Shown: positions 1-64,000 of the stretch, piece by piece
Layout: the number at the start of each line of letters is the position of its first letter
How positions within the stretch are numbered: the stretch's first letter is position 1
From: Anaeramoeba ignava BMAN
Lineage: Eukaryota > Protista > Anaeramoebae
Direction of reading: 5' to 3'
Length of the DNA stretch: 64,000 bases
Assembly: GCA_028826165.1 (NCBI GenBank)
Contig: JAPDFW010000058.1
Coordinates: 310,001-374,000, forward strand
Notes under the pieces: model-generated
What the model was told of the DNA's origin: nothing
The model's input: the letters and a program-made list of their open reading frames with translations, nothing else
Database searches by the model: none
Program-made: the position numbers and the translations under genes

Positions 1-1
1 T

Positions 2-100
2 AAATTTCATTTGGTTTGTATTAATACTTGGATTCAAAGAAATATTAATGAACCAACTTGCCCAATGTGTAGAGAACCATGGGAATTTCGAGATGATTAA
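2..100 (+). CDS. APC11: 3' end of a RING-H2 protein, APC11-like (anaphase-promoting complex subunit 11); 5' part lies outside the window
   Basis: Manual translation from base 2: KFHLVCINTWIQRNINEPTCPMCREPWEFRDD*. This matches the FH..CI..W.......CPMCR..W.F C-terminus of APC11. RBX1 typically has CPL[DC]N instead. Confidence 0.75.
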   Translation, partial: KFHLVCINTWIQRNINEPTCPMCREPWEFRDD

Positions 101-149
101 AATTTTTCAATGATTTGATTTGATTTTAATTTTAATTTTAATTTTAATT

Positions 150-1943
150 TTAATTTTGATTATTAAATTTGTTAATTAATAAATCAAATAAATTTGGATA
201 TGTTTGATTTAATTGAAAATAATCAATTCCAATTTCAATTTCATCAATTATTTCTTGTGTAATTTGAATTTCATCTTTAATTTGATTTGAATAAATCCAA
301 TATTCAAATATTTCAAATGATTTATTACTTAATTCACTATAATCTGTAACTTTATTTGATTTATCATTTGTTACAGATAAAAACATTCCTCGATATAATT
401 CACTTCTCATTATTAATATTAATTTAGGAAATTTATATTGTTTTTCTTTTCTTTCAATAATAAAATCTTTTTCATTTTCATTTTCATTTTCATTTAAATA
501 AATTCTTTTCATTGTTTCTTCAATTTTTTCATTTAAATTTATAATTTCTTTAATTTCAGAATATAATTTTGGATTTATTATTCTGTTTGAATAAATCATT
601 TCAAATATTTGATTTGATTCTTTAATTGATTTATTTGAAATAATTTCTTGAAGTTTTTCAATTTCATTTTCATTTTGATTTAATCTATATTTCAATATTA
701 ATTTATGAGCTTCAATTATTTCTCCATTTTTGGTTTTAAATGAAATATTACAAAATTCTTTTCTTCCAAATAATTTTATCAAATCTTCTTCAAGATTGGA
801 AAAAGGAGAAAGAAAAGGAGAATAATAAAGAAATGAATTAAAATCTCCACAAGAAAGATGATAATTAGAAATATCTTCATTAAATATTAATTTAGGAAGT
901 TCAATTTGAATTGGAATTGATTGATCTTTTGTATCTCCACTTCCTAATTCACCAAATAAATTATGTCCAAATCCAATTAATTTCCCATTTGATGTCAAAA
1001 TCAAACTATGAATATATCCAACTGAAAAATCAAGAATATTATTATCATTTTCAAATAAAGATGATTTGATTTCAGTAAATTCATAAGTATTTTCATCTTT
1101 GCCAAGTCCATTATATTGATAATTTCCGCATGAATAAAATTTTCTTTTTGGATTTTGATTTTCATCTTCATTTTCAATCAACATTATTGAGTGATCATAT
1201 CCACATTGAATATCAATTATTTTGCCTTTTGGAATATTTTGGATTTTGGTTAATTTTTGGATTTTAGTTTCTTTTCTTGATTCTCCTAATCCAAGTTGAC
1301 CATTATAATTTTCTCCGCATCCAAATAATTCTTGATTTGAATTTAAAAGAAAAACATGAATTGAACAATTTCCTGAAAATATTTTAGAAACATTTTTCAT
1401 CATTAAAATTGGTTTTTCTGTTTTTGGAAGTTTTTTAGAATCAAAACCAACTTGACCATAGTTATTTGAACCAATTCCATAAGCATTTTGATTTGAAGTT
1501 AATAAGTAAATTGAATTAGCTCCAGCAACAATATCTTGAATTATTCTATCATTTGTATCTTCAATTAATAATGAAATGTTGATAAATTCATTTGGATTAT
1601 TTGGATTAATATCTTTTCCTTTGGCAAATACATTTCTTTCTATTGTTAAAATAGCTTCATTTTCAAAACCAACAGTTACTTTTTGAATATTTTCTTCAAT
1701 TTGGATTTTTTCAGGATTTTGTTTTGAATATTTTAAATATTCTATTGCTTTTCCATTTTTAAAAAGGAAAATTGTTGAATTATCTCCTGTTGAAATTTGT
1801 TTAATTTGTTTTTCATTTTCATTTTCATTTTCATTTTCATTTTCATTTTCAAATTTAAATTGAATTGGTTTTATTATTTCTTTTGGTTCATTTTTGAAAA
1901 GTTTTGGATTTTCATTTGAACCAAAAAATAAAATTTCATTCAT
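150..1943 (-). CDS. RCC1-repeat beta-propeller + C-terminal tandem BTB/POZ protein, copy 1
   Basis: 597-aa ORF. RCC1 motifs G.N.YGQLG.G and I.CG..HS. BTB-like segments FCNISFKT..GEIIEAHKLIL and KDFII...YKFPKLILIMRSELYRGMF...FEYWIYS. Confidence 0.9.
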   Translation of the reverse strand: MNEILFFGSNENPKLFKNEPKEIIKPIQFKFENENENENENENEKQIKQISTGDNSTIFLFKNGKAIEYLKYSKQNPEKIQIEENIQKVTVGFENEAILTIERNVFAKGKDINPNNPNEFINISLLIEDTNDRIIQDIVAGANSIYLLTSNQNAYGIGSNNYGQVGFDSKKLPKTEKPILMMKNVSKIFSGNCSIHVFLLNSNQELFGCGENYNGQLGLGESRKETKIQKLTKIQNIPKGKIIDIQCGYDHSIMLIENEDENQNPKRKFYSCGNYQYNGLGKDENTYEFTEIKSSLFENDNNILDFSVGYIHSLILTSNGKLIGFGHNLFGELGSGDTKDQSIPIQIELPKLIFNEDISNYHLSCGDFNSFLYYSPFLSPFSNLEEDLIKLFGRKEFCNISFKTKNGEIIEAHKLILKYRLNQNENEIEKLQEIISNKSIKESNQIFEMIYSNRIINPKLYSEIKEIINLNEKIEETMKRIYLNENENENEKDFIIERKEKQYKFPKLILIMRSELYRGMFLSVTNDKSNKVTDYSELSNKSFEIFEYWIYSNQIKDEIQITQEIIDEIEIGIDYFQLNQTYPNLFDLLINKFNNQN

Positions 1944-1970
1944 TTTTGAAAAGAAAAAAATGAAAAAAAA
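1944..1970 (-). promoter_or_regulatory. Conserved upstream motif TTTTCATTTTTTTCTTTTCAAAA-ATG (candidate initiator/5' UTR)
   Basis: Near-identical in front of all seven RCC1-BTB starts. A similar TTTCATTTT is found upstream of most other genes in the window. Confidence 0.5.
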
Positions 1971-2033
1971 TTTTTGAATTTTAATTTTAATTTTAATTTT
2001 AAATTTGATTTTAATTTTAATTTTAATTTTAAT

Positions 2034-3788
2034 TTAATTATTAAATTTATTAATTAATAAATCAAATAAATTTGGATTTGTTTGATTTAATTGAAAATAA
2101 TCAATTCCAATTTGAATTTCATTAATGATTTCTTGTGTAATTTGAATTTCATCTTTAATTTGATTTGAATAAATCCAATATTCAAATATTTGAAATGATT
2201 TATTACTTAATTCACTATAATCTGTAACTTTATTAGAAGTATCATTTGTTACAGATAAAAACATTCCTCGATATAATTCACTTCTCATTATTAATATTAA
2301 TTTTGGAAATTTATATTGTTTTTCTTTTCTTTCAATTATGAAATCTTTTTCATTTTCGTTTTCATTTAAATAAATTCTTTTCATTGTTTCTTCAATTTTT
2401 TCATTTGAATTTATAATTTCTTTAATTTCTGAATATAATTCTGGATTTATTTTGGAATTGTTTGAATAAATCATTTCAAATATTTGATTTGATTCTTTAG
2501 TTGATTTTTTTGAAATAATTTCTTGAAGTTTTTCAATTTGATTTTGATTTTGATTTAATCTATATTTCAATATTAATTTATGAGCTTCAATTATTTCTCC
2601 ATTTTCTGTTTTAAATGAAATATCACAAAATTCTTTTCTTTCAAATAATTTTATCAAATCTTCTTCAAGATTGGAAAAAGAAAGAGGAGAATAATAAAGA
2701 AATGAATTGTGAAATCCACAAGAAAGATGATAATTAGAAATATCTTCATTAAATCTTAATTTAGGAAGTTCAATTTGAATTGGAATTAGTTGATTTTTTG
2801 TATTTCCAGTTCCTAATTGACCAGAAAAATTATTCCCAAATCCAATTAATTTCCCATTTGAAGTTAAAATCAAACTATGGAAATTTCCAACAGAAAAATC
2901 AAGAATAATATTATCATTTTCAAATAAAGATGATTTGATTTCAGTAAATTCATAAGTATTTCCATTTTTGCCAAGTCCATTATATCCAGAATATCCACAT
3001 GAATAAAGTTTTCTTTTTGGATTTTGATTTTCATTTTCAATCAACATTATTGGATGAATATTTCCACATTGAATATCAATTATTTTGCCTTTTGGAATAT
3101 TTTGAATTTTGGTTAATTTATTGATTTTTCTTTCTTTTATTGATTCTCCTAATCCAAGTTGACCATATTCGTTACCACCACATCCAAATAATTCTTGATT
3201 TGAATTTAAAAGAAAAACATGATTTGAAGAATTTCCTGAAAATATTTTAGAAACATTTTTCATCATTAAAATTGGTTTTTCTGTTTTTTTAAGTGTTTTA
3301 GAATCAAAACCAAGTTGACCAGAATCATTTGAACCAATTCCATAAGCATTATGATTTGAAGTTAATAAGTAAATTGAATTTCTTCCAGAAACAATATCTT
3401 GAATTATTCTATCATTTTATCTTCAATTAATGATGAAATATTGATAAATTTATTTGTATTTTTTGGATTAATATCTTTTCCTTTGGCAAATACATTTCTT
3501 TCTATTGTTAAAATAGCTTCATTATAATAACTAACAGTTACTTTTTGAATATTTTCTTCAATTTGGATTTTTTCAGGATTTGGATTTGAATATTTTAAAT
3601 ATTCTATTGCTTTTCCATTTTTCAAAAAGAAAAATTGTTGAAAAGTCACTTGATGAAATTTGTTTAATTTGTTTTTCATTTTCATTTTCATTTTCAAATT
3701 TAAATTGAGTTGGTTTTTTTATTTTATTTGATTCATTTTCGATAAGAGTTGGTTTTTTATTTCTTCCAAAAAATAAAATTTCATTCAT
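2034..3788 (-). pseudogene. RCC1-BTB copy 2, two frameshifts (pseudogene or assembly indels)
   Basis: Homologous protein is split over ORFs 3573..3788, 3404..3697 and 2034..3266. Versus sister copies there is an extra T in a T-run near 3620 and a missing G near 3418. Confidence 0.75.
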
Positions 3789-4067
3789 TTTTGAAAAGAA
3801 AAAAATGAAAAAAATAATTTTGGATTTTTATTTTAATTTTAATTTTGATTTTAATTTTGATTTTAATTTTGATTTTAATTTTAATTTTAATTTTAATTTT
3901 AATTTTGATTTAAATTTTAATTTTAATTTTAATTTTAATTTTTAATTTTGATTTTGATTTTGATTTTAATTTTAATTTTAATTTTGATTTTAATTTTAAT
4001 TTTAATTTTGATTTTGATTTTAATTTTAATTTTAATTTTGATTTTGATTTTAATTTTAATTTTAATT

Positions 4068-5861
4068 TTAATTTTTATTTTGATTTTGATTATTAAATTT
4101 GTTAATTAATAAATCAAATAAATTTGGATTTGTTTGATTTAATTGAAAATAATCAATTCCTGTTTCTATTTCATCAATTATTTCTTGTGTAATTTGAATT
4201 TCATTTTTAATTTGATTTGAATAAATCCAATATTCAAATATTTGAAATGATTTATTACTTAATTCACTATAATCTGTAACTTTATTAGAAGTATCTTCTG
4301 TAACAGATAAAAACATTCCTCGATATAATTCACTTCTCATTATTAATATTAATTTAGGAAATTTATATTGTTTTTCTTTTCTTTCAATTATAAAATCTTT
4401 TTCATTTTCATTTAAATAAATTCTTTTCATTGTTTCTTCTATTTTTTCATTGGAATTTATAATTTCTTTAATTTCAGAATATAATTTTGATTTTGTGCTT
4501 AATTTGTTTGAATAAATCATTTCAAATATTTGATTTGATTCTTTAGTTGATTTTTTTGAAATAATTTCTTGAAGTTTTTCAATTTGATTTTCATCTTTTA
4601 ATCTATATTTCAATATTAATTTATGAGCTTCAATTATTTCTCCATTTTCGGTTTTAAATGAAATATTACAAAATTCTTTTCTTCTAAATAATTTTATCAG
4701 ATCTTCTTCAAGATTGGAAAAAGAAAGAGAAGGAGAATAATAAAGAAATGAATTGCGTGCACCACAAGAAATATGATAATTAGAAATATTTTCATTAAAT
4801 CTTAATTTAGGAAGTTCAATTTCGTTTGGTTTCAGACGAATATTTGTATCTCCAGTTCCTAATTGACCATACCAATTATCTCCAAATCCAATTAATTTTC
4901 CTTTAGTTGTTAAAATCAAACTATATATATTTCCAACAGAAAAATCAAGAATATTATCATCATTTTCAAATAAAAATGATTTGATTTCAGTAAATTCATA
5001 AGTATTTTCATCTTTGCCAAGTCCATTGAATTGATAAAATCCACATGAATAAAGTTTTCTTTTTGGATTTTCATCTTCATTTTCAATCAACATTATTGAG
5101 TGATTACTTCCGCATTGAATATCAATTATTTTGCCTTTTGGAATATTTTGAATTTTGGTTAATTTTTGGATTTTTGTTTCTTCTCTTTTTGATTCTCCTA
5201 ATCCAAGTTGGCCACTCTTATTATCACCAAATCCAAATAATTCTTGATTTGAATTTAAAAGAAAAACATGATTTGAAGAATTTCCTGAAAATATTTTAGA
5301 AACATTTTTCATCATTAAAATTGGTTTTTCTGTTTTTTTAAGTGTTTTAGAATCAAAAACAAGTTCACCATAATAATTTAAACCAGTCCCATAAGCATTT
5401 TGATTTGAAGTTAATAAGTATAGTGAAAAAGCAGAACAAACAACATTTTCAATTATTCTATCATTTGTATCTTCAATTAATGATGAAATATTGATAAATT
5501 CATCTGGATTTTTTGGATCGATATATTCTCCTTTGGCAAATAAATTTCCTTCTAATGTTAAAATAGCTTCATTTGAAAAACCAACAGTTACTTTTTTGAT
5601 ATTTTCAATTTGAATTTTTTGAGGATTTTGAGTTGAATCTTGTAGATAACTTTCATTTAAATATTCTATTGCTTTTCCATTTTCAAAAAGGAAAATTGTT
5701 CCAAAGTCACTTGATGAAATTTGTTTAATTTGTTTTTCATTTTCATTTTCATTTTCATTTTCATTTTCAAATTTAAATTGAATTGGTTTTTTTATTTCTT
5801 CTGGTTTATTTTTGATAATAATTGGATGCTTATTTTTACCAAAAAATAAACAATCATTCAT
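4068..5861 (-). CDS. RCC1-BTB copy 3
   Basis: Intact 597-aa ORF collinear with copy 1. Confidence 0.9.
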   Translation of the reverse strand: MNDCLFFGKNKHPIIIKNKPEEIKKPIQFKFENENENENENEKQIKQISSSDFGTIFLFENGKAIEYLNESYLQDSTQNPQKIQIENIKKVTVGFSNEAILTLEGNLFAKGEYIDPKNPDEFINISSLIEDTNDRIIENVVCSAFSLYLLTSNQNAYGTGLNYYGELVFDSKTLKKTEKPILMMKNVSKIFSGNSSNHVFLLNSNQELFGFGDNKSGQLGLGESKREETKIQKLTKIQNIPKGKIIDIQCGSNHSIMLIENEDENPKRKLYSCGFYQFNGLGKDENTYEFTEIKSFLFENDDNILDFSVGNIYSLILTTKGKLIGFGDNWYGQLGTGDTNIRLKPNEIELPKLRFNENISNYHISCGARNSFLYYSPSLSFSNLEEDLIKLFRRKEFCNISFKTENGEIIEAHKLILKYRLKDENQIEKLQEIISKKSTKESNQIFEMIYSNKLSTKSKLYSEIKEIINSNEKIEETMKRIYLNENEKDFIIERKEKQYKFPKLILIMRSELYRGMFLSVTEDTSNKVTDYSELSNKSFQIFEYWIYSNQIKNEIQITQEIIDEIETGIDYFQLNQTNPNLFDLLINKFNNQNQNKN

Positions 5862-5894
5862 TTTGAAAAAGAAAAAAATGAAAAAAAATTTTTG

Positions 5895-6275
5895 GAATTT
5901 TAATTTTAATTTTAATTTTAATTTTAATTTTAATTTTAATTTTAATTTTAATTTTAATTTTAATTTTAATTTTAATTTTAATTTTAATTTTAATTTTAAT
6001 TTTAATTTTAATTTTAATTTTAATTTTAATTTTTAATTTTAATTTTAATTTTAATTTTAATTTTAATTTTGATTTTGATTTTAATTTTAATTTTAATTTT
6101 AATTTTAATTTTAATTTTAATTTTAATTTTTTTTATTTTTAATTTTAATTTTAATTTTTAATTTTGATTTTTGATTTTAATTTTAATTTTTAATTTTAAT
6201 TTTAAATTTTTTAATTTTGATTTTAATTTTAATTTTTAATTTTTTTAATTTTGATTTTGATTTTAATTTTGATTT
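5895..6275. repeat. (TTTTAA/TTTTGA)n microsatellite spacer; similar spacers at ~3830-4067, 8085-8407, 10245-10447 and 12260-12425 separate the RCC1-BTB copies
   Basis: Directly visible hexamer runs between every array member. Confidence 0.9.
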
Positions 6276-8042
6276 TATTAATTTTTTTTTGATAATTAAT
6301 AAATCAAATAAATTTGGATTTGTTTGATTTAATTGAAAATAATCAATTCCAGTTTGAATTTCATCAATTATTTCTTGTGTAATTTGAATATCTTCTTTGA
6401 TTTGATTTGAATAAATCCAATATTCTAATATTTGAAATGATTTATTACTTAATTCACTATAATCTGTAACTTTATTAGATTTATCTTCTGTAACAGATAA
6501 AAACATTCCTCGATATAATTCACTTCTCATTATTAATATTAATTTAGGAAATTTATATTGTTTTTCTTTTCTTTCAATTATGAAATCATTTTCATTTTCA
6601 TTTAAATAAATTCTTTTCATTGTTTCTTCAATTTTTTCATTGGAATTTATAATTTCTTTAATTTCTGAATATAATTTTGGATTTATTTTGGAATTGTTTG
6701 AATAAATCATTTCAAATATTTGATTTGATTCTTTAATTGATTTTTTTGAAATAATTTCTTGAAGTTTTTCAATTTCATTTTGATTTTCATCTTTTAATCT
6801 ATATTTCAATATTAATTTATGAGCTTCAATTATTTCTCCATTTTTTGTTTTAAATGAAATATCACAAAATTCTTTTCTTTTAAATAATTTTATCAAATCT
6901 TCTTCAAGATTGGAAAAAGAAGGATAAGAATAATAAAGAAATGAATTGTGAAATCCACAATAAACATGATAATTAGAAATATCTTCATTAAATCTTAATT
7001 TAGGAAGTTCAATTTGAATTGGAATTAATTGTTCATTTTTATCTCCATTTCCTAATTGACCAAAATAATTATATCCAAATCCTATTAATTTTGAATTGGA
7101 TGTTAAAATCAAAGTATGGAAATTTCCAACAGAAAAATCAAGAATATTATCATCATTTTCAAATAAAGATGATTTGATTTCAGTAAATTCATAAATATTT
7201 TCATCTTTGCCAAGTCCATTATATCCAGAATATCCACATGAATAAAGTTTTCTTTTTGGATTTTGATTTTCATCTTCATTTTCAATCAACATTATTGAAT
7301 GAATATTTCCACATTGAATATCAATTATTTTACCTTTTGGAATATTTTGGATTTTGGTTAATTTTTGGATTTTTGTTTCTTCTTTTCTTGATTCTCCTAA
7401 TCCAAGTTGATCATATTCGTTACCACCACATCCAAATAATTCTTGATTTGAATTTAAAAGAAAAACATGTTGTGAAGAATTTCCTGAAAATATTTTAGAA
7501 ACATTTTTCATCATTAAAATTGGTTTTTGTGTTTCTTTAAGTGTTACAGAATCAAAACCAAGTTGATTATAATAATTATCACCAATTCCATAAGCATTTT
7601 GATTTGAAGTTAATAAGTAAATTGAATCTCTTCCAGAAACAATATCTTGAATTATTCTATCATTTGTATCTTCAATTAATGATGAAATATTGATAAATCC
7701 TGTTTTTTTTTTTGGATTAATATATCTTCCTTTGGCAAATACATTTCCTTCTATTGTTAAAATAGCTTGATTTTGATCACCAATAGTTACTTTTTGAATA
7801 TTTTCTTTAATTTGTATTTTTGAAGGATTTTGTTTTGAATATTTTAAATATTCTATTGCTTTTCCATTTTCAAAAAGGAAAATTGTTGAATAATCTTTTG
7901 ATGAAATTTGTTTAATTTGTTTTTCATTTTCATTTTCATTTTCATTTTCAAATTTAAATTGAATTGGTTTTATTATTTTTTGTGGTTTATTTTTTATAAA
8001 TTTTGGTTTTATATTTCTTCCAAAAAATAAAATTTCATTCAT
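6183..8042 (-). CDS. RCC1-BTB copy 4 (true start ATG 8042; C-terminus probably extended by a homopolymer indel near 6285)
   Basis: MNEILFFG start at 8042 matches sister copies; the ORF-track extension to 8381 is only the TTTTAA microsatellite. Removing one base from the T-run at ~6282-6290 gives a stop at about the same place as in other copies. Confidence 0.85.
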   Translation of the reverse strand: MNEILFFGRNIKPKFIKNKPQKIIKPIQFKFENENENENEKQIKQISSKDYSTIFLFENGKAIEYLKYSKQNPSKIQIKENIQKVTIGDQNQAILTIEGNVFAKGRYINPKKKTGFINISSLIEDTNDRIIQDIVSGRDSIYLLTSNQNAYGIGDNYYNQLGFDSVTLKETQKPILMMKNVSKIFSGNSSQHVFLLNSNQELFGCGGNEYDQLGLGESRKEETKIQKLTKIQNIPKGKIIDIQCGNIHSIMLIENEDENQNPKRKLYSCGYSGYNGLGKDENIYEFTEIKSSLFENDDNILDFSVGNFHTLILTSNSKLIGFGYNYFGQLGNGDKNEQLIPIQIELPKLRFNEDISNYHVYCGFHNSFLYYSYPSFSNLEEDLIKLFKRKEFCDISFKTKNGEIIEAHKLILKYRLKDENQNEIEKLQEIISKKSIKESNQIFEMIYSNNSKINPKLYSEIKEIINSNEKIEETMKRIYLNENENDFIIERKEKQYKFPKLILIMRSELYRGMFLSVTEDKSNKVTDYSELSNKSFQILEYWIYSNQIKEDIQITQEIIDEIQTGIDYFQLNQTNPNLFDLLIIKKKLIKSKLKSKSKLKKLKIKIKIKIKKFKIKIKN

Positions 8043-8407
8043 TTTTGAAAAGAAAAAAATGAAAAAATGAATTTTGGATTTTGGATTTTTAATTTTAATT
8101 TTAATTTTAATTTTGATTTTTAATTTTAATTTTAATTTTAATTTTAATTTTAATTTTAAATTTGATTTTAATTTTAATTTTGATTTTAATTTTGATTTTG
8201 ATTTTAATTTTAATTTTAATTTTAATTTTGATTTTAATTTTGATTTTAATTTTAATTTTAATTTTAATTTTAATTTTAATTTTGATTTTAATTTTAATTT
8301 TAATTTGATTTTAATTTTTGATTTTAATTTTAATTTTAATTTTAATTTTATTTTAATTTTAAATTTCAATTTTAATTTCAATTTTAAATTTAATTTTAAT
8401 TTTAATT

Positions 8408-10204
8408 TTAATTTTGATTATTAAATTTATTAATTAATAAATCAAATAAATTTGGATTTGTTTGATTTAATTGAAAATAATCAATTCCTGTTTCTAATTC
8501 ATCAATAATTTCTTGTGTAATTTGAATTTCATCTTTAATTTGATTTGAATAAATCCAATATTCAAATATTTGAAATGATTTATTACTTAATTCACTATAA
8601 TCTGTAACTTTATTTGAAGTATCTTCAGTTACAGATAAAAACATTCCTCGATATAATTCACTTCTCATTATTAATATTAATTTAGGAAATTTATATTGTT
8701 TTTCTTTTCTTTCAATTATAAAATCTTTTTCATTTTCATTTTCATTTTCATTTTCATTTAAATAAATTCTTTTCATTGTTTCTTCAATTTTTTCATTTGA
8801 ATTTATAATTTCTTTGATTTCTGAATATAATTCTGGATTTATTATTCTGTTTGAATAAATCATTTCAAATATTTGATTAGATTCTTTAATTGATTTATTT
8901 GAAATAATTTCTTGAAGTTTTTCAATTTCATTTTGATTTTCATCTTTTAATCTATATTTCAATATTAATTTATGAGCTTCAATTATTTCTCCATTTTTGG
9001 TTTTAAATGAAATATCACAAAATTCTTTTCTTTCAAATAATTTTATCAAATCTTCTTCAAGATTGGAAAAAGAAGGATAAGAATAATAAAGAAATGAATT
9101 GTGAAATCCACAATAAACATGATAATTAGAAATATCTTCATTAAATCTTAATTTAGGAAGTTCAATTTGAATTGGAATTAATTGTTCATTTTTATATTCA
9201 GTTCCTAATTGACCAAAATAATTATATCCAAATCCTATTAATTTTGAATTGGATGTTAAAATCAAAGTATGGGAATAACCAACAGAAAAATCAAGAATAT
9301 CATCATTTTCAAATAAAGATGATTTGATTTCAGTAAATTCATAAATATTTCCATTTTTGCCAAGTCCATTATATCCAGAATATCCACATGAATAAAGTTT
9401 TCTTTTTGGATTTTGATTTTGATCTTCATTTTCAATCAACATTATTGAATGAATATTTCCACATTGAATATCAATTATTTTACCTTTTGGAGTATTTTGG
9501 ATTTTGGTTAATTTTTGGATTTTTGTTTCTTCTTTTCTTGATTCTCCTAATCCAAGTTGATCATATTCGTTACCACCACATCCAAATAATTCTTGATTTG
9601 AATTTAAAAGAAAAACATGTTGTGAAGAATTTCCTGAAAATATTTTAGAAACATTTTTCATCATTAAAATTGGTTTTTGTGTTTCTTTAAGTGTTACAGA
9701 ATCAAAACCAAGTTGATTATAATAATTATCACCAATTCCATAAGCATTTTGATTTGAAGTTAATAAATAAATTGAATCTCTTCCAGAAACAATATCTTGA
9801 ATTATTCTATCATTTGTATCTTCAATTAATGATGAAATATTGATAAATCCTGTTTTTTTTTTTGGATTAATATCTTTTCCTTTGGCAAATACATTTCCTT
9901 CTATTGTTAAAATAGCTTGATTTTGATCACCAATAGTTACTTTTTGAATATTTTCTTCAATTTGTATTTTTGAAGGATTTTGTTTTGAATTTCTTTGATT
10001 TAAATATTCTATTGCTTTTCCATTTTTAAAAAGGAAAATTGTTGCAAAGTCACTTGATGAAATTTGTTTAATTTGTTTTTCATTTTCATTTTCATTTTCA
10101 TTTTCATTTTCAAATTTAAATTGAATTGGTTTTATTATTTTTTGTGGTTTATTTTTTATAAATTTTGGTTTTATATTTCTTCCAAAAAATAAAATTTCAT
10201 TCAT
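8408..10204 (-). CDS. RCC1-BTB copy 5
   Basis: Intact 598-aa ORF, very similar to copy 4 over most of the RCC1 region. Confidence 0.9.
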   Translation of the reverse strand: MNEILFFGRNIKPKFIKNKPQKIIKPIQFKFENENENENENEKQIKQISSSDFATIFLFKNGKAIEYLNQRNSKQNPSKIQIEENIQKVTIGDQNQAILTIEGNVFAKGKDINPKKKTGFINISSLIEDTNDRIIQDIVSGRDSIYLLTSNQNAYGIGDNYYNQLGFDSVTLKETQKPILMMKNVSKIFSGNSSQHVFLLNSNQELFGCGGNEYDQLGLGESRKEETKIQKLTKIQNTPKGKIIDIQCGNIHSIMLIENEDQNQNPKRKLYSCGYSGYNGLGKNGNIYEFTEIKSSLFENDDILDFSVGYSHTLILTSNSKLIGFGYNYFGQLGTEYKNEQLIPIQIELPKLRFNEDISNYHVYCGFHNSFLYYSYPSFSNLEEDLIKLFERKEFCDISFKTKNGEIIEAHKLILKYRLKDENQNEIEKLQEIISNKSIKESNQIFEMIYSNRIINPELYSEIKEIINSNEKIEETMKRIYLNENENENENEKDFIIERKEKQYKFPKLILIMRSELYRGMFLSVTEDTSNKVTDYSELSNKSFQIFEYWIYSNQIKDEIQITQEIIDELETGIDYFQLNQTNPNLFDLLINKFNNQN

Positions 10205-10447
10205 TTTTGAAAAGAAAAAAATGAAAAAATGAATTTTGGATTTTGGATTTTAATTTTAATTTTAATTTTGATTTTAATTTTGATTTTAATTTTAATTTAA
10301 ATTTGAATTTAATATTAATTTTAATTTTAATTTTAATATTAATTTTGATTTTAATTTTAATTTTAATTTTTAATTTAATTTTAATTTTTAATTTAAATTT
10401 TAATATTAATTTTAATTTTAATTTTAATTTTGATTTTAATTTTGATT

Positions 10448-12225
10448 TTAATTTTGATTATTAAATTTATTAATTAATAAATCAAATAAATTTGGATTTG
10501 TTTGATTTAATTGAAAATAATCAATTCCTTTTTGAATTTCATTAATAATTTCTTGTGTAATTTGGATTTCTTCTTTGATTTGATTTGAATAAATCCAATA
10601 TTCAAATATTTGAAATGATTTATTACTTAATTCACTATAATCTGTAACTTTATTTGAAGTATCTTCAGTTACAGATAAAAACATTCCTCGATATAATTCA
10701 CTTCTCATTATTAATATTAATTTTGGAAATTTATATTTCTTTTCTTTTCTTTCAATTATAAAATCTTTTTCATTTTCATTTAAATAAATTCTTTTCATTG
10801 TTTCTTCAATTTTTTCATTTAAATTTATAATTTCTTTAATTTCTGAATATAATTTTGGATTTATTATTCTGTTTGAATAAATCATTTCAAATATTTGATT
10901 TGATTCTTTAATTGATTTATTTGAAATAATTTCTTGAAGTTTTTCAATTTCATTTTGATTTTCATCTTTTAATCTATATTTCAATATTAATTTATGAGCT
11001 TCAATTATTTCTCCATTTTCGGTTTTAAATGAAATATTGCAAAATTCTTTTCTTTAGATAATTTTATCAAATCTTCTTCAAGATTGGAAAAAGAAAGAGA
11101 ATAATAAAGAAATGAATTATCATTTCCACAAGAAATATGATAATTAGAAATATCTTCATTAAATCTTAATTTAGGAAGTTCAATTTGAATTGGAATTAAA
11201 TCATTTTCTGTTGTATATCCAGTTCCTAATTCACCAGAAGAATTTGAACCAAATCCAATTAATTTTGAATTGGAAGTTAAAATCAAAGTATGAAAACATC
11301 CAACAGAAAAATCAAGAATATTATCATCATTTTCAAATAAAGATGATTTGATTTCAGTAAATTCATAAGTATCTTTGGTTTTGCCAAGTCCATTGAAAAA
11401 ATATCTTCCACATGAATAAAGTTTTCTTTTTGGATTTTCATTTTCATTTTCAATCAACATTACTGAATAAGCATATCCACATTGAATATCAATTATTTTA
11501 CCTTTTGGAATATTTTGGATTTGTGTTAATTTTTGGATTTTTTTTTCTTTTATTGATTCTCCTAATCCAAGTTGACCAAATTGATTATCACCACATCCAA
11601 ATAATTCTTGATTTGAATTTAAAAGAAAAACATGATAAGAAGAATTTCCTGAAAATATTTTAGAAACATTTTTCATCATTAAAATTGGTTTTTCTGTTTT
11701 TTTAAGTGTTTTAGAATCAAAACCAAGTTGTTCATCTTGATTTGAACCAATTCCATAAGCATTTTGATTTGAAGTTAATAAGTAAATTGAATTAAATCCA
11801 GAAACAATATCTTCAATTATTTTATCATTTGTATCTTCAATTAATGATGAAATATTGATAAATTCATTTGGATTTTTTGGATTAATATATTCTCCTTTGG
11901 CAAATACATTTCTTTCTATTGTTAAAATAGCTTCATTTTCATAACCAACAGTTACTTTTTGAATATTTTCTTCAATTTGGATTTTTTCAGGATTTTGATT
12001 TGGATATTTTTCATTTAAATATTCTATTGCTTTTCCATTTTTAAAAAGGAAAATTGTTGAAAAAAAGCATGATGAAATTTGTTTAATTTGTTTTTCATTT
12101 TCATTTTCATTTTCATTTTCATTTTCATTTTCAAATTTAAATTGAATTGGTTTTATTATTATATCTGTTTCATTTTTAATAAGAATTGGCTCTTGATTTG
12201 AACCAAAAAATAAATAATCATTCAT
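10448..12225 (-). pseudogene. RCC1-BTB copy 6, one frameshift near 11055
   Basis: ORF 11005..12225 (RCC1 part) and ORF 10448..10984 (BTB part) are in different frames. One base is missing at EEDLIKL(F)-RKEF relative to other copies. Confidence 0.75.
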
Positions 12226-12425
12226 TTTTGAAAAGAAAAAAATGAAAAAATGAATTTTGGAATTTTAATTTTAATTTTAATTTTAATTTTAATTTTAATT
12301 TTGATTTTAATTTTAATTTTAATTTAAATTAAATTTTAATTTTAATTTTGAATTTGATTTTAATTTTAATTTAAATTTTAATTTTAATATTGATTTAAAT
12401 TTTAATTTTGATTTTAATTTTGATT

Positions 12426-14210
12426 TTAATTTTGATTTTGATTATTAAATTTATTAATTAATAAATCAAATAAATTTGGATTTGTTTGATTTAATTGAAA
12501 ATAATCAATTCCAGTTTGAATTTCATTAATAATTTCTTGTGTAATTTGAATTTCATCTTTAATTTGATTTGAATAAATCCAATATTCAAATATTTGAAAT
12601 GATTTATTACTTAATTCACTATAATCTGTAACTTTATTAGATTTATCTTCTGTTACAGATAAAAACATTCCTCGATATAATTCACTTCTCATTATTAATA
12701 TTAATTTAGGAAATTTATATTGTTTTTCTTTTCTTTCAATTATAAAATCTTTTTCATTTTCATTTTCATTTTCATTTAAATAAATTCTTTTCATTGTTTC
12801 TTCAATTTTTTCATTTGAATTTATAATTTCTTTAATTTCAGAATATAATTTTGGATTTATAATTCTGTTTGAATAAATCATTTCAAATATTTGATTTGAT
12901 TCTTTAATTGATTTTTTTGAAATAATTTCTTGAAGTTTTTCAATTTGATTTTGATTTTGATTTAATCTATATTTCAATATTAATTTATGAGCTTCAATTA
13001 TTTCTCCATTTTCTGTTTTAAATGAAATATTACAAAATTCTTTTCTTTCAAATAATTTTATCAAATCTTCTTCAAGATTGGAAAAAGAAGAAGGAGAATA
13101 ATAAAGGAATGAAGTGCCAACTCCACAAGAAACATGATAATTAGAAATATTTTCATTAAATCTTAATTTAGGAAGTTCAATTTGAATTGGAATAAATTGA
13201 TATTCTTCTATATCTCCAGTTCCTAATTGACCATAATTATTATATCCAGATCCTATTAATTTTGAATTGGATGTTAAAATCAAAGTATGGGAATATCCAA
13301 CAGAAAAATCAAGAATATTATCATCATTATTTTCAAATAAAGATGATTTGATTTCAGTAAATTCATAAGTATTTTCATTTTTGCCAAGTCCATTATATCC
13401 AGAAAATCCACATGAATAAAGTTTTCTTTTTAGATTTTCATTTTGATCTTCATCTTCAATCAACATTACTGAGTGAAAATTTCCACATTGAATATCAATT
13501 ATTTTGCCTTTTGGAATATTTTGAATTTTGGTTAATTTTGGATTTTTCTTTCTTTTCTTCTTGATTCTCCTAATCCAAGTTGACCATATATATTATATCC
13601 GCATCCAAATAATTCTTGATTTGAATTTAAAAGAAAAACAGAACTTGAAAAGTTTCCTGAAAATATTTTAGAAACATTTTTCATCATTAAAATTGGTTTT
13701 TCTGTTTTTGGAAGTGTTTCAGAATCAAATCCAAGTTGACAATATTGATTTAAACCAATTCCATAAGCATTTTGATTTGAAGTTAATAAGTAAATTGAAT
13801 CTCTTCCAGAAACAACATCTTGAATTATTCTATCATTTGTATCTTCAATTAATGATGAAATATTGATGAATTGATTTGGATTATTTTGGATTAATATCTT
13901 TTCCTTTGGCAAATACATTTCCTTCTTTTGTTAAAATAGCTTCATTTCGATAACCAACAGTTACTTTTTGAATATTTTTTTCAATTTGGATTTTATAAGG
14001 ATTTTGTTTTGAATTTCTTTGATTTAAATATTCTATTGCTTTTCCATTTTTAAAAAGGAAAATTGTTGCAAAGTCACTTGATGAAATTTGTTTAATTTGT
14101 TTTTCATTTTCATTTTCAAATTTAAATTGAATTGGTTTTTTTATTTTTTTTGATTTATTTTTGAAAAGTTTTGGGTATTGATTTCTTCCAAAAAATAAAA
14201 TTTCATTCAT
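12426..14210 (-). pseudogene. RCC1-BTB copy 7, two frameshifts (near 13887 and 13538)
   Basis: Split over ORFs 13881..14210, 13532..13918 and 12426..13466. Both indels are in T-runs. Confidence 0.75.
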
Positions 14211-14272
14211 TTTTAAAAAGTAAAAAATGAAAATTTTGATTTTGATTTTAATTTTAAATTTTAATTTTAATT

Positions 14273-16711
14273 TTAATTTTCGAAAATTAAATCAATTATT
14301 GAATTTTGATTTAATTGATAATAATCTTTTAAATCTTCAAATTCTTCGATAATTTCTTGCTTAATTTCTTTTTCAAATTCATCATGATAAAGAAAATAAA
14401 TTAATTCTTGAATTGTTTCAAATGATTTTCCTGAATAATCATGAACTTGATTCGAGGAATCTTCAACACTCAAAAACATTCCTTTGAATAATTCACTTCT
14501 CATTATTAACACTAATTTATGAACTTTGATTTCTTTTTCATCTTCTTCACAAATTATTGCAAAATCTTTCGTTTCATTTTGTTGATATAATTTATCAAAA
14601 TCTTTTAGTATTCCCTTCCTTCCTTTTTTTGATTCGAACCATTCCGAATCAAATCCTAATTCTTTAAAAAATTCTTCAATAATTGGTTTTTCTTGATCAT
14701 TTTTCTTGATATTTTTTATTGGAATTAGAATTTCCTTTCTTCTTTTTTCAAAATCACTCCATTCAATTCTGTATGAATTGCGTTCATTTCGAAGGGTTTC
14801 AAATTGATTGCATAAATCATTAAAAGTACTAAATTTTGTTGCGAAATTATCAAAATCAGGAAAGCCTGTATAAAGAAAATTCAAAGCAAATTGAACAATT
14901 TCTTTTGGTTTTTGTTGGCAAATATCAACAAAGTTTTGCAAAGTTTTTTCATCGTTATCAAATCTTGATAAAAGAATTGATTTGTGAACTGGAAATTTGA
15001 AGAAATCCTTTGATTCAATTTGATAATCGGAAAAATCTGTTGATTTCAATAAATTGTTCATATCTTCATTAAATGAATAAATTTTAGGAAAAAACTCATA
15101 AATTTCTTGTATATTTTCCCTATCTGGTAAATGAAATAAATTCGCATCGTTCATCATAAAAAACTTCACCAACTTAAAGTATTTTCTTGATTTCGCCAAA
15201 AATAAAACAATTCCACTATTTTTGCTTTTCAAATCTATATCAACTCCCTTTTCAACTAAGTATTTGGCAATTTCAAACAATTTTTCTTCGTGATCTTGTG
15301 AGTATTGGTTTCTAAAAAAATAATGCAAAAGTGATTCATTGTCAGTACTTTTTGCATTAACATCTGCTCCTTTTTCAACTAAATATTTGATGATTTCAAC
15401 TAAATTTTGATGTTGAGTTTCTTTTCGGAAATTGCAAGCATAATGCAAAGGTGTTTGATCTATTTGATTTTTTGCATTAATATCAGCTCCTTTTCCAATT
15501 AGATATTTGATTGTTTCGATTGAATTTGAGTTTTGATTTTGGCAAACTAAATGCAAAGGAGTTTCTTTTTTATTGTTTTTTGCATTAATATTTGCTCCTT
15601 TTTCAATTAGATATTTGATTGTTTCAAATGAATTTGAATTTGGATTTTGGAAATAGTATTGAAAAGAGTAAAACAAAGGTGTTTCATTATCCTTATTTTG
15701 TGCATTTAAATCACAACCTTTTCCAATTAGATATTTGATTGTTTCAAATGAATTTGAGTTTTGTTTTCGACAAACTAAATGCAGAGGAGTTTCATTTTTA
15801 TTATTTTGTGAATTCAAATCACAACCTTTTTCAATTAGATATTTGATTGCTTCAAAAGAATTTGAGTTTTGATTTTGGAAATAGTATTGAAAAGAGTAAA
15901 ACAAAGGTGTTTCATTATCCTTGTTTTTTGCATTCAAATCACAACCTTTTCCAATTAGATATTTCATAATTCCAAAAGAATTTGAATTTGGATTTCGACA
16001 AACTAAATGCAAAGGAGTTTCATTTTTATTATTTTGTGAATTCAAATCACAACCTTTTTCAATTAGATATTTGATTACTTCAAAAGAATTTGAGTTTTGA
16101 TTTTGGAAATAGTATTGAAAAGAGTAAAACAAAGGTGTTTCATTTTTATTGTTTTTTTCATTTAAATCACAACCTTTTTCAATAAGATATTTGATAATTT
16201 CAAATGAATTTGAGTTTTGATTTTGACAAAATAAATGTAAAGGAGTTTCATTGTTAGTGTTTTTTGCATTCAAATCAGAACCTTTTTCAATAAGATATTT
16301 CATAATTTCAAAAGAATTTGAATTTGGGTTTTTGTTTTGGTTTTGACAAAATAAAAGTAAAGGAGTTTCATTTGCAAAAGTTTTTTGATTTAAATCAGAA
16401 CCTTTTTCAATAAGATATTTGATAACTTCAAAAGAATTTGAGTTTTTGTTTTGATTTTGACAAAATAAAAGTAAAGGAGTTTCATTTGCAAAAGTTTTTG
16501 CATTCACATTAAGACCCTTTTCAATAAGATATTTGATAATTTCAAATGAATCTTCTTTTTTTTGAAATTTGCAAATTAAATGTAAAGGAGTTTGAAAAAT
16601 TGAATTTTTAATTGTAATATCTGCACCATTTTCTATTAAGGTTTTTATTTCTTTTATTGAACCATTTTGACAAGCTGAAAACAATTTTCGATTTTTTTCG
16701 TTTTGATTCAT
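14273..16711 (-). CDS. Ankyrin-repeat + C-terminal tandem BTB/POZ protein
   Basis: 812 aa with about 13-14 ankyrin repeats (ETPLHL.C...EIIKYLIEKG.D.NAKN). Then FSDYQI...FPVHKSILLSR and KDFAII...VHKLVLIMRSELFKGMF BTB segments. Confidence 0.9.
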   Translation of the reverse strand: MNQNEKNRKLFSACQNGSIKEIKTLIENGADITIKNSIFQTPLHLICKFQKKEDSFEIIKYLIEKGLNVNAKTFANETPLLLFCQNQNKNSNSFEVIKYLIEKGSDLNQKTFANETPLLLFCQNQNKNPNSNSFEIMKYLIEKGSDLNAKNTNNETPLHLFCQNQNSNSFEIIKYLIEKGCDLNEKNNKNETPLFYSFQYYFQNQNSNSFEVIKYLIEKGCDLNSQNNKNETPLHLVCRNPNSNSFGIMKYLIGKGCDLNAKNKDNETPLFYSFQYYFQNQNSNSFEAIKYLIEKGCDLNSQNNKNETPLHLVCRKQNSNSFETIKYLIGKGCDLNAQNKDNETPLFYSFQYYFQNPNSNSFETIKYLIEKGANINAKNNKKETPLHLVCQNQNSNSIETIKYLIGKGADINAKNQIDQTPLHYACNFRKETQHQNLVEIIKYLVEKGADVNAKSTDNESLLHYFFRNQYSQDHEEKLFEIAKYLVEKGVDIDLKSKNSGIVLFLAKSRKYFKLVKFFMMNDANLFHLPDRENIQEIYEFFPKIYSFNEDMNNLLKSTDFSDYQIESKDFFKFPVHKSILLSRFDNDEKTLQNFVDICQQKPKEIVQFALNFLYTGFPDFDNFATKFSTFNDLCNQFETLRNERNSYRIEWSDFEKRRKEILIPIKNIKKNDQEKPIIEEFFKELGFDSEWFESKKGRKGILKDFDKLYQQNETKDFAIICEEDEKEIKVHKLVLIMRSELFKGMFLSVEDSSNQVHDYSGKSFETIQELIYFLYHDEFEKEIKQEIIEEFEDLKDYYQLNQNSIIDLIFEN

Positions 16712-16825
16712 TTGCTTTTTTTTTTGTTTTTAAAAAATTTTTTATTAAAGAGAAAAATAAAAAATGAAAAATGAAGAAAATTTTTGCTTTTTCTTTTTTT
16801 TTTTTTTGAAAGAAAATGAATTCAA

Positions 16826-19800
16826 TTAATTCTTTTCAAAGAAATTGAATTGTTTTCCAAATTTTTCCAAAAGAATTTCTTTTAATTTTTTGTAAGAAAT
16901 TTTTAAGTCATCATTAACTAATATTTGGTCAAAATGTTGAGGATTTTTTTCTGAAAATTCGATTTCTTTTTTTGCATTTTCCAATCTTTCATTAATTTTT
17001 TCATCAGATTCAGTTCTTCTTCCTCTTAATCTTCTTTCAAGTTCTTCAAATGAAGGAGGTAATAAGAAAATTGAAAAAGATTTAAAATCGGATTTTTTCA
17101 AGTTAATTGCTCCTTTAATACTGACATCCATAATAGAAATTTGTCCATTTTTAGTTATTCTTTCAATTTCTGATTTACTTGTTCCATAAAAATTGGAATG
17201 AACTTCATCGAATTCGAGCATTTCATTGTTTTCAATTTTTTCTTTCATCTTTTTTACAATTGATATAAAATTGATATAAAATTGAATTAAAATTGAATTA
17301 AAATTGAATTAAAATTGAATTAAAATTGAATTAAAAGAATTAAAATTGAATTAAAATTGATTTAAAATTTAATTAAAATTTAATTAAAATTTAATTAAAA
17401 TTTAATTAAAATTAATATAAAATTGATATAAAATTGATTTAAAATTAATTAAAATTGATATAAAATTGATTTAAAATTGATTTAAAATTGATATAAAATT
17501 GATTTAAAATTAATATAAAATTAATATAAAATTAATATAAAATTAATATAAAATTAATATAAAATTAATATAAAATTAATATAAAATTGATATAAAATTG
17601 ATATAAAATTAATTTAAAATTGATATAAAATTGATTTAAAATTGATATAAAATTGATATAAAATTGATTTAAAATTGATATAAAATTAATTTAAAATTGA
17701 TATAAAATTGATTTAAAATTGATATAAAATTAATTTAAAATTGATATAAAATTGATATAATTCTAAAATTGATTTAAAATTGATATAAAATTGATATAAA
17801 AATTGATTTAAAATTGATTTAAAATTGATTTAAAATTGATATAAAATTGATTTAAAATTGATTTAAAATTGATTTAAAATTGATTTAAAATTAATATAAA
17901 ATTTAATTAAAATTGATTTAAAATTGATTTAAAATTAATATAAAATTGATATAAAATTGATATAAAATTGATATAAAATTGATATAAAATTGATATAAAA
18001 TTGATATAAAATTGATTTAAAATTGATTTAAAATTAATATAAAATTGATTTAAAATTGATTTAAAATTGATATAAAAATTGATATAAAATTGATTTAAAA
18101 TTGATATAAAAATTGATTTTAAAATTGATTTAAAATTGATATAAAATTGATATAAAATTGATTTAAAATTGATATAAAATTGATTTAAAATTGATATAAA
18201 ATTGATATAAAAATTAATATAAAATTAATTTAAAATTGATATAAAATTGATATAAAATTAATATAAAATTAATATAAAATTGATATAAAAAAAATTTAAA
18301 ATTAATTTAAAATTGATTTAAAATTGATTTAAAATTGATTTAAAATTGATATAAAATTGATTTAAAATTGATTTAAAATTGATTTAAAATTAATTTAAAA
18401 TTGATATAAAATTGATTTAAAATTGATATAAAATTGAATTAAAATTAATATAAAATTGATTTAAAATTAATATAAAATTGATTTAAAATTGATATAAAAT
18501 TAATTTTAAAATTGAATTAAAATTGATATAAAATTAATATAAAATTGATATAAAATTGATTTAAAATTGATATAAAATTGATATAAAATTGATTTAAAAA
18601 TTGATTTAAAATTGATTTAAAATTTATTTAAAATTGATATAAAATTGATTTAAAATTGATTTAAAATTGATTTAAAATTGATTTAAAAATTGATTTAAAA
18701 TTGATTTAAAATTAATATAAAATTGATATAAATTAATATAAAATTGATATAAAATTGATATAAAAATTGATATAAAAATTAATTTAAAATTGATATAAAA
18801 TTGATTTAAAATTAATTTAAAATTGATATAAAATTGATATAAAATTGATTTAAAATTGATTTAAAATTAATATAAAATTGATTTAAAATTGATTTAAAAT
18901 TGATTTAAAATTGATATAAAATTGATATAAAATTGATTTAAAATTGATATAAAATTAATATAAAATTGATATAAAATTGATATAAAAATTGATTTAAAAT
19001 TAATATAAAATTGATATAAAATTGATATATAAAAATTGATTTAAAATTGATTTAAAATTAATATAAAATTGATATAAAATTGATATAAAATTAATTTAAA
19101 ATTGATTTAAAATTGATTTAAAATTGATTTAAAATTGATATAAAATTGATATAAAATTAATATAAAATTGATATAAAATTGATTTAAAATTGATTTAAAA
19201 TTGATTTAAAATTGATTTAAAATTGATATAAAATTGATATAAAATTGATTTAAAATTGATTTAAAAATTGATATAAAATTGATTTAAAATTGATTTAAAA
19301 TTGATATAAAATTGATATAAAATTGATTTAAAATTGATATAAAATTGATATAAAATTGATTTAAAATTGATATAAAATTGATTTAAAATTGATATAAAAT
19401 TAATATAAAATTGATTTAAAATTAAAATTTTAAAATTGATATAAAATTGATATAAAATTGATATAAAATTGATATAAAATTGATATAAAATTGATATAAA
19501 ATTGATTTAAAATGACTTAAAATTGATATAAAATTGATATAAAATTGATTTAAAATTGATATAAAATTGATATAAAATTGATATAAAATTGATATAAAAT
19601 TAATATAAAATTAATATAAAATTAATATAAAATTAAATTAAAATTGATTTAAAATTAATTTAAAATTTAATTAAAATTGATATAAAATTGATTTAAAATT
19701 GATTTAAAATTGATTTAAAATTGATTTAAAATTGATATAAAATTGATATAAAATTAATATAAAATTAATTGATATAAAATTGATATAAAATTGATATAAA

Positions 19801-20181
19801 ATTGATATAAAATTAATATAAAATTGATATAAAATTGATATAAAATAGATATAAAATTAATTAAAATTAATTAAAATTGATATAAAATTGATATAAAATT
19901 GATTTAAAATTAATTTAAAATTGATTTAAAATTTATTTAAAAATGTTTTAAATGTTTTTAAATTTGTTTAGAATTAAAATTTGTTAAAAATCTACTTGTT
20001 CTTTCGTTATAAAATAATAATGTTTGCCATCAACTTCATTTCCTCTAAGAGAACGAGTTGTATGAGAAATTGAAAAAGAAAATTTAGAAGGAAAAGTTCG
20101 TAAAAATTCATTTGCTAAAGTACTTTTACCAACACCAGAAGGACCAACAAAAATTAACATAGAAATTAGATTCTCAACCAT
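16826..20181 (-). CDS. GUK1: Guanylate kinase, 2 exons (20181..19996, 17248..16826)
   Basis: Exon 1 has the P-loop GPSGVGKST and SHTTR...EVDGKHYYF. Exon 2 has VHSNFYGTS, LPPSFEELERRLRGR.TES and LVNDDL. A phase-0 GT..AG intron 19995..17249 joins KEQ|MKEK in frame. Confidence 0.92.
17260..19940. repeat. Intronic 11-bp tandem satellite (AAAATTGATWT and AAAATTAATAT variants), ~2.7 kb
   Basis: Directly visible; fills almost the whole guanylate kinase intron. Confidence 0.95.
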
Positions 20182-20320
20182 TTTTTTTTTGAAAGTAAAC
20201 AAAAAAATAATTTCATTTTTTTATTTTCAATTTTTTTCTTTTTTTCTTTTTTTAAAAATTATTTTTAAAAATTTTTGTTGTATTTCAAAATAAATTAATT
20301 CAAAATACAAAATAAATTAA

Positions 20321-23300
20321 ATGGGAAATTGTTGTGCTTCACCAAAAAACCCCATCGAAGATGTAGCATTTATCGGAATGAGTTTAGAAAAAGTGCCACC
20401 ATTAATTGGATTATGTTATCAATTGAATTCACTTGATTTAACTGGAAATCACATTCAAAAATTACCAAGTTCGCTTGTCAAGCAAGAAACAATTCGAAGT
20501 TTCATTTGGAAAAGCAACCATTTGAAAAAAGTCCCGCAGAATTTATACGAGATGAAAAACCTGCAATTCCTTGACTTGAGTTGCAATCATATTTATCAAA
20601 TTTCGGATCGAATCCAAAAACTCACAAGTTTAACTGAATTGGATCTTCATGAAAATTTAATCGAAACTTTTCCCGACCTCAGCTTCGGTTATCTGCAGTC
20701 TTTGATCAAATTAAACGCATCGAGGAATTGCATACGATCGATTCCCGAATGCGTGCAGAACCTCAATAGTCTCCGTGAGTTAGATTTGAATGGGAATTCG
20801 CTCCCAGTTCTCCCCCAGCATTTCTCGTCTTTGACGAACCTGCAAATGCTGAATCTCTCAAATAATGTGATCAAGAACCTTGAGATGAACAATGGTCTGC
20901 AGGGTCTTGTTTCTCTTCATCGGTTCGATTTGTCTTATAATCTAGTCGAAAAAATTCCCGAAACCATTAAGTATCTGAAAAATTTGCGAATTTTGATCGC
21001 AGATTTCAATCGGATCTCACTCATTCACGACGCGTTCGGGAATCTCTCGAAAATCACACAAACAACCTTTGAGAACAACAAGTTGAAAGACTTGCCGAAT
21101 TCGTTTGGAAAATTAAGCGGCTCGCTTTTGGATCTGAATTTGAGATCAAACAAGTTTAAAGAAATTCCTGGTGTTCTGCAACAGCTACGCGAACTCCAGG
21201 TTTTGATCATGTCTCGCAACAAGATCTCCTCGTTTACTCTACAACTCACAAAGCTGATTGATCTCGATCTTTCTGACAATCGTATTGAGAGGTTCGAGGA
21301 TAACGCGTTCATGCATCTCCACTCGATATCCAAGCTTAACTTGGCAAAGAACCGTATATCTTCCCTTCCCGAATCTGTCTCGACAATGCGCAACTTGTCG
21401 ATGCTCAATTTGTCGTCGAATAATCTGCAAAAACTTCCCCAAAATATCGGCAACTTGGTGAATTTGAAGGAGCTCGATCTCTCTGAAAATAAGTTGCAGA
21501 GCCTTCCCGACGAGATTGGCCAGCTGATATTTGTCTACAAGCTCATGCTCAACGGCAACCAATTGAAGAGCCTTCCACAAACATTTTCGCATATGAAGAA
21601 TTTGAATGTTTTAAACCTATCCAAAAATTTATTTGAATGTGTTCCTCCAGTTTTGTTCAGCTTCTCCAAACTGCAAAAGCTCACAATGTCCGACTGCAAG
21701 CTCCGCATCTTCCCGTCAAACATGATCCTTCTCATGACGCTCAAGGAGTTGAACCTCAGCGCAAACAACATCCGGCTCCTGTCTCCATCTATAGGCATGA
21801 TGCGGTCGCTGTCGGAACTGAATCTGAGCAACAACAAGATCGCCGAAATTCCTGATTCGTTCTTTGATCTGGGAAACTCGCCCAAGGCGTCGTTGTGCAA
21901 GATCGATTTCTCGGGTAACCAGCTGGGCGAGTTCAGTGAGTTGTGGTTCAGATTCACAAATCTGCAAGAGCTCGACTTGTCACATAACAGAATCCAAAAG
22001 TTCCCGATCGACGGATTTGAGAAATTTTCGAGTATCGAATCCCTCAAACTCAGCCACAACCGGTGCGAGAACATTGATATCTCATCCGCACGACGCCTAA
22101 CGAAGCTGGAGTTCTTGCATTTGGAGGGAAATATCCTGTCGGATTCATTCCAAAAAATCCTGAATAAAATCTCCAGTAAAAATCCTCATCACCAAAAAAA
22201 CACTCGCAGCCACAAAGAGAAAAACGAGCGTCTGTTCATCCGCTGCTCTCTCCAGCGCTCGCGATCTTTCTCCAATAATCACAGTCTGGGAGATAGCGGG
22301 AACATGGGAATCAACAGCAACATAAGTATCAACAGTAGCGTCAATAGTAATATGAACAATAGCGTGACAAATAATATCCCCAACGGGGTCAACAACCCCC
22401 TCAACCGCTCGCAAACACCGCTTGATTTCCCCGTTGCAAAAGAGATCCTTGTGGATCCTTATAAGCCCAACTGGTTCGCAAGGAAGATTCACTGGAAAAG
22501 CGCCAGATTCACAGTTGGATACTCGGAAACTAAAGGCAAGCGCGGCTCTATGGAGGACACCATAGACATCCGCGGCAGATTCGGGAATTGGCCTAATGTC
22601 GACTTCTTCGCTCTTTACGACGGCCACAAGGGTAGATTCACTGCTGATTTCCTTGCGTTTGTATTCTCGGGAATGCTTGAATCAAAACTCAAGAAATTAT
22701 TTCCTCAACTCAAAAAAACTCAATCCCAATCCTCAAATTATTTCGCTCAAGAAGACCCAAATAAGTCGCAAGAACCGCAAGAACAACATCAAATACACAA
22801 CTCTGCGAAGGATTTCTCGCCAATGAAAAATATGAGCTTCACAAACGAACCAACAAACAGATTAATAACTGAAAATTTAACTGAAAATGATACTTTTGAA
22901 TTAGAAAGTCAGGATGAGTCCCAAAGTCTCCATGCAAACAACAATAACAGCACCACAACCCCCAACAAAAACACTTCCAATTTCGGTCCAAAGGCCCAAG
23001 CTCCGACCCTCAACAGAAAGCTCTCGCTCCAAGACGAAGAAAAATTGATCCAAATCAAACAAACTTTCCACGATCTATTTCTTCAAGTCAACAAGAAGCT
23101 CGAAAAAACAAAAACAGAGAGTGGTGCCACAGCAGTCATCTCGCTCATCGTCGATAACAAGTGCTTCATCGTCAATGTTGGCGACTCACGCGCCGTTCTC
23201 AGTCGCCAAAGACGAGCTTTTCGTGTCTCTTTCGACCACAAACCAACCGTGCCATCCGAGCAACAACGCATCCGCAACCTCGGAGGCATAGTCAGTCGAG

Positions 23301-24112
23301 CTGGGAGAGTCAATGGTACAATCGCCATTTCTCGTGCTATCGGCGATTCTGCGTTCCAGCCTTTTGTTTCCTGTGAACCGTATGTTTTTTGCTTTGAGAT
23401 CGAAAATGATGATCGTTTCCTCATCCTCGCTTGTGACGGTGTTTGGGACGTTCTATCAGACCAGGAGACTGTGGACATTGCAAACTCAATTAAAGACCCA
23501 TATTTATCCGCTCTTTCCATTCGAAATGCTGCCTTCTCAAAGGGAAGTACTGATAATATTTCTGTCATTGTTGTTGATCTCAAACCAAATCGAACTCAGA
23601 AATTCTTTAAGAAAAATTCCTCTTTTTTTCTTCAATCTGAAATCAATGAAAAAAATCTCGCTCAAATCGAGTTTGAAGCTGACCAAAAAAATACTAATTC
23701 TCTTCATCTCTTTAATCAGAAATTGATCCAGTCTTCTCATCAAATGACCTTCAATCATCATGAAAATAATTCAAGTTTATCTTTTGCGAATTTTCCCAAA
23801 AGGAATTTTTGGGATCAAAATCCAATGCAAATTGATGATAAAGATGATTTAGATATAGACATAGATTTAGATTCAAATGAAGATTCAAATGAAAATCCAA
23901 ATGAAAATTCAAATGAAAATACAAACGAAAATTCAAATGAAAATCCAAACGAAAATCCAAATCAAAATCCAAATCAAAATATAAAATATATTAATAATAA
24001 TCTTTATATAGATCTCAAATCCCCAAAAGAAAATAATCCAAAAATTCGAAATAATTTCGATAAAAATCAAATTGTGAAAAAAGATGAAAGAAATGAAAAT
24101 TCAATTAATTGA
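20321..24112 (+). CDS. Leucine-rich-repeat + PP2C (PPM) phosphatase, PHLPP/Cyr1-like architecture, N-terminal MGNCC acylation motif
   Basis: More than 20 LRRs (L..L.L..N.L..LP). PP2C motifs GKRGSMED, LYDGHKG, SGATA, NVGDSRAVL, DHKP, SRAIGD, LACDGVWD and GSTDNISV. Confidence 0.92.
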   Translation: MGNCCASPKNPIEDVAFIGMSLEKVPPLIGLCYQLNSLDLTGNHIQKLPSSLVKQETIRSFIWKSNHLKKVPQNLYEMKNLQFLDLSCNHIYQISDRIQKLTSLTELDLHENLIETFPDLSFGYLQSLIKLNASRNCIRSIPECVQNLNSLRELDLNGNSLPVLPQHFSSLTNLQMLNLSNNVIKNLEMNNGLQGLVSLHRFDLSYNLVEKIPETIKYLKNLRILIADFNRISLIHDAFGNLSKITQTTFENNKLKDLPNSFGKLSGSLLDLNLRSNKFKEIPGVLQQLRELQVLIMSRNKISSFTLQLTKLIDLDLSDNRIERFEDNAFMHLHSISKLNLAKNRISSLPESVSTMRNLSMLNLSSNNLQKLPQNIGNLVNLKELDLSENKLQSLPDEIGQLIFVYKLMLNGNQLKSLPQTFSHMKNLNVLNLSKNLFECVPPVLFSFSKLQKLTMSDCKLRIFPSNMILLMTLKELNLSANNIRLLSPSIGMMRSLSELNLSNNKIAEIPDSFFDLGNSPKASLCKIDFSGNQLGEFSELWFRFTNLQELDLSHNRIQKFPIDGFEKFSSIESLKLSHNRCENIDISSARRLTKLEFLHLEGNILSDSFQKILNKISSKNPHHQKNTRSHKEKNERLFIRCSLQRSRSFSNNHSLGDSGNMGINSNISINSSVNSNMNNSVTNNIPNGVNNPLNRSQTPLDFPVAKEILVDPYKPNWFARKIHWKSARFTVGYSETKGKRGSMEDTIDIRGRFGNWPNVDFFALYDGHKGRFTADFLAFVFSGMLESKLKKLFPQLKKTQSQSSNYFAQEDPNKSQEPQEQHQIHNSAKDFSPMKNMSFTNEPTNRLITENLTENDTFELESQDESQSLHANNNNSTTTPNKNTSNFGPKAQAPTLNRKLSLQDEEKLIQIKQTFHDLFLQVNKKLEKTKTESGATAVISLIVDNKCFIVNVGDSRAVLSRQRRAFRVSFDHKPTVPSEQQRIRNLGGIVSRAGRVNGTIAISRAIGDSAFQPFVSCEPYVFCFEIENDDRFLILACDGVWDVLSDQETVDIANSIKDPYLSALSIRNAAFSKGSTDNISVIVVDLKPNRTQKFFKKNSSFFLQSEINEKNLAQIEFEADQKNTNSLHLFNQKLIQSSHQMTFNHHENNSSLSFANFPKRNFWDQNPMQIDDKDDLDIDIDLDSNEDSNENPNENSNENTNENSNENPNENPNQNPNQNIKYINNNLYIDLKSPKENNPKIRNNFDKNQIVKKDERNENSIN

Positions 24113-24457
24113 AAAAACAAAATTAAAATTAAAATTAAAAGTAAAATTAAAATTTTTTTTAGTTTATTGAATTATCATTTCTTTCTTTTCTTTCTTTCTA
24201 TATTTTTTTTTAAAAGTTTCTTCTTTTTTTTTGCAATAAAACTTTTTATATTTAATTTTTAATTTTTAATTTTTCATTTTTTTATTTTTTCATTTTTCAT
24301 TTTTCCATATTTTCCAAAAAGAAAAAAAGCAAAAAAAGCAAAAAAAAAAAACAAATAAACAAAATTAATTAAAAAAAAAAAATTTCAATTAAAAAAAAAA
24401 GCAAAAAAAAAAACAACTTTATTTAAAACAAACAATATAAATATTATTTAAAATTAT

Positions 24458-27400
24458 ATGCAACAAAATAACGAATTTAACGTTTCAAATAAAAGGTTGG
24501 ATAAAAAAAAAATACAAACAAAAAAAAAATACATCATTTTTATACACATCTATTTTTAGCATTTTAATCACCTTTTTATAAAACTTTTCCCATTTATTCT
24601 TTATATACATATTTATTTAAATCAAAATACCTAACTTAAATTTAGCGAAAATAAACGGGATCAATATATACCACAAACAACACACTCCCAGACATTGCAG
24701 CATACCAACATGCAAACAAGAACAACTACAAGTAATAACCAAGAGCGAACGGCGGAAAAAGACAATGCACAAACAAATACAAGCGATGGTAATGAAATGA
24801 AAAACCCTGAAGCTGTTGAGTTTCTTGGGAAAATACGGGACTATTTCTCGAACAACGAGCAAAAAATGCAAACGTTCCTTGAAATCTTGCGCGAATTCAA
24901 ATACAGACGACAAGACACCCCTTCTGTGATCGCCAAAATCATACAGATATTTGAGGGAGACACTGATCTGCTGATGAAGTTCAACAGATTTCTGCCGTCA
25001 GATTACAAAATCACAGAGGCACATATAAATCGCAAAGACAACCGAGAATTTCTTAAATTTATTCATTTTATTGAAAAAACACTTGGTTCAACTTCAACTA
25101 AATGGAGCAAATTTGTTCGAAAATTAAAAAAACTTCAAAAAGGAACGTTAAGTTTTCAAGAATTTCAGCAGAAGATGAACAAACTATTTTCCGACAACCC
25201 TGCCATTACAAAAGGGTTCACACAATCGTTTTTTGAGAAGGTTCATTATGTACAACTTCCTTTTTTAAAGCCGTTAGTAAATAAACGAATGAAAAAAAAC
25301 ACTGAAAAAGCATGGGAAGAAACAATATATACATCTGCCAAGCGGGCCAAGAAATCTCGCAAGCGCGCTCCAAAGCCTCAAGGGTTAGAAGGGACAGAAC
25401 CCTTCGATCCTCAAGAATTTTCGACAAATATTAAGGCTCATTGCCAATACTTGAACATAATAAACACCCATTCTGCTCTTCTTAAAACTTCAAACACCCT
25501 CCAGTCCCTTAGCTCCTTCTCCTCCTTCTCTCATCACCCCGATCCTTCTGAGCAACTTGATACTCTCTCGGGTCTGGTTCGCCAGCGCAAAAAGATCTTC
25601 TCGAAAAATTTCAAGTTGATGAAAAAATTTCAATTTTCAATTGAAAAAATGAATGAAATTTTGGAATTGATTTTGGCTTCAAAACAAAAAAATCACGACC
25701 AAAATGCTCTCAATATAATTTCTGCCAAGATTTCTTCTTTGTTTCAATATCCTGATTTTTGTTTACTTTTGCAGCATGTTTATGGAGAAAAATATGAATC
25801 AATGTTTGATTTTCTTGAAAATAATCCACTTTTTGCTGTTCCTTCTATTCTCCGCAATTTGATTGAGTGTTATGATGATATTTCCACCAATCAATTGCAG
25901 ATTATTGCTGAAACTGATAAGTTGTTGTCTACTCATAGTTCCAAGATACAAGATTTACAATTTTTGAATTATTCGAAACAATTTTCTGATTTTTTAAGTC
26001 CATCTTGTAAAGGATTCATTAAAATTAATTTAGAAATTAATTTAGAAATTAAATTTTATTTAGAAATTAAATTTTATTTAGAAATTAATTTAGAAATTTA
26101 TTTAGAAATTAATTTAGAAATTTATTTAGAAATTAAAATTAAAATTAAAATTAAATTTAGAAATTAAAATTAATTTAGAAATTAATTTAGAAATTAAAAT
26201 TAAAATTAAAATTAAAATTAAAATTAAAATTAAAATTAAAATTAAAATTAAAATTAAAAATCAAAATTAAAATTAAAATTAAAATTAAAAATTAAAATTA
26301 AAATTAAAATTAAAATTAAAATTAAAATCAAAATTAAAATTAAATTTTATTTAGAAATTAAATTAGAAATTAAAATTAAAATTAAAATTAAAATTAAAAT
26401 TAAAATTAAAATTAAAATTAAAATTAAAATTAAAATTAAAATTAAAATTAAAATTAAAATTAAAATTAAAATTAAAATTAAAATTAAAATCAAAATTAAA
26501 ATTAAAATTAAAATTAAAATTAAAATTAAAATTAAAATTAAAATTAAAATTAAAATTAAAATTAAAATCAAAATTCATTTAAAATTTAATATTTAAAATT
26601 TAAAAATTAAAATTAAAATTAAAATTCATTTAAAATTAAATTTTATTTAAAATTCATTTCTAAAAGTCTTGGCTCTAGATACTCTCGAAAAAGAAACCTT
26701 AGATCTTCCAATTACCCTTGAATACTCCGATACAAAACTCATACCAACAATTTCACAACTGCTTGTGATTCGTCTTCAACAAGGAATTCTTGGTGAAGAT
26801 TCTCAACCTAAAAATCAAAAAATCGAAATACCAAAACATATTCATGATAATTTTGAAAATCAACTTGATTTCTTAGATTTTCAACAAGATTTACAACAAG
26901 AAATCCAGCAAGAAATTGAAAATAAAGAACAAAATACAAAATCAAATCAAATCATGCAAATGGATCTTGAAACAGATAACGCACTTAATGAAACCCTTAA
27001 ACAATTAACACATTTCTTTTTTGAATCAATTGGAGCAAGTAAAAAATTCATTGCTTATTCAAGTGATGAAAAAAGATCAAAAGAAACAAAAGAAAAAGAA
27101 AAAGAAAAAGAAAAAGAAGATGGAAATTTGAAACCAGAAAATTCACCCAATATTTTCGAAAGACCCTTTGATTTCTTAAGCACTTTTTTCGAAGAGGATA
27201 GTACAACAAATCCAACAAAAACATTCCAATCAAACGAGAATGAAAATTCAAATGAAAACGAGATCCAAAGTGAAACTCAAAACGAAATCCAAAACGAAAC
27301 TCAAAATGAAAGAAGGCAAAAAAATGTCCCGAATTCAAAAAGTTTTGTTGGCGATATCCACTTTTGTTGCTTTATTCGGTTACACTATATTCTGTATGAA

Positions 27401-27772
27401 ATCATGATGAAGCTTAAGAACTCAAATGTTTCATTTTCAGAAGTTTTTGAAACAATTTCTCATTTTTTAACTGGCGAAATGACTTTTGAAAATTTTTATT
27501 CTTGGCTTTCTTCTTTTCCTTCAGTTTCACAAATCAAAGCCTCACAAATCCGTCTTGTTATGAATCAAATTTTGCATCAAGTTGTTGCTATATCAAAAGA
27601 TCCTTTGGCAAAACTTTTATTTCAGAAAAGCCAATTAGATCAACAAAAGATTCAACAAGAAGTTGATTCTCCTCTTTTTCTTTTTACTACTCAAAAACAA
27701 ACTCTTTTCGAACAACTTGATTATGAACCTATATCTATTACAATTCGAACACTTTCTAATCAAAAAAATTAA
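24458..27772 (+). CDS. Sin3-like paired amphipathic helix (PAH) protein, 3 exons (24458..24495, 24646..26006, 26667..27772)
   Basis: PAH motif AVEFLGKIRDYF...FLEILREFK...VIAKIIQIFEGDTDLLMKFNRFLP, plus a Sin3 C-terminal-like FIRLHYILYE. Introns 24496..24645 (with CTAAC branch-like site) and 26007..26666 are GT-AG and frame-compatible. Confidence 0.75.
26020..26650. repeat. Intronic AAATTAATTTAG 12-mers followed by a long (AAAATT)n microsatellite
   Basis: Directly visible inside intron 2 of the Sin3-like gene. Confidence 0.9.
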
Positions 27773-27874
27773 GAAGATTTGAATTGTTTTTTTTTTTGAT
27801 TTTTTTTCTCATTTTTTTTTTTGAATGAAATCCACAAAATTTTTTCGCAGTTTTATTTTCATTTTTTTTTAACA

Positions 27875-29215
27875 ACATCAATAATAAATTAATAATAAAT
27901 CAATAATAAATCAATAATAAATCAATAATAAATCAATAAATAAATCAATAATAAATTAATCAATAATAAATCAATAATAAATTAATAATAAATTAATAAT
28001 AAATTAATAATAAATCAATAATAATAAATTAATAAATAAATTAATAATAAATCAATAATAAATCAATAATAAATCAATAATAAATTAATAAATAAATTAA
28101 TAATAAATCAATAATAAATCAATAATAAATCAATAATAAATTAATAATAAATTAATCATAAATTAATAATAAATCAATAATAAATCAATAATAAATCAAT
28201 AATAAATCAATAATAAATTAATAATAAATCAATAAATTAATAATAAATCAATAATAAATCAATAATAAATTAATAATAAATTAATAATAAATAAATTTTA
28301 ATAAATCAATAATAAATCAATAATAAATCAATAAATCAATAAATTAATAATAAATTAATAATAAATTAATAATAAATCAATAATAATCAATAAATCAATA
28401 ATAAATTAATAATAAATAATCAAAATCAATAAATAAATCAATCAATAAATCAATAAATAAATAATAAATTAATAATAAATTAATAATAAATTTAATAATA
28501 AATTAATAATAAATCAATAATAAATCAATAATAAATCAATAATAAATTAATAATAAAATCAATCTCATAAATTAATAATAAATTAATAATAAATTAATAA
28601 TAAATAATAAAATAAAATAATAAATAAATTAATAAATAAAATTAATAATAAATTAATAATAAATCAATAATAAATTAATAATAAAATAAATCATAAATTA
28701 ATAAATAAATTAATAAATAAATTAATAATAAATTAATAAATCAATAAATAAATAAAATAAATCAATAATAAATTAATAAATAAATTAATAATAAATTAAT
28801 AATAAAATCAATAAATCAATAATAAATCAATAATAAATTAATAATAAAACAAATAATAAATCAATAATAAATTAATAATAAATCAATAATAAATTAATAA
28901 TAAATTAATAATAAATAATAATAAATTAATAATAAATTAATAATAAATCAATAATAAATTAATAATAAATTAATAATAAATTAATAATAAATTAATAAAA
29001 TTAATAATAAATTAATAATAAATCAATAATAAATTAATAATAAATCAATAATAAATCATTAATAAATCAATCAATAATAAATCAATCAATAAATCAATAA
29101 TAAATTAATAATAAATTAATAATAAATTAATAATAAATTAATAATAAATCAATTAATAAATCAATAATAAATTTAATAATAAATCAATAATAAATCATTA
29201 ATAAAATTAATAAGG
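27875..29215. repeat. Intergenic 11-bp satellite (AATAATAAATY)n, ~1.3 kb
   Basis: Directly visible; the + strand essentially lacks G throughout. Confidence 0.95.
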
Positions 29216-29858
29216 ATCAATAAGTGAATTTTGCTAATTATAAATTAATAATAAATTTATATTTAATTTTGATATTTTTATATTAAATTTTGTTATTTAA
29301 ATTAACTTAAATTAGTTTAATGGCAAATTAATAATAAATTTATATTTAAATTTCAAATATAAATTTAATTTGCTTTTTTTTTGGAATTAAAAAAAGAAGA
29401 AGAAATGATCATTTGATCAATTTGATCCCAATTAAAATTTAATTAAAAAAAATAACTTATTTTGTTTTATTAAATTATCTACAACTATTGAATTAAAAAA
29501 AAATATTAGAATAAGTTTCTTAAATAAAAGAAAAAAAGGGTTCTTTTTCTATTTATAATTTTCCTTTTTGTTCTTTTTATTTAAATTAATTAATAATAAA
29601 AATTTGATCAATTTTCTGTTTAAAAGAATTATTTAATTTTTAAATTTATTTTTATTTAATTTTTAATTATTTTTAAATTGTTTTTTAATTGTTTTTGATC
29701 GTAAAAAATTAATTATATTTGAAGTATTCAAAATTAAAAAAATTTTAAATTAAGAAGGAAAAATATTTTTTTTTGTAAAATCATTATTCTTTTTAATTCT
29801 TTATTTTTCTAAGTTACTTCATCTTTTTTTTTTAGTTTTTTTGAATTTGATTTTTTAA

Positions 29859-32480
29859 ATGGAACATCAATTAAAAAATTATTTTGTTTGTGAAACTATT
29901 GGAGAAGGTGCTTTTGCTAAAGTTAAAATAGCGAGACACATTCTTTCAAACACAAAAGTAAATTTTAAATTAAATTAAATTAAATTAAATTAAATCATAA
30001 TTTTAAAATTGATCATAATTGATTTGAATTATTTTGAATAAATTGATTTTTTTTACTGATCTTGATTAAATTTAAATTTATTTTTTTTAAAAAAACCCCT
30101 CTTTTTAAAATCCACTTTTTAAAAACAAAATTTATTTAAATAATATTAGGTTGCTGTAAAAATTATTGATAAAAAAGCTTATGCTCAGAATTCTGATTCT
30201 TTGAATAGACTTCAAATTGAATTAAATGCTTTGAAACTTATTGATCATCCAAATATTGTAAAGCTGTATGAAACTGTAAATACAAAAAAGTATTTTTACA
30301 TTGTGACTGAATATGTAGCAAATGGTGAATTGCTAACTTATATTAATGAAAATGGGAAGATGAGTGAACGAAAAGCAAGAGGATTTTTTAAACAAATTGT
30401 TGATGGTAAAAAATTTATTTCTAATTCAATATTTATATTATTATTTTTAATTAAATTTATTATTATTTATTTTTTTGGATTTTTTGTTATTCCTACTTTC
30501 CACGTTTTATTCTTTTTAAATTAAATATTTTTATTAAATATTAAATTAAAGATTTATATATTATTTATTTTAATTTATATTAAATATTTAATTTTTGTTA
30601 TTTATATTACGTTTTATTCTTTTTAAATTAAATATTTAATTAAAGATTTATATTATTTATTTATTATTATTTATTTTTTTGGATTTTTTGTTATTCTTAC
30701 TTTCCACGTTTGCTTTTTTAAATTAAATATTTTTATTAAAGATTTATATTATTTATTTTAATTTATTTAATTTATTTTTGGATCATTAGATCTAAAATTG
30801 ATTTGTATTTTAAATTAAATTAAATTTATTCTTTTAAATTAAATTAAATTTATTCTTTTTAAATTATTTAATTTTATATATATTTTTTTGGATTAAATAT
30901 TTAGCAATCGAACATTGTCATCAATTAGGAGTTGCTCATCGAGATATCAAACTAGAAAACTTACTTTTAGATGCAAACAATAACATCAAGATCATTGATT
31001 TTGGATTAGCAGGAGAAATGAAAACCGACAATTGGCTTTGCAAAACAGCATGTGGATCACCATCATATTCAGCTCCCGAAGTAATACAAGGGAAAAGATA
31101 CCAAGGCAAGAAATCGGACGTATGGTCAATGGGGGTTGTTTTGTATGCAATGGTTTGTGCAGCACTGCCTTTCAACGGGAAAAATGTAAGAGAAATATGC
31201 GAAAATATTGTGATTGGAGAATTTTCAATTCCGGATGATATTTCGCAATCATGCAAACATTTAATAAGACACATGATAGAAAAAGACACTCGAAAAAGAT
31301 ACACAGTAAGCCAGATAAAACTGCATCCTTGGTTCAATGAGCAAGATACTGATTCACCAAGGTTTATAGAGATACCAACACCAATCAAAGAACTCAATCA
31401 TGCTCAAATTGATCCAATGATTTTGAAACAAATGGAACAAGCAGGATTCACTGCAAAACAAGTTGCTTTCTCCATACAACAACAGCGATTCGATTCTTCA
31501 ACTGCTACTTACAGACTTCTTCTTGATAAGCGAAAAAATGAAAATTCTCCAAGATCAGAAAGAATTGTTAAAACTTGGAAAATTCAAAATTCTCATTTGG
31601 ACACTAATATAGATATCACTAACACTATTGACCTTACTGACACAGAATCTTCAGAAGAAATTGATTTGGATGAAATCAATGAAGCTCAGAACAAAAAAAT
31701 GGAAAAAGCAAAAAAAGAAAATCAAAATCAAAAAAATCAAAATGAAAATCAAAAAACAAATCAAAATCAAAATCAAAAAACAAATCAAAAAAATCAAAAA
31801 TCAAAAAAACCAATTCCCGAAAACAAATCAAAAATCAAAAAACAAATCAAAAAAATCAAAAATCAAAAAAACCAATCGAATTAAAAATTGAAATTGAAAA
31901 TGAAAATGATCTAAATGGAAATGAAAATGGAAATGGAAATGGAAATGAAAATGGAAATGAAAATGGAAATGAAAATGAAAATGAAATCGAACCAAAAAAA
32001 GTCAGAAACAGAAAAAGATCAAATACTATAGAACAAAATTCAGCAAAAATTGAACAAAAAAAAACGGAAAACAAACAAAGATCAAATACTATAGAAGAAA
32101 ATTCAAACAAAGTTGAACAAAAAGGAACAAAAATTCTTATCAAAAAAACTGGACATTCTTCAGAAAATTTGGGACTTAATCTTTTCAGTATTTCTTCTTT
32201 AGATACTCAACATTTCATTTTAACTTCAACTACAAAACTTAAAAGAGGAAAAATTCTTAAAATTATGAAATGTTTCTTCAAGAAAAGACACATTTCTGTT
32301 CAAAAACTTTCTAAAGCTAAATTTTTGTGTAGGATTGATAAAACTAAATTTCAAGTTTCTTTACTTGATTTTAAAGAAAAAGAATTGGCAAAATTTAGCA
32401 AAATTGAATTTGAAATGCAAGAAGGTGATTTTTTAACTTTCCAAAAATTATGGCTTGCTTTAAAACCAAAATTACAATAA
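29859..32480 (+). CDS. CAMK-group Ser/Thr kinase, MARK/Kin1/AMPK-related (kinase-UBA-linker-KA1); exons 29859..29957, 30150..30405, 30905..32480, with an apparent frameshift near 31820-31833
   Basis: GEGAFAKVK, VAVKII, HRDIKLEN, DFG, TACGSPSYSAPE and DVWSMGV. UBA-like segment ...TATYRLL and KA1-like C-terminus FEMQEGDFLTFQKLW. GT-AG introns are frame-compatible; the indel lies in an A-rich N/Q/K linker. Confidence 0.85.
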
Positions 32481-32692
32481 GATTTTTGGATATTTTTCTT
32501 TCTCCTTTTATTCTGCTTTCATCTTTCTTTTTTTCTTTTTTTTTTGCTTTTTTTTTTTTGAGTTTATTTTTGGTTAATTGAACTTTATCAAATAAAAATA
32601 ATTAAAATTTAATTTTTTTTTCATTTTTTTTTCTTTTTTCTTTTTTCATTTTTTTTTTGCTTTTTCTTATAAAAATAATAATAAAATAATAA

Positions 32693-35600
32693 ATGGATTA
32701 TTTTGTTAAATTAGATTTTTATTTGAATAAACTAACAGATGAAAAAACAAAACAAATTGAAATCAATCAAACAAAGCATTCAATACAACTTTTTATTGAA
32801 CAACAATATTTATTACTTCCTCGTGCAAGTTTTGCATCATTAATGAATATTTTGAACAAAAAAATCTCAGAAATTATCAATTCATCAAATATTACAAACC
32901 AAAAAACAATCATTTCACTAATTAATAAATTGACAAAAATTCCTGATGAAGATAACTCACTTAATTTATCTGATATGGTTCTACATTTGGATTCAATTCT
33001 TGAAAAAATTCCAAATGATTTTAATTTAATTGAAAAAACTGCCAAAATTTTAAGTAAAATTATTCAATTAATCGGAGTTTCAAAAAGTGAAGTCACACAA
33101 ACAGAGTTAAAAAAGGCAATTGAGTGGCTTCAGAATGAGAAAAGTGAATTTAAAATATTTTCTGCTTTGCAAATTTTTAACTATTTGTCTGTTGCTTTTC
33201 CTACTATTGTTTATACTCATCTTCAAGTTTTTTTTAATCTTTGTTGGATCGGTCTTTTACATCAAAAAATTGACATTAGAAAAACAGCTGCTGAAGCTCT
33301 ACATAATTGTATTTTGATTATTAATTCTCGTGAACAAAGAATAAGAGATCAACTTTATTCTCAACTTTATTCAGAAACTCAAAAAGTAATTAAAATTCTT
33401 TTCAAAATTCATTTTAAAAATCAAAATTCATTTTAAAAATTAAAATTCATTTTTAGAACTTCACTCAAAAACAATTTGCTGTAATTCATGGAAGTCTTCT
33501 TGTTCTCTGTAAATTAATAATTTATTAAAAAAAAAATTTTAATTTTTAATTTGAATTTCTAATTGAATTTTCTAGACGAATTATTTGAAAATGGAGGATC
33601 ATTTATGGAAACATATTTAGAAGATACAGTTAAAAAAATATTTAGATATCAAAATTTAAAATCAAGTAGTATTCATCAAGGAATTGCAAAATTAATTCCA
33701 ATTATTGCTCAATTTGCACCTGATTTTTTCAAAGAAAAATATTTGGATCAATCTATTAAATATCTTCTTAAATTAATTCAAAAAGATATTATTCCAAAAA
33801 AATTTACATTTAAATCATTAGGAGAATTATCATTAGTTAGTGTTTTTTTCTTTTGAAAAAAAAAATTCCAATTTAAATTGAAAATTAAAAATTCTTCTTT
33901 TTAAAAGGTTGTAAAAGATTCAATTAAACCATATCTTTTAGATATTATGAAAAAAGTTTGTATTGCAATTAATCCTTCTAAGAAAAAAACATTTTGTGAA
34001 GAATCAATGCTTTGTTTAGCAAATATCTCAAAAATTTGTGATACAAGAGATGAAATGAAAAAAAGAAAAACAATTGGTATTTTTTTTATATTAAAAAAAT
34101 ATTTTTCCACAAATTAATTTTTATTTGATTTTTTTTTTTTAGATATAATTTTAGATGGACCTTTATCAGAAATTAAATTATATACCTTATTTTCATTTAC
34201 AGAATCATTTCCTGAACTTGAACCTGAAATAAATTGCAAATTAATTAATATTTTATCTATAATTTTAACAAATCAAATTTATGCTCCAAATAGTTTACTT
34301 TATTTACAATTTCAAGAAATTATTAAAAATTCAGGAATTAAGAGAATTGATTTAATTTCTGAAAATCAAAAAATGGAAGAAGAACAGATTATTTTGGCTT
34401 TTAAAACAATTTCTCAACTTGATTTTGATGATTTAATTTTACTTGATTTTGTTCAAAAAAATGTTATTCCTTATTTTTATCATTTAAATTATAAATTCCG
34501 CAAAGAATCAAGTTTAGCAACTTTGCAAATAATTACAAAAAATTATTTACCTGATGATATTATTGATCCTTTTTTGGAAAAATTAATATCACTTGGAATT
34601 ACTGATCCTGGTAAATTCAAAATTCAAAATTCAATCAAAATTAAAATTAAAATTAAAATTAAAATTTAAAAAAAAAAAAGAATATTTGATTAGATCAAAA
34701 ATTTTGGAAGGAATTTACCAAAAATTTCCTGAAAAATTATTCAGAATTGAAAATGTTAGAAAATTATTTCTTGTATTAAATGATGAAGATCCAAAAGTTA
34801 GAATACTTGGAATAAAAATATTAGGGAATATTGCAAAACAAAATCCAATAGATATTATTCCCGAATTAAGAGTATTTTTTATGAGACTCATTTCAGAATT
34901 TGAATATACTCAAGATGAATCAACAAAAGAAGAAAGCATTGAATTATTTGGATATTTAGTGAAATCATCACCACAATTAATTGAACCATATTGTGATTCG
35001 ATACTTAAATCATTTATTCCCAAAATGAAAATTTTGAGTCAACTTCCTGGAAATAGAATTTTGATACATTTACTTTCAACAATAGGATCAGTTACGGAAG
35101 TTGGAGGAGAGAAAATGGGGAAATATTTAGAAGAATTATTACCAATAATTATTGAAATTTTTCACAGTCGAGGATCAACATCAAGAATAGTAGAAATTCA
35201 TTTATAAAATTCATATTAAAATTAATTTATAAAATTCAATATAAAATTAATTTATAAAATTAAATATTTATAAAATTAATTTATAAAATTCAATATAAAA
35301 TTCAATATTTATAAAATTCAATATTTATAAAATTAATTTATAAAATTAATTTATAATTTAGGTCGCTTTGGAAATACTCGGACAATTAGTTAGAAATACA
35401 GGATATGTTATTGAACCTTATAGAAATTACCCAAGATTGCTTCCTTTATTATTAAAATCTATTAAAAGTGATGATAATCCTCATATCAAAAAAGAAGCTA
35501 TTAAAATAATTGGAATAATCGGTGCTTTAGACCCTTTCGAATTCAAAAAAACCCTTAAAACTTTATATTCAGCAAAATTACTGAAACAGAAAAAAGATGA

Positions 35601-38600
35601 ACAAAAAGAAGAGAATGAAAATGAAAAGAAAAAAGCAACAGAATCAGTTAAAAATACTTTGAAGAGAAGTAATAGTCTTATTGGACAAACATTCAAATCA
35701 TCATTAAATAGAAAGCAAATACTTGGAAAAAGTATAGAACACTCATCAAACCTTCACAATTCATTTATTGCAGAATCAAGTCAAAGCTTTATGTCTGATA
35801 AAGAAGATATAGGTGAAGTAAATGGGACTGAATCAAAGGAAGAAAAAGATATTCATGATATTGTGAATATTACACACTATTTTACAAACACATCTGATCC
35901 ATCAAAAACAGATGAAATGTATCTTAAAATCACAGTGTCTTCTATCATGCAAATCTTATCAGACTCTTCACTAAGCGCTTATCATGGAATGGCGCTTTCT
36001 TCACTCACTTTAATATTCACCTCTTTGGGTGACAGTTCAACATCATTTCTTAAACAAACATTGAAAACATTCTTCAAAGTTATAAGGAAATCAAGTAGCA
36101 TGTCAATTGATTTCATTTTCCAGCAGTTGTATTCCCTTGTGAACCACTTTAAATACCAAATGAAAGACTATCTTGAGGAAATACTTTCGTTTATTTTTGA
36201 AAATTGGTCATCGCACTTAATGTCCTCAATTGTGAGTTTGATTCAAGAATTATGTCTTGCATTTCCTGATGATGTTTCTGTTTATTTGCCAAATATCATC
36301 CCAAGATTCATCCAAGCAATCAATTTCGAAAGAACAAATAACAACAATTTTGCATCGGATGTGTTCTTTTGCTTCCAAATGTTTGGCAAAAAACTGGAGG
36401 ATTTTTTGCATATTGTGATCCCAGTTATTTTAAGGGTTTTTGAAGATGAAACTGAACAACAAAATGTGCGAATGGTTGCAGTTCAAACACTGCGCAAAAT
36501 TATATACAAAATGGATATATCAATATTTAGTTCCAGAATAATACATTCTTTTTTGAGAGTTTTAGAATCAAAAAACACCGAGCTTCAGAAACTGATTTTC
36601 CAAGTTTTGATGCAATTTACAACTCAATTCAAAGAACTATTCAAAATTTACATTCCTTTTATAAAAACAAGGATTCAAAACATCGAAACAAAAGAAAGTA
36701 TCCAACTTTATGAATTACTTGAGAAGGTGGAAAACGAACAGGAATCCTTATTATCCTTTATAAATAACAAGTCGGAAGACAATATAAATATGTCTCTACT
36801 CCATAGACAATCAACATCATTAATCCAAAATCTTGATGTCAAAATGCAGTTGAATCAATACAATCTCAGAAAGGCATGGGAAGTCAAACAGTGCACAACA
36901 AAAGAGGATTGGGAAGAATGGATAAGAAGGTTCGCGATAGAGTTGCTTCGCGAAAGTCCTTCATTAGCGCTGCGCTCATGCTCTGCACTTGCACAAATAT
37001 ATTATCCACTTGCAAAAAATTTATTCAATGTTTCTTTTCTAAGTTGTTGGAATGAAATATTAGATCATCATCAAGATAATCTTATTGAAAATCTACACAC
37101 AGCATTTTTATCACCGAATATCCCACCAGAAACACTTCAAATGCTTCTTAATTTGGCAGAATTTATGGATCATGTGAATCAACCACTTCCAATATCATAT
37201 TCTGTGCTTGGAAATCTCGCAAATAAATGCCAAGCATATGCCAAATCATTGAGATATAAAGAACTTGAGTTTCCAAAAAATCCATCAGAAGTGCTCAATT
37301 CATTAGTCTCAATTTCGAGTAAATTGCACTTGCTTGATTCAGCTATGGGAGCAATCAAATACGCGAATAAATATTATAACATTGAGTCTGAAGAATCTTG
37401 GTATGAAGAACTTCAGCAATGGGAACATGCACTTGAAGTTTATGAAAAAAAACAATTGGAAAACCCAATGAATATGGACTTAATGGTTGGAAGAATGAGA
37501 TGTCTTCATTCTTTGGGTCAATGGGAACAATTACTAAAATTGGGCGAACAAGCCTGGCAAATTACTGATGAAAATCATAGATTCGATATAGCATCAATGA
37601 CTACAGATTCTTTGTGGATGCTTGGAAACTGGAAATCAATGCAAAAATATGTTTATTCAATGGATGAAAAATCTTCTCAAGGCGCATTTCTTCGCGCAGT
37701 TATTTCCGTCCAAGAAAATGATTTTGATGCTGGTTTGAATTATATCACAATCGCAAGAGAGGCAATCATTCAATCACTAAGCACATTACTTAATGAATCC
37801 TATTCAAGAGCGTATTCAGAAATTATCCGAACTCAACAACTTGCGGAACTTGAGGAAATTGTTGAATACAAAACAACACGTAATTTCAAGAAAAAGGAAC
37901 TCGTTAAGAAATCTTGGGAATCAAGATTGTGGGGATGCGAAAAAACTTTTGAAACTTGGCTCAGAATTTTGGCTGTTAGAACAATTACATTGGGAAGAAA
38001 TGAAAATATGAAATCATGGCTTAAATTTACAAGAATTTGTGATAAAACTGATAATTTTAGACTTGCAGAAGAAACTTTGAAGAATCTATTAAAAATAGAC
38101 ACAGATTTGAGTGACTTGGCAATTGGAATTGATGAAAATAAGATTGATTTGTGGACTGAAAAATGCAAAACTTATCCTCAATCAATTTTCAAATATTTGC
38201 AGCATTTATGGCAAAATAATCAAAAACAAACCGCATTTAATGGGTTGTATATGTTTATTAATAAAATACCCGAAATAGACGAACTAAAGAATCTGAGAGA
38301 ATTCGACTCTTCCCATTTTCTGTCTAAAATTTATGTTTCTTTTGCAGAATGGAAGTTTGCTTTACAAGAAGGAAAATTTGATGAGAAAGCAATGATTGAA
38401 ATTTTAAATTCACTTCAACAAGCAATTCATTTCGATCCAAATTGCATCAAAGTTTGGCATTTATGGGCTCAAATGAATTACGACATGATCTCAAAACTTG
38501 AGAAAATGAACCATCTTCTTTCGGATTCCTTGATAAATAATTATTTGGTTCCAGCAATAAATGGATTTTTCAAGGCAATTTCTTTAAGTTCAAGTAGCAA

Positions 38601-41600
38601 AACTATTAGGGACACATTGAGACTATTAACTCTTTGGTTCAAATATGGGAAAAATCATAAAGTTTCAATGGAATTAAAAAATGGATTTAAATCAATTTCA
38701 ATTGATGTTTGGTTGCAAGTTATTCCTCAACTTATTGCAAGAATAAGCACTCATCATTTAATAATTAAGAAATTAATCCATCATATTCTTATTGAAATTG
38801 GAAAAGTTCATCCGCAAGCGTTAGTGTTTTCTTTGATTGTTGCTGAGAAGTCTCAACAGTTCGAAATGACTTTTAACAAGAAATTCCAGGATAATTTGTT
38901 TTCTTCAAAAGATATCATAACTACAACCACAACAACTTCAACCTCTTCAACCTCTTCAACATCTACTTCTTCAAATTCTCAATCATCAAACCTAAGTTTT
39001 TCTGGAGATGAATCTTTTATAAAGAATTTGGATCAGAGATATACTTCAAATAAATTTTCTCGTGTTTCTCAAGATGTTGAAGATGTTGAAAATGATGAAA
39101 ATGATGAAAATGATGAAAATGATGAAAATGTTGAAAATGATGAAAAAATTGGTTTTCAGAATTATATTAAATATAAAGATGAATTTAAAGCAAAAATGGA
39201 TATGGATGAATCAACATTTAGTGAAAGTGAAAGTGATTATTATGATGAAAATAAAAATGAAAATGAAAATCAATTCAAAAATGAAAACCAAGATGAAGAT
39301 CAATTTAAAATTGAACATGATTATTATGATGAAAATGAAAATCAATTCAAAAATGAAAATCAATTCAAAAATGAAAATCAATTCAAAAATGAAAATCAAT
39401 TCAAAAATGAAAATCAATTTAAAAATGAAAACCAAGATGAAGATCAATTTAAAATTGAACATGATTATTATGATGAAAATAAAAATAAAAATGAAAATAT
39501 AAATGAAAATGAAAATATAAATGAAAATCAATTCAAAAATCAAAATATAAATCAAAATCAAAATATAAATGAAAATATAAATGAAAATGAAAATGAAAAT
39601 GAAAATCAAAATATAAATCAAAATATAAATCAAAATATAAATGAAAATGAAAATGAAAATATAAATCAAAATCAAAATCAAATTCAAAATATAAATGAAA
39701 ATGAAAATGAAAATATAAATCAAAATAAAAATGAAAATATAAATCAAAATGAAAATGAAAATGAAAATATAAATGAAAATATAAATCAAAATCAAAATAT
39801 AAATCAAAATATAAATCAAAATCAAAATGAAAATGAAAATATAAATCAAAATATAAATCAAAATGAAAATCAAAATCAAAATCAAAATCAAAATCAAAAT
39901 ATAAATCAAAATATAAATCAAAATATAAATCAAAATATAAATCAAAATATAAATCAAAATCAAAATCAAAATCAAAATCAAAATATAAATCAAAATATAA
40001 ATATAAATCAAAATATAAATGAAAATCAAAATGAAAATGAAAATATAAATGGAAATAAAAATAAAAATCAAAATAAAAATGAAAATATAAATCAAAATGA
40101 AAATGAAAATCAAAATGAAAATCAAAATGAAAATGAAAATCAAAATGAAAATATAAATCAAAATGAAAATCAAAATCAAAATGAAATTCAAAATATAAAT
40201 CAAAATGAAAATGAAAATCAAAATCAAAATATAAATCAAAATCAAAATCAAAATCAAATTCAAAATAAAAAGAAAATTGATTTAAAGATCCAAATTGATA
40301 ATAGTAATGATAGTGAAAGTCAAAGTCAAAGTGAAAGCCTTTCATCTACAGAAAAAAATATTAGTCGTGAATATGATACAAATAAAGATTTATCAAATAA
40401 TACAACACCAAGGATTTATTCACCAAACATATCATCACAAAAAATATCATCAAGTGATTCCTTTTCAGATTCAGATTCAGATTTCAAGGAAGAATCAAGA
40501 GAAAATAGTAGTTTCCTTGAAAGTTACAAAAACGAAAAAAAAGCGCCATTTTATCAACTAACAAACAAAGAAGAAAATTCACAAGAAAATTTAGAGGAAA
40601 TTTTAAAAGGAAATTCCAAAGGAAATTTTTACAAAACAAAGAATATAAAACAAACTATAAGAAGACAAAACAAAAGTGAAAATGGTGAAAATTATAACGG
40701 AAATAATGAAAATCTTGCCAATTCACATAAATACGTAAATGATGCAACTTCAATAATCGAAACATTGAAACCATTTCATCCCGAAATCATTGAGCAAGCA
40801 AAAATAATCAGCGCGGAATTAATAAGAATTGCAATTTCTTGGCATGAAACATGGTTTGATGCACTTTATGAAACTTATCATCTTTATTTTGCAGAGAAAA
40901 ATTTTGTATCCATAATGGCAACACTTACTCCATTGCATGAAGTGATTGAAAAAGGAGGAGAAACCAAAAGTGAGATTGAATTTTTAAATGATTACGGAGA
41001 TGAACTTGCAACTGCAAGAGAAAATTGCCGACAATTTTCCAAAAGTCGAAATGAAAGCTTTCTCAAACAAGCATTGAATTTATACTCAATTTGCCTTAAA
41101 AAATTAGCAAAAGATACATCAGCAATAAAGTCGCTTAATCTTGAAACAGCATCTCCACAATTATTCAAAATGGAGAGCTCTTTAATTTCAGTTCCAGGAA
41201 CTTATCGACCTGGATTAAAAGAAATTTACATTGAAAAATTCGATCCCGAAATTGTCATTTTGAAAACCAAACAAAGACCAAGAAAACTCAAGATTTACGG
41301 AGAAGATAAATTGAAATATCAGTTTCTTTTGAAAGGAAAAGAAGATCTTCGACAAGATGAACGAGTAATGCAACTTTTTGGATTAGTAAACACATTCCTT
41401 TCAAATTCAACAACAAAAACATCAACAAAAACAAAACTTCATCTGAATATTCAACGATATGCGGTTGTGCCACTTTCGCCCAATTGCGGATTAGTGGGAT
41501 GGGTTCCGCATTCGGATGCTCTTCATGATTTAATCAGAGAATATCGCGAGGCAAATGGAATTGTTTTGAATCGTGAACATCTCGGAATTTCAGATTTTGC

Positions 41601-42378
41601 CCCCGATTTCGACAGTATGCAAATACCTCAGAAGGTTGAAGCCTTTGAATATGCATTATCACTTGGTGATGGGATGGAAATCAATAAAGTTTTATGGTTG
41701 AAATCACAAAATTCAGAAATTTGGTTGGATAAAAGAACCAACTACACGACTTCTTTAGCTGTCATGTCAATGGTCGGATATATTCTTGGTCTTGGTGATC
41801 GTCATCCTTCAAACATTCTCATGAACCAATACTCAGGTCAAATTTCACATATTGATTTTGGAGATTGTTTTGAGGCTGCAATGGAAAGAAGTCAATTTCC
41901 TGAAAAAATTCCTTTTCGTTTAACAAGAATGCTTTCGAATGCAATGGAGATTTCTGGTGTTGATGGGATATTCAGATCCACTTGTGAAAAAACTATGAAT
42001 ATTTTGAGATCTAATCGTGATTCTTTGATGGCAATGTTGGAAGCATTTGTTTATGATCCTTTATTTTCTTGGAAATTAAATTCTAGTGATGATCCTCATA
42101 TCCAAAAATTAAAAAAATTGCAGACAAGATCAAACACAATGCTTCCTCACTATCTTCGTTCTCTTTCAAATCAGGACAGCTCTCTTGATTTGGAAAATGA
42201 AGAAACTAATGAAAAAGCTGTTAGTATTGTTCTTAGGATTATTAATAAATTGTCTGGAAGAGATTTTGATGGTTCAATTAAATTGGAAATTGATCAACAA
42301 GTTCAGAAATTAATTGAAGAAGCAACTTCTCATCAAAATTTATCTCAATGTTATATTGGTTGGTGTCCTTTTTGGTGA
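32693..42378 (+). CDS. TOR: Target of rapamycin (TOR) PIKK kinase, 7 exons (32693..33385, 33457..33508, 33576..33835, 33908..34076, 34143..34610, 34681..35189, 35362..42378)
   Basis: IHGSLL, IGALDP, WEEWIRR..IELLRESPS.ALR, FAT domain (TLRLLTLWFKYG, WLQVIPQLIAR), FRB, kinase (EDLRQDERVMQLFGLVN, GLGDRHPSN, HIDFGDCFE, PFRLTRM) and FATC (NLSQCYIGWCPFW*). All six introns are GT-AG and in phase. Confidence 0.97.
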
Positions 42379-42504
42379 TTTTTTTATTTTTGAATTTTAT
42401 TTTGATTTCCAAAAAAATTTAAATCATTTATTCTTTTTTTTGAATTGAAAATTTTTAAATAAATCAAATTTGAAAAAAAAAAAACAGAAATTATTTATTA
42501 TTTT

Positions 42505-45500
42505 TTATTTTTTGTTTTTTATTGAAAATTTATCTAATTCCTTTCTAAAATTCTGGAAGGAATGAAACTGATAAAAATCATCAGCATCTTCCAATTCTTC
42601 AATAATTTCCTTTTTGATATTTGAAGGAAGAGAATCTGAATATAAATAATCAACTAAAATTTTAATTGTTTGATAATTTCGGTTTGAATAATCGTTGACT
42701 CTGTTTGAAGAGTCTTGAACACTCAGAAACATTCCTTTAAACAATTCACTTCTTGCAAATAAAACAACCTTGTGTGCCTTTACTTCTTTTCCTTCGACTA
42801 TTATTGCGAAATCTTTTGATTTTTCTTGAGAATTCAAATGTTTCAAATCTTTCAATAATCCTGAATAGTTTGATTTTTCGCTGATTTCTTGCGAATTGAA
42901 ACCGAGTTGGATAAGAATATCTTGGATTTCATATGAAAATGAACCTGTATAAATCCATTTGAGAATTTGATTTGCTGTTGATTCTGTGCATTTATTTAGG
43001 ATTGATTTCAAAACTTGAATTTTTTGATTTCCAATTCTCATTTCCAAAACAAGAGAATGAATATTTTTAAATCCATTCAAAAACGTAATGTTATCATCAC
43101 AAAACTCTTGGTTATCCAACAAATCCTTGAATTCCTGAACCAAAGAAGTGATTTCTTGTGTATAAACAAATGAATTCAAAGTTCCTGCATAAACAATAAG
43201 TGAATTATTTATATTGAGATTTTCAATTTGAATTTTTGTTGGTTTTAAAGAATTTTGAGTTATAAATCCAAGTTGAGAATAAGAATTAGTTCCCCAAACA
43301 AAAATTTCATTTTTATCATTTAAAGCAAGTGAATGAGCACAACCTGAAGAAATTTGGGTAATATTTTCATTTTCAAAATCCATTATTTTTTGGAAAGTGT
43401 ATGCGTTTTTTGATAAGTTTAATCCGTTGTGTTGATATGAGCCTGATGAATAAACTTGGCCTATCTTGTTTTCCAATACTAAAACTAATGAGAAATAATA
43501 TCCGCATTGGATGTCTATTATGTTTTCAATTTTTTGAGGGAAATTCACAATTTTTGGTGATTGTGAAGTTTGTAAATCGCCTATTCCAAGTTGTCCTGAT
43601 GAGTTTAATCCAGCGGAATAAAGTTTATTATCTAGTGTTATTGCGAAAAAAAAGTGTGCGTCGTTTCCTGAGTAAATTTTACTTATTTTTTCCATCAATT
43701 TTTTCCATTGAGGTAAATCATATTTTGCTTTTTTTTTTTTTTTTTTTTGAATTGAAATTAAATTGAATTAAAATTAAATTAAATTTAAATTAAATTAAAT
43801 TTAAATTGAAATATTTTTGGAATTTAAATTGAAATTGAAATATTTTTAAATTGAAATATTTTTTGAATTAAAATTAAATTAAATTAAAATATTTTTGGAA
43901 TTAAAATATTTTTAAATTGAAATATTTTTGGAATTAAAATTAAATTTAAATTTAAATATTTTTGGAATTAAAATATTTTTAAATTAAAATTAAATTTAAA
44001 TTGAAATATTTTTGGAATTGAAATATTTTTAAATTGAAATATTTTTGGAATTAAAATTAAATTTAAATTTAAATATTTTTGGAATTAAAATTAAATTAAA
44101 ATATTTTTGGAATTGAAATTAAATTAAAATATTTTTGGAATTGAAATATTTTTAAATTGAAATATTTTTGGAATTGAAATATTTTGAAATTGAAATATTT
44201 TTAAATTGAAATCAAATTAAAATTAAATTAAATTGAAATATTTTTGGAATTGAAATATTTTTAAATTGAAATATTTTTGGAATTGAATTTAAATTGAAAT
44301 ATTTTTAAATTGAAATCAAATTAAATTTAAATTGAAATATTTTTAAATTGAAATATTTTTGGAATTGAAATATTTTTAAATTAAAATTGAAATGAAATAT
44401 TTTTGGAATTGAAATTAAATTGAAATATTTTTAAATTGAAATCAAATTAAAATTAAATTAAAATTGAAATTAAAATATATTTGGAATTGAAATTAAATTG
44501 AATTAAATATATTTTTGGAATTGAAATATTTTTGGAATTAAAATTAAATTAAAATTAAAATATTTTTGGAATTAAAATATTTTTAAATTAAAATTGAAAT
44601 TAAATATTTTTAAATTGAAATTAAATTAAATTGAAATATTTTTGGAATTGAAATATTTTTAAATTGAAATATTTTTGGAATTGAAATATTTTTAAATTAA
44701 AATATTTTTGGAATTGAAATATTTTTGGAATTAAATTTAAATTAAATTAAAATTAAAATATTTTTGGAATTAAAATATTTTTAAATTGAAATATTTTTAA
44801 ATTGAAATATTTTTGGAATTAAAATATTTTTAAATTAAATTTAAATTAAAATATTTTTGGAATTGAAATATTTTTTGGAATTAAAATATTTTTAAATTGA
44901 AATATTTTTAAATTGAAATATTTTTGGAATTGAAATATTTCTTAATTTGGTTGTAAAGCATAACTACATATAAATTGAGTTTCTGGTAAAGCATCATGAC
45001 CATAAGTATATAAAGTATGGTCATCAAGAAGAATATAATATTGAGAAGCACCAGCAGCAATATCAATAACTTTAAAATCTTTTAACATTTCCAAAGGTTT
45101 ATCAGGAATCCATGCTTTTGAACTCTTTTCAAATAAATCAGAACCCCAACAATAAACTTTGTTATCAGTTGATAATCCAAAAAAAATTGAACTTCCAGAA
45201 AATATTTTAATAAAATCAATTTGTTTTTCCATTTTCCAAGTTTTTTTCTGATCAGATCCCATTACAATTAATTCATCTCGTGAATTAATAAATGTTGTTG
45301 ATGATATTGCAGATGCTATCATTTTAAAAGTTTCATTTTCAAGAATAGAAAAAGGTTGAGGAATATCAATTTTTTCTTCAGATGAAGTGAATCCAAGTTG
45401 AGTATATTTATTATATCTAAATTTAAAATTAAAATTAAAATTAAAATTATAATTAAAATTCATTTATAAAATTATAATTAAAATTATAATTATAATTAAA

Positions 45501-45690
45501 ATTAAAATTAAAATTAAATTTAAAATTAAAATTAAATTTAAAATTAAAATTAAATTTAAAATTAAAATTAAAATTAAAATTAAAATTAAAATTAAAATTA
45601 AAATTAAAATTAAAATTATAATTAAATTAAAATTATATAAAGAATTGAATTCTATTGCTAAATTTACCCCCAAGCAAAATTATTAAGCAT
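42505..45690 (-). CDS. Divergent RCC1 + tandem BTB protein, 3 exons (45690..45668, 45416..44968, 43727..42505)
   Basis: Spliced start MLNNFAWG|YNKYTQLG. RCC1 motifs (GLNSSGQLGIG, SSGCAHSL, WGTNSYSQLG). BTB tail KDFAIIVEGKEVKAHKVVLFARSELFKGMF. The second donor could be 3 nt further on. Confidence 0.85.
43750..44940. repeat. Intronic satellite of TTGAAATATTTTT(GG/A)AA units, ~1.2 kb
   Basis: Directly visible inside intron 2 of the RCC1-BTB gene; each unit contains the palindrome AAATATTT. Confidence 0.9.
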
Positions 45691-45773
45691 TTATTAAAAT
45701 GAAAAAAATGAAAACTTTTTTTATTTAAAATTTCCAAAAAAAAAAAATTAAAAAAAAAAAAAAAAAAAAACTT

Positions 45774-48700
45774 TCAATTTAAATCAGAAAAATCAAATTC
45801 AAATAAACCAAACCCCATAAAGGGTTTAAGAGAATAAAAGAACTTCGCAACTGAATCCAATTCTTGAATAAGATTATTAATAACTGGTTGCTTTTTTTCT
45901 GATAAAAATTTAAGAAAATTTTTGGACTCAATTTCAAGAATTAATTTTGCTATTAACCATTTCAAAGGAATAAACTCTTCTTGTGAAAAAACATTGCAAA
46001 GATCCAAAAGTACATCAAATAAGGAGATATTTTCTTGAGAAGAAAAAAGCAAATCTTCAAGAAAAACAAGCAGTTTTTTTCTTTTGGAAATTGAATAATT
46101 TTTGTATAAATTTAGAGAATACTTGAAAAACAACGGAAAAAAGTTTCTGGCTTCAGGAGTATTTAATAAATATATTATAAAATGCAAGACAGAGATGTCG
46201 TCAAGACAATCCTCGATCACATTGAATAGAGCATTGAGTTGTTTTTTGATAATCCGATGAACAGGAACAAAAAGAATTGAATTTTTGGGAAGATCATCCA
46301 AAAAATTTTTGATTGGTTCTTGGTAATCAGGAACAAGAACAAAAAGGGTGTATAAACAGAACGAGAGGGAATCATAGAAGGGTTGAGGTTGCATTGGGGA
46401 AGCGAGGATTAGGGTGAGTGGAGAGAGAAATAAAGTGGTGAATTCTTTAGATGAATATTGGCGATGTTGGGCAAAATTTGTGAATAAACGAACAGCGTCT
46501 GGTCTGTTTGTGCCAGGGATTTGGATCTGCGAGAGAAGTGCTTTTGCGAATTCATCGAGCGCAGGCTTTAATTGGTTAATGTTTTTGACCATTTCCGAAA
46601 AACTCCAATCAAAAAGTATTTGAATAATTGATCGTAAATTAGGAAATTCGAGCCAAATTCGGAAAAAATGTTTGATCAAAACAGATAATTTCTCAGCACC
46701 AAGAGAAACAAGGTTTGGGCGAGTAATGGAAGAGAGAATGATGCGGTGAGATGATGCATCAAGCAAAGAGCTGTTTGTTGTATAGGATGTGATGAATTGG
46801 GGAAAGAAGGATGAAAGAAGAGCAAATGAAAAGTGAGAGGTAATAAATTGGAATATACGAGCATGGAGAAGACGGAAGCCAGAAGTGGGTTGCATAAAAG
46901 AGAGCAGAGAAGAAAGCAGCTGGGATTTATTTTCTTGGGAGAATTCAAAAAGGATTTTATTGAGACAAGCAAAGAAGCACTGAACAACACGATCTGGGAA
47001 AGTGTGATCCAAGAAATGTATCAAAAACGAGAACAATATTTGTTTGTTTGGATCAGACATTTTTGATGTGTCGATGAATTGAAGAGCGAGAAGAAAAAGC
47101 TCCTGTGATCGTGGAGACCAGGAATGGAATGTGTCGATGATCTCGGGGAAAATGTCATTTTCAAAAGAGATTTTCAAAGGAGAGTTTGACTTTGGCAGGA
47201 AAAAAAGTAGCAAGTGGAACAAAAACGGCGGAGAATTAAGAGCGAGGATTGTTGAGGGATTAAATAGTTTGGTAAGAGGGTCTGAAAGAGGGTCTGGGAA
47301 GGCAATGGAAGGAGAAAGAATTTCAAGGATTGGAAGGAATTTTTCGATGAGATTGAATTTTTGAGGAGAATTTTGCAAAAGAGAAATTTCTGGGAGAAGA
47401 ACTGAGTTGAGAAGATTATTAGATAAGATGGAGAGGCTTTGTTCCTGCGGCTTTCGGGTTTTGATAAGCTTAGTCAGAGAGGAAAGAGTTATAGAAAGTT
47501 CTGTGATGTTTGACTGGGAATAACAAGAAGGAATTTTTTCAGAAAGTAAATTGAAAATATTGTCTGCAAGAAGAGCAGGCAGACGGAAAACAAAGTTGGA
47601 AGCGAGAAGCGATGCGTGGAGATCGTCGACAGCGGAGTTAAGAAGTCCGAGATGGAAGAAGCAGGATGCTCTGAGGAAGAAAAGATAGGGTCGAAAGGGT
47701 TTGGATTTGATTTTTGCGAGAACGGCGGTGTATCGAGATATTGCTGTTTTGTATTCTGAGGCGAGAAAAGTAAGATGAGCCTTTGACATTGAAACAGGGA
47801 ACTTTTCGTCTTTGAGAAGAATTGACTCGAGGAAGTCCTCCTCTGCCTCTGCTTTGATAATTTCAAGGGAGAGCGAATTTTCAATTTTTTGGATTTTTTG
47901 AATTTTTTGAATTTTTTCGATTTTTTGGATTTTTTGGATTTTTTTGTCAGTTGAAATTCCGAGAATACAAGATTCGTATTTGCAAAGGAAAACAAGACCG
48001 CGAAGAGAATAACACGAGGAGAGATATTTTGTCTGTTCGATAGCAGAAGTTGCGTCTTGAATTGCGAGTTTTTGGTTGCCAAGAAGGAAATGAACAAGAG
48101 ATCTGTACCAAAATTGAACGTTAACACGGAACTTGATTGACAAAGCGAGATCATCAAGAGCCTTGGATAACTTGTTCATTGCGATGAAGCATCGACCGCG
48201 GAAAAAGAGGCATTTGGGATTTTCAGGCTCAGAAGTGAGTACAATGTTGAGGTCATTTGCCGCATGGTGGAAGCTTCCAAGACCCATATAAGCCCTTGAT
48301 CGCCCGAGATAACCAGCAGGAGACTTTGGGGCGAGTTTGATCATTGCGGTGTAATCAGCAACTGCTGCCTCGAAATTGCTTGTTTTGTAGTGAGATCTTG
48401 CTCGGAATTCGAACAGCTCTGGATCGTCATTTTTAAGAGCGATTGCGCGAGAGAAGTCAGAAACGGATTTGCGTATTTGACCTACGCTCCAATGCGCCAC
48501 ACCGAGATTGAGATGGAAGTCTGGATCGTCGAGATAAGAAGGAGCGGAAAAAACAAAGTCAGAAATACATTCTCGAAACATGTTTTTTTCAAAGAACACG
48601 AAAGCTCGACTGTGGCGATATTTATGGCTCTTTGGGTCCAGCGCAATTGCCGAGGAGATATCTGCAAGAGCTTTATCAAGCTCGCTCTGTTTATGAAAAC

Positions 48701-50354
48701 TGAGTCCGCGATAGAAATAAAAAGGAGCGAAATTTTTGCGTGTTGCGATTGCGTTGGTGAATTCGCTCACGGAATCTGCGAATCTGTCCATCTTGAAGAG
48801 CATCTTGCCGCGGAGAAGTCTGAGCATATGGTGGTCTCCGTAAAGCTTGAATGCGGCGTCGAGGTCTTCCAGGGATTTGGTGTGGTTGTGGTACAAGTAG
48901 GCCTTAATTCTGAGTATGTGAGTTTTCATTGAAGGTTCAGCCTCAAGCACGACAGAGAAGTCCTTCGCGGCGTCTGCGAAGTTGCGCATCTTATAGAGTA
49001 CTCTTCCTCTCACCAGGAGACTCCGTGGTTTCAGGCCTTCGGTCTTGATACACTGCGAGATCTGCTCGAGTGCCTCTTTGTATCTCTTCTGTTTCTCGTA
49101 GATCCGCGCGCTTAAGTAATATGCATCCGTACAGTTCTCGCCGTGCTTTTCTGCCGCGCGGGAAAATACCTCAAGTGCTTGTGGAAATTTATGCTGTTTG
49201 TAATAACACATTCCAATTCGGACAATTGAATCAATTGAATTGCTATTGATTTCATAAACACGTTCGAAGTCAGCACGTGCATAATCATATCTCCCGAAAC
49301 CCATCCAAACCATTGCACGCGAGAACACGTACTCCTCCTCATCTGGCGCGAGCTCGCAAGCCTTTGTAAGATACACAAGCGCGTTCTTATGATCTTTCAA
49401 GTCCGAAAAAATTTTCCCTAATCCAAAAAACAGGCGTGGATCATCCGGAAGAATACTTATTGCCAGAAGGTAGTCATCAGCCGCTTTCTGGAGGTTGCCG
49501 ACGAGACGGTACACTTCGCCTCGCTGGGCATAGAGTGCTGGGTTGTGAGGGTCTATCCGGAGTGCTTTTGCAAGAGTGTCGAGCGCTTCATCATAACTGC
49601 CTTTTTTCTGGAGGGCAGTAGCAAGATGGCAGAGCACATTTCCGGAGTCTGCATTTAATTTCAAAGCAGCTTTGAAGTCAGCGATGGCATCGTCGATTCT
49701 TGAGTCCTTAAAAAGGGCTGATCCGCGGTTGTCATAAAAAACCCAGACTTTTGGAGAGATCCGAATAGCTTCACTATAATCTTGGATCGCCTTTTTGTTC
49801 TCTTTCATATAGAAGTAGCAAAGACCCCTGTTGTTGAACGACTCTTCGTCTTGCGGATTGAGTTTTACGGCCATCGAGAAATCCTCTATTGCCCGCTCGT
49901 GATTCTCCATCAAATAATAACTATATCCTCTATTATGCCAATAAGAATGAATTCCCGAATTTATTTTAATTGCTTCGGTAAAGTCCGCAATTGACTTCTC
50001 GTACTCCCCCATCTTAAAGTACGTGATCCCTCTTGTGTTAAGTATGCTGTGATCCTCTTTTAAGTTCGTTATTACTTTGCTGTAGTCTTCTATTGCCTTT
50101 TCATACTGCTTTGTTTCTGTGTACGAATCCCCGCGCGCAATGTAGTAATCCGTGTTCCTGAGATCCAGTGTGATTGCTGTTGTGAAATCCTTTATTGCTT
50201 CTTCTTGTTTGTTTAATCCTAATTCACAATTTCCTCGATGATAAAATAATTGTGCGTCGTTTGGTGTTTTTTTGATTAGTTTGTTGAATGCTATTATTGC
50301 TGGCTCGTATTTTTTATGTTTCAAAAGGTGCAATGCTGAATTTATGTTTGTCAT
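45774..50354 (-). CDS. Large tetratricopeptide-repeat protein with a helical (ARM/HEAT-like?) C-terminal third
   Basis: 1526-aa single ORF with many TPRs (e.g. NRG..Y..MGEYEKSIADFTEAIKIN) over the first ~900 aa. The C-terminal region is not recognised. Confidence 0.85.
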   Translation of the reverse strand: MTNINSALHLLKHKKYEPAIIAFNKLIKKTPNDAQLFYHRGNCELGLNKQEEAIKDFTTAITLDLRNTDYYIARGDSYTETKQYEKAIEDYSKVITNLKEDHSILNTRGITYFKMGEYEKSIADFTEAIKINSGIHSYWHNRGYSYYLMENHERAIEDFSMAVKLNPQDEESFNNRGLCYFYMKENKKAIQDYSEAIRISPKVWVFYDNRGSALFKDSRIDDAIADFKAALKLNADSGNVLCHLATALQKKGSYDEALDTLAKALRIDPHNPALYAQRGEVYRLVGNLQKAADDYLLAISILPDDPRLFFGLGKIFSDLKDHKNALVYLTKACELAPDEEEYVFSRAMVWMGFGRYDYARADFERVYEINSNSIDSIVRIGMCYYKQHKFPQALEVFSRAAEKHGENCTDAYYLSARIYEKQKRYKEALEQISQCIKTEGLKPRSLLVRGRVLYKMRNFADAAKDFSVVLEAEPSMKTHILRIKAYLYHNHTKSLEDLDAAFKLYGDHHMLRLLRGKMLFKMDRFADSVSEFTNAIATRKNFAPFYFYRGLSFHKQSELDKALADISSAIALDPKSHKYRHSRAFVFFEKNMFRECISDFVFSAPSYLDDPDFHLNLGVAHWSVGQIRKSVSDFSRAIALKNDDPELFEFRARSHYKTSNFEAAVADYTAMIKLAPKSPAGYLGRSRAYMGLGSFHHAANDLNIVLTSEPENPKCLFFRGRCFIAMNKLSKALDDLALSIKFRVNVQFWYRSLVHFLLGNQKLAIQDATSAIEQTKYLSSCYSLRGLVFLCKYESCILGISTDKKIQKIQKIEKIQKIQKIQKIENSLSLEIIKAEAEEDFLESILLKDEKFPVSMSKAHLTFLASEYKTAISRYTAVLAKIKSKPFRPYLFFLRASCFFHLGLLNSAVDDLHASLLASNFVFRLPALLADNIFNLLSEKIPSCYSQSNITELSITLSSLTKLIKTRKPQEQSLSILSNNLLNSVLLPEISLLQNSPQKFNLIEKFLPILEILSPSIAFPDPLSDPLTKLFNPSTILALNSPPFLFHLLLFFLPKSNSPLKISFENDIFPEIIDTFHSWSPRSQELFLLALQFIDTSKMSDPNKQILFSFLIHFLDHTFPDRVVQCFFACLNKILFEFSQENKSQLLSSLLSFMQPTSGFRLLHARIFQFITSHFSFALLSSFFPQFITSYTTNSSLLDASSHRIILSSITRPNLVSLGAEKLSVLIKHFFRIWLEFPNLRSIIQILFDWSFSEMVKNINQLKPALDEFAKALLSQIQIPGTNRPDAVRLFTNFAQHRQYSSKEFTTLFLSPLTLILASPMQPQPFYDSLSFCLYTLFVLVPDYQEPIKNFLDDLPKNSILFVPVHRIIKKQLNALFNVIEDCLDDISVLHFIIYLLNTPEARNFFPLFFKYSLNLYKNYSISKRKKLLVFLEDLLFSSQENISLFDVLLDLCNVFSQEEFIPLKWLIAKLILEIESKNFLKFLSEKKQPVINNLIQELDSVAKFFYSLKPFMGFGLFEFDFSDLN

Positions 50355-50499
50355 TTTTATTATTGTTAAATTAATGAAACGAGAATAAAAATTGAAAAAG
50401 AAAAAAGAAAAAAGAAAAAAATGAAATTTTGAATTAAGAATTTTAATTTTAATTTTAATTTTAATTTGATTTTAATTTTGATTTTAATTTTAATTTTGA

Positions 50500-51720
50500 T
50501 TTTAAATTTAATTTTAATTAAAATAGATTAAATTTATTATAATAAAAAAGTGGAATAAATTTTATTAAATTTATATAAATATTTAATATTATTTTAATTT
50601 TAATTTTAATTTGATTTTAATTTTAATTTTAATTTTAATATTGATTTTAATTTTAAATTTAATTAAAATAGATTAAATTTATTATAATAAAAAAGTGGAA
50701 TAAATTTAATTAAATTTATATAAATATTTAATATTATTTTAATTTATTAATTATTTATAAAATATTATTTAATTATATTTTAATAAAAATATTTAATTTT
50801 AAATTTAATTAAAATAGATTAATTTTATTATAATAAAAAGTGGAATAAATTTAATTAAAATTATATAAATATTTAATATTATTTTAATTTATTAATTATT
50901 TATAAAATATTATTTAATTATATTTAATAAAAATATTTAATTTTAAATTTAATTAAAATAGATTAAATTTATTATAATAAAAAGTGGAATAAATTTTATT
51001 AAAAATTATATAAATATTTAATATTATTTTAATTTTAATTTATTTAATTATATTTTAAAAATATTTAATTTTAATTTTTAATATTAATTTTATTATTTAA
51101 AATTTAATTAAAATAGATTTTAATTTATTATTATTTATAAAATAAAAAATAAAAATAAATTTAATTTAAAATTAAAATAGATTAAATATTTAATACATTA
51201 TTTTTGATTTTAATTTTAATTTTAATTTTTTAATTTTAATTTTAATTTTAATATTGATTTTAATTTTAAATTTAATTAAAATAAATTAAATTTTATTATA
51301 ATAAAAAAGTGGAATAAATTTAATTAAAATTATATAAATATTTAATATTATTTTTAATTTATTAATTATTTATAAAATATTATTTAATTATATTTATTAA
51401 AAATATTTAATTTTAAAATTAATTAAAATAGATTAAATTTATTATAATAAAAAGTGGAATAAATTTGATTAAATTTATATAAATATTTAATATTATTTTA
51501 ATTTTAATTTTATTTTGATTTTTTAATTTTAATTTTAATTTTTAATTTTGATTTTAATTTTAAATTTATTTAAAATAAATTAAATTTATTATAATAAAAA
51601 AGTGGAATAAATTTTATTAAAATTATATAAATATTTAATATTACTTTAATTTTAATTTGATTTTGATTTTAATTTAATTTTGATTTTGATATTGATTTTA
51701 ATTTAAATTTAATTAAAATA
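50500..51720. repeat. Intergenic minisatellite with ~145-bp period and conserved core ...TAAAATAGATTAAATTTATTATAATAAAAAAGTGGAATAAAT...
   Basis: GTGGAAT core begins at 50550, 50695, 50840, 50984, 51309, 51454 and 51602. Confidence 0.88.
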
Positions 51721-52167
51721 AATTAAATTTATTGATTAAATTTTTAATTGATTTTTTGCCATTTTCTTTTTTTTAATCCTTTTATCTCAATTTTAAAATA
51801 AACTTAATAGATAAAAATGGATAATATAAAAAATTTTTTCTTTTTTTTTTTTCATTTTACAATTCATTTTTTTTTTTTTTTTTATTCTTTTTTATTAAAT
51901 TATCAAAAAATTTTTTTTTTTTGAAATTTAACTAAAAACCAAATTTCAAACAAAAAAAAAAAGAAGAGAAATCTTTTTTAAATTAAACAAAAACAACACA
52001 AAAAACCAAACACAAAAGAAAAAAAAGAAACTTTTGTTTTAATTTATTAAATTTATTAAATTTATTAAATTTATTAAATAACCAAATTTCCAAAACAAAT
52101 CAAATAAAAAAAAAAAACCGTCAATATAAAAATAAAATAAAATACAAAAAGCAAAAAAAATAAATAA

Positions 52168-52746
52168 ATGACAGAATATAAATTAGTTGTTGTTGGAGGA
52201 GGAGGAGTAGGAAAATCAGCGCTAGTTATTCAACTAGTGCAATCACACTTTGTAGATGAATATGATCCGACAATTGAAGACTCTTATAGAAGACAAGTAG
52301 AAATTGATGATGAAATTTGTCTTCTTGACATTCTTGACACTGCCGGACAAGAAGAATATTCAGCAATGAGAGACTCATATATGCGTTCTGGTGAAGGTTT
52401 TCTCATTGTTTACGCTATAAATTCAAGAAATTCTTTTGATGAAGTCTCGATTTTTAAAGAGCAAATTTGTCGTGTTAAAGATTCTGATAATATTCCTATG
52501 CTTGTCGTAGGAAATAAAGCTGACATCGAAAATGAACGTCAAGTGTCTTCCGGCGAAGCTCGTGATCTGGCAAAAACTTTTGGTTGTCCTTTTATTGAAA
52601 CTTCTGCTAAAACTAGAATTAATGTCGAAGAAGCTTTTTTTGAACTTGTTAGAGAAGTTCGTAGAATTACAAAAAGTTCTCTTGCCGGAAGAGTTGATGC
52701 TCCCAAAAAAAAAAAAAAAAAATCTAAAAGTTGTTCCATTTTATAA
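52168..52746 (+). CDS. RAS: Ras-family small GTPase (Ras subfamily) with polybasic tail and CAAX (CSIL)
   Basis: [51 protein letters not shown] and [13 protein letters not shown]. Confidence 0.97.
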
Positions 52747-53075
52747 TTTTTTTTTTTTCCATTTTTTTTTTCTTTTTTTTTTTTTTGACTTTTTTCTCAG
52801 TTGAATGTAGTTTTCAAAGTCATTTTGTTTTTTTTTTTTCTTTCTATTTTTTTCTTTTAATTGCTTTTAAATTGATTTAATTTGATAAAAATTATTTAAA
52901 AAATAATAAATAAATAAAAAAAATGAGAAAAATTGAATCTTTTTCTTTTGAAATTTTATTTTATTTTTTTATAATCAAAAAGAAAAATTTCAAATAAAAA
53001 ACCAAAAAAAATCAAAAATCATTTTTTTTCTTTTTTTCTTTTTTTCTTTTTTATTTTAAAAAAATTAAAAAAAAA

Positions 53076-56000
53076 ATGAATTATCAAAAATCACATAAAC
53101 ATTCAAAATTAGTTGAAAAAATGAATATAACAAAAAAAAAGACAAAAAGTAAGTTTTTTGTCGATTTATCTCAAGGGGATCGTTTTTTTACTACAACTGG
53201 TAATTATTTTAAAACCCAAAATAACAATCCAAATTAAAATTAACCAAAAAAAAAAAATTCATCAATTTTTCAATAATAAATTAAATTGAATTAAATTAAC
53301 TTAACGATTTTTTTTATAAATTTTTTTACAATTTTAAATTTAAATTTTGCTTTTAAATTTTGTTTTTAAATTTCTAGATGAAAAAACATACACTTGCCCA
53401 TCTTGTCCAAGACCTTTAAATACAAATTTAAATGCAAAGAAAAATCTTCAATTTTTAGATCGAAATGGAAATTTTTTTAATTGTTATTATCAAAAAATAT
53501 ATGATTTTGATCGTAAATTTTTTACTATTTTAAGTTTAATTTCCAATTTTTAATTTATATTTTAACAATTTATTTTAATTTTCCAAAGAAAAAATTCCAA
53601 ATGAAAATGAAAATGAAAATCAAAATCAAAATCAAAATGAAAATGAAAATCCAAATCAAAATCAAAATCAAAATGAAAATGAAAATGAAAATCAAAATGA
53701 AAATGAAAATGAAAATGAAAATGAAAATGAAAATCAAAATCAAAATGAAAATGAAAATCCAAATCAAAATGAAAATCAAAATAAAAATGAATATCAAAAT
53801 AAAAATGAAAATGAATATGAAAATGAATCTACTTTTAATTCATTAAAAAATTTATCAAAATTCCCTGATCCAGAAAATTATACAACTTTTGAACAATTTG
53901 AACAAGCTGCATTTCAATGGAAAAATGAAATACTTGAAAAACTTGGAGATGCAAAACTTCCTCATGTTTTAGGACGTGTTTATCCTCGACCCACATTTCA
54001 TTCAGAAACTGTAAATTCAAATCAAAATTCATTTAAAAATTCAAATCAAAATTCAAATCAAAATTCAAATCAAAATTCATTTTAAAAATTAAAAATTCAT
54101 TTAAAAATTCATTTAAAAATCAAAATTCATTTAAAAATCAAAATTCATTTAAAAATCATTTAAAAATTAAAAAATTCAAATCAAAATTCATTTAAAAATT
54201 CAAATCAAAATTCAAATCAAAATTCAAATCAAAATTCAAATAAAAATTCAAATTAAAATTCAAATCAAAATTCAAATCAAAATTCAAATCAAAATTCAAA
54301 TCAAAATTCAAATCAAAATTCAAATCAAAATTCAAATAAAAATTCATTTTAAAATCAAAATTCAAATCAAAATTCAAATCAAAATTCAAATCAAAATTCA
54401 TTTTAAAAATTCAATTTAAAATTCATTTAAAAATTAAAAAATTCAAATCAAAATTCAAATCAAAATTCAAATTAAAATTCAAATCAAAATTCAAATTAAA
54501 ATTCAAATCAAAATTCAAATCAAAATTCAATTTAAAATTCAAATCAAAATTCAAATCAAAATTCAATTTAAAATTCAAATCAAAATTCATTTTAAAAATT
54601 AAAAATTCATTTAAAAATTCAAATCAAAATTCATTTTAAAAAATTCAATTTAAAAATTCGTGAAAAAAGATTTTTGTTCCAAAAAATAAAAGTGGATTAC
54701 ACTCAGAAATAGAATCTCATAGAACTTCATCTGAAACTAAAAAATCTGTAGGAAGAAATTCTTCATCAAGTTTTACTCGTTTCGAAATGATCGAATCCGA
54801 TTCAATAGAATCTTTTAAATCAATCGAATCTGATTTAATTGAAGTATATTTTATTTTTTTAAATAAAAATAATCATCTTCATCACTTTTTAAAATATTAA
54901 TTAAAAAATTCTACTTTTTTTTTTTTTTAAGAACGATACACAAAAATTTGTTCCAGAATTTTATGAAAATACTCAATTACTCGCAAAACCTTCTGAAAAA
55001 TGGAATAATGAATTGATTTCTTCTGCTCCTGAATCATATCTATTTGATAAAATTGAAGGTTAAATCATTTCTTTTTAATCAATTACATTCATTTCATTTC
55101 ATTTATTTCATTATTTGAAAAAAAATAGAATATGAAATGGCATATATCAATTGGGCAAATAATACCCTTTCAACAATTTCTCATTTACCTCCACATCCAA
55201 AACAATTTGTGGAAATGTATGGACTGCAAACAGCTGAAGAAAAACAAAAACAAGAGACTAAAAAAAGACTTCAACAATTTATTCAAAATCCTGTATTTTT
55301 AATAATTTAAAAGCAAATTTATTTTGTTTTTTTTTTTGCAATCAATATTCAAATGCAAATTCAATTTCTGTTTTTTTTTTATTATTAGAAAGTAAAAAAA
55401 CTAACCAAACAACAGCTCAAACATTTCAATTATTATTATATCTGGATGAAAAAGATTAGCAAATTCTTTGTTTATCATTCAATTTCTAATGGAAAATCTG
55501 CAATTAATAATCTCAAGCAACAACTAAAAGAAGAAGAAAAACCACAATCAACTATTGAGCAAAATAACAAAGAAAATGAAAATCAACCAAAAGCAAATTT
55601 TATACAGCAAAAAGACTTAAATTTGAATGAAATTATCCATTTCTTTGCAAACGAAGATAATCAAGAAAATAAAAAAAATGAAGCTGATTCTTCAGATGAA
55701 AAAGAAAGAATCTCTGATGAAATTGAAAGTATTTTATTTCAAGAAATCCCTGATAACAAATCGGAAAATTCATCAAAAGAGGAAGAGGATTTTATGGAAA
55801 TTGATACCCAATTTGAACAAAGCACACAAGACAATGATTTTTTCTTTTGTGTAGAACAGACATCAAATGCTCCAGTTAATACCTCATTTGAATCCAAACC
55901 AAAAATTGCGAAAAAAAAATCAAAAAACAAAGAAGAAAAAGCAAAAAGAAAACAAAAACAGAAAGAAAAAGAACTATTCGTTTATTTTCTTGAAAAAATC

Positions 56001-59000
56001 ATCAGACTTCAAAACAAAAACACAAGAAAATATGGTTCCATTCATAAACCTCTTGTTGGAAAGGTTCCATATATTATAATATATTCAAATGGTTCAACAT
56101 TTGGAAGTGTTTTCAAAAATGAAAATCCTGCTTTGGATAAAGCTAATTTTTGGACTTGTAGAAATGATCCAATTTTTGGATTAAGAAGAAGTGATTTGGA
56201 TGAGGATATGAAAAATTCTTCTTTTCAACTTCCAAAAGAATTGTCTGTAAATAATATTCAACTTATTATTATTATTATTTTTGTTTTGGAATCGATTGAA
56301 TAGAAAAAAAACATAAATTTGCTTTTTTTTTGTTGAAAATAGGAAACACAAGTTCATTTCTATTTTCCTGTTGATGATCATGCTGAATTATTAAATTTTA
56401 AATTAATTAGAAAAAAAGGTTATCTTCAAGAAGTTAGAAAATTAATTGAATCAATGGACCAACCTGATCATTTAGAGCAATTAAAATCAATTTCAAACTC
56501 AAATCAATATTCAAAATTGGTATTATTTATATATTTATATATTTAAACATTTAAGTATTCAAAACAAAAATTTATTTGAATTGAAGAGTTATGATTCACA
56601 AAAAAAAGAAGTTGAAAGGATTTTGAATAGCAAAAAACCGTTTGAAATTTCTCAACTTAAACAAATACTATATTATCCAATGTCATTTGATTTTTTCAAG
56701 AAATTAATAGCAGAAGAATTAACATACAATTATGAAGTTCAAACATTTGGAAGAGTATTTTTATCAATAATTTCAACAGAAAATTTTTCAGAAATTCTTG
56801 CATTATTGAATGATAGTTGTTCTTTATTAACTCAATCTAAGGTTGAATTTTCTTTAAAATATTAAAATATAAAAAATATTAAAATATAAAAAATAATATT
56901 AAAATATAAAAAATATTAAAATATAAAAAATAGATTTCACAACTTGTATTTGAAGGACTTCAAATGAATTACGCAAGAACTTTATTGAGACAATATGCAA
57001 ACAATAATTCTCTTAAAAACTTATATTACATTGCTTATTCATTAAATTTATTAAGCAAGAAATACAATTCAATCTTTCCTTTTTCTCGTGAAATTCATAA
57101 CATTTATAGAATTGTAATTTTTAAATTTTTAGTTTTAAATTTTTAGTTTTAAAATTTTAAATTTTAAATTTTAAATTTTTCGATAATAAGACTGCAAGCA
57201 AAACAGAAATGAAAGATCTTTATTTCGAAACAATATTTTTAACTCATTATTATCTTTCTGTTATTCAAAATAAAACTTCCTCAGAAGTTGATTTGTTTTT
57301 ATTTGCAAATCTTCAAAGAGAAATAACAGCCAAATTAAAAGAATTGGAAAAACAATTAGATGAAATTTTGAAAAAGAATACTGTTCATGTTGAGAAGAGA
57401 TTATTTATGGGAATTAGTTCTCGTTTCATTTCAATTTCTGAATTTTATTCTTTTATTTTAGAAAAGTTTCTCAATCATTCAGATGAATCAATTATTGTAA
57501 ATATTCAAATTTCCAATTTAAAAAAAAAAATTTATATTATATTCTTAAAACCAAACAAAAACAAAAATACACAGAAAACTTTGCAATCCCAAGATATTAA
57601 TCTTCTTGGAAATATTCGACAAATTAGCAAAAGTCGATTTTCTCATGTTCAATTTGCATCCAAAAAATTTTGGGCAACGTTTGTTTCAGATCCGCAATGG
57701 CAAAAATTTCTTGTTTCCAAATATTCAAAAGATTACTTTACATTAATAACAGATTTCAAACCACCAGAGATTATCAAGCAAAATGAAGAAAATACACAAG
57801 AAGATAAAGAAATGAAAAAGGGATCTTTGATGAATTTTTTAGTTTATGTTTTCCTCAAAGTTCTTTTTGGAGAAATCCGAGATCAAAATGATCCACCACA
57901 TTTTATCACATTATTAAGAGGAAAATTGTTCTTTGATCTTCTTGTCCAGATTGAATCATATGTCAAAAAAGGATATTTCAGTGAAACATTAATATTCATG
58001 TCAAAAATTATGAAAATCATGGTGAAAAAATTTATTCTCACATTATCAATTTCAACGAAAATCCCACAAAACACAACAGATGCAAACAGAATCAATTCAT
58101 TTCTTGTGATCACATACGATCATTTCCAAATAATTTCATCGATTGTTTCTCAGACTCCGAACTTTTTGGATCAAATGAAAACACATCTTGTTTCAACACT
58201 TCGTCGAATGCTTCATAATCAAGATATTTTTTCATTTCTAACTGAGAATCCGAAATTTTTCACTGAATATATTCATTTCTTTAAGGATTTGCATGATTTT
58301 AATTTAAGTCGAGAACTTTGGAGTTTAGTGTTTGAATCTATTTATTATCATTCAGGAATGATTCAAGATTTAATTAAACAAAATCATTTGAAAGCTTTAT
58401 TATCTCTTGTTACTCCAAAATCAACTCTTCCTGTTATTATTTATGGTTTCCAAACTTTTCATCAAATTTTGGAAATGCCTTATCAAGAAGAGATTAGAAG
58501 GAAAGGTTTAAAAAAGAAAGTTCAAAATGAAAGATCAATTAAATCAATGAAAAAAGATGTAAAAGCTTTTGTTGATTTCTTAATGTCAAATGGTTTTTTT
58601 ATTTATTTTCATATGATTTATGTGACTTGTCAAGATTTAGATCGAAAATTTATTGTAAATTCGATTTAAAATTCAATATAAAATTAAAATTAAATTTAAA
58701 TTAAAATTCAAATTAAAATTCAAATTAAAATTCAAATCAAAATTAAAATTTAAATTTAAATCAAAATTAAAATTAAAATTAAAATTCAAATTAAAATTCA
58801 AATTAAAATTCAAAATCAAAATTAAAATTAAAATTTAAATTTAAATCAAAATTAAAATTAAAATTCAATTTAAAATTCAATTTAAAATTAAAATTAAATT
58901 TAAATTAAAATCAAAATTAAAAATCAAAATTTTAAAATCAAAATAAAAATTTAAAATTTTAAAAGAATATTGGAAAACTTTTTCATTCAATTTCTACAAA

Positions 59001-59163
59001 TCCTGCTTGTTCAAAATTTTATTCTTCTGTTATAATAAGAGAACAATATAAAGCAGCTCTTGAATTTGTTGAATCTTATTATGCTCCAAGATATAAAATC
59101 AAATTTAATAGTAAAAAAGGATTTTATTATCTTCCAAAAGAAAGTCAAAAATCAAAAAAATAA
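53076..59163 (+). CDS. Large multi-exon protein of uncertain identity (tentatively Sca1/ScaA-like scaffold); about 11-12 exons
   Basis: Frame-compatible GT-AG junctions checked at 53200..53377, 53513..53588, 54011..54669 and 58655..58965. ORFs 55446..56303, 56581..56865, 56964..57146 and 57209..58669 are internal exons. Repeated motif PDPENYTTFEQFEQAAFQW / PESYLFDKIEEYEMAYINW. The family assignment is from memory only. Confidence 0.65.
54013..54660. repeat. Intronic 12-bp satellite (AAATCAAAATTC)n
   Basis: Directly visible; starts immediately after the GT donor at 54011. Confidence 0.9.
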
Positions 59164-59342
59164 AAATTAAATTTAAATTAAAATTAAAAATTAAAATTTA
59201 AAATGTTTTTTTTTCAGTTTTTTATTTTTATTTTTATTGGAATTGAGTTAATTCTTTCCATTAAAAAATAAATTCAATAAAAATTAAAATTTCCAAAAAT
59301 TTATTTTTCATTTTTTTTCATTTTTAATTTTAAGAAAAGAAA

Positions 59343-61157
59343 ATGCAAATTTTTGTTAAAACTTTAACTGGAAAAACAATTACTATTGAAATTAATTCAA
59401 CAGATACAATAGAACTTTTAAAAGAAAGAATTTATGATAAAGAAGGAATTCCAATTTGTGATCAAAGATTAATTTTTGCAGGAAAACAATTAGATGAAAA
59501 TGAAAAAACTTTAGAACAATGCAATATCAAAAGAGAATCAACACTTCATATTGTTTTAAGATTAGCTCCTCCAAGAAGTTCAACATATATTAAAACATCT
59601 TATGGTCAATCTATTTCTGTTAGCAAAGCATGTCCTCATTGCAATTCAGGTGGAACAATTAATAATTTAAAAGCAAAAATTGAAAAAAAATATTCAATTC
59701 CTTTTGAAAATCAAAAATTATTTTGTAACGGAAATCTTTTGGAAAATAATAAGAAATACATTGATTATGGAATGGGTTGTTCTGCTAAAGTTTATTTAGA
59801 TTATGATTTAAAAGACTTTTCATTTCCAATTTTTGTTAAATCTTCAAATAACAAAATTTTCAAAGTTTTATTATCAAGTTTTGAAAAAGTTGAAAAAGTT
59901 GAAAAAGTTCCAAATATTCAATTTAATAAATTAAAACAAATAATCGAATCAATAACAAAAATTCCTCAACATAAACAGAAACTATTTTTCAAAGAAGTTG
60001 AATTAAAAGATGATAAAACATTTTCAGATTATGATATTTCCAAAGAGTCAATAATAGATTTAAAAAATGAATTTAAAGATAAAGACAGAATATTCCAATT
60101 ATATGATTCCGTTAATTCTTTTCAACAACTATATATTTCACCATTTTGGAAAACCAAACAAATTCGAGAAGAATTTAAAAATAAAAATTTTTCATGTTGG
60201 AATAAACCTTTATTTTTTGGAAATTATCTTCTTGAAGATGAAAAAACAATTCTTGATTATGGAAGTGAAGGTTTTATTGATGAAATTTATTCATATATGA
60301 ATATTTTTATTGAAATATCTCCAAAAAAAAGAATTGATATTGATATTGAATTTAATACAAATTTAACAATTAAAGATATCAAAGAATTATTTCAACAAAA
60401 AATGAAAGAAGAATTAATAAATCAAAGTTTCCTTCTTAGTTTCAATAATCGAATACTTCAAGATAAACAGAAACTTAATGAATGTAGAATTGGAAATCAT
60501 TCAGTTCTTTTTTATCAAATTAAAATCAATATTCAAGCTTTAAATGGGAAAATAAATGAATTATTTATTTCACCTTATTCAACGATTAATGAATTTTTAA
60601 ATGAATTATATTTAAAAGGAATTTCAGAAAAAAACCTTAATTTAAATGGTAAATTAATTACAGATTTCCAAAAAGAACAGAAACTAATTGAATGTGGAAT
60701 TGGAAATTATTCAACTCTTTCCTATTCAATTAAAATCAACATTCAAGCTTTAAATGGGAAAATAAATATATTATTTATTCCACTTTATTCAACAATTAAT
60801 GAATTTTTAAACGAATTATATTTAAAAGGAATTTCAGAAAAAAACCTTCATTTTAATGGTAAATTAATTAAAGATTTCCAAAAAGAACAGAAATTAATTG
60901 AATGTGGAATTGAAAATGATTCAACTCTTTCCTATTTAATTACAATAAAGATATTCCAATTAATTTATGAAATTGATTTTACTATTGAATGTTTTGATAA
61001 TGAAACTATTCAAAATTTAGAACAAAAAATAAAAAAAGAAAAACAAATTGAAGAAGAATTCAAATTAACATTTAATGGAAAAGAACTTGATAAAGAAAAG
61101 AAGATTAATGAATATCAAATCAAGCATTTTTCAATTTTAAGATTAATTTTCCTTTAA
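59343..61157 (+). CDS. Poly-ubiquitin-like-domain protein (~8 UBL domains), copy 1
   Basis: N-terminal [16 protein letters not shown]...[10 protein letters not shown]...[13 protein letters not shown], followed by ~70-80-aa units with LK.KI, QKL.F.G..L.D.K.L..Y.I patterns. Confidence 0.88.
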
Positions 61158-61252
61158 TTCATTTCAATCATTTTTTTTTTCAAAATTCATTTCAAAATTA
61201 AAAAATCCAAAAATCCAAAAATTCATTTTTCATTTTTTTTTATTTTAAGAAA

Positions 61253-62836
61253 ATGCAAATTTTTGTTAAAACTTTAACTGGAAAAACAATTACTATTGAA
61301 ATTAATCCAACAGATACAATAGAATATTTAAAAGAAAGAATTTATGATAAAGAAGTAATTGCAATTTGTGATCAAAGATTAATTTTTGCAGGAAAACACT
61401 TAGAAAATGAAAAAACTTTAAAAGAATATAATATCAAAAGAGAATCAACAATTCATATTGTTTTAAGATTAGCTCCTCCAAATAGTTCAACATATATTAA
61501 AACATCTTATGGTCAATCTATTTCTGTTTATAATTCTTGTCCTCATTGTAATTCAGGTGGAACAATTAATAATTTAAAAGCAAAAATTGAAAAACAATAT
61601 TCAATTCCTTTTGAAAATCAAAAATTATTTTATAATGGAAATCTTTTGGAAAATAATAAGAAATACAGTGATTATGGAATGAGTTGTGCTGCTGAAGTTT
61701 ATTTAGATTATGATTTAAAAGACTTTTCATTTCCAATTTTTATTAAATCTTCAAATAACAAATTTTTCAGAGTTTTATTATCAAGTTTTGAAAATCCGCA
61801 AAATATTCAATTTGATCAATTAAAACAAAAAATCGAATCAATAACAAAAATTCCTCAACATGAACAGAAACTATTTTTCAAAGAAGTTGAATTAAAAGAT
61901 GATAAAACATTTTCAGATTATGGTATCTTTAAAGAATCATTAATATCTTTGAAAAATGAAGCTAAAGAAGAACAAAAATTGAGTCTTCGGTTTTATGATT
62001 CTAATATTACTGCATTCATGGATATTTCACCATTTTGGAAAATCAAACAAATTCGAGAAAAATTAAAAGTTCAAAATTATCCATTTTGGAATAAACCTTT
62101 ATTTTTTGGAAATTATCTTCTTGAAGATGAAAAAACAATTCTTGATTATGGACGCGAGGGTTTTATTGATGAAATTTATTCATATATGAATATTTTTATT
62201 GAAATATCTCCAAAAAAAAGAATTGATATTGATATTGAATTTAATACAAATTTAACAATTAAAGATATCAAAGAATTATTTCAACAAAAAATGAAAGAAG
62301 AATTAATAAATCAAAATTTCTTTATTAGTTTCAATAATCGAATACTTCAAGATAATCAAAAACTTAATGAATGTAGAATTGGAAATCATTCAGTTCTTTT
62401 TTATCAAATTAAAATCAACATTCAAGCTTTAAATGGGAAAATACATGAATTATTTATTTCACCTTATTCAACAATTAATGAATTTTTAAATGAATTATAT
62501 TTAAATGGAATTTCAGAAAAAAATCTTCATTTTAATGATAAATTAATTACAGATTTCCAAAAAGAACAGAAATTAATTGAATGTGGAATTGAAAATGATT
62601 CAACTATTTCCTATTTAATTACAATCAAGATATTCCAATTAATTTATGAAAGTTATTTTACTATTGAATGTTTTGATAATGAAACTATTCAAAATTTAGA
62701 ACAAAAAATCAAAAAAGAAAAACAAATTGAAAAAGAATTCAAATTAACATTCAATGGGAAAGAACTTGATAAAGAAAAGAAGATTAATGAATATCAAATC
62801 AAGCATTTTTCAATTTTAAGATTAATTTTCCTTTGA
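61253..62836 (+). CDS. Poly-UBL protein (~7 UBL domains), copy 2
   Basis: 527 aa, collinear with copy 1 but with one fewer [11 protein letters not shown] module. Confidence 0.88.
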
Positions 62837-62932
62837 TTCATTTCAATCATTTTTTTTTCAAAATTCATTTCAAAATTAAAAAATTCATTTTTCATTTTTC
62901 ATTTTTCATTTTTTTTATTTTTAAAAAAGAAA

Positions 62933-64000
62933 ATGCAAATTTTTGTTAAAACTTTAACTGGAAAAACAATTACTATTGAAATTAATCCAACAGATACAAT
63001 AGAATATTTAAAAGAAAGAATTTATGATAAAGAAGGAATTCCAATTTGTGAGCAAAGATTAATTTTTGCAGGAAAAAACTTAAATGAAAATGAAAAAACT
63101 GTAAACGATTATAATATTGAAAAACAATCAACAATTCAGCTTGAAGTGAGTTTAGTAGGTCTAAGAAGAAGTTCAACATATATTAAAACATCTTATGGTC
63201 AATCTATTTCTGTTAGTAACGCATGTCCTCATTGTAATTCAGGTGGAACAATTAATAATTTAAAAGCAAAAATCGAAAAACAATATTCAATTCCTTTTGA
63301 AAATCAAAAATTATTTTATAATGGAAATCTTTTGGAAAATAATAAGAAATACATTGATTATGGAATGGGTTGTTCTGCTGAAGTTTATTTAGATTATGAT
63401 TTAAAAGACTTTTCATTTCCAATTTTTGTTAAATCTTCAAATAACAAAATTTTCAAAGTTTTATTATCAAGTTTTGAAAAAGTTGAAAAAGTTGAAAAAG
63501 TTCCAAATATTCAATTTAATAAATTAAAACAAATAATTGAATCAATAACAAAAATTCCTCAAAATGAACAAAAACTATTTTTCAAAGAAGTTGAATTGAA
63601 AGATGATAAATCACTTTCAGATTATGATATTTCCAAAGATTCAATAATAGATTTAAAAAATGAATTTAAAGATAAAGAAAGAATATTTCTATTATATGAT
63701 TCCGTTAATTATTTTCAACAACTATATATTTCACCATTTTGGAAAACCAAACAAATTCGAGAAAAATTTAAAAATAAAAATTTTTCATGTTGGAATAAAC
63801 CTTTATTTTTTGGAAATTATCTTCTTGAAGATGAAAAAACAATTCTTGATTATGGAAGTGAAGGTTTTATTGATGAAATTTATTCATATATGAATATTTT
63901 TATTGAAATATCTCCAAAAAAAAGAATTGATATTGAATTTGAATTTAATACAAATTTAACAATTAAAGATATCAAAGAATTATTTCAACAAAAAATGAAA
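62933..64000 (+). CDS. Poly-UBL protein, copy 3 (runs off the window end)
   Basis: ATG at 62933 translates [88 protein letters not shown] is collinear with copy 1. Confidence 0.85.

Follow-up and report, generated by a model that had tools for sequence, protein, structure and literature searches.

Hypervariable Propeller Loops on a Constant Double-BTB Tail in a Large, Recombining Gene Family of Anaeramoeba ignava: A Candidate Repertoire of Cullin-3 Substrate Receptors

The tandem array of RCC1-BTB genes revealed in the analyzed 64,000-nt stretch of Anaeramoeba ignava DNA (hereinafter, the window) is one of the clusters formed by a huge gene family of this species that has expanded recently and undergoes recombination. 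Each gene encodes a cytosolic protein consisting of a seven-bladed RCC1-like beta-propeller and a constant BTB-BTB tail; about 40 codons were shown to be kept hypervariable by diversifying selection, and purifying selection acts on the remainder of the protein. The family probably represents a repertoire of CUL3 substrate receptors that is encoded in the germline and shuffled. In such a repertoire, the variable face of the propeller would bind diverse protein targets, and the second BTB domain would dock on helices H2/H5 of A. ignava Cullin-3. Every copy would then act as a CRL3 substrate receptor, and all copies together may amount to a germline-encoded library of over 1,000 specificities. 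The likeliest targets, at a guess, would be non-self or fast-evolving proteins, namely, products of prey, symbionts, viruses, or mobile elements.

Gene Copies in the Window and in the Genome

Positions 150–14210 of the window were occupied by seven tandem, head-to-tail genes of the minus strand encoding an RCC1 propeller and a double BTB tail (Table 1). The frames of c1, c3, c4, and c5 were open, and those of c2, c6, and c7 were shifted by 1-nt indels. The preliminary description of the window had reported seven copies with a constant BTB tail; the tandem arrangement, the number of copies, and the constancy of the tail were retained, but only four copies were open, the double-BTB makeup of the tail had been overlooked, and the family comprised more than 1,100 copies genome-wide rather than seven. 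Homopolymer assembly errors were rejected as the source of the frameshifts: of the five 1-nt indels in the array, a single one was a plain homopolymer length change, so most of them are probably real. Despite its frameshifts, c2 retained its own loop set (NI, YSGY, NF, and FHN). According to the DNA alignment, the most divergent copy was c3 (about 90% nucleotide identity with the others), and c4 and c5 were sisters (97%); close to its 3' end, c4 had gained 7 nt, which gave it a Lys/Leu/Ile-rich extension in place of the usual C-terminus.

Table 1. Coordinates of the RCC1-BTB gene copies and adjacent features in the window.
Feature	Position, nt	Strand	Amino acids	State or content	Basis
c1	150..1943	(-)	597	intact	ORF
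c1 propeller, RCC1-like, 7 blades	819-1943		1-375
c1 first BTB-like domain	474-818		376-490		BTB profile match of this tail half
c1 second BTB	153-473		491-597		BTB profile match of this tail half
c2	2034..3788	(-)		broken, +1 insertion and -1 deletion	DNA alignment of 7 units; ATG at 3788
Inter-copy spacer (example)	3789..4067	(-)		(AAAATT/AAAATC)n satellite, then T-rich element before ATG
c3	4068..5861	(-)	597	intact
c4	6183..8042	(-)	619	open frame
c5	8408..10204	(-)	598	intact
c6	10448..12225	(-)		broken, 1-nt deletion at propeller/tail junction
c7	12426..14210	(-)		broken, one +1 and one -1 indel
Ankyrin-repeat + BTB gene (neighbor)	14273..16711	(-)	812

The T-rich element of the spacer was conserved, had a size of about 35 nt, contained two TCA motifs, and was located just before the ATG; according to the anchored consensus of upstream and downstream flanks, the same unit structure was present at the 51 copies compared genome-wide. 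The terminal BTB of the neighboring ankyrin-repeat gene was 52% identical to the second BTB of the RCC1-BTB family; this gene is a member of a separate, older family with copies 50–60% identical.

The RCC1-BTB family was estimated at about 1,100–1,300 copies, or roughly 5–6% of the 42.8-Mb genome, and the 30-nt invariant motifs of the tail and the propeller were found 1,332 and 1,143 times, respectively (reversed controls, 0). At least 73 full-length copies, 83–87% identical, were spread over many contigs, and the close matches of the array genes all belonged to A. ignava. The 73 best-matching genomic copies, a biased best-hit set, were essentially all open, whereas three of seven were broken in the window; the "1 TAA" recorded in these 73 copies was rejected as a sign of pseudogenes, as it corresponded to natural terminators. 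The genome paper (PMC11550330) does not refer to the family in its main text, and the family is not mentioned in the literature naming Anaeramoeba together with "RCC1" or "BTB". A lateral-transfer origin based on the LGT table of the genome paper was also rejected: RCC1-type PANTHER names numbered 0–2 in A. ignava and 16–35 in A. flamelloides, and therefore the table does not concern the RCC1-BTB family. A transcriptome (EukProt) source was found for two small sister subfamilies and for Cul3 and for none of the inspected database proteins and clusters of the main family, which is a weak negative because short-read assembly of more than 1,000 paralogues is unreliable. PANTHER-derived names such as "btk-binding protein-related" are attached to A. 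ignava copies, and one annotated member of the family (P0018) is fused to a Ras-type domain.

Domain Architecture and Fold

The profile of the RCC1-like domain (PF25390, WD40_RLD) matched c1 and c5 with 214–223 bits (cut-off 150) and c3 with 134.2 bits, i.e., under the cut-off, and PF00415 and PF13540 exceeded their cut-offs in all three copies. The AF2 model of c1 (pLDDT 88.6) contained 28 strands forming seven four-stranded blades, with the N-terminal strands closing the last blade, as in RCC1-like domains. A Foldseek search matched it with the RLD of RPGR, RCC1, and the RLDs of HERC2 (E-value from 2 × 10−24 to 1 × 10−22), and the Ran–RCC1 complex 1i2m was among the matches. The best sequence match of the propeller was UVR8 (E-value = 4 × 10−32); residues 310/311, a variable pair, aligned with the W and R of the UVR8 GWRHT motifs, which lie on the interaction surface of that protein. 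The second BTB was recognized by the Pfam BTB profile with 25–40 bits and had the order B1-B2-A1-A2-B3-A3-A4-A5 in the model, while the first BTB-like half was marginal (20.7 bits vs. a cut-off of 20.5) and lacked B3.

Location of Variable Sites

In the codon alignment of 51 genomic copies (594 columns), 259 columns were invariant, while the entropy of about 35 was above 2 bits, with as many as 15 residue types per column; hardly any variation was seen in the tail (aa 380–597). The pattern of variable columns on a near-constant framework noted in the preliminary description was thus confirmed, and all five of its motifs were present in the seven copies of the window, namely, CG[YD/NI/SN/NI/NI/YA]H/Y, SVG[YI/NF/NI/NF/YS/CF/YS], CG[DFN/FHN/ARN/FHN/FHN/NDN/VGT]SF, G[ENYN/GNEY/DNKS/GNEY/GNEY/DNQF/YNIY], and CG[NYQY/YSGY/FYQF/YSGY/YSGY/RYFF/FSGY]NGLG. 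The propeller held 40 of the 41 diversified codons, and 37 of these 40 sites fell on one topological face of the AF2 model (same-parity loops or adjoining strand ends), with a ratio of 31:1 between the top and bottom loops (Fisher p = 2.7 × 10−9), in agreement with the expectation that the variable sites cluster on a single face. They occupied the strand1–strand2 "G-x-x-H" and strand3–strand4 "G-x-N-x-x-G-Q-L-G" loops of all seven blades. Variable sites were enriched in Tyr (4.6-fold), Arg (4.4-fold), and Asp (2-fold), Trp was almost confined to them, and Ser was also abundant. Each of the 141 copies compared had a unique variable-site signature.

Selection on Loops, Scaffold, and Tail

Selection was assessed by counting substitutions on phylogenetically independent sister pairs of a FastTree tree, with cross-validation. 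In 20 such pairs from the 51 codon-aligned copies, 41 codons lay above the neutral expectation, the non-synonymous change in them being 5–7 times what the synonymous background allows. The columns singled out in the preliminary description, for which dN/dS above 1 had been predicted, were evaluated in 18 independent sister pairs without window copies; here, the synonymous background predicted 52 non-synonymous differences, whereas 289 were found (Poisson p about 5 × 10−113). With dN of 0.69 against a background dS of 0.087 and an in-codon dS of 0.32, omega in these held-out pairs was about 8–8.7 and about 1.9–2, respectively, so the prediction held with either denominator. In the framework, dS was about 0.085 and omega 0.37; omega of the tail was 0.35, and the values for scaffold and tail overall were 0.35–0.45. 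The non-synonymous excess was confined to a contiguous binding surface, and purifying selection acted on the scaffold that bears it, as in a diversified recognition repertoire of the immune-type multigene kind.

These values bear on the possibility that the gene and its satellite spacer were amplified selfishly or neutrally by unequal crossing-over, with loop variation reflecting relaxed constraint. The (AAAATY)n satellite at the end of each unit could indeed drive unequal exchange, and the three broken copies of the window agree with such a process; however, dN several-fold above dS is impossible under relaxed constraint, purifying selection acts on both scaffold and tail, and the best-matching copies of the genome are essentially all open, so that this explanation is highly improbable.

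Recombination among Copies

Linkage disequilibrium between variable sites was short-ranged: r2 dropped to about 1/n past 10 nt, all four gametes were present in 96% of site pairs, and no association was detected between loops more than three residues apart (141 copies). The independent assortment of the loops indicates that they are reshuffled almost freely by gene conversion or recombination between paralogues, a feature that the preliminary description had overlooked. Variable residues traveled together with the synonymous variant next to them (z = 3.8 at a distance of 1 codon), which suggests that the exchanged tracts are very short.

It should be noted that synonymous diversity was 2.5–4 times higher inside the variable codons and within three codons of them, and therefore a local mutational process is possible too. 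This increase and the co-traveling of adjacent synonymous variants would both be expected if the variability arose mainly from mutation targeted to the loop codons, either by programmed hypermutation or by templated cassette replacement, and selection contributed less. Long-maintained alleles under diversifying selection, with linkage gone by about 10 nt, nevertheless predict the same pattern; moreover, residues of the binding type are strongly favored at these sites, and diversity is higher at codon positions 1 and 2 (0.56 and 0.47) than at position 3 (0.31). Mainly mutational variability, therefore, seems quite improbable. A mechanism of the diversity-generating-retroelement type was rejected, as the variation affected all three codon positions and was not limited to one base type; neither a template nor a reverse transcriptase was evident in the array.

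The face that carries the variable sites is used by RCC1-like domains for binding GTPases, as in the Ran–RCC1 complex found among the fold matches, so the propellers could be regulators or adaptors of endogenous partners, for example, the greatly expanded small GTPases of Anaeramoeba, and co-diversify with them instead of recognizing foreign proteins. Large Rab/TBC expansions described for Anaeramoeba in the genome paper (PMC11550330) and the Ras-type fusion of one family member are in line with this idea. However, the Ran-contacting face of RCC1 corresponds exactly to the non-conserved part of the A. ignava propellers, the loops of the GTPase-contacting face being the hypervariable ones, which precludes a single GTPase partner common to the entire family; more than 1,100 unique, near-randomized faces with omega of about 8 and free shuffling of loops are also unlike stable, conserved pairings. 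We thus see little chance that endogenous regulation accounts for the family, and the repertoire of substrate receptors remains the preferred reading.

Relation to Cullin-3

A Cullin-3 orthologue was found in A. ignava: locus C58 best matched human CUL3 (428 bits vs. 363 bits for CUL4). The annotated protein P0272, named "cullin-3a-related" and present in the transcriptome-derived EukProt, was used as the partner for co-folding (the Cul3 gene is split into several exons). Co-folding of the second BTB with this partner yielded a score of 0.64 at the canonical H2/H5 site, as compared to 0.00–0.02 for controls, with at least 81% agreement of contacts between runs and a partner pLDDT of at least 87. 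Among solved complexes, 51 of 78 attained the mark applied, as did 2 of 108 mismatched pairs; because BTB–Cul3 complexes are well represented among solved structures, reaching it may reflect likeness rather than binding. The predicted contacts involved BTB residues 515–537 and 574–577 and Cul3 residues 42–59 and 110–121, and 15 of the 17 predicted contact residues were invariant in 141 copies. The segment V524-T525-E526, tentatively assigned as a phi-x-E-like motif by alignment to KLHL/SPOP-type sequences, had E in 68% of 141 copies and Asn in 28%, including c1. Docking of the second BTB on H2/H5 of Cullin-3 is supported by the model, although this is not proof.

The BTB was not followed by a 3-box/BACK: no BACK match was obtained in Pfam, and in the model the protein stops at the BTB helix 585–596. 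In CUL3 adaptors, this element is common and enhances affinity but is not universal. Its lack, together with the modeled nature of Cul3 binding, could also mean that the family is a binding repertoire acting without CUL3-dependent ubiquitination, in which the double BTB serves only oligomerization or scaffolding and the bound targets are sequestered, clustered, or brought to membranes by a prenylated subset. BTB domains commonly self-associate, and 19 of 141 copies terminate in a CaaX box, CLIF. Against this stand the existence of the Cul3 orthologue, the near-invariance of the predicted contact residues, and the docking at the canonical site at a level well apart from the controls; repertoire function limited to scaffolding accordingly appears unlikely. 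As regards the initial proposal of diversifying CUL3 receptors with a possible immune or symbiont-surveillance role, the parts concerning dN/dS and the single face were upheld, and BTB–CUL3 pairing gained the support of the co-fold (0.02 for the best control), while the absence of a 3-box/BACK and the modeled nature of the binding leave the proposal partly supported.

Comparison with Known Systems

Expanded, positively selected families of ubiquitin-ligase adaptors are already known. Positive selection in nematode and plant MATH-BTB families, as well as the idea that they target foreign proteins, was reportedly put forward by Thomas in 2006. MATH-BTB (BATH) proteins are described as CUL3 substrate adaptors expanded in grasses (PMC4091423). 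Like the A. ignava family, they are lineage-specific BTB expansions with diversification concentrated in the substrate-binding domain; in contrast, their recognition domain is MATH rather than the RCC1 propeller, they number from tens to about a hundred vs. more than 1,100 copies, and they are far more diverged, without a near-invariant scaffold bearing about 40 almost randomized positions.

The animal proteins RCBTB1, RCBTB2, and IBtk have the same domain order, namely, an RCC1-like propeller followed by BTB domains, and one sister subfamily weakly matched the "RCC1 and BTB domain-containing protein 1-like" of a sea star. These proteins, however, are single-copy and conserved, orthology is not established (24–28% identity), and they are not known to have a hypervariable face. 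The RCC1-like domains of UVR8, RCC1, RPGR, and HERC2 share the seven-bladed fold (Foldseek about 1 × 10−24), but in each of them conservation of this face serves a single partner or function; as it is the variable part in A. ignava, the family cannot have Ran-GEF or photoreceptor activity in common with them.

A constant signaling or E3 module combined with diversifying selection on the surface loops of a recognition domain is characteristic of the B30.2 E3 ligases finTRIM of fish and TRIM5 of primates and of fungal NLRs (Podospora HNWD), and the latter, with hypervariable WD40/ANK/TPR repeats, resemble the A. ignava family also in the use of a beta-propeller face and in recombinational shuffling. 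They differ in folds and effector modules, and their copy numbers are one to two orders of magnitude lower; to our knowledge, no such system has been described in Metamonada, and we know of no case of the RCC1 propeller as a recognition module. Distinctive of the A. ignava family are the RCC1 propeller as the variable module, more than 1,100 copies, and about 40 near-random positions on one face of a nearly invariant scaffold.

If expressed and Cul3-binding, the family would act as a natural "binder library" that feeds its targets to degradation. It would then be relevant to the control of prey, symbionts, and parasites by unicellular eukaryotes, and its scaffold would be attractive for engineered targeted degradation. 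Tentatively, and with less assurance than the receptor reading itself, a symbiont-bearing, free-living protist may possess in its germline more than 1,000 shuffled, Cullin-3-wired propeller binders that, inside the cell and in an antibody-like manner, tag foreign proteins (of prey, symbionts, viruses, or mobile elements) with ubiquitin, with a prenylated subset patrolling membranes. If true, no larger repertoire of E3 receptors would be known, and none before it with an RCC1 propeller as the variable module. Massively expanded genes of F-box/BTB-box ubiquitination-related, adaptor-type effectors are described for amoeba-associated Chlamydiae (PMC4209131); they are encoded by the bacteria and directed against the host, whereas the A. 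ignava family consists of host nuclear genes in an AT-rich eukaryotic context with their own promoter-like element.

Organization of the RCC1–BTB array and the predicted protein

Seven minus-strand units of about 1.8 kb each, referred to as c1–c7, were arranged head-to-tail at bases 150–14210 of the window, with gaps of 60–360 bp between them. The most fitting interpretation of these units and their relatives in the genome is a germline repertoire of binders, subject to recombination, in which an RCC1 propeller sits on a constant double-BTB tail that probably docks Cullin-3. The nucleotide identity between pairs of units was 90–94% (97% for c4/c5), and all the variable motifs quoted in the preliminary description were found in the translations of c1–c7. 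Since only one of the five indels in c2, c6 and c7 was a plain change in homopolymer length, most of these frameshifts are probably real rather than assembly errors. In c4, the normal C-terminus was replaced with a Lys/Leu/Ile-rich extension through a 7-nt insertion. At 6183–8424, the c4 frame extended both upstream and downstream into satellite-encoded Lys/Leu/Ile low-complexity sequence, and the opposite strand carried a 116-aa Phe/Asn/Asp-repeat ORF; these extensions and the ORF are probably repeat artefacts, not genes.

Table. Coding features of the array and its neighbourhood (window coordinates)
Feature	Position	Strand	Characteristics
c1	150-1943	-	frame open, 597 aa
c2	2034-3788	-	interrupted by 1-nt indels, +1 and -1
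c3	4068-5861	-	frame open, 597 aa
c4	6183-8042	-	frame open, 619 aa
c5	8408-10204	-	frame open, 598 aa
c6	10448-12225	-	interrupted by 1-nt indel, -1
c7	12426-14210	-	interrupted by 1-nt indels, +1 and -1
Ankyrin-repeat + BTB gene	14273-16711	-	directly adjoins the array; terminal BTB 52% identical to that of the family
Guanylate kinase match	16826-17248	-	140-aa ORF; C-terminal two thirds only, Pfam positions 59-180 of 182

Pfam matches corresponded to an RCC1-like domain and BTB, and when the two halves of the tail (aa 376–597; numbering per c1) were searched separately, both matched BTB (20.7 bits, which is marginal, and 25.3 bits). In the AlphaFold2 model (pLDDT 88.6, pTM 0.81), aa 1–375 formed a seven-bladed propeller, the last blade of which was completed by N-terminal strands, aa 376–490 formed a BTB-like helical domain without strand B3, and aa 491–597 formed a complete BTB (BTB2) at the very end of the protein. 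According to Foldseek, the propeller resembled those of RPGR, RCC1, HERC2 and UVR8 (E-values of about 1e-24 to 1e-19). No signal peptide-like N-terminus was recognized in the sequence. A Lys-rich CaaX box (…KCLIF), which predicts prenylation and membrane attachment, terminated 19 of 141 family members, none of them in the window, where the C-termini were of the …KFNNQN type.

Size and distribution of the family

The window is located on contig 59 of the 42.8-Mb A. ignava assembly. The nearest database proteins all belonged to A. ignava (Metamonada), were annotated as RCC1 + BTB and had an identity of 81–85%; the remoter full-length relatives looked up (34–60% identity) were also all from A. 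ignava. In a protein search of the assembly, full-length copies were spread over many contigs; they numbered at least 73, all 83–87% identical to c1, and the stops flagged within some of them were natural terminators. Two 30-nt motifs, chosen as invariant in the codon alignment, occurred 1332 times (BTB tail) and 1143 times (propeller) in the genome with up to two mismatches, whereas the reversed controls gave 0 occurrences each; at about 2 kb per unit, the family thus makes up roughly 5–6% of the genome. Because the closest A. flamelloides protein of like architecture had an identity of just 27%, and to a sister subfamily, sequence comparison indicates that the architecture predates the expansion and that, within the range of these data, the copy-number burst appears to be specific to A. 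ignava. The literature search returned no paper on Anaeramoeba together with RCC1 or BTB, and neither is mentioned in the main text of the genome paper (PMC11550330), the LGT table of which lists RCC1-type PANTHER names chiefly for A. flamelloides.

Diversifying selection on the propeller

The window and 50 genomic loci together supplied the 51 distinct intact coding sequences of the codon alignment. Invariant columns numbered 259 of 594, about 35 columns had an entropy above 2 bits and as many as 15 residue types, and the tail was nearly without variation. Pairwise Nei–Gojobori estimates for the framework were dS ~0.085, dN 0.032 and omega 0.37; omega was 0.35 for the tail, which is under purifying selection, and 1.07 for the whole propeller. 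Using 20 sister pairs as independent comparisons, 41 codons were identified with a non-synonymous excess over the synonymous background (Bonferroni p < 0.01; typically 17–32 changes versus about 4 expected), 40 of them in the propeller. The RCC1 columns singled out earlier as hypervariable were measured on 18 pairs without any window copy in order to avoid circularity, and the elevated dN/dS proposed for them was recovered: dN was 0.69, and omega was ~8 relative to the background dS of 0.087 and ~2.1 relative to the in-codon dS of 0.32. Cross-validation, with sites picked on half of the pairs and scored on the other half, gave omega values of 8.7 and 1.9. Thus, the variation is highly non-random and reflects diversifying selection.

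Codon positions 1 and 2 varied more frequently than position 3. At the selected sites, Tyr (4.6-fold), Arg (4.4-fold) and Asp (2-fold) were overrepresented and Ile, Leu, Gly, Pro and Val were depleted; Trp hardly occurred anywhere else. Each of the 141 distinct copies (genomic and database) had a unique 40-site signature; the copies differed from one another at 77% of these sites versus 11.5% elsewhere, with the former difference uncoupled from framework divergence (r = 0.08).

Consecutive loops of a four-stranded antiparallel blade point to opposite faces of the propeller. With strands assigned from the AlphaFold2 model, 14 variable sites fell in the strand1–strand2 loops ("G-x-x-H") of all seven blades, 17 in the strand3–strand4 loops ("G-x-N-x-x-G-Q-L-G") and 6 at the strand ends adjoining these same-face loops, with only one in loops of opposite parity. 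The model therefore places 37 of the 40 propeller sites on one face, as anticipated in the preliminary description (top versus bottom loops 31:1, Fisher p 2.7e-9; the test is topological, not distance-based). UVR8 was the best PDB sequence match, and residues 310/311 aligned with the Trp and Arg of its GWRHT motifs, which are located on its interaction surface.

Recombination among copies

The nucleotide tree was star-like and poorly supported, and many synonymous variants were at intermediate frequency. For 180 common variants, r2 decreased to 0.026 (about 1/n) past 10 nt, and all four gametes were present for 96% of site pairs; the family therefore behaves as a freely recombining population, with pervasive gene conversion or recombination among paralogues that shuffles the loops. 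Among the 141 copies, no association between residues of different loops was found beyond 3 residues. Synonymous diversity was increased 2.5–4 times within three codons of variable sites, and the residue at a variable codon was associated with the neighbouring synonymous variant (z 3.8 at one codon, none past about three). Old loop alleles that are subject to diversifying selection and travel in very short cassettes would fit this pattern; a local mutational process may also contribute.

Putative docking of Cullin-3

The genome encodes several cullins, and comparison with solved structures distinguished one Cul1/2-like, three or four Cul4-like and two Cul1-like sequences, as well as a contig-58 locus closest to human CUL3. 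A tandem pair of Cul1-like genes was present on contig 57. The Cullin-3 gene (contig 58, locus L053, about 18.9–23.9 kb) is split into exons, and the first two pieces of its N-terminal coding sequence lie ~2.5 kb apart. Its product, P0272 (736 aa; annotated as "cullin-3a-related"), also occurs in the transcriptome-derived EukProt set, and this database sequence was used unchanged for co-folding.

The co-fold of tail aa 376–597 with P0272 1–380 scored 0.64 (0.63–0.70 in three runs) versus 0.02 for the best control, a value to be read as likeness rather than binding since BTB–Cul3 complexes are among the solved structures. Of 78 solved complexes, 51 attained the mark used, as did 2 of 108 mismatched pairs; the runs shared at least 81% of contacts (partner pLDDT at least 87). 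The predicted interface (BTB2 515–537 and 574–577 against Cul3 42–59 and 110–121) corresponded to the canonical H2/H5 site, and 15 of its 17 contact residues were invariant across the 141 copies. At the putative phi-x-E position, the motif was V-T-E, its third residue being Glu in 68% of these copies and Asn in 28%. The proposed recruitment of CUL3 thus gains canonical-site docking in the models; the absence of a 3-box/BACK downstream of BTB counts against it. On balance, the double-BTB tail probably docks Cullin-3; ubiquitination and the kind of targets are what we infer.

Flanking and neighbouring sequences

Immediately 5' of the ATG, each unit carried a T-rich element of ~35 nt with two TCA motifs (51 loci genome-wide), possibly an initiator-type core promoter in the light of what is known of metamonad promoters. 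An (AAAATY)n satellite (AAAATT/AAAATC) started at the stop codon of each unit (e.g., spacer 3789–4067) and could favour unequal exchange. The adjoining ankyrin-repeat + BTB gene belonged to a separate family with dozens of copies (50–60% identity). Its BTB is related to that of the RCC1 family, so the tail is combined with two or more types of repeat "heads", but the recent burst is seen in the RCC1 family only. The missing part of the guanylate kinase presumably lies beyond an intron. The G+C content was 7–8% at 18001–20000 and 28001–30000, and the GC skew of +0.96 in the former interval identifies it as simple-sequence DNA.
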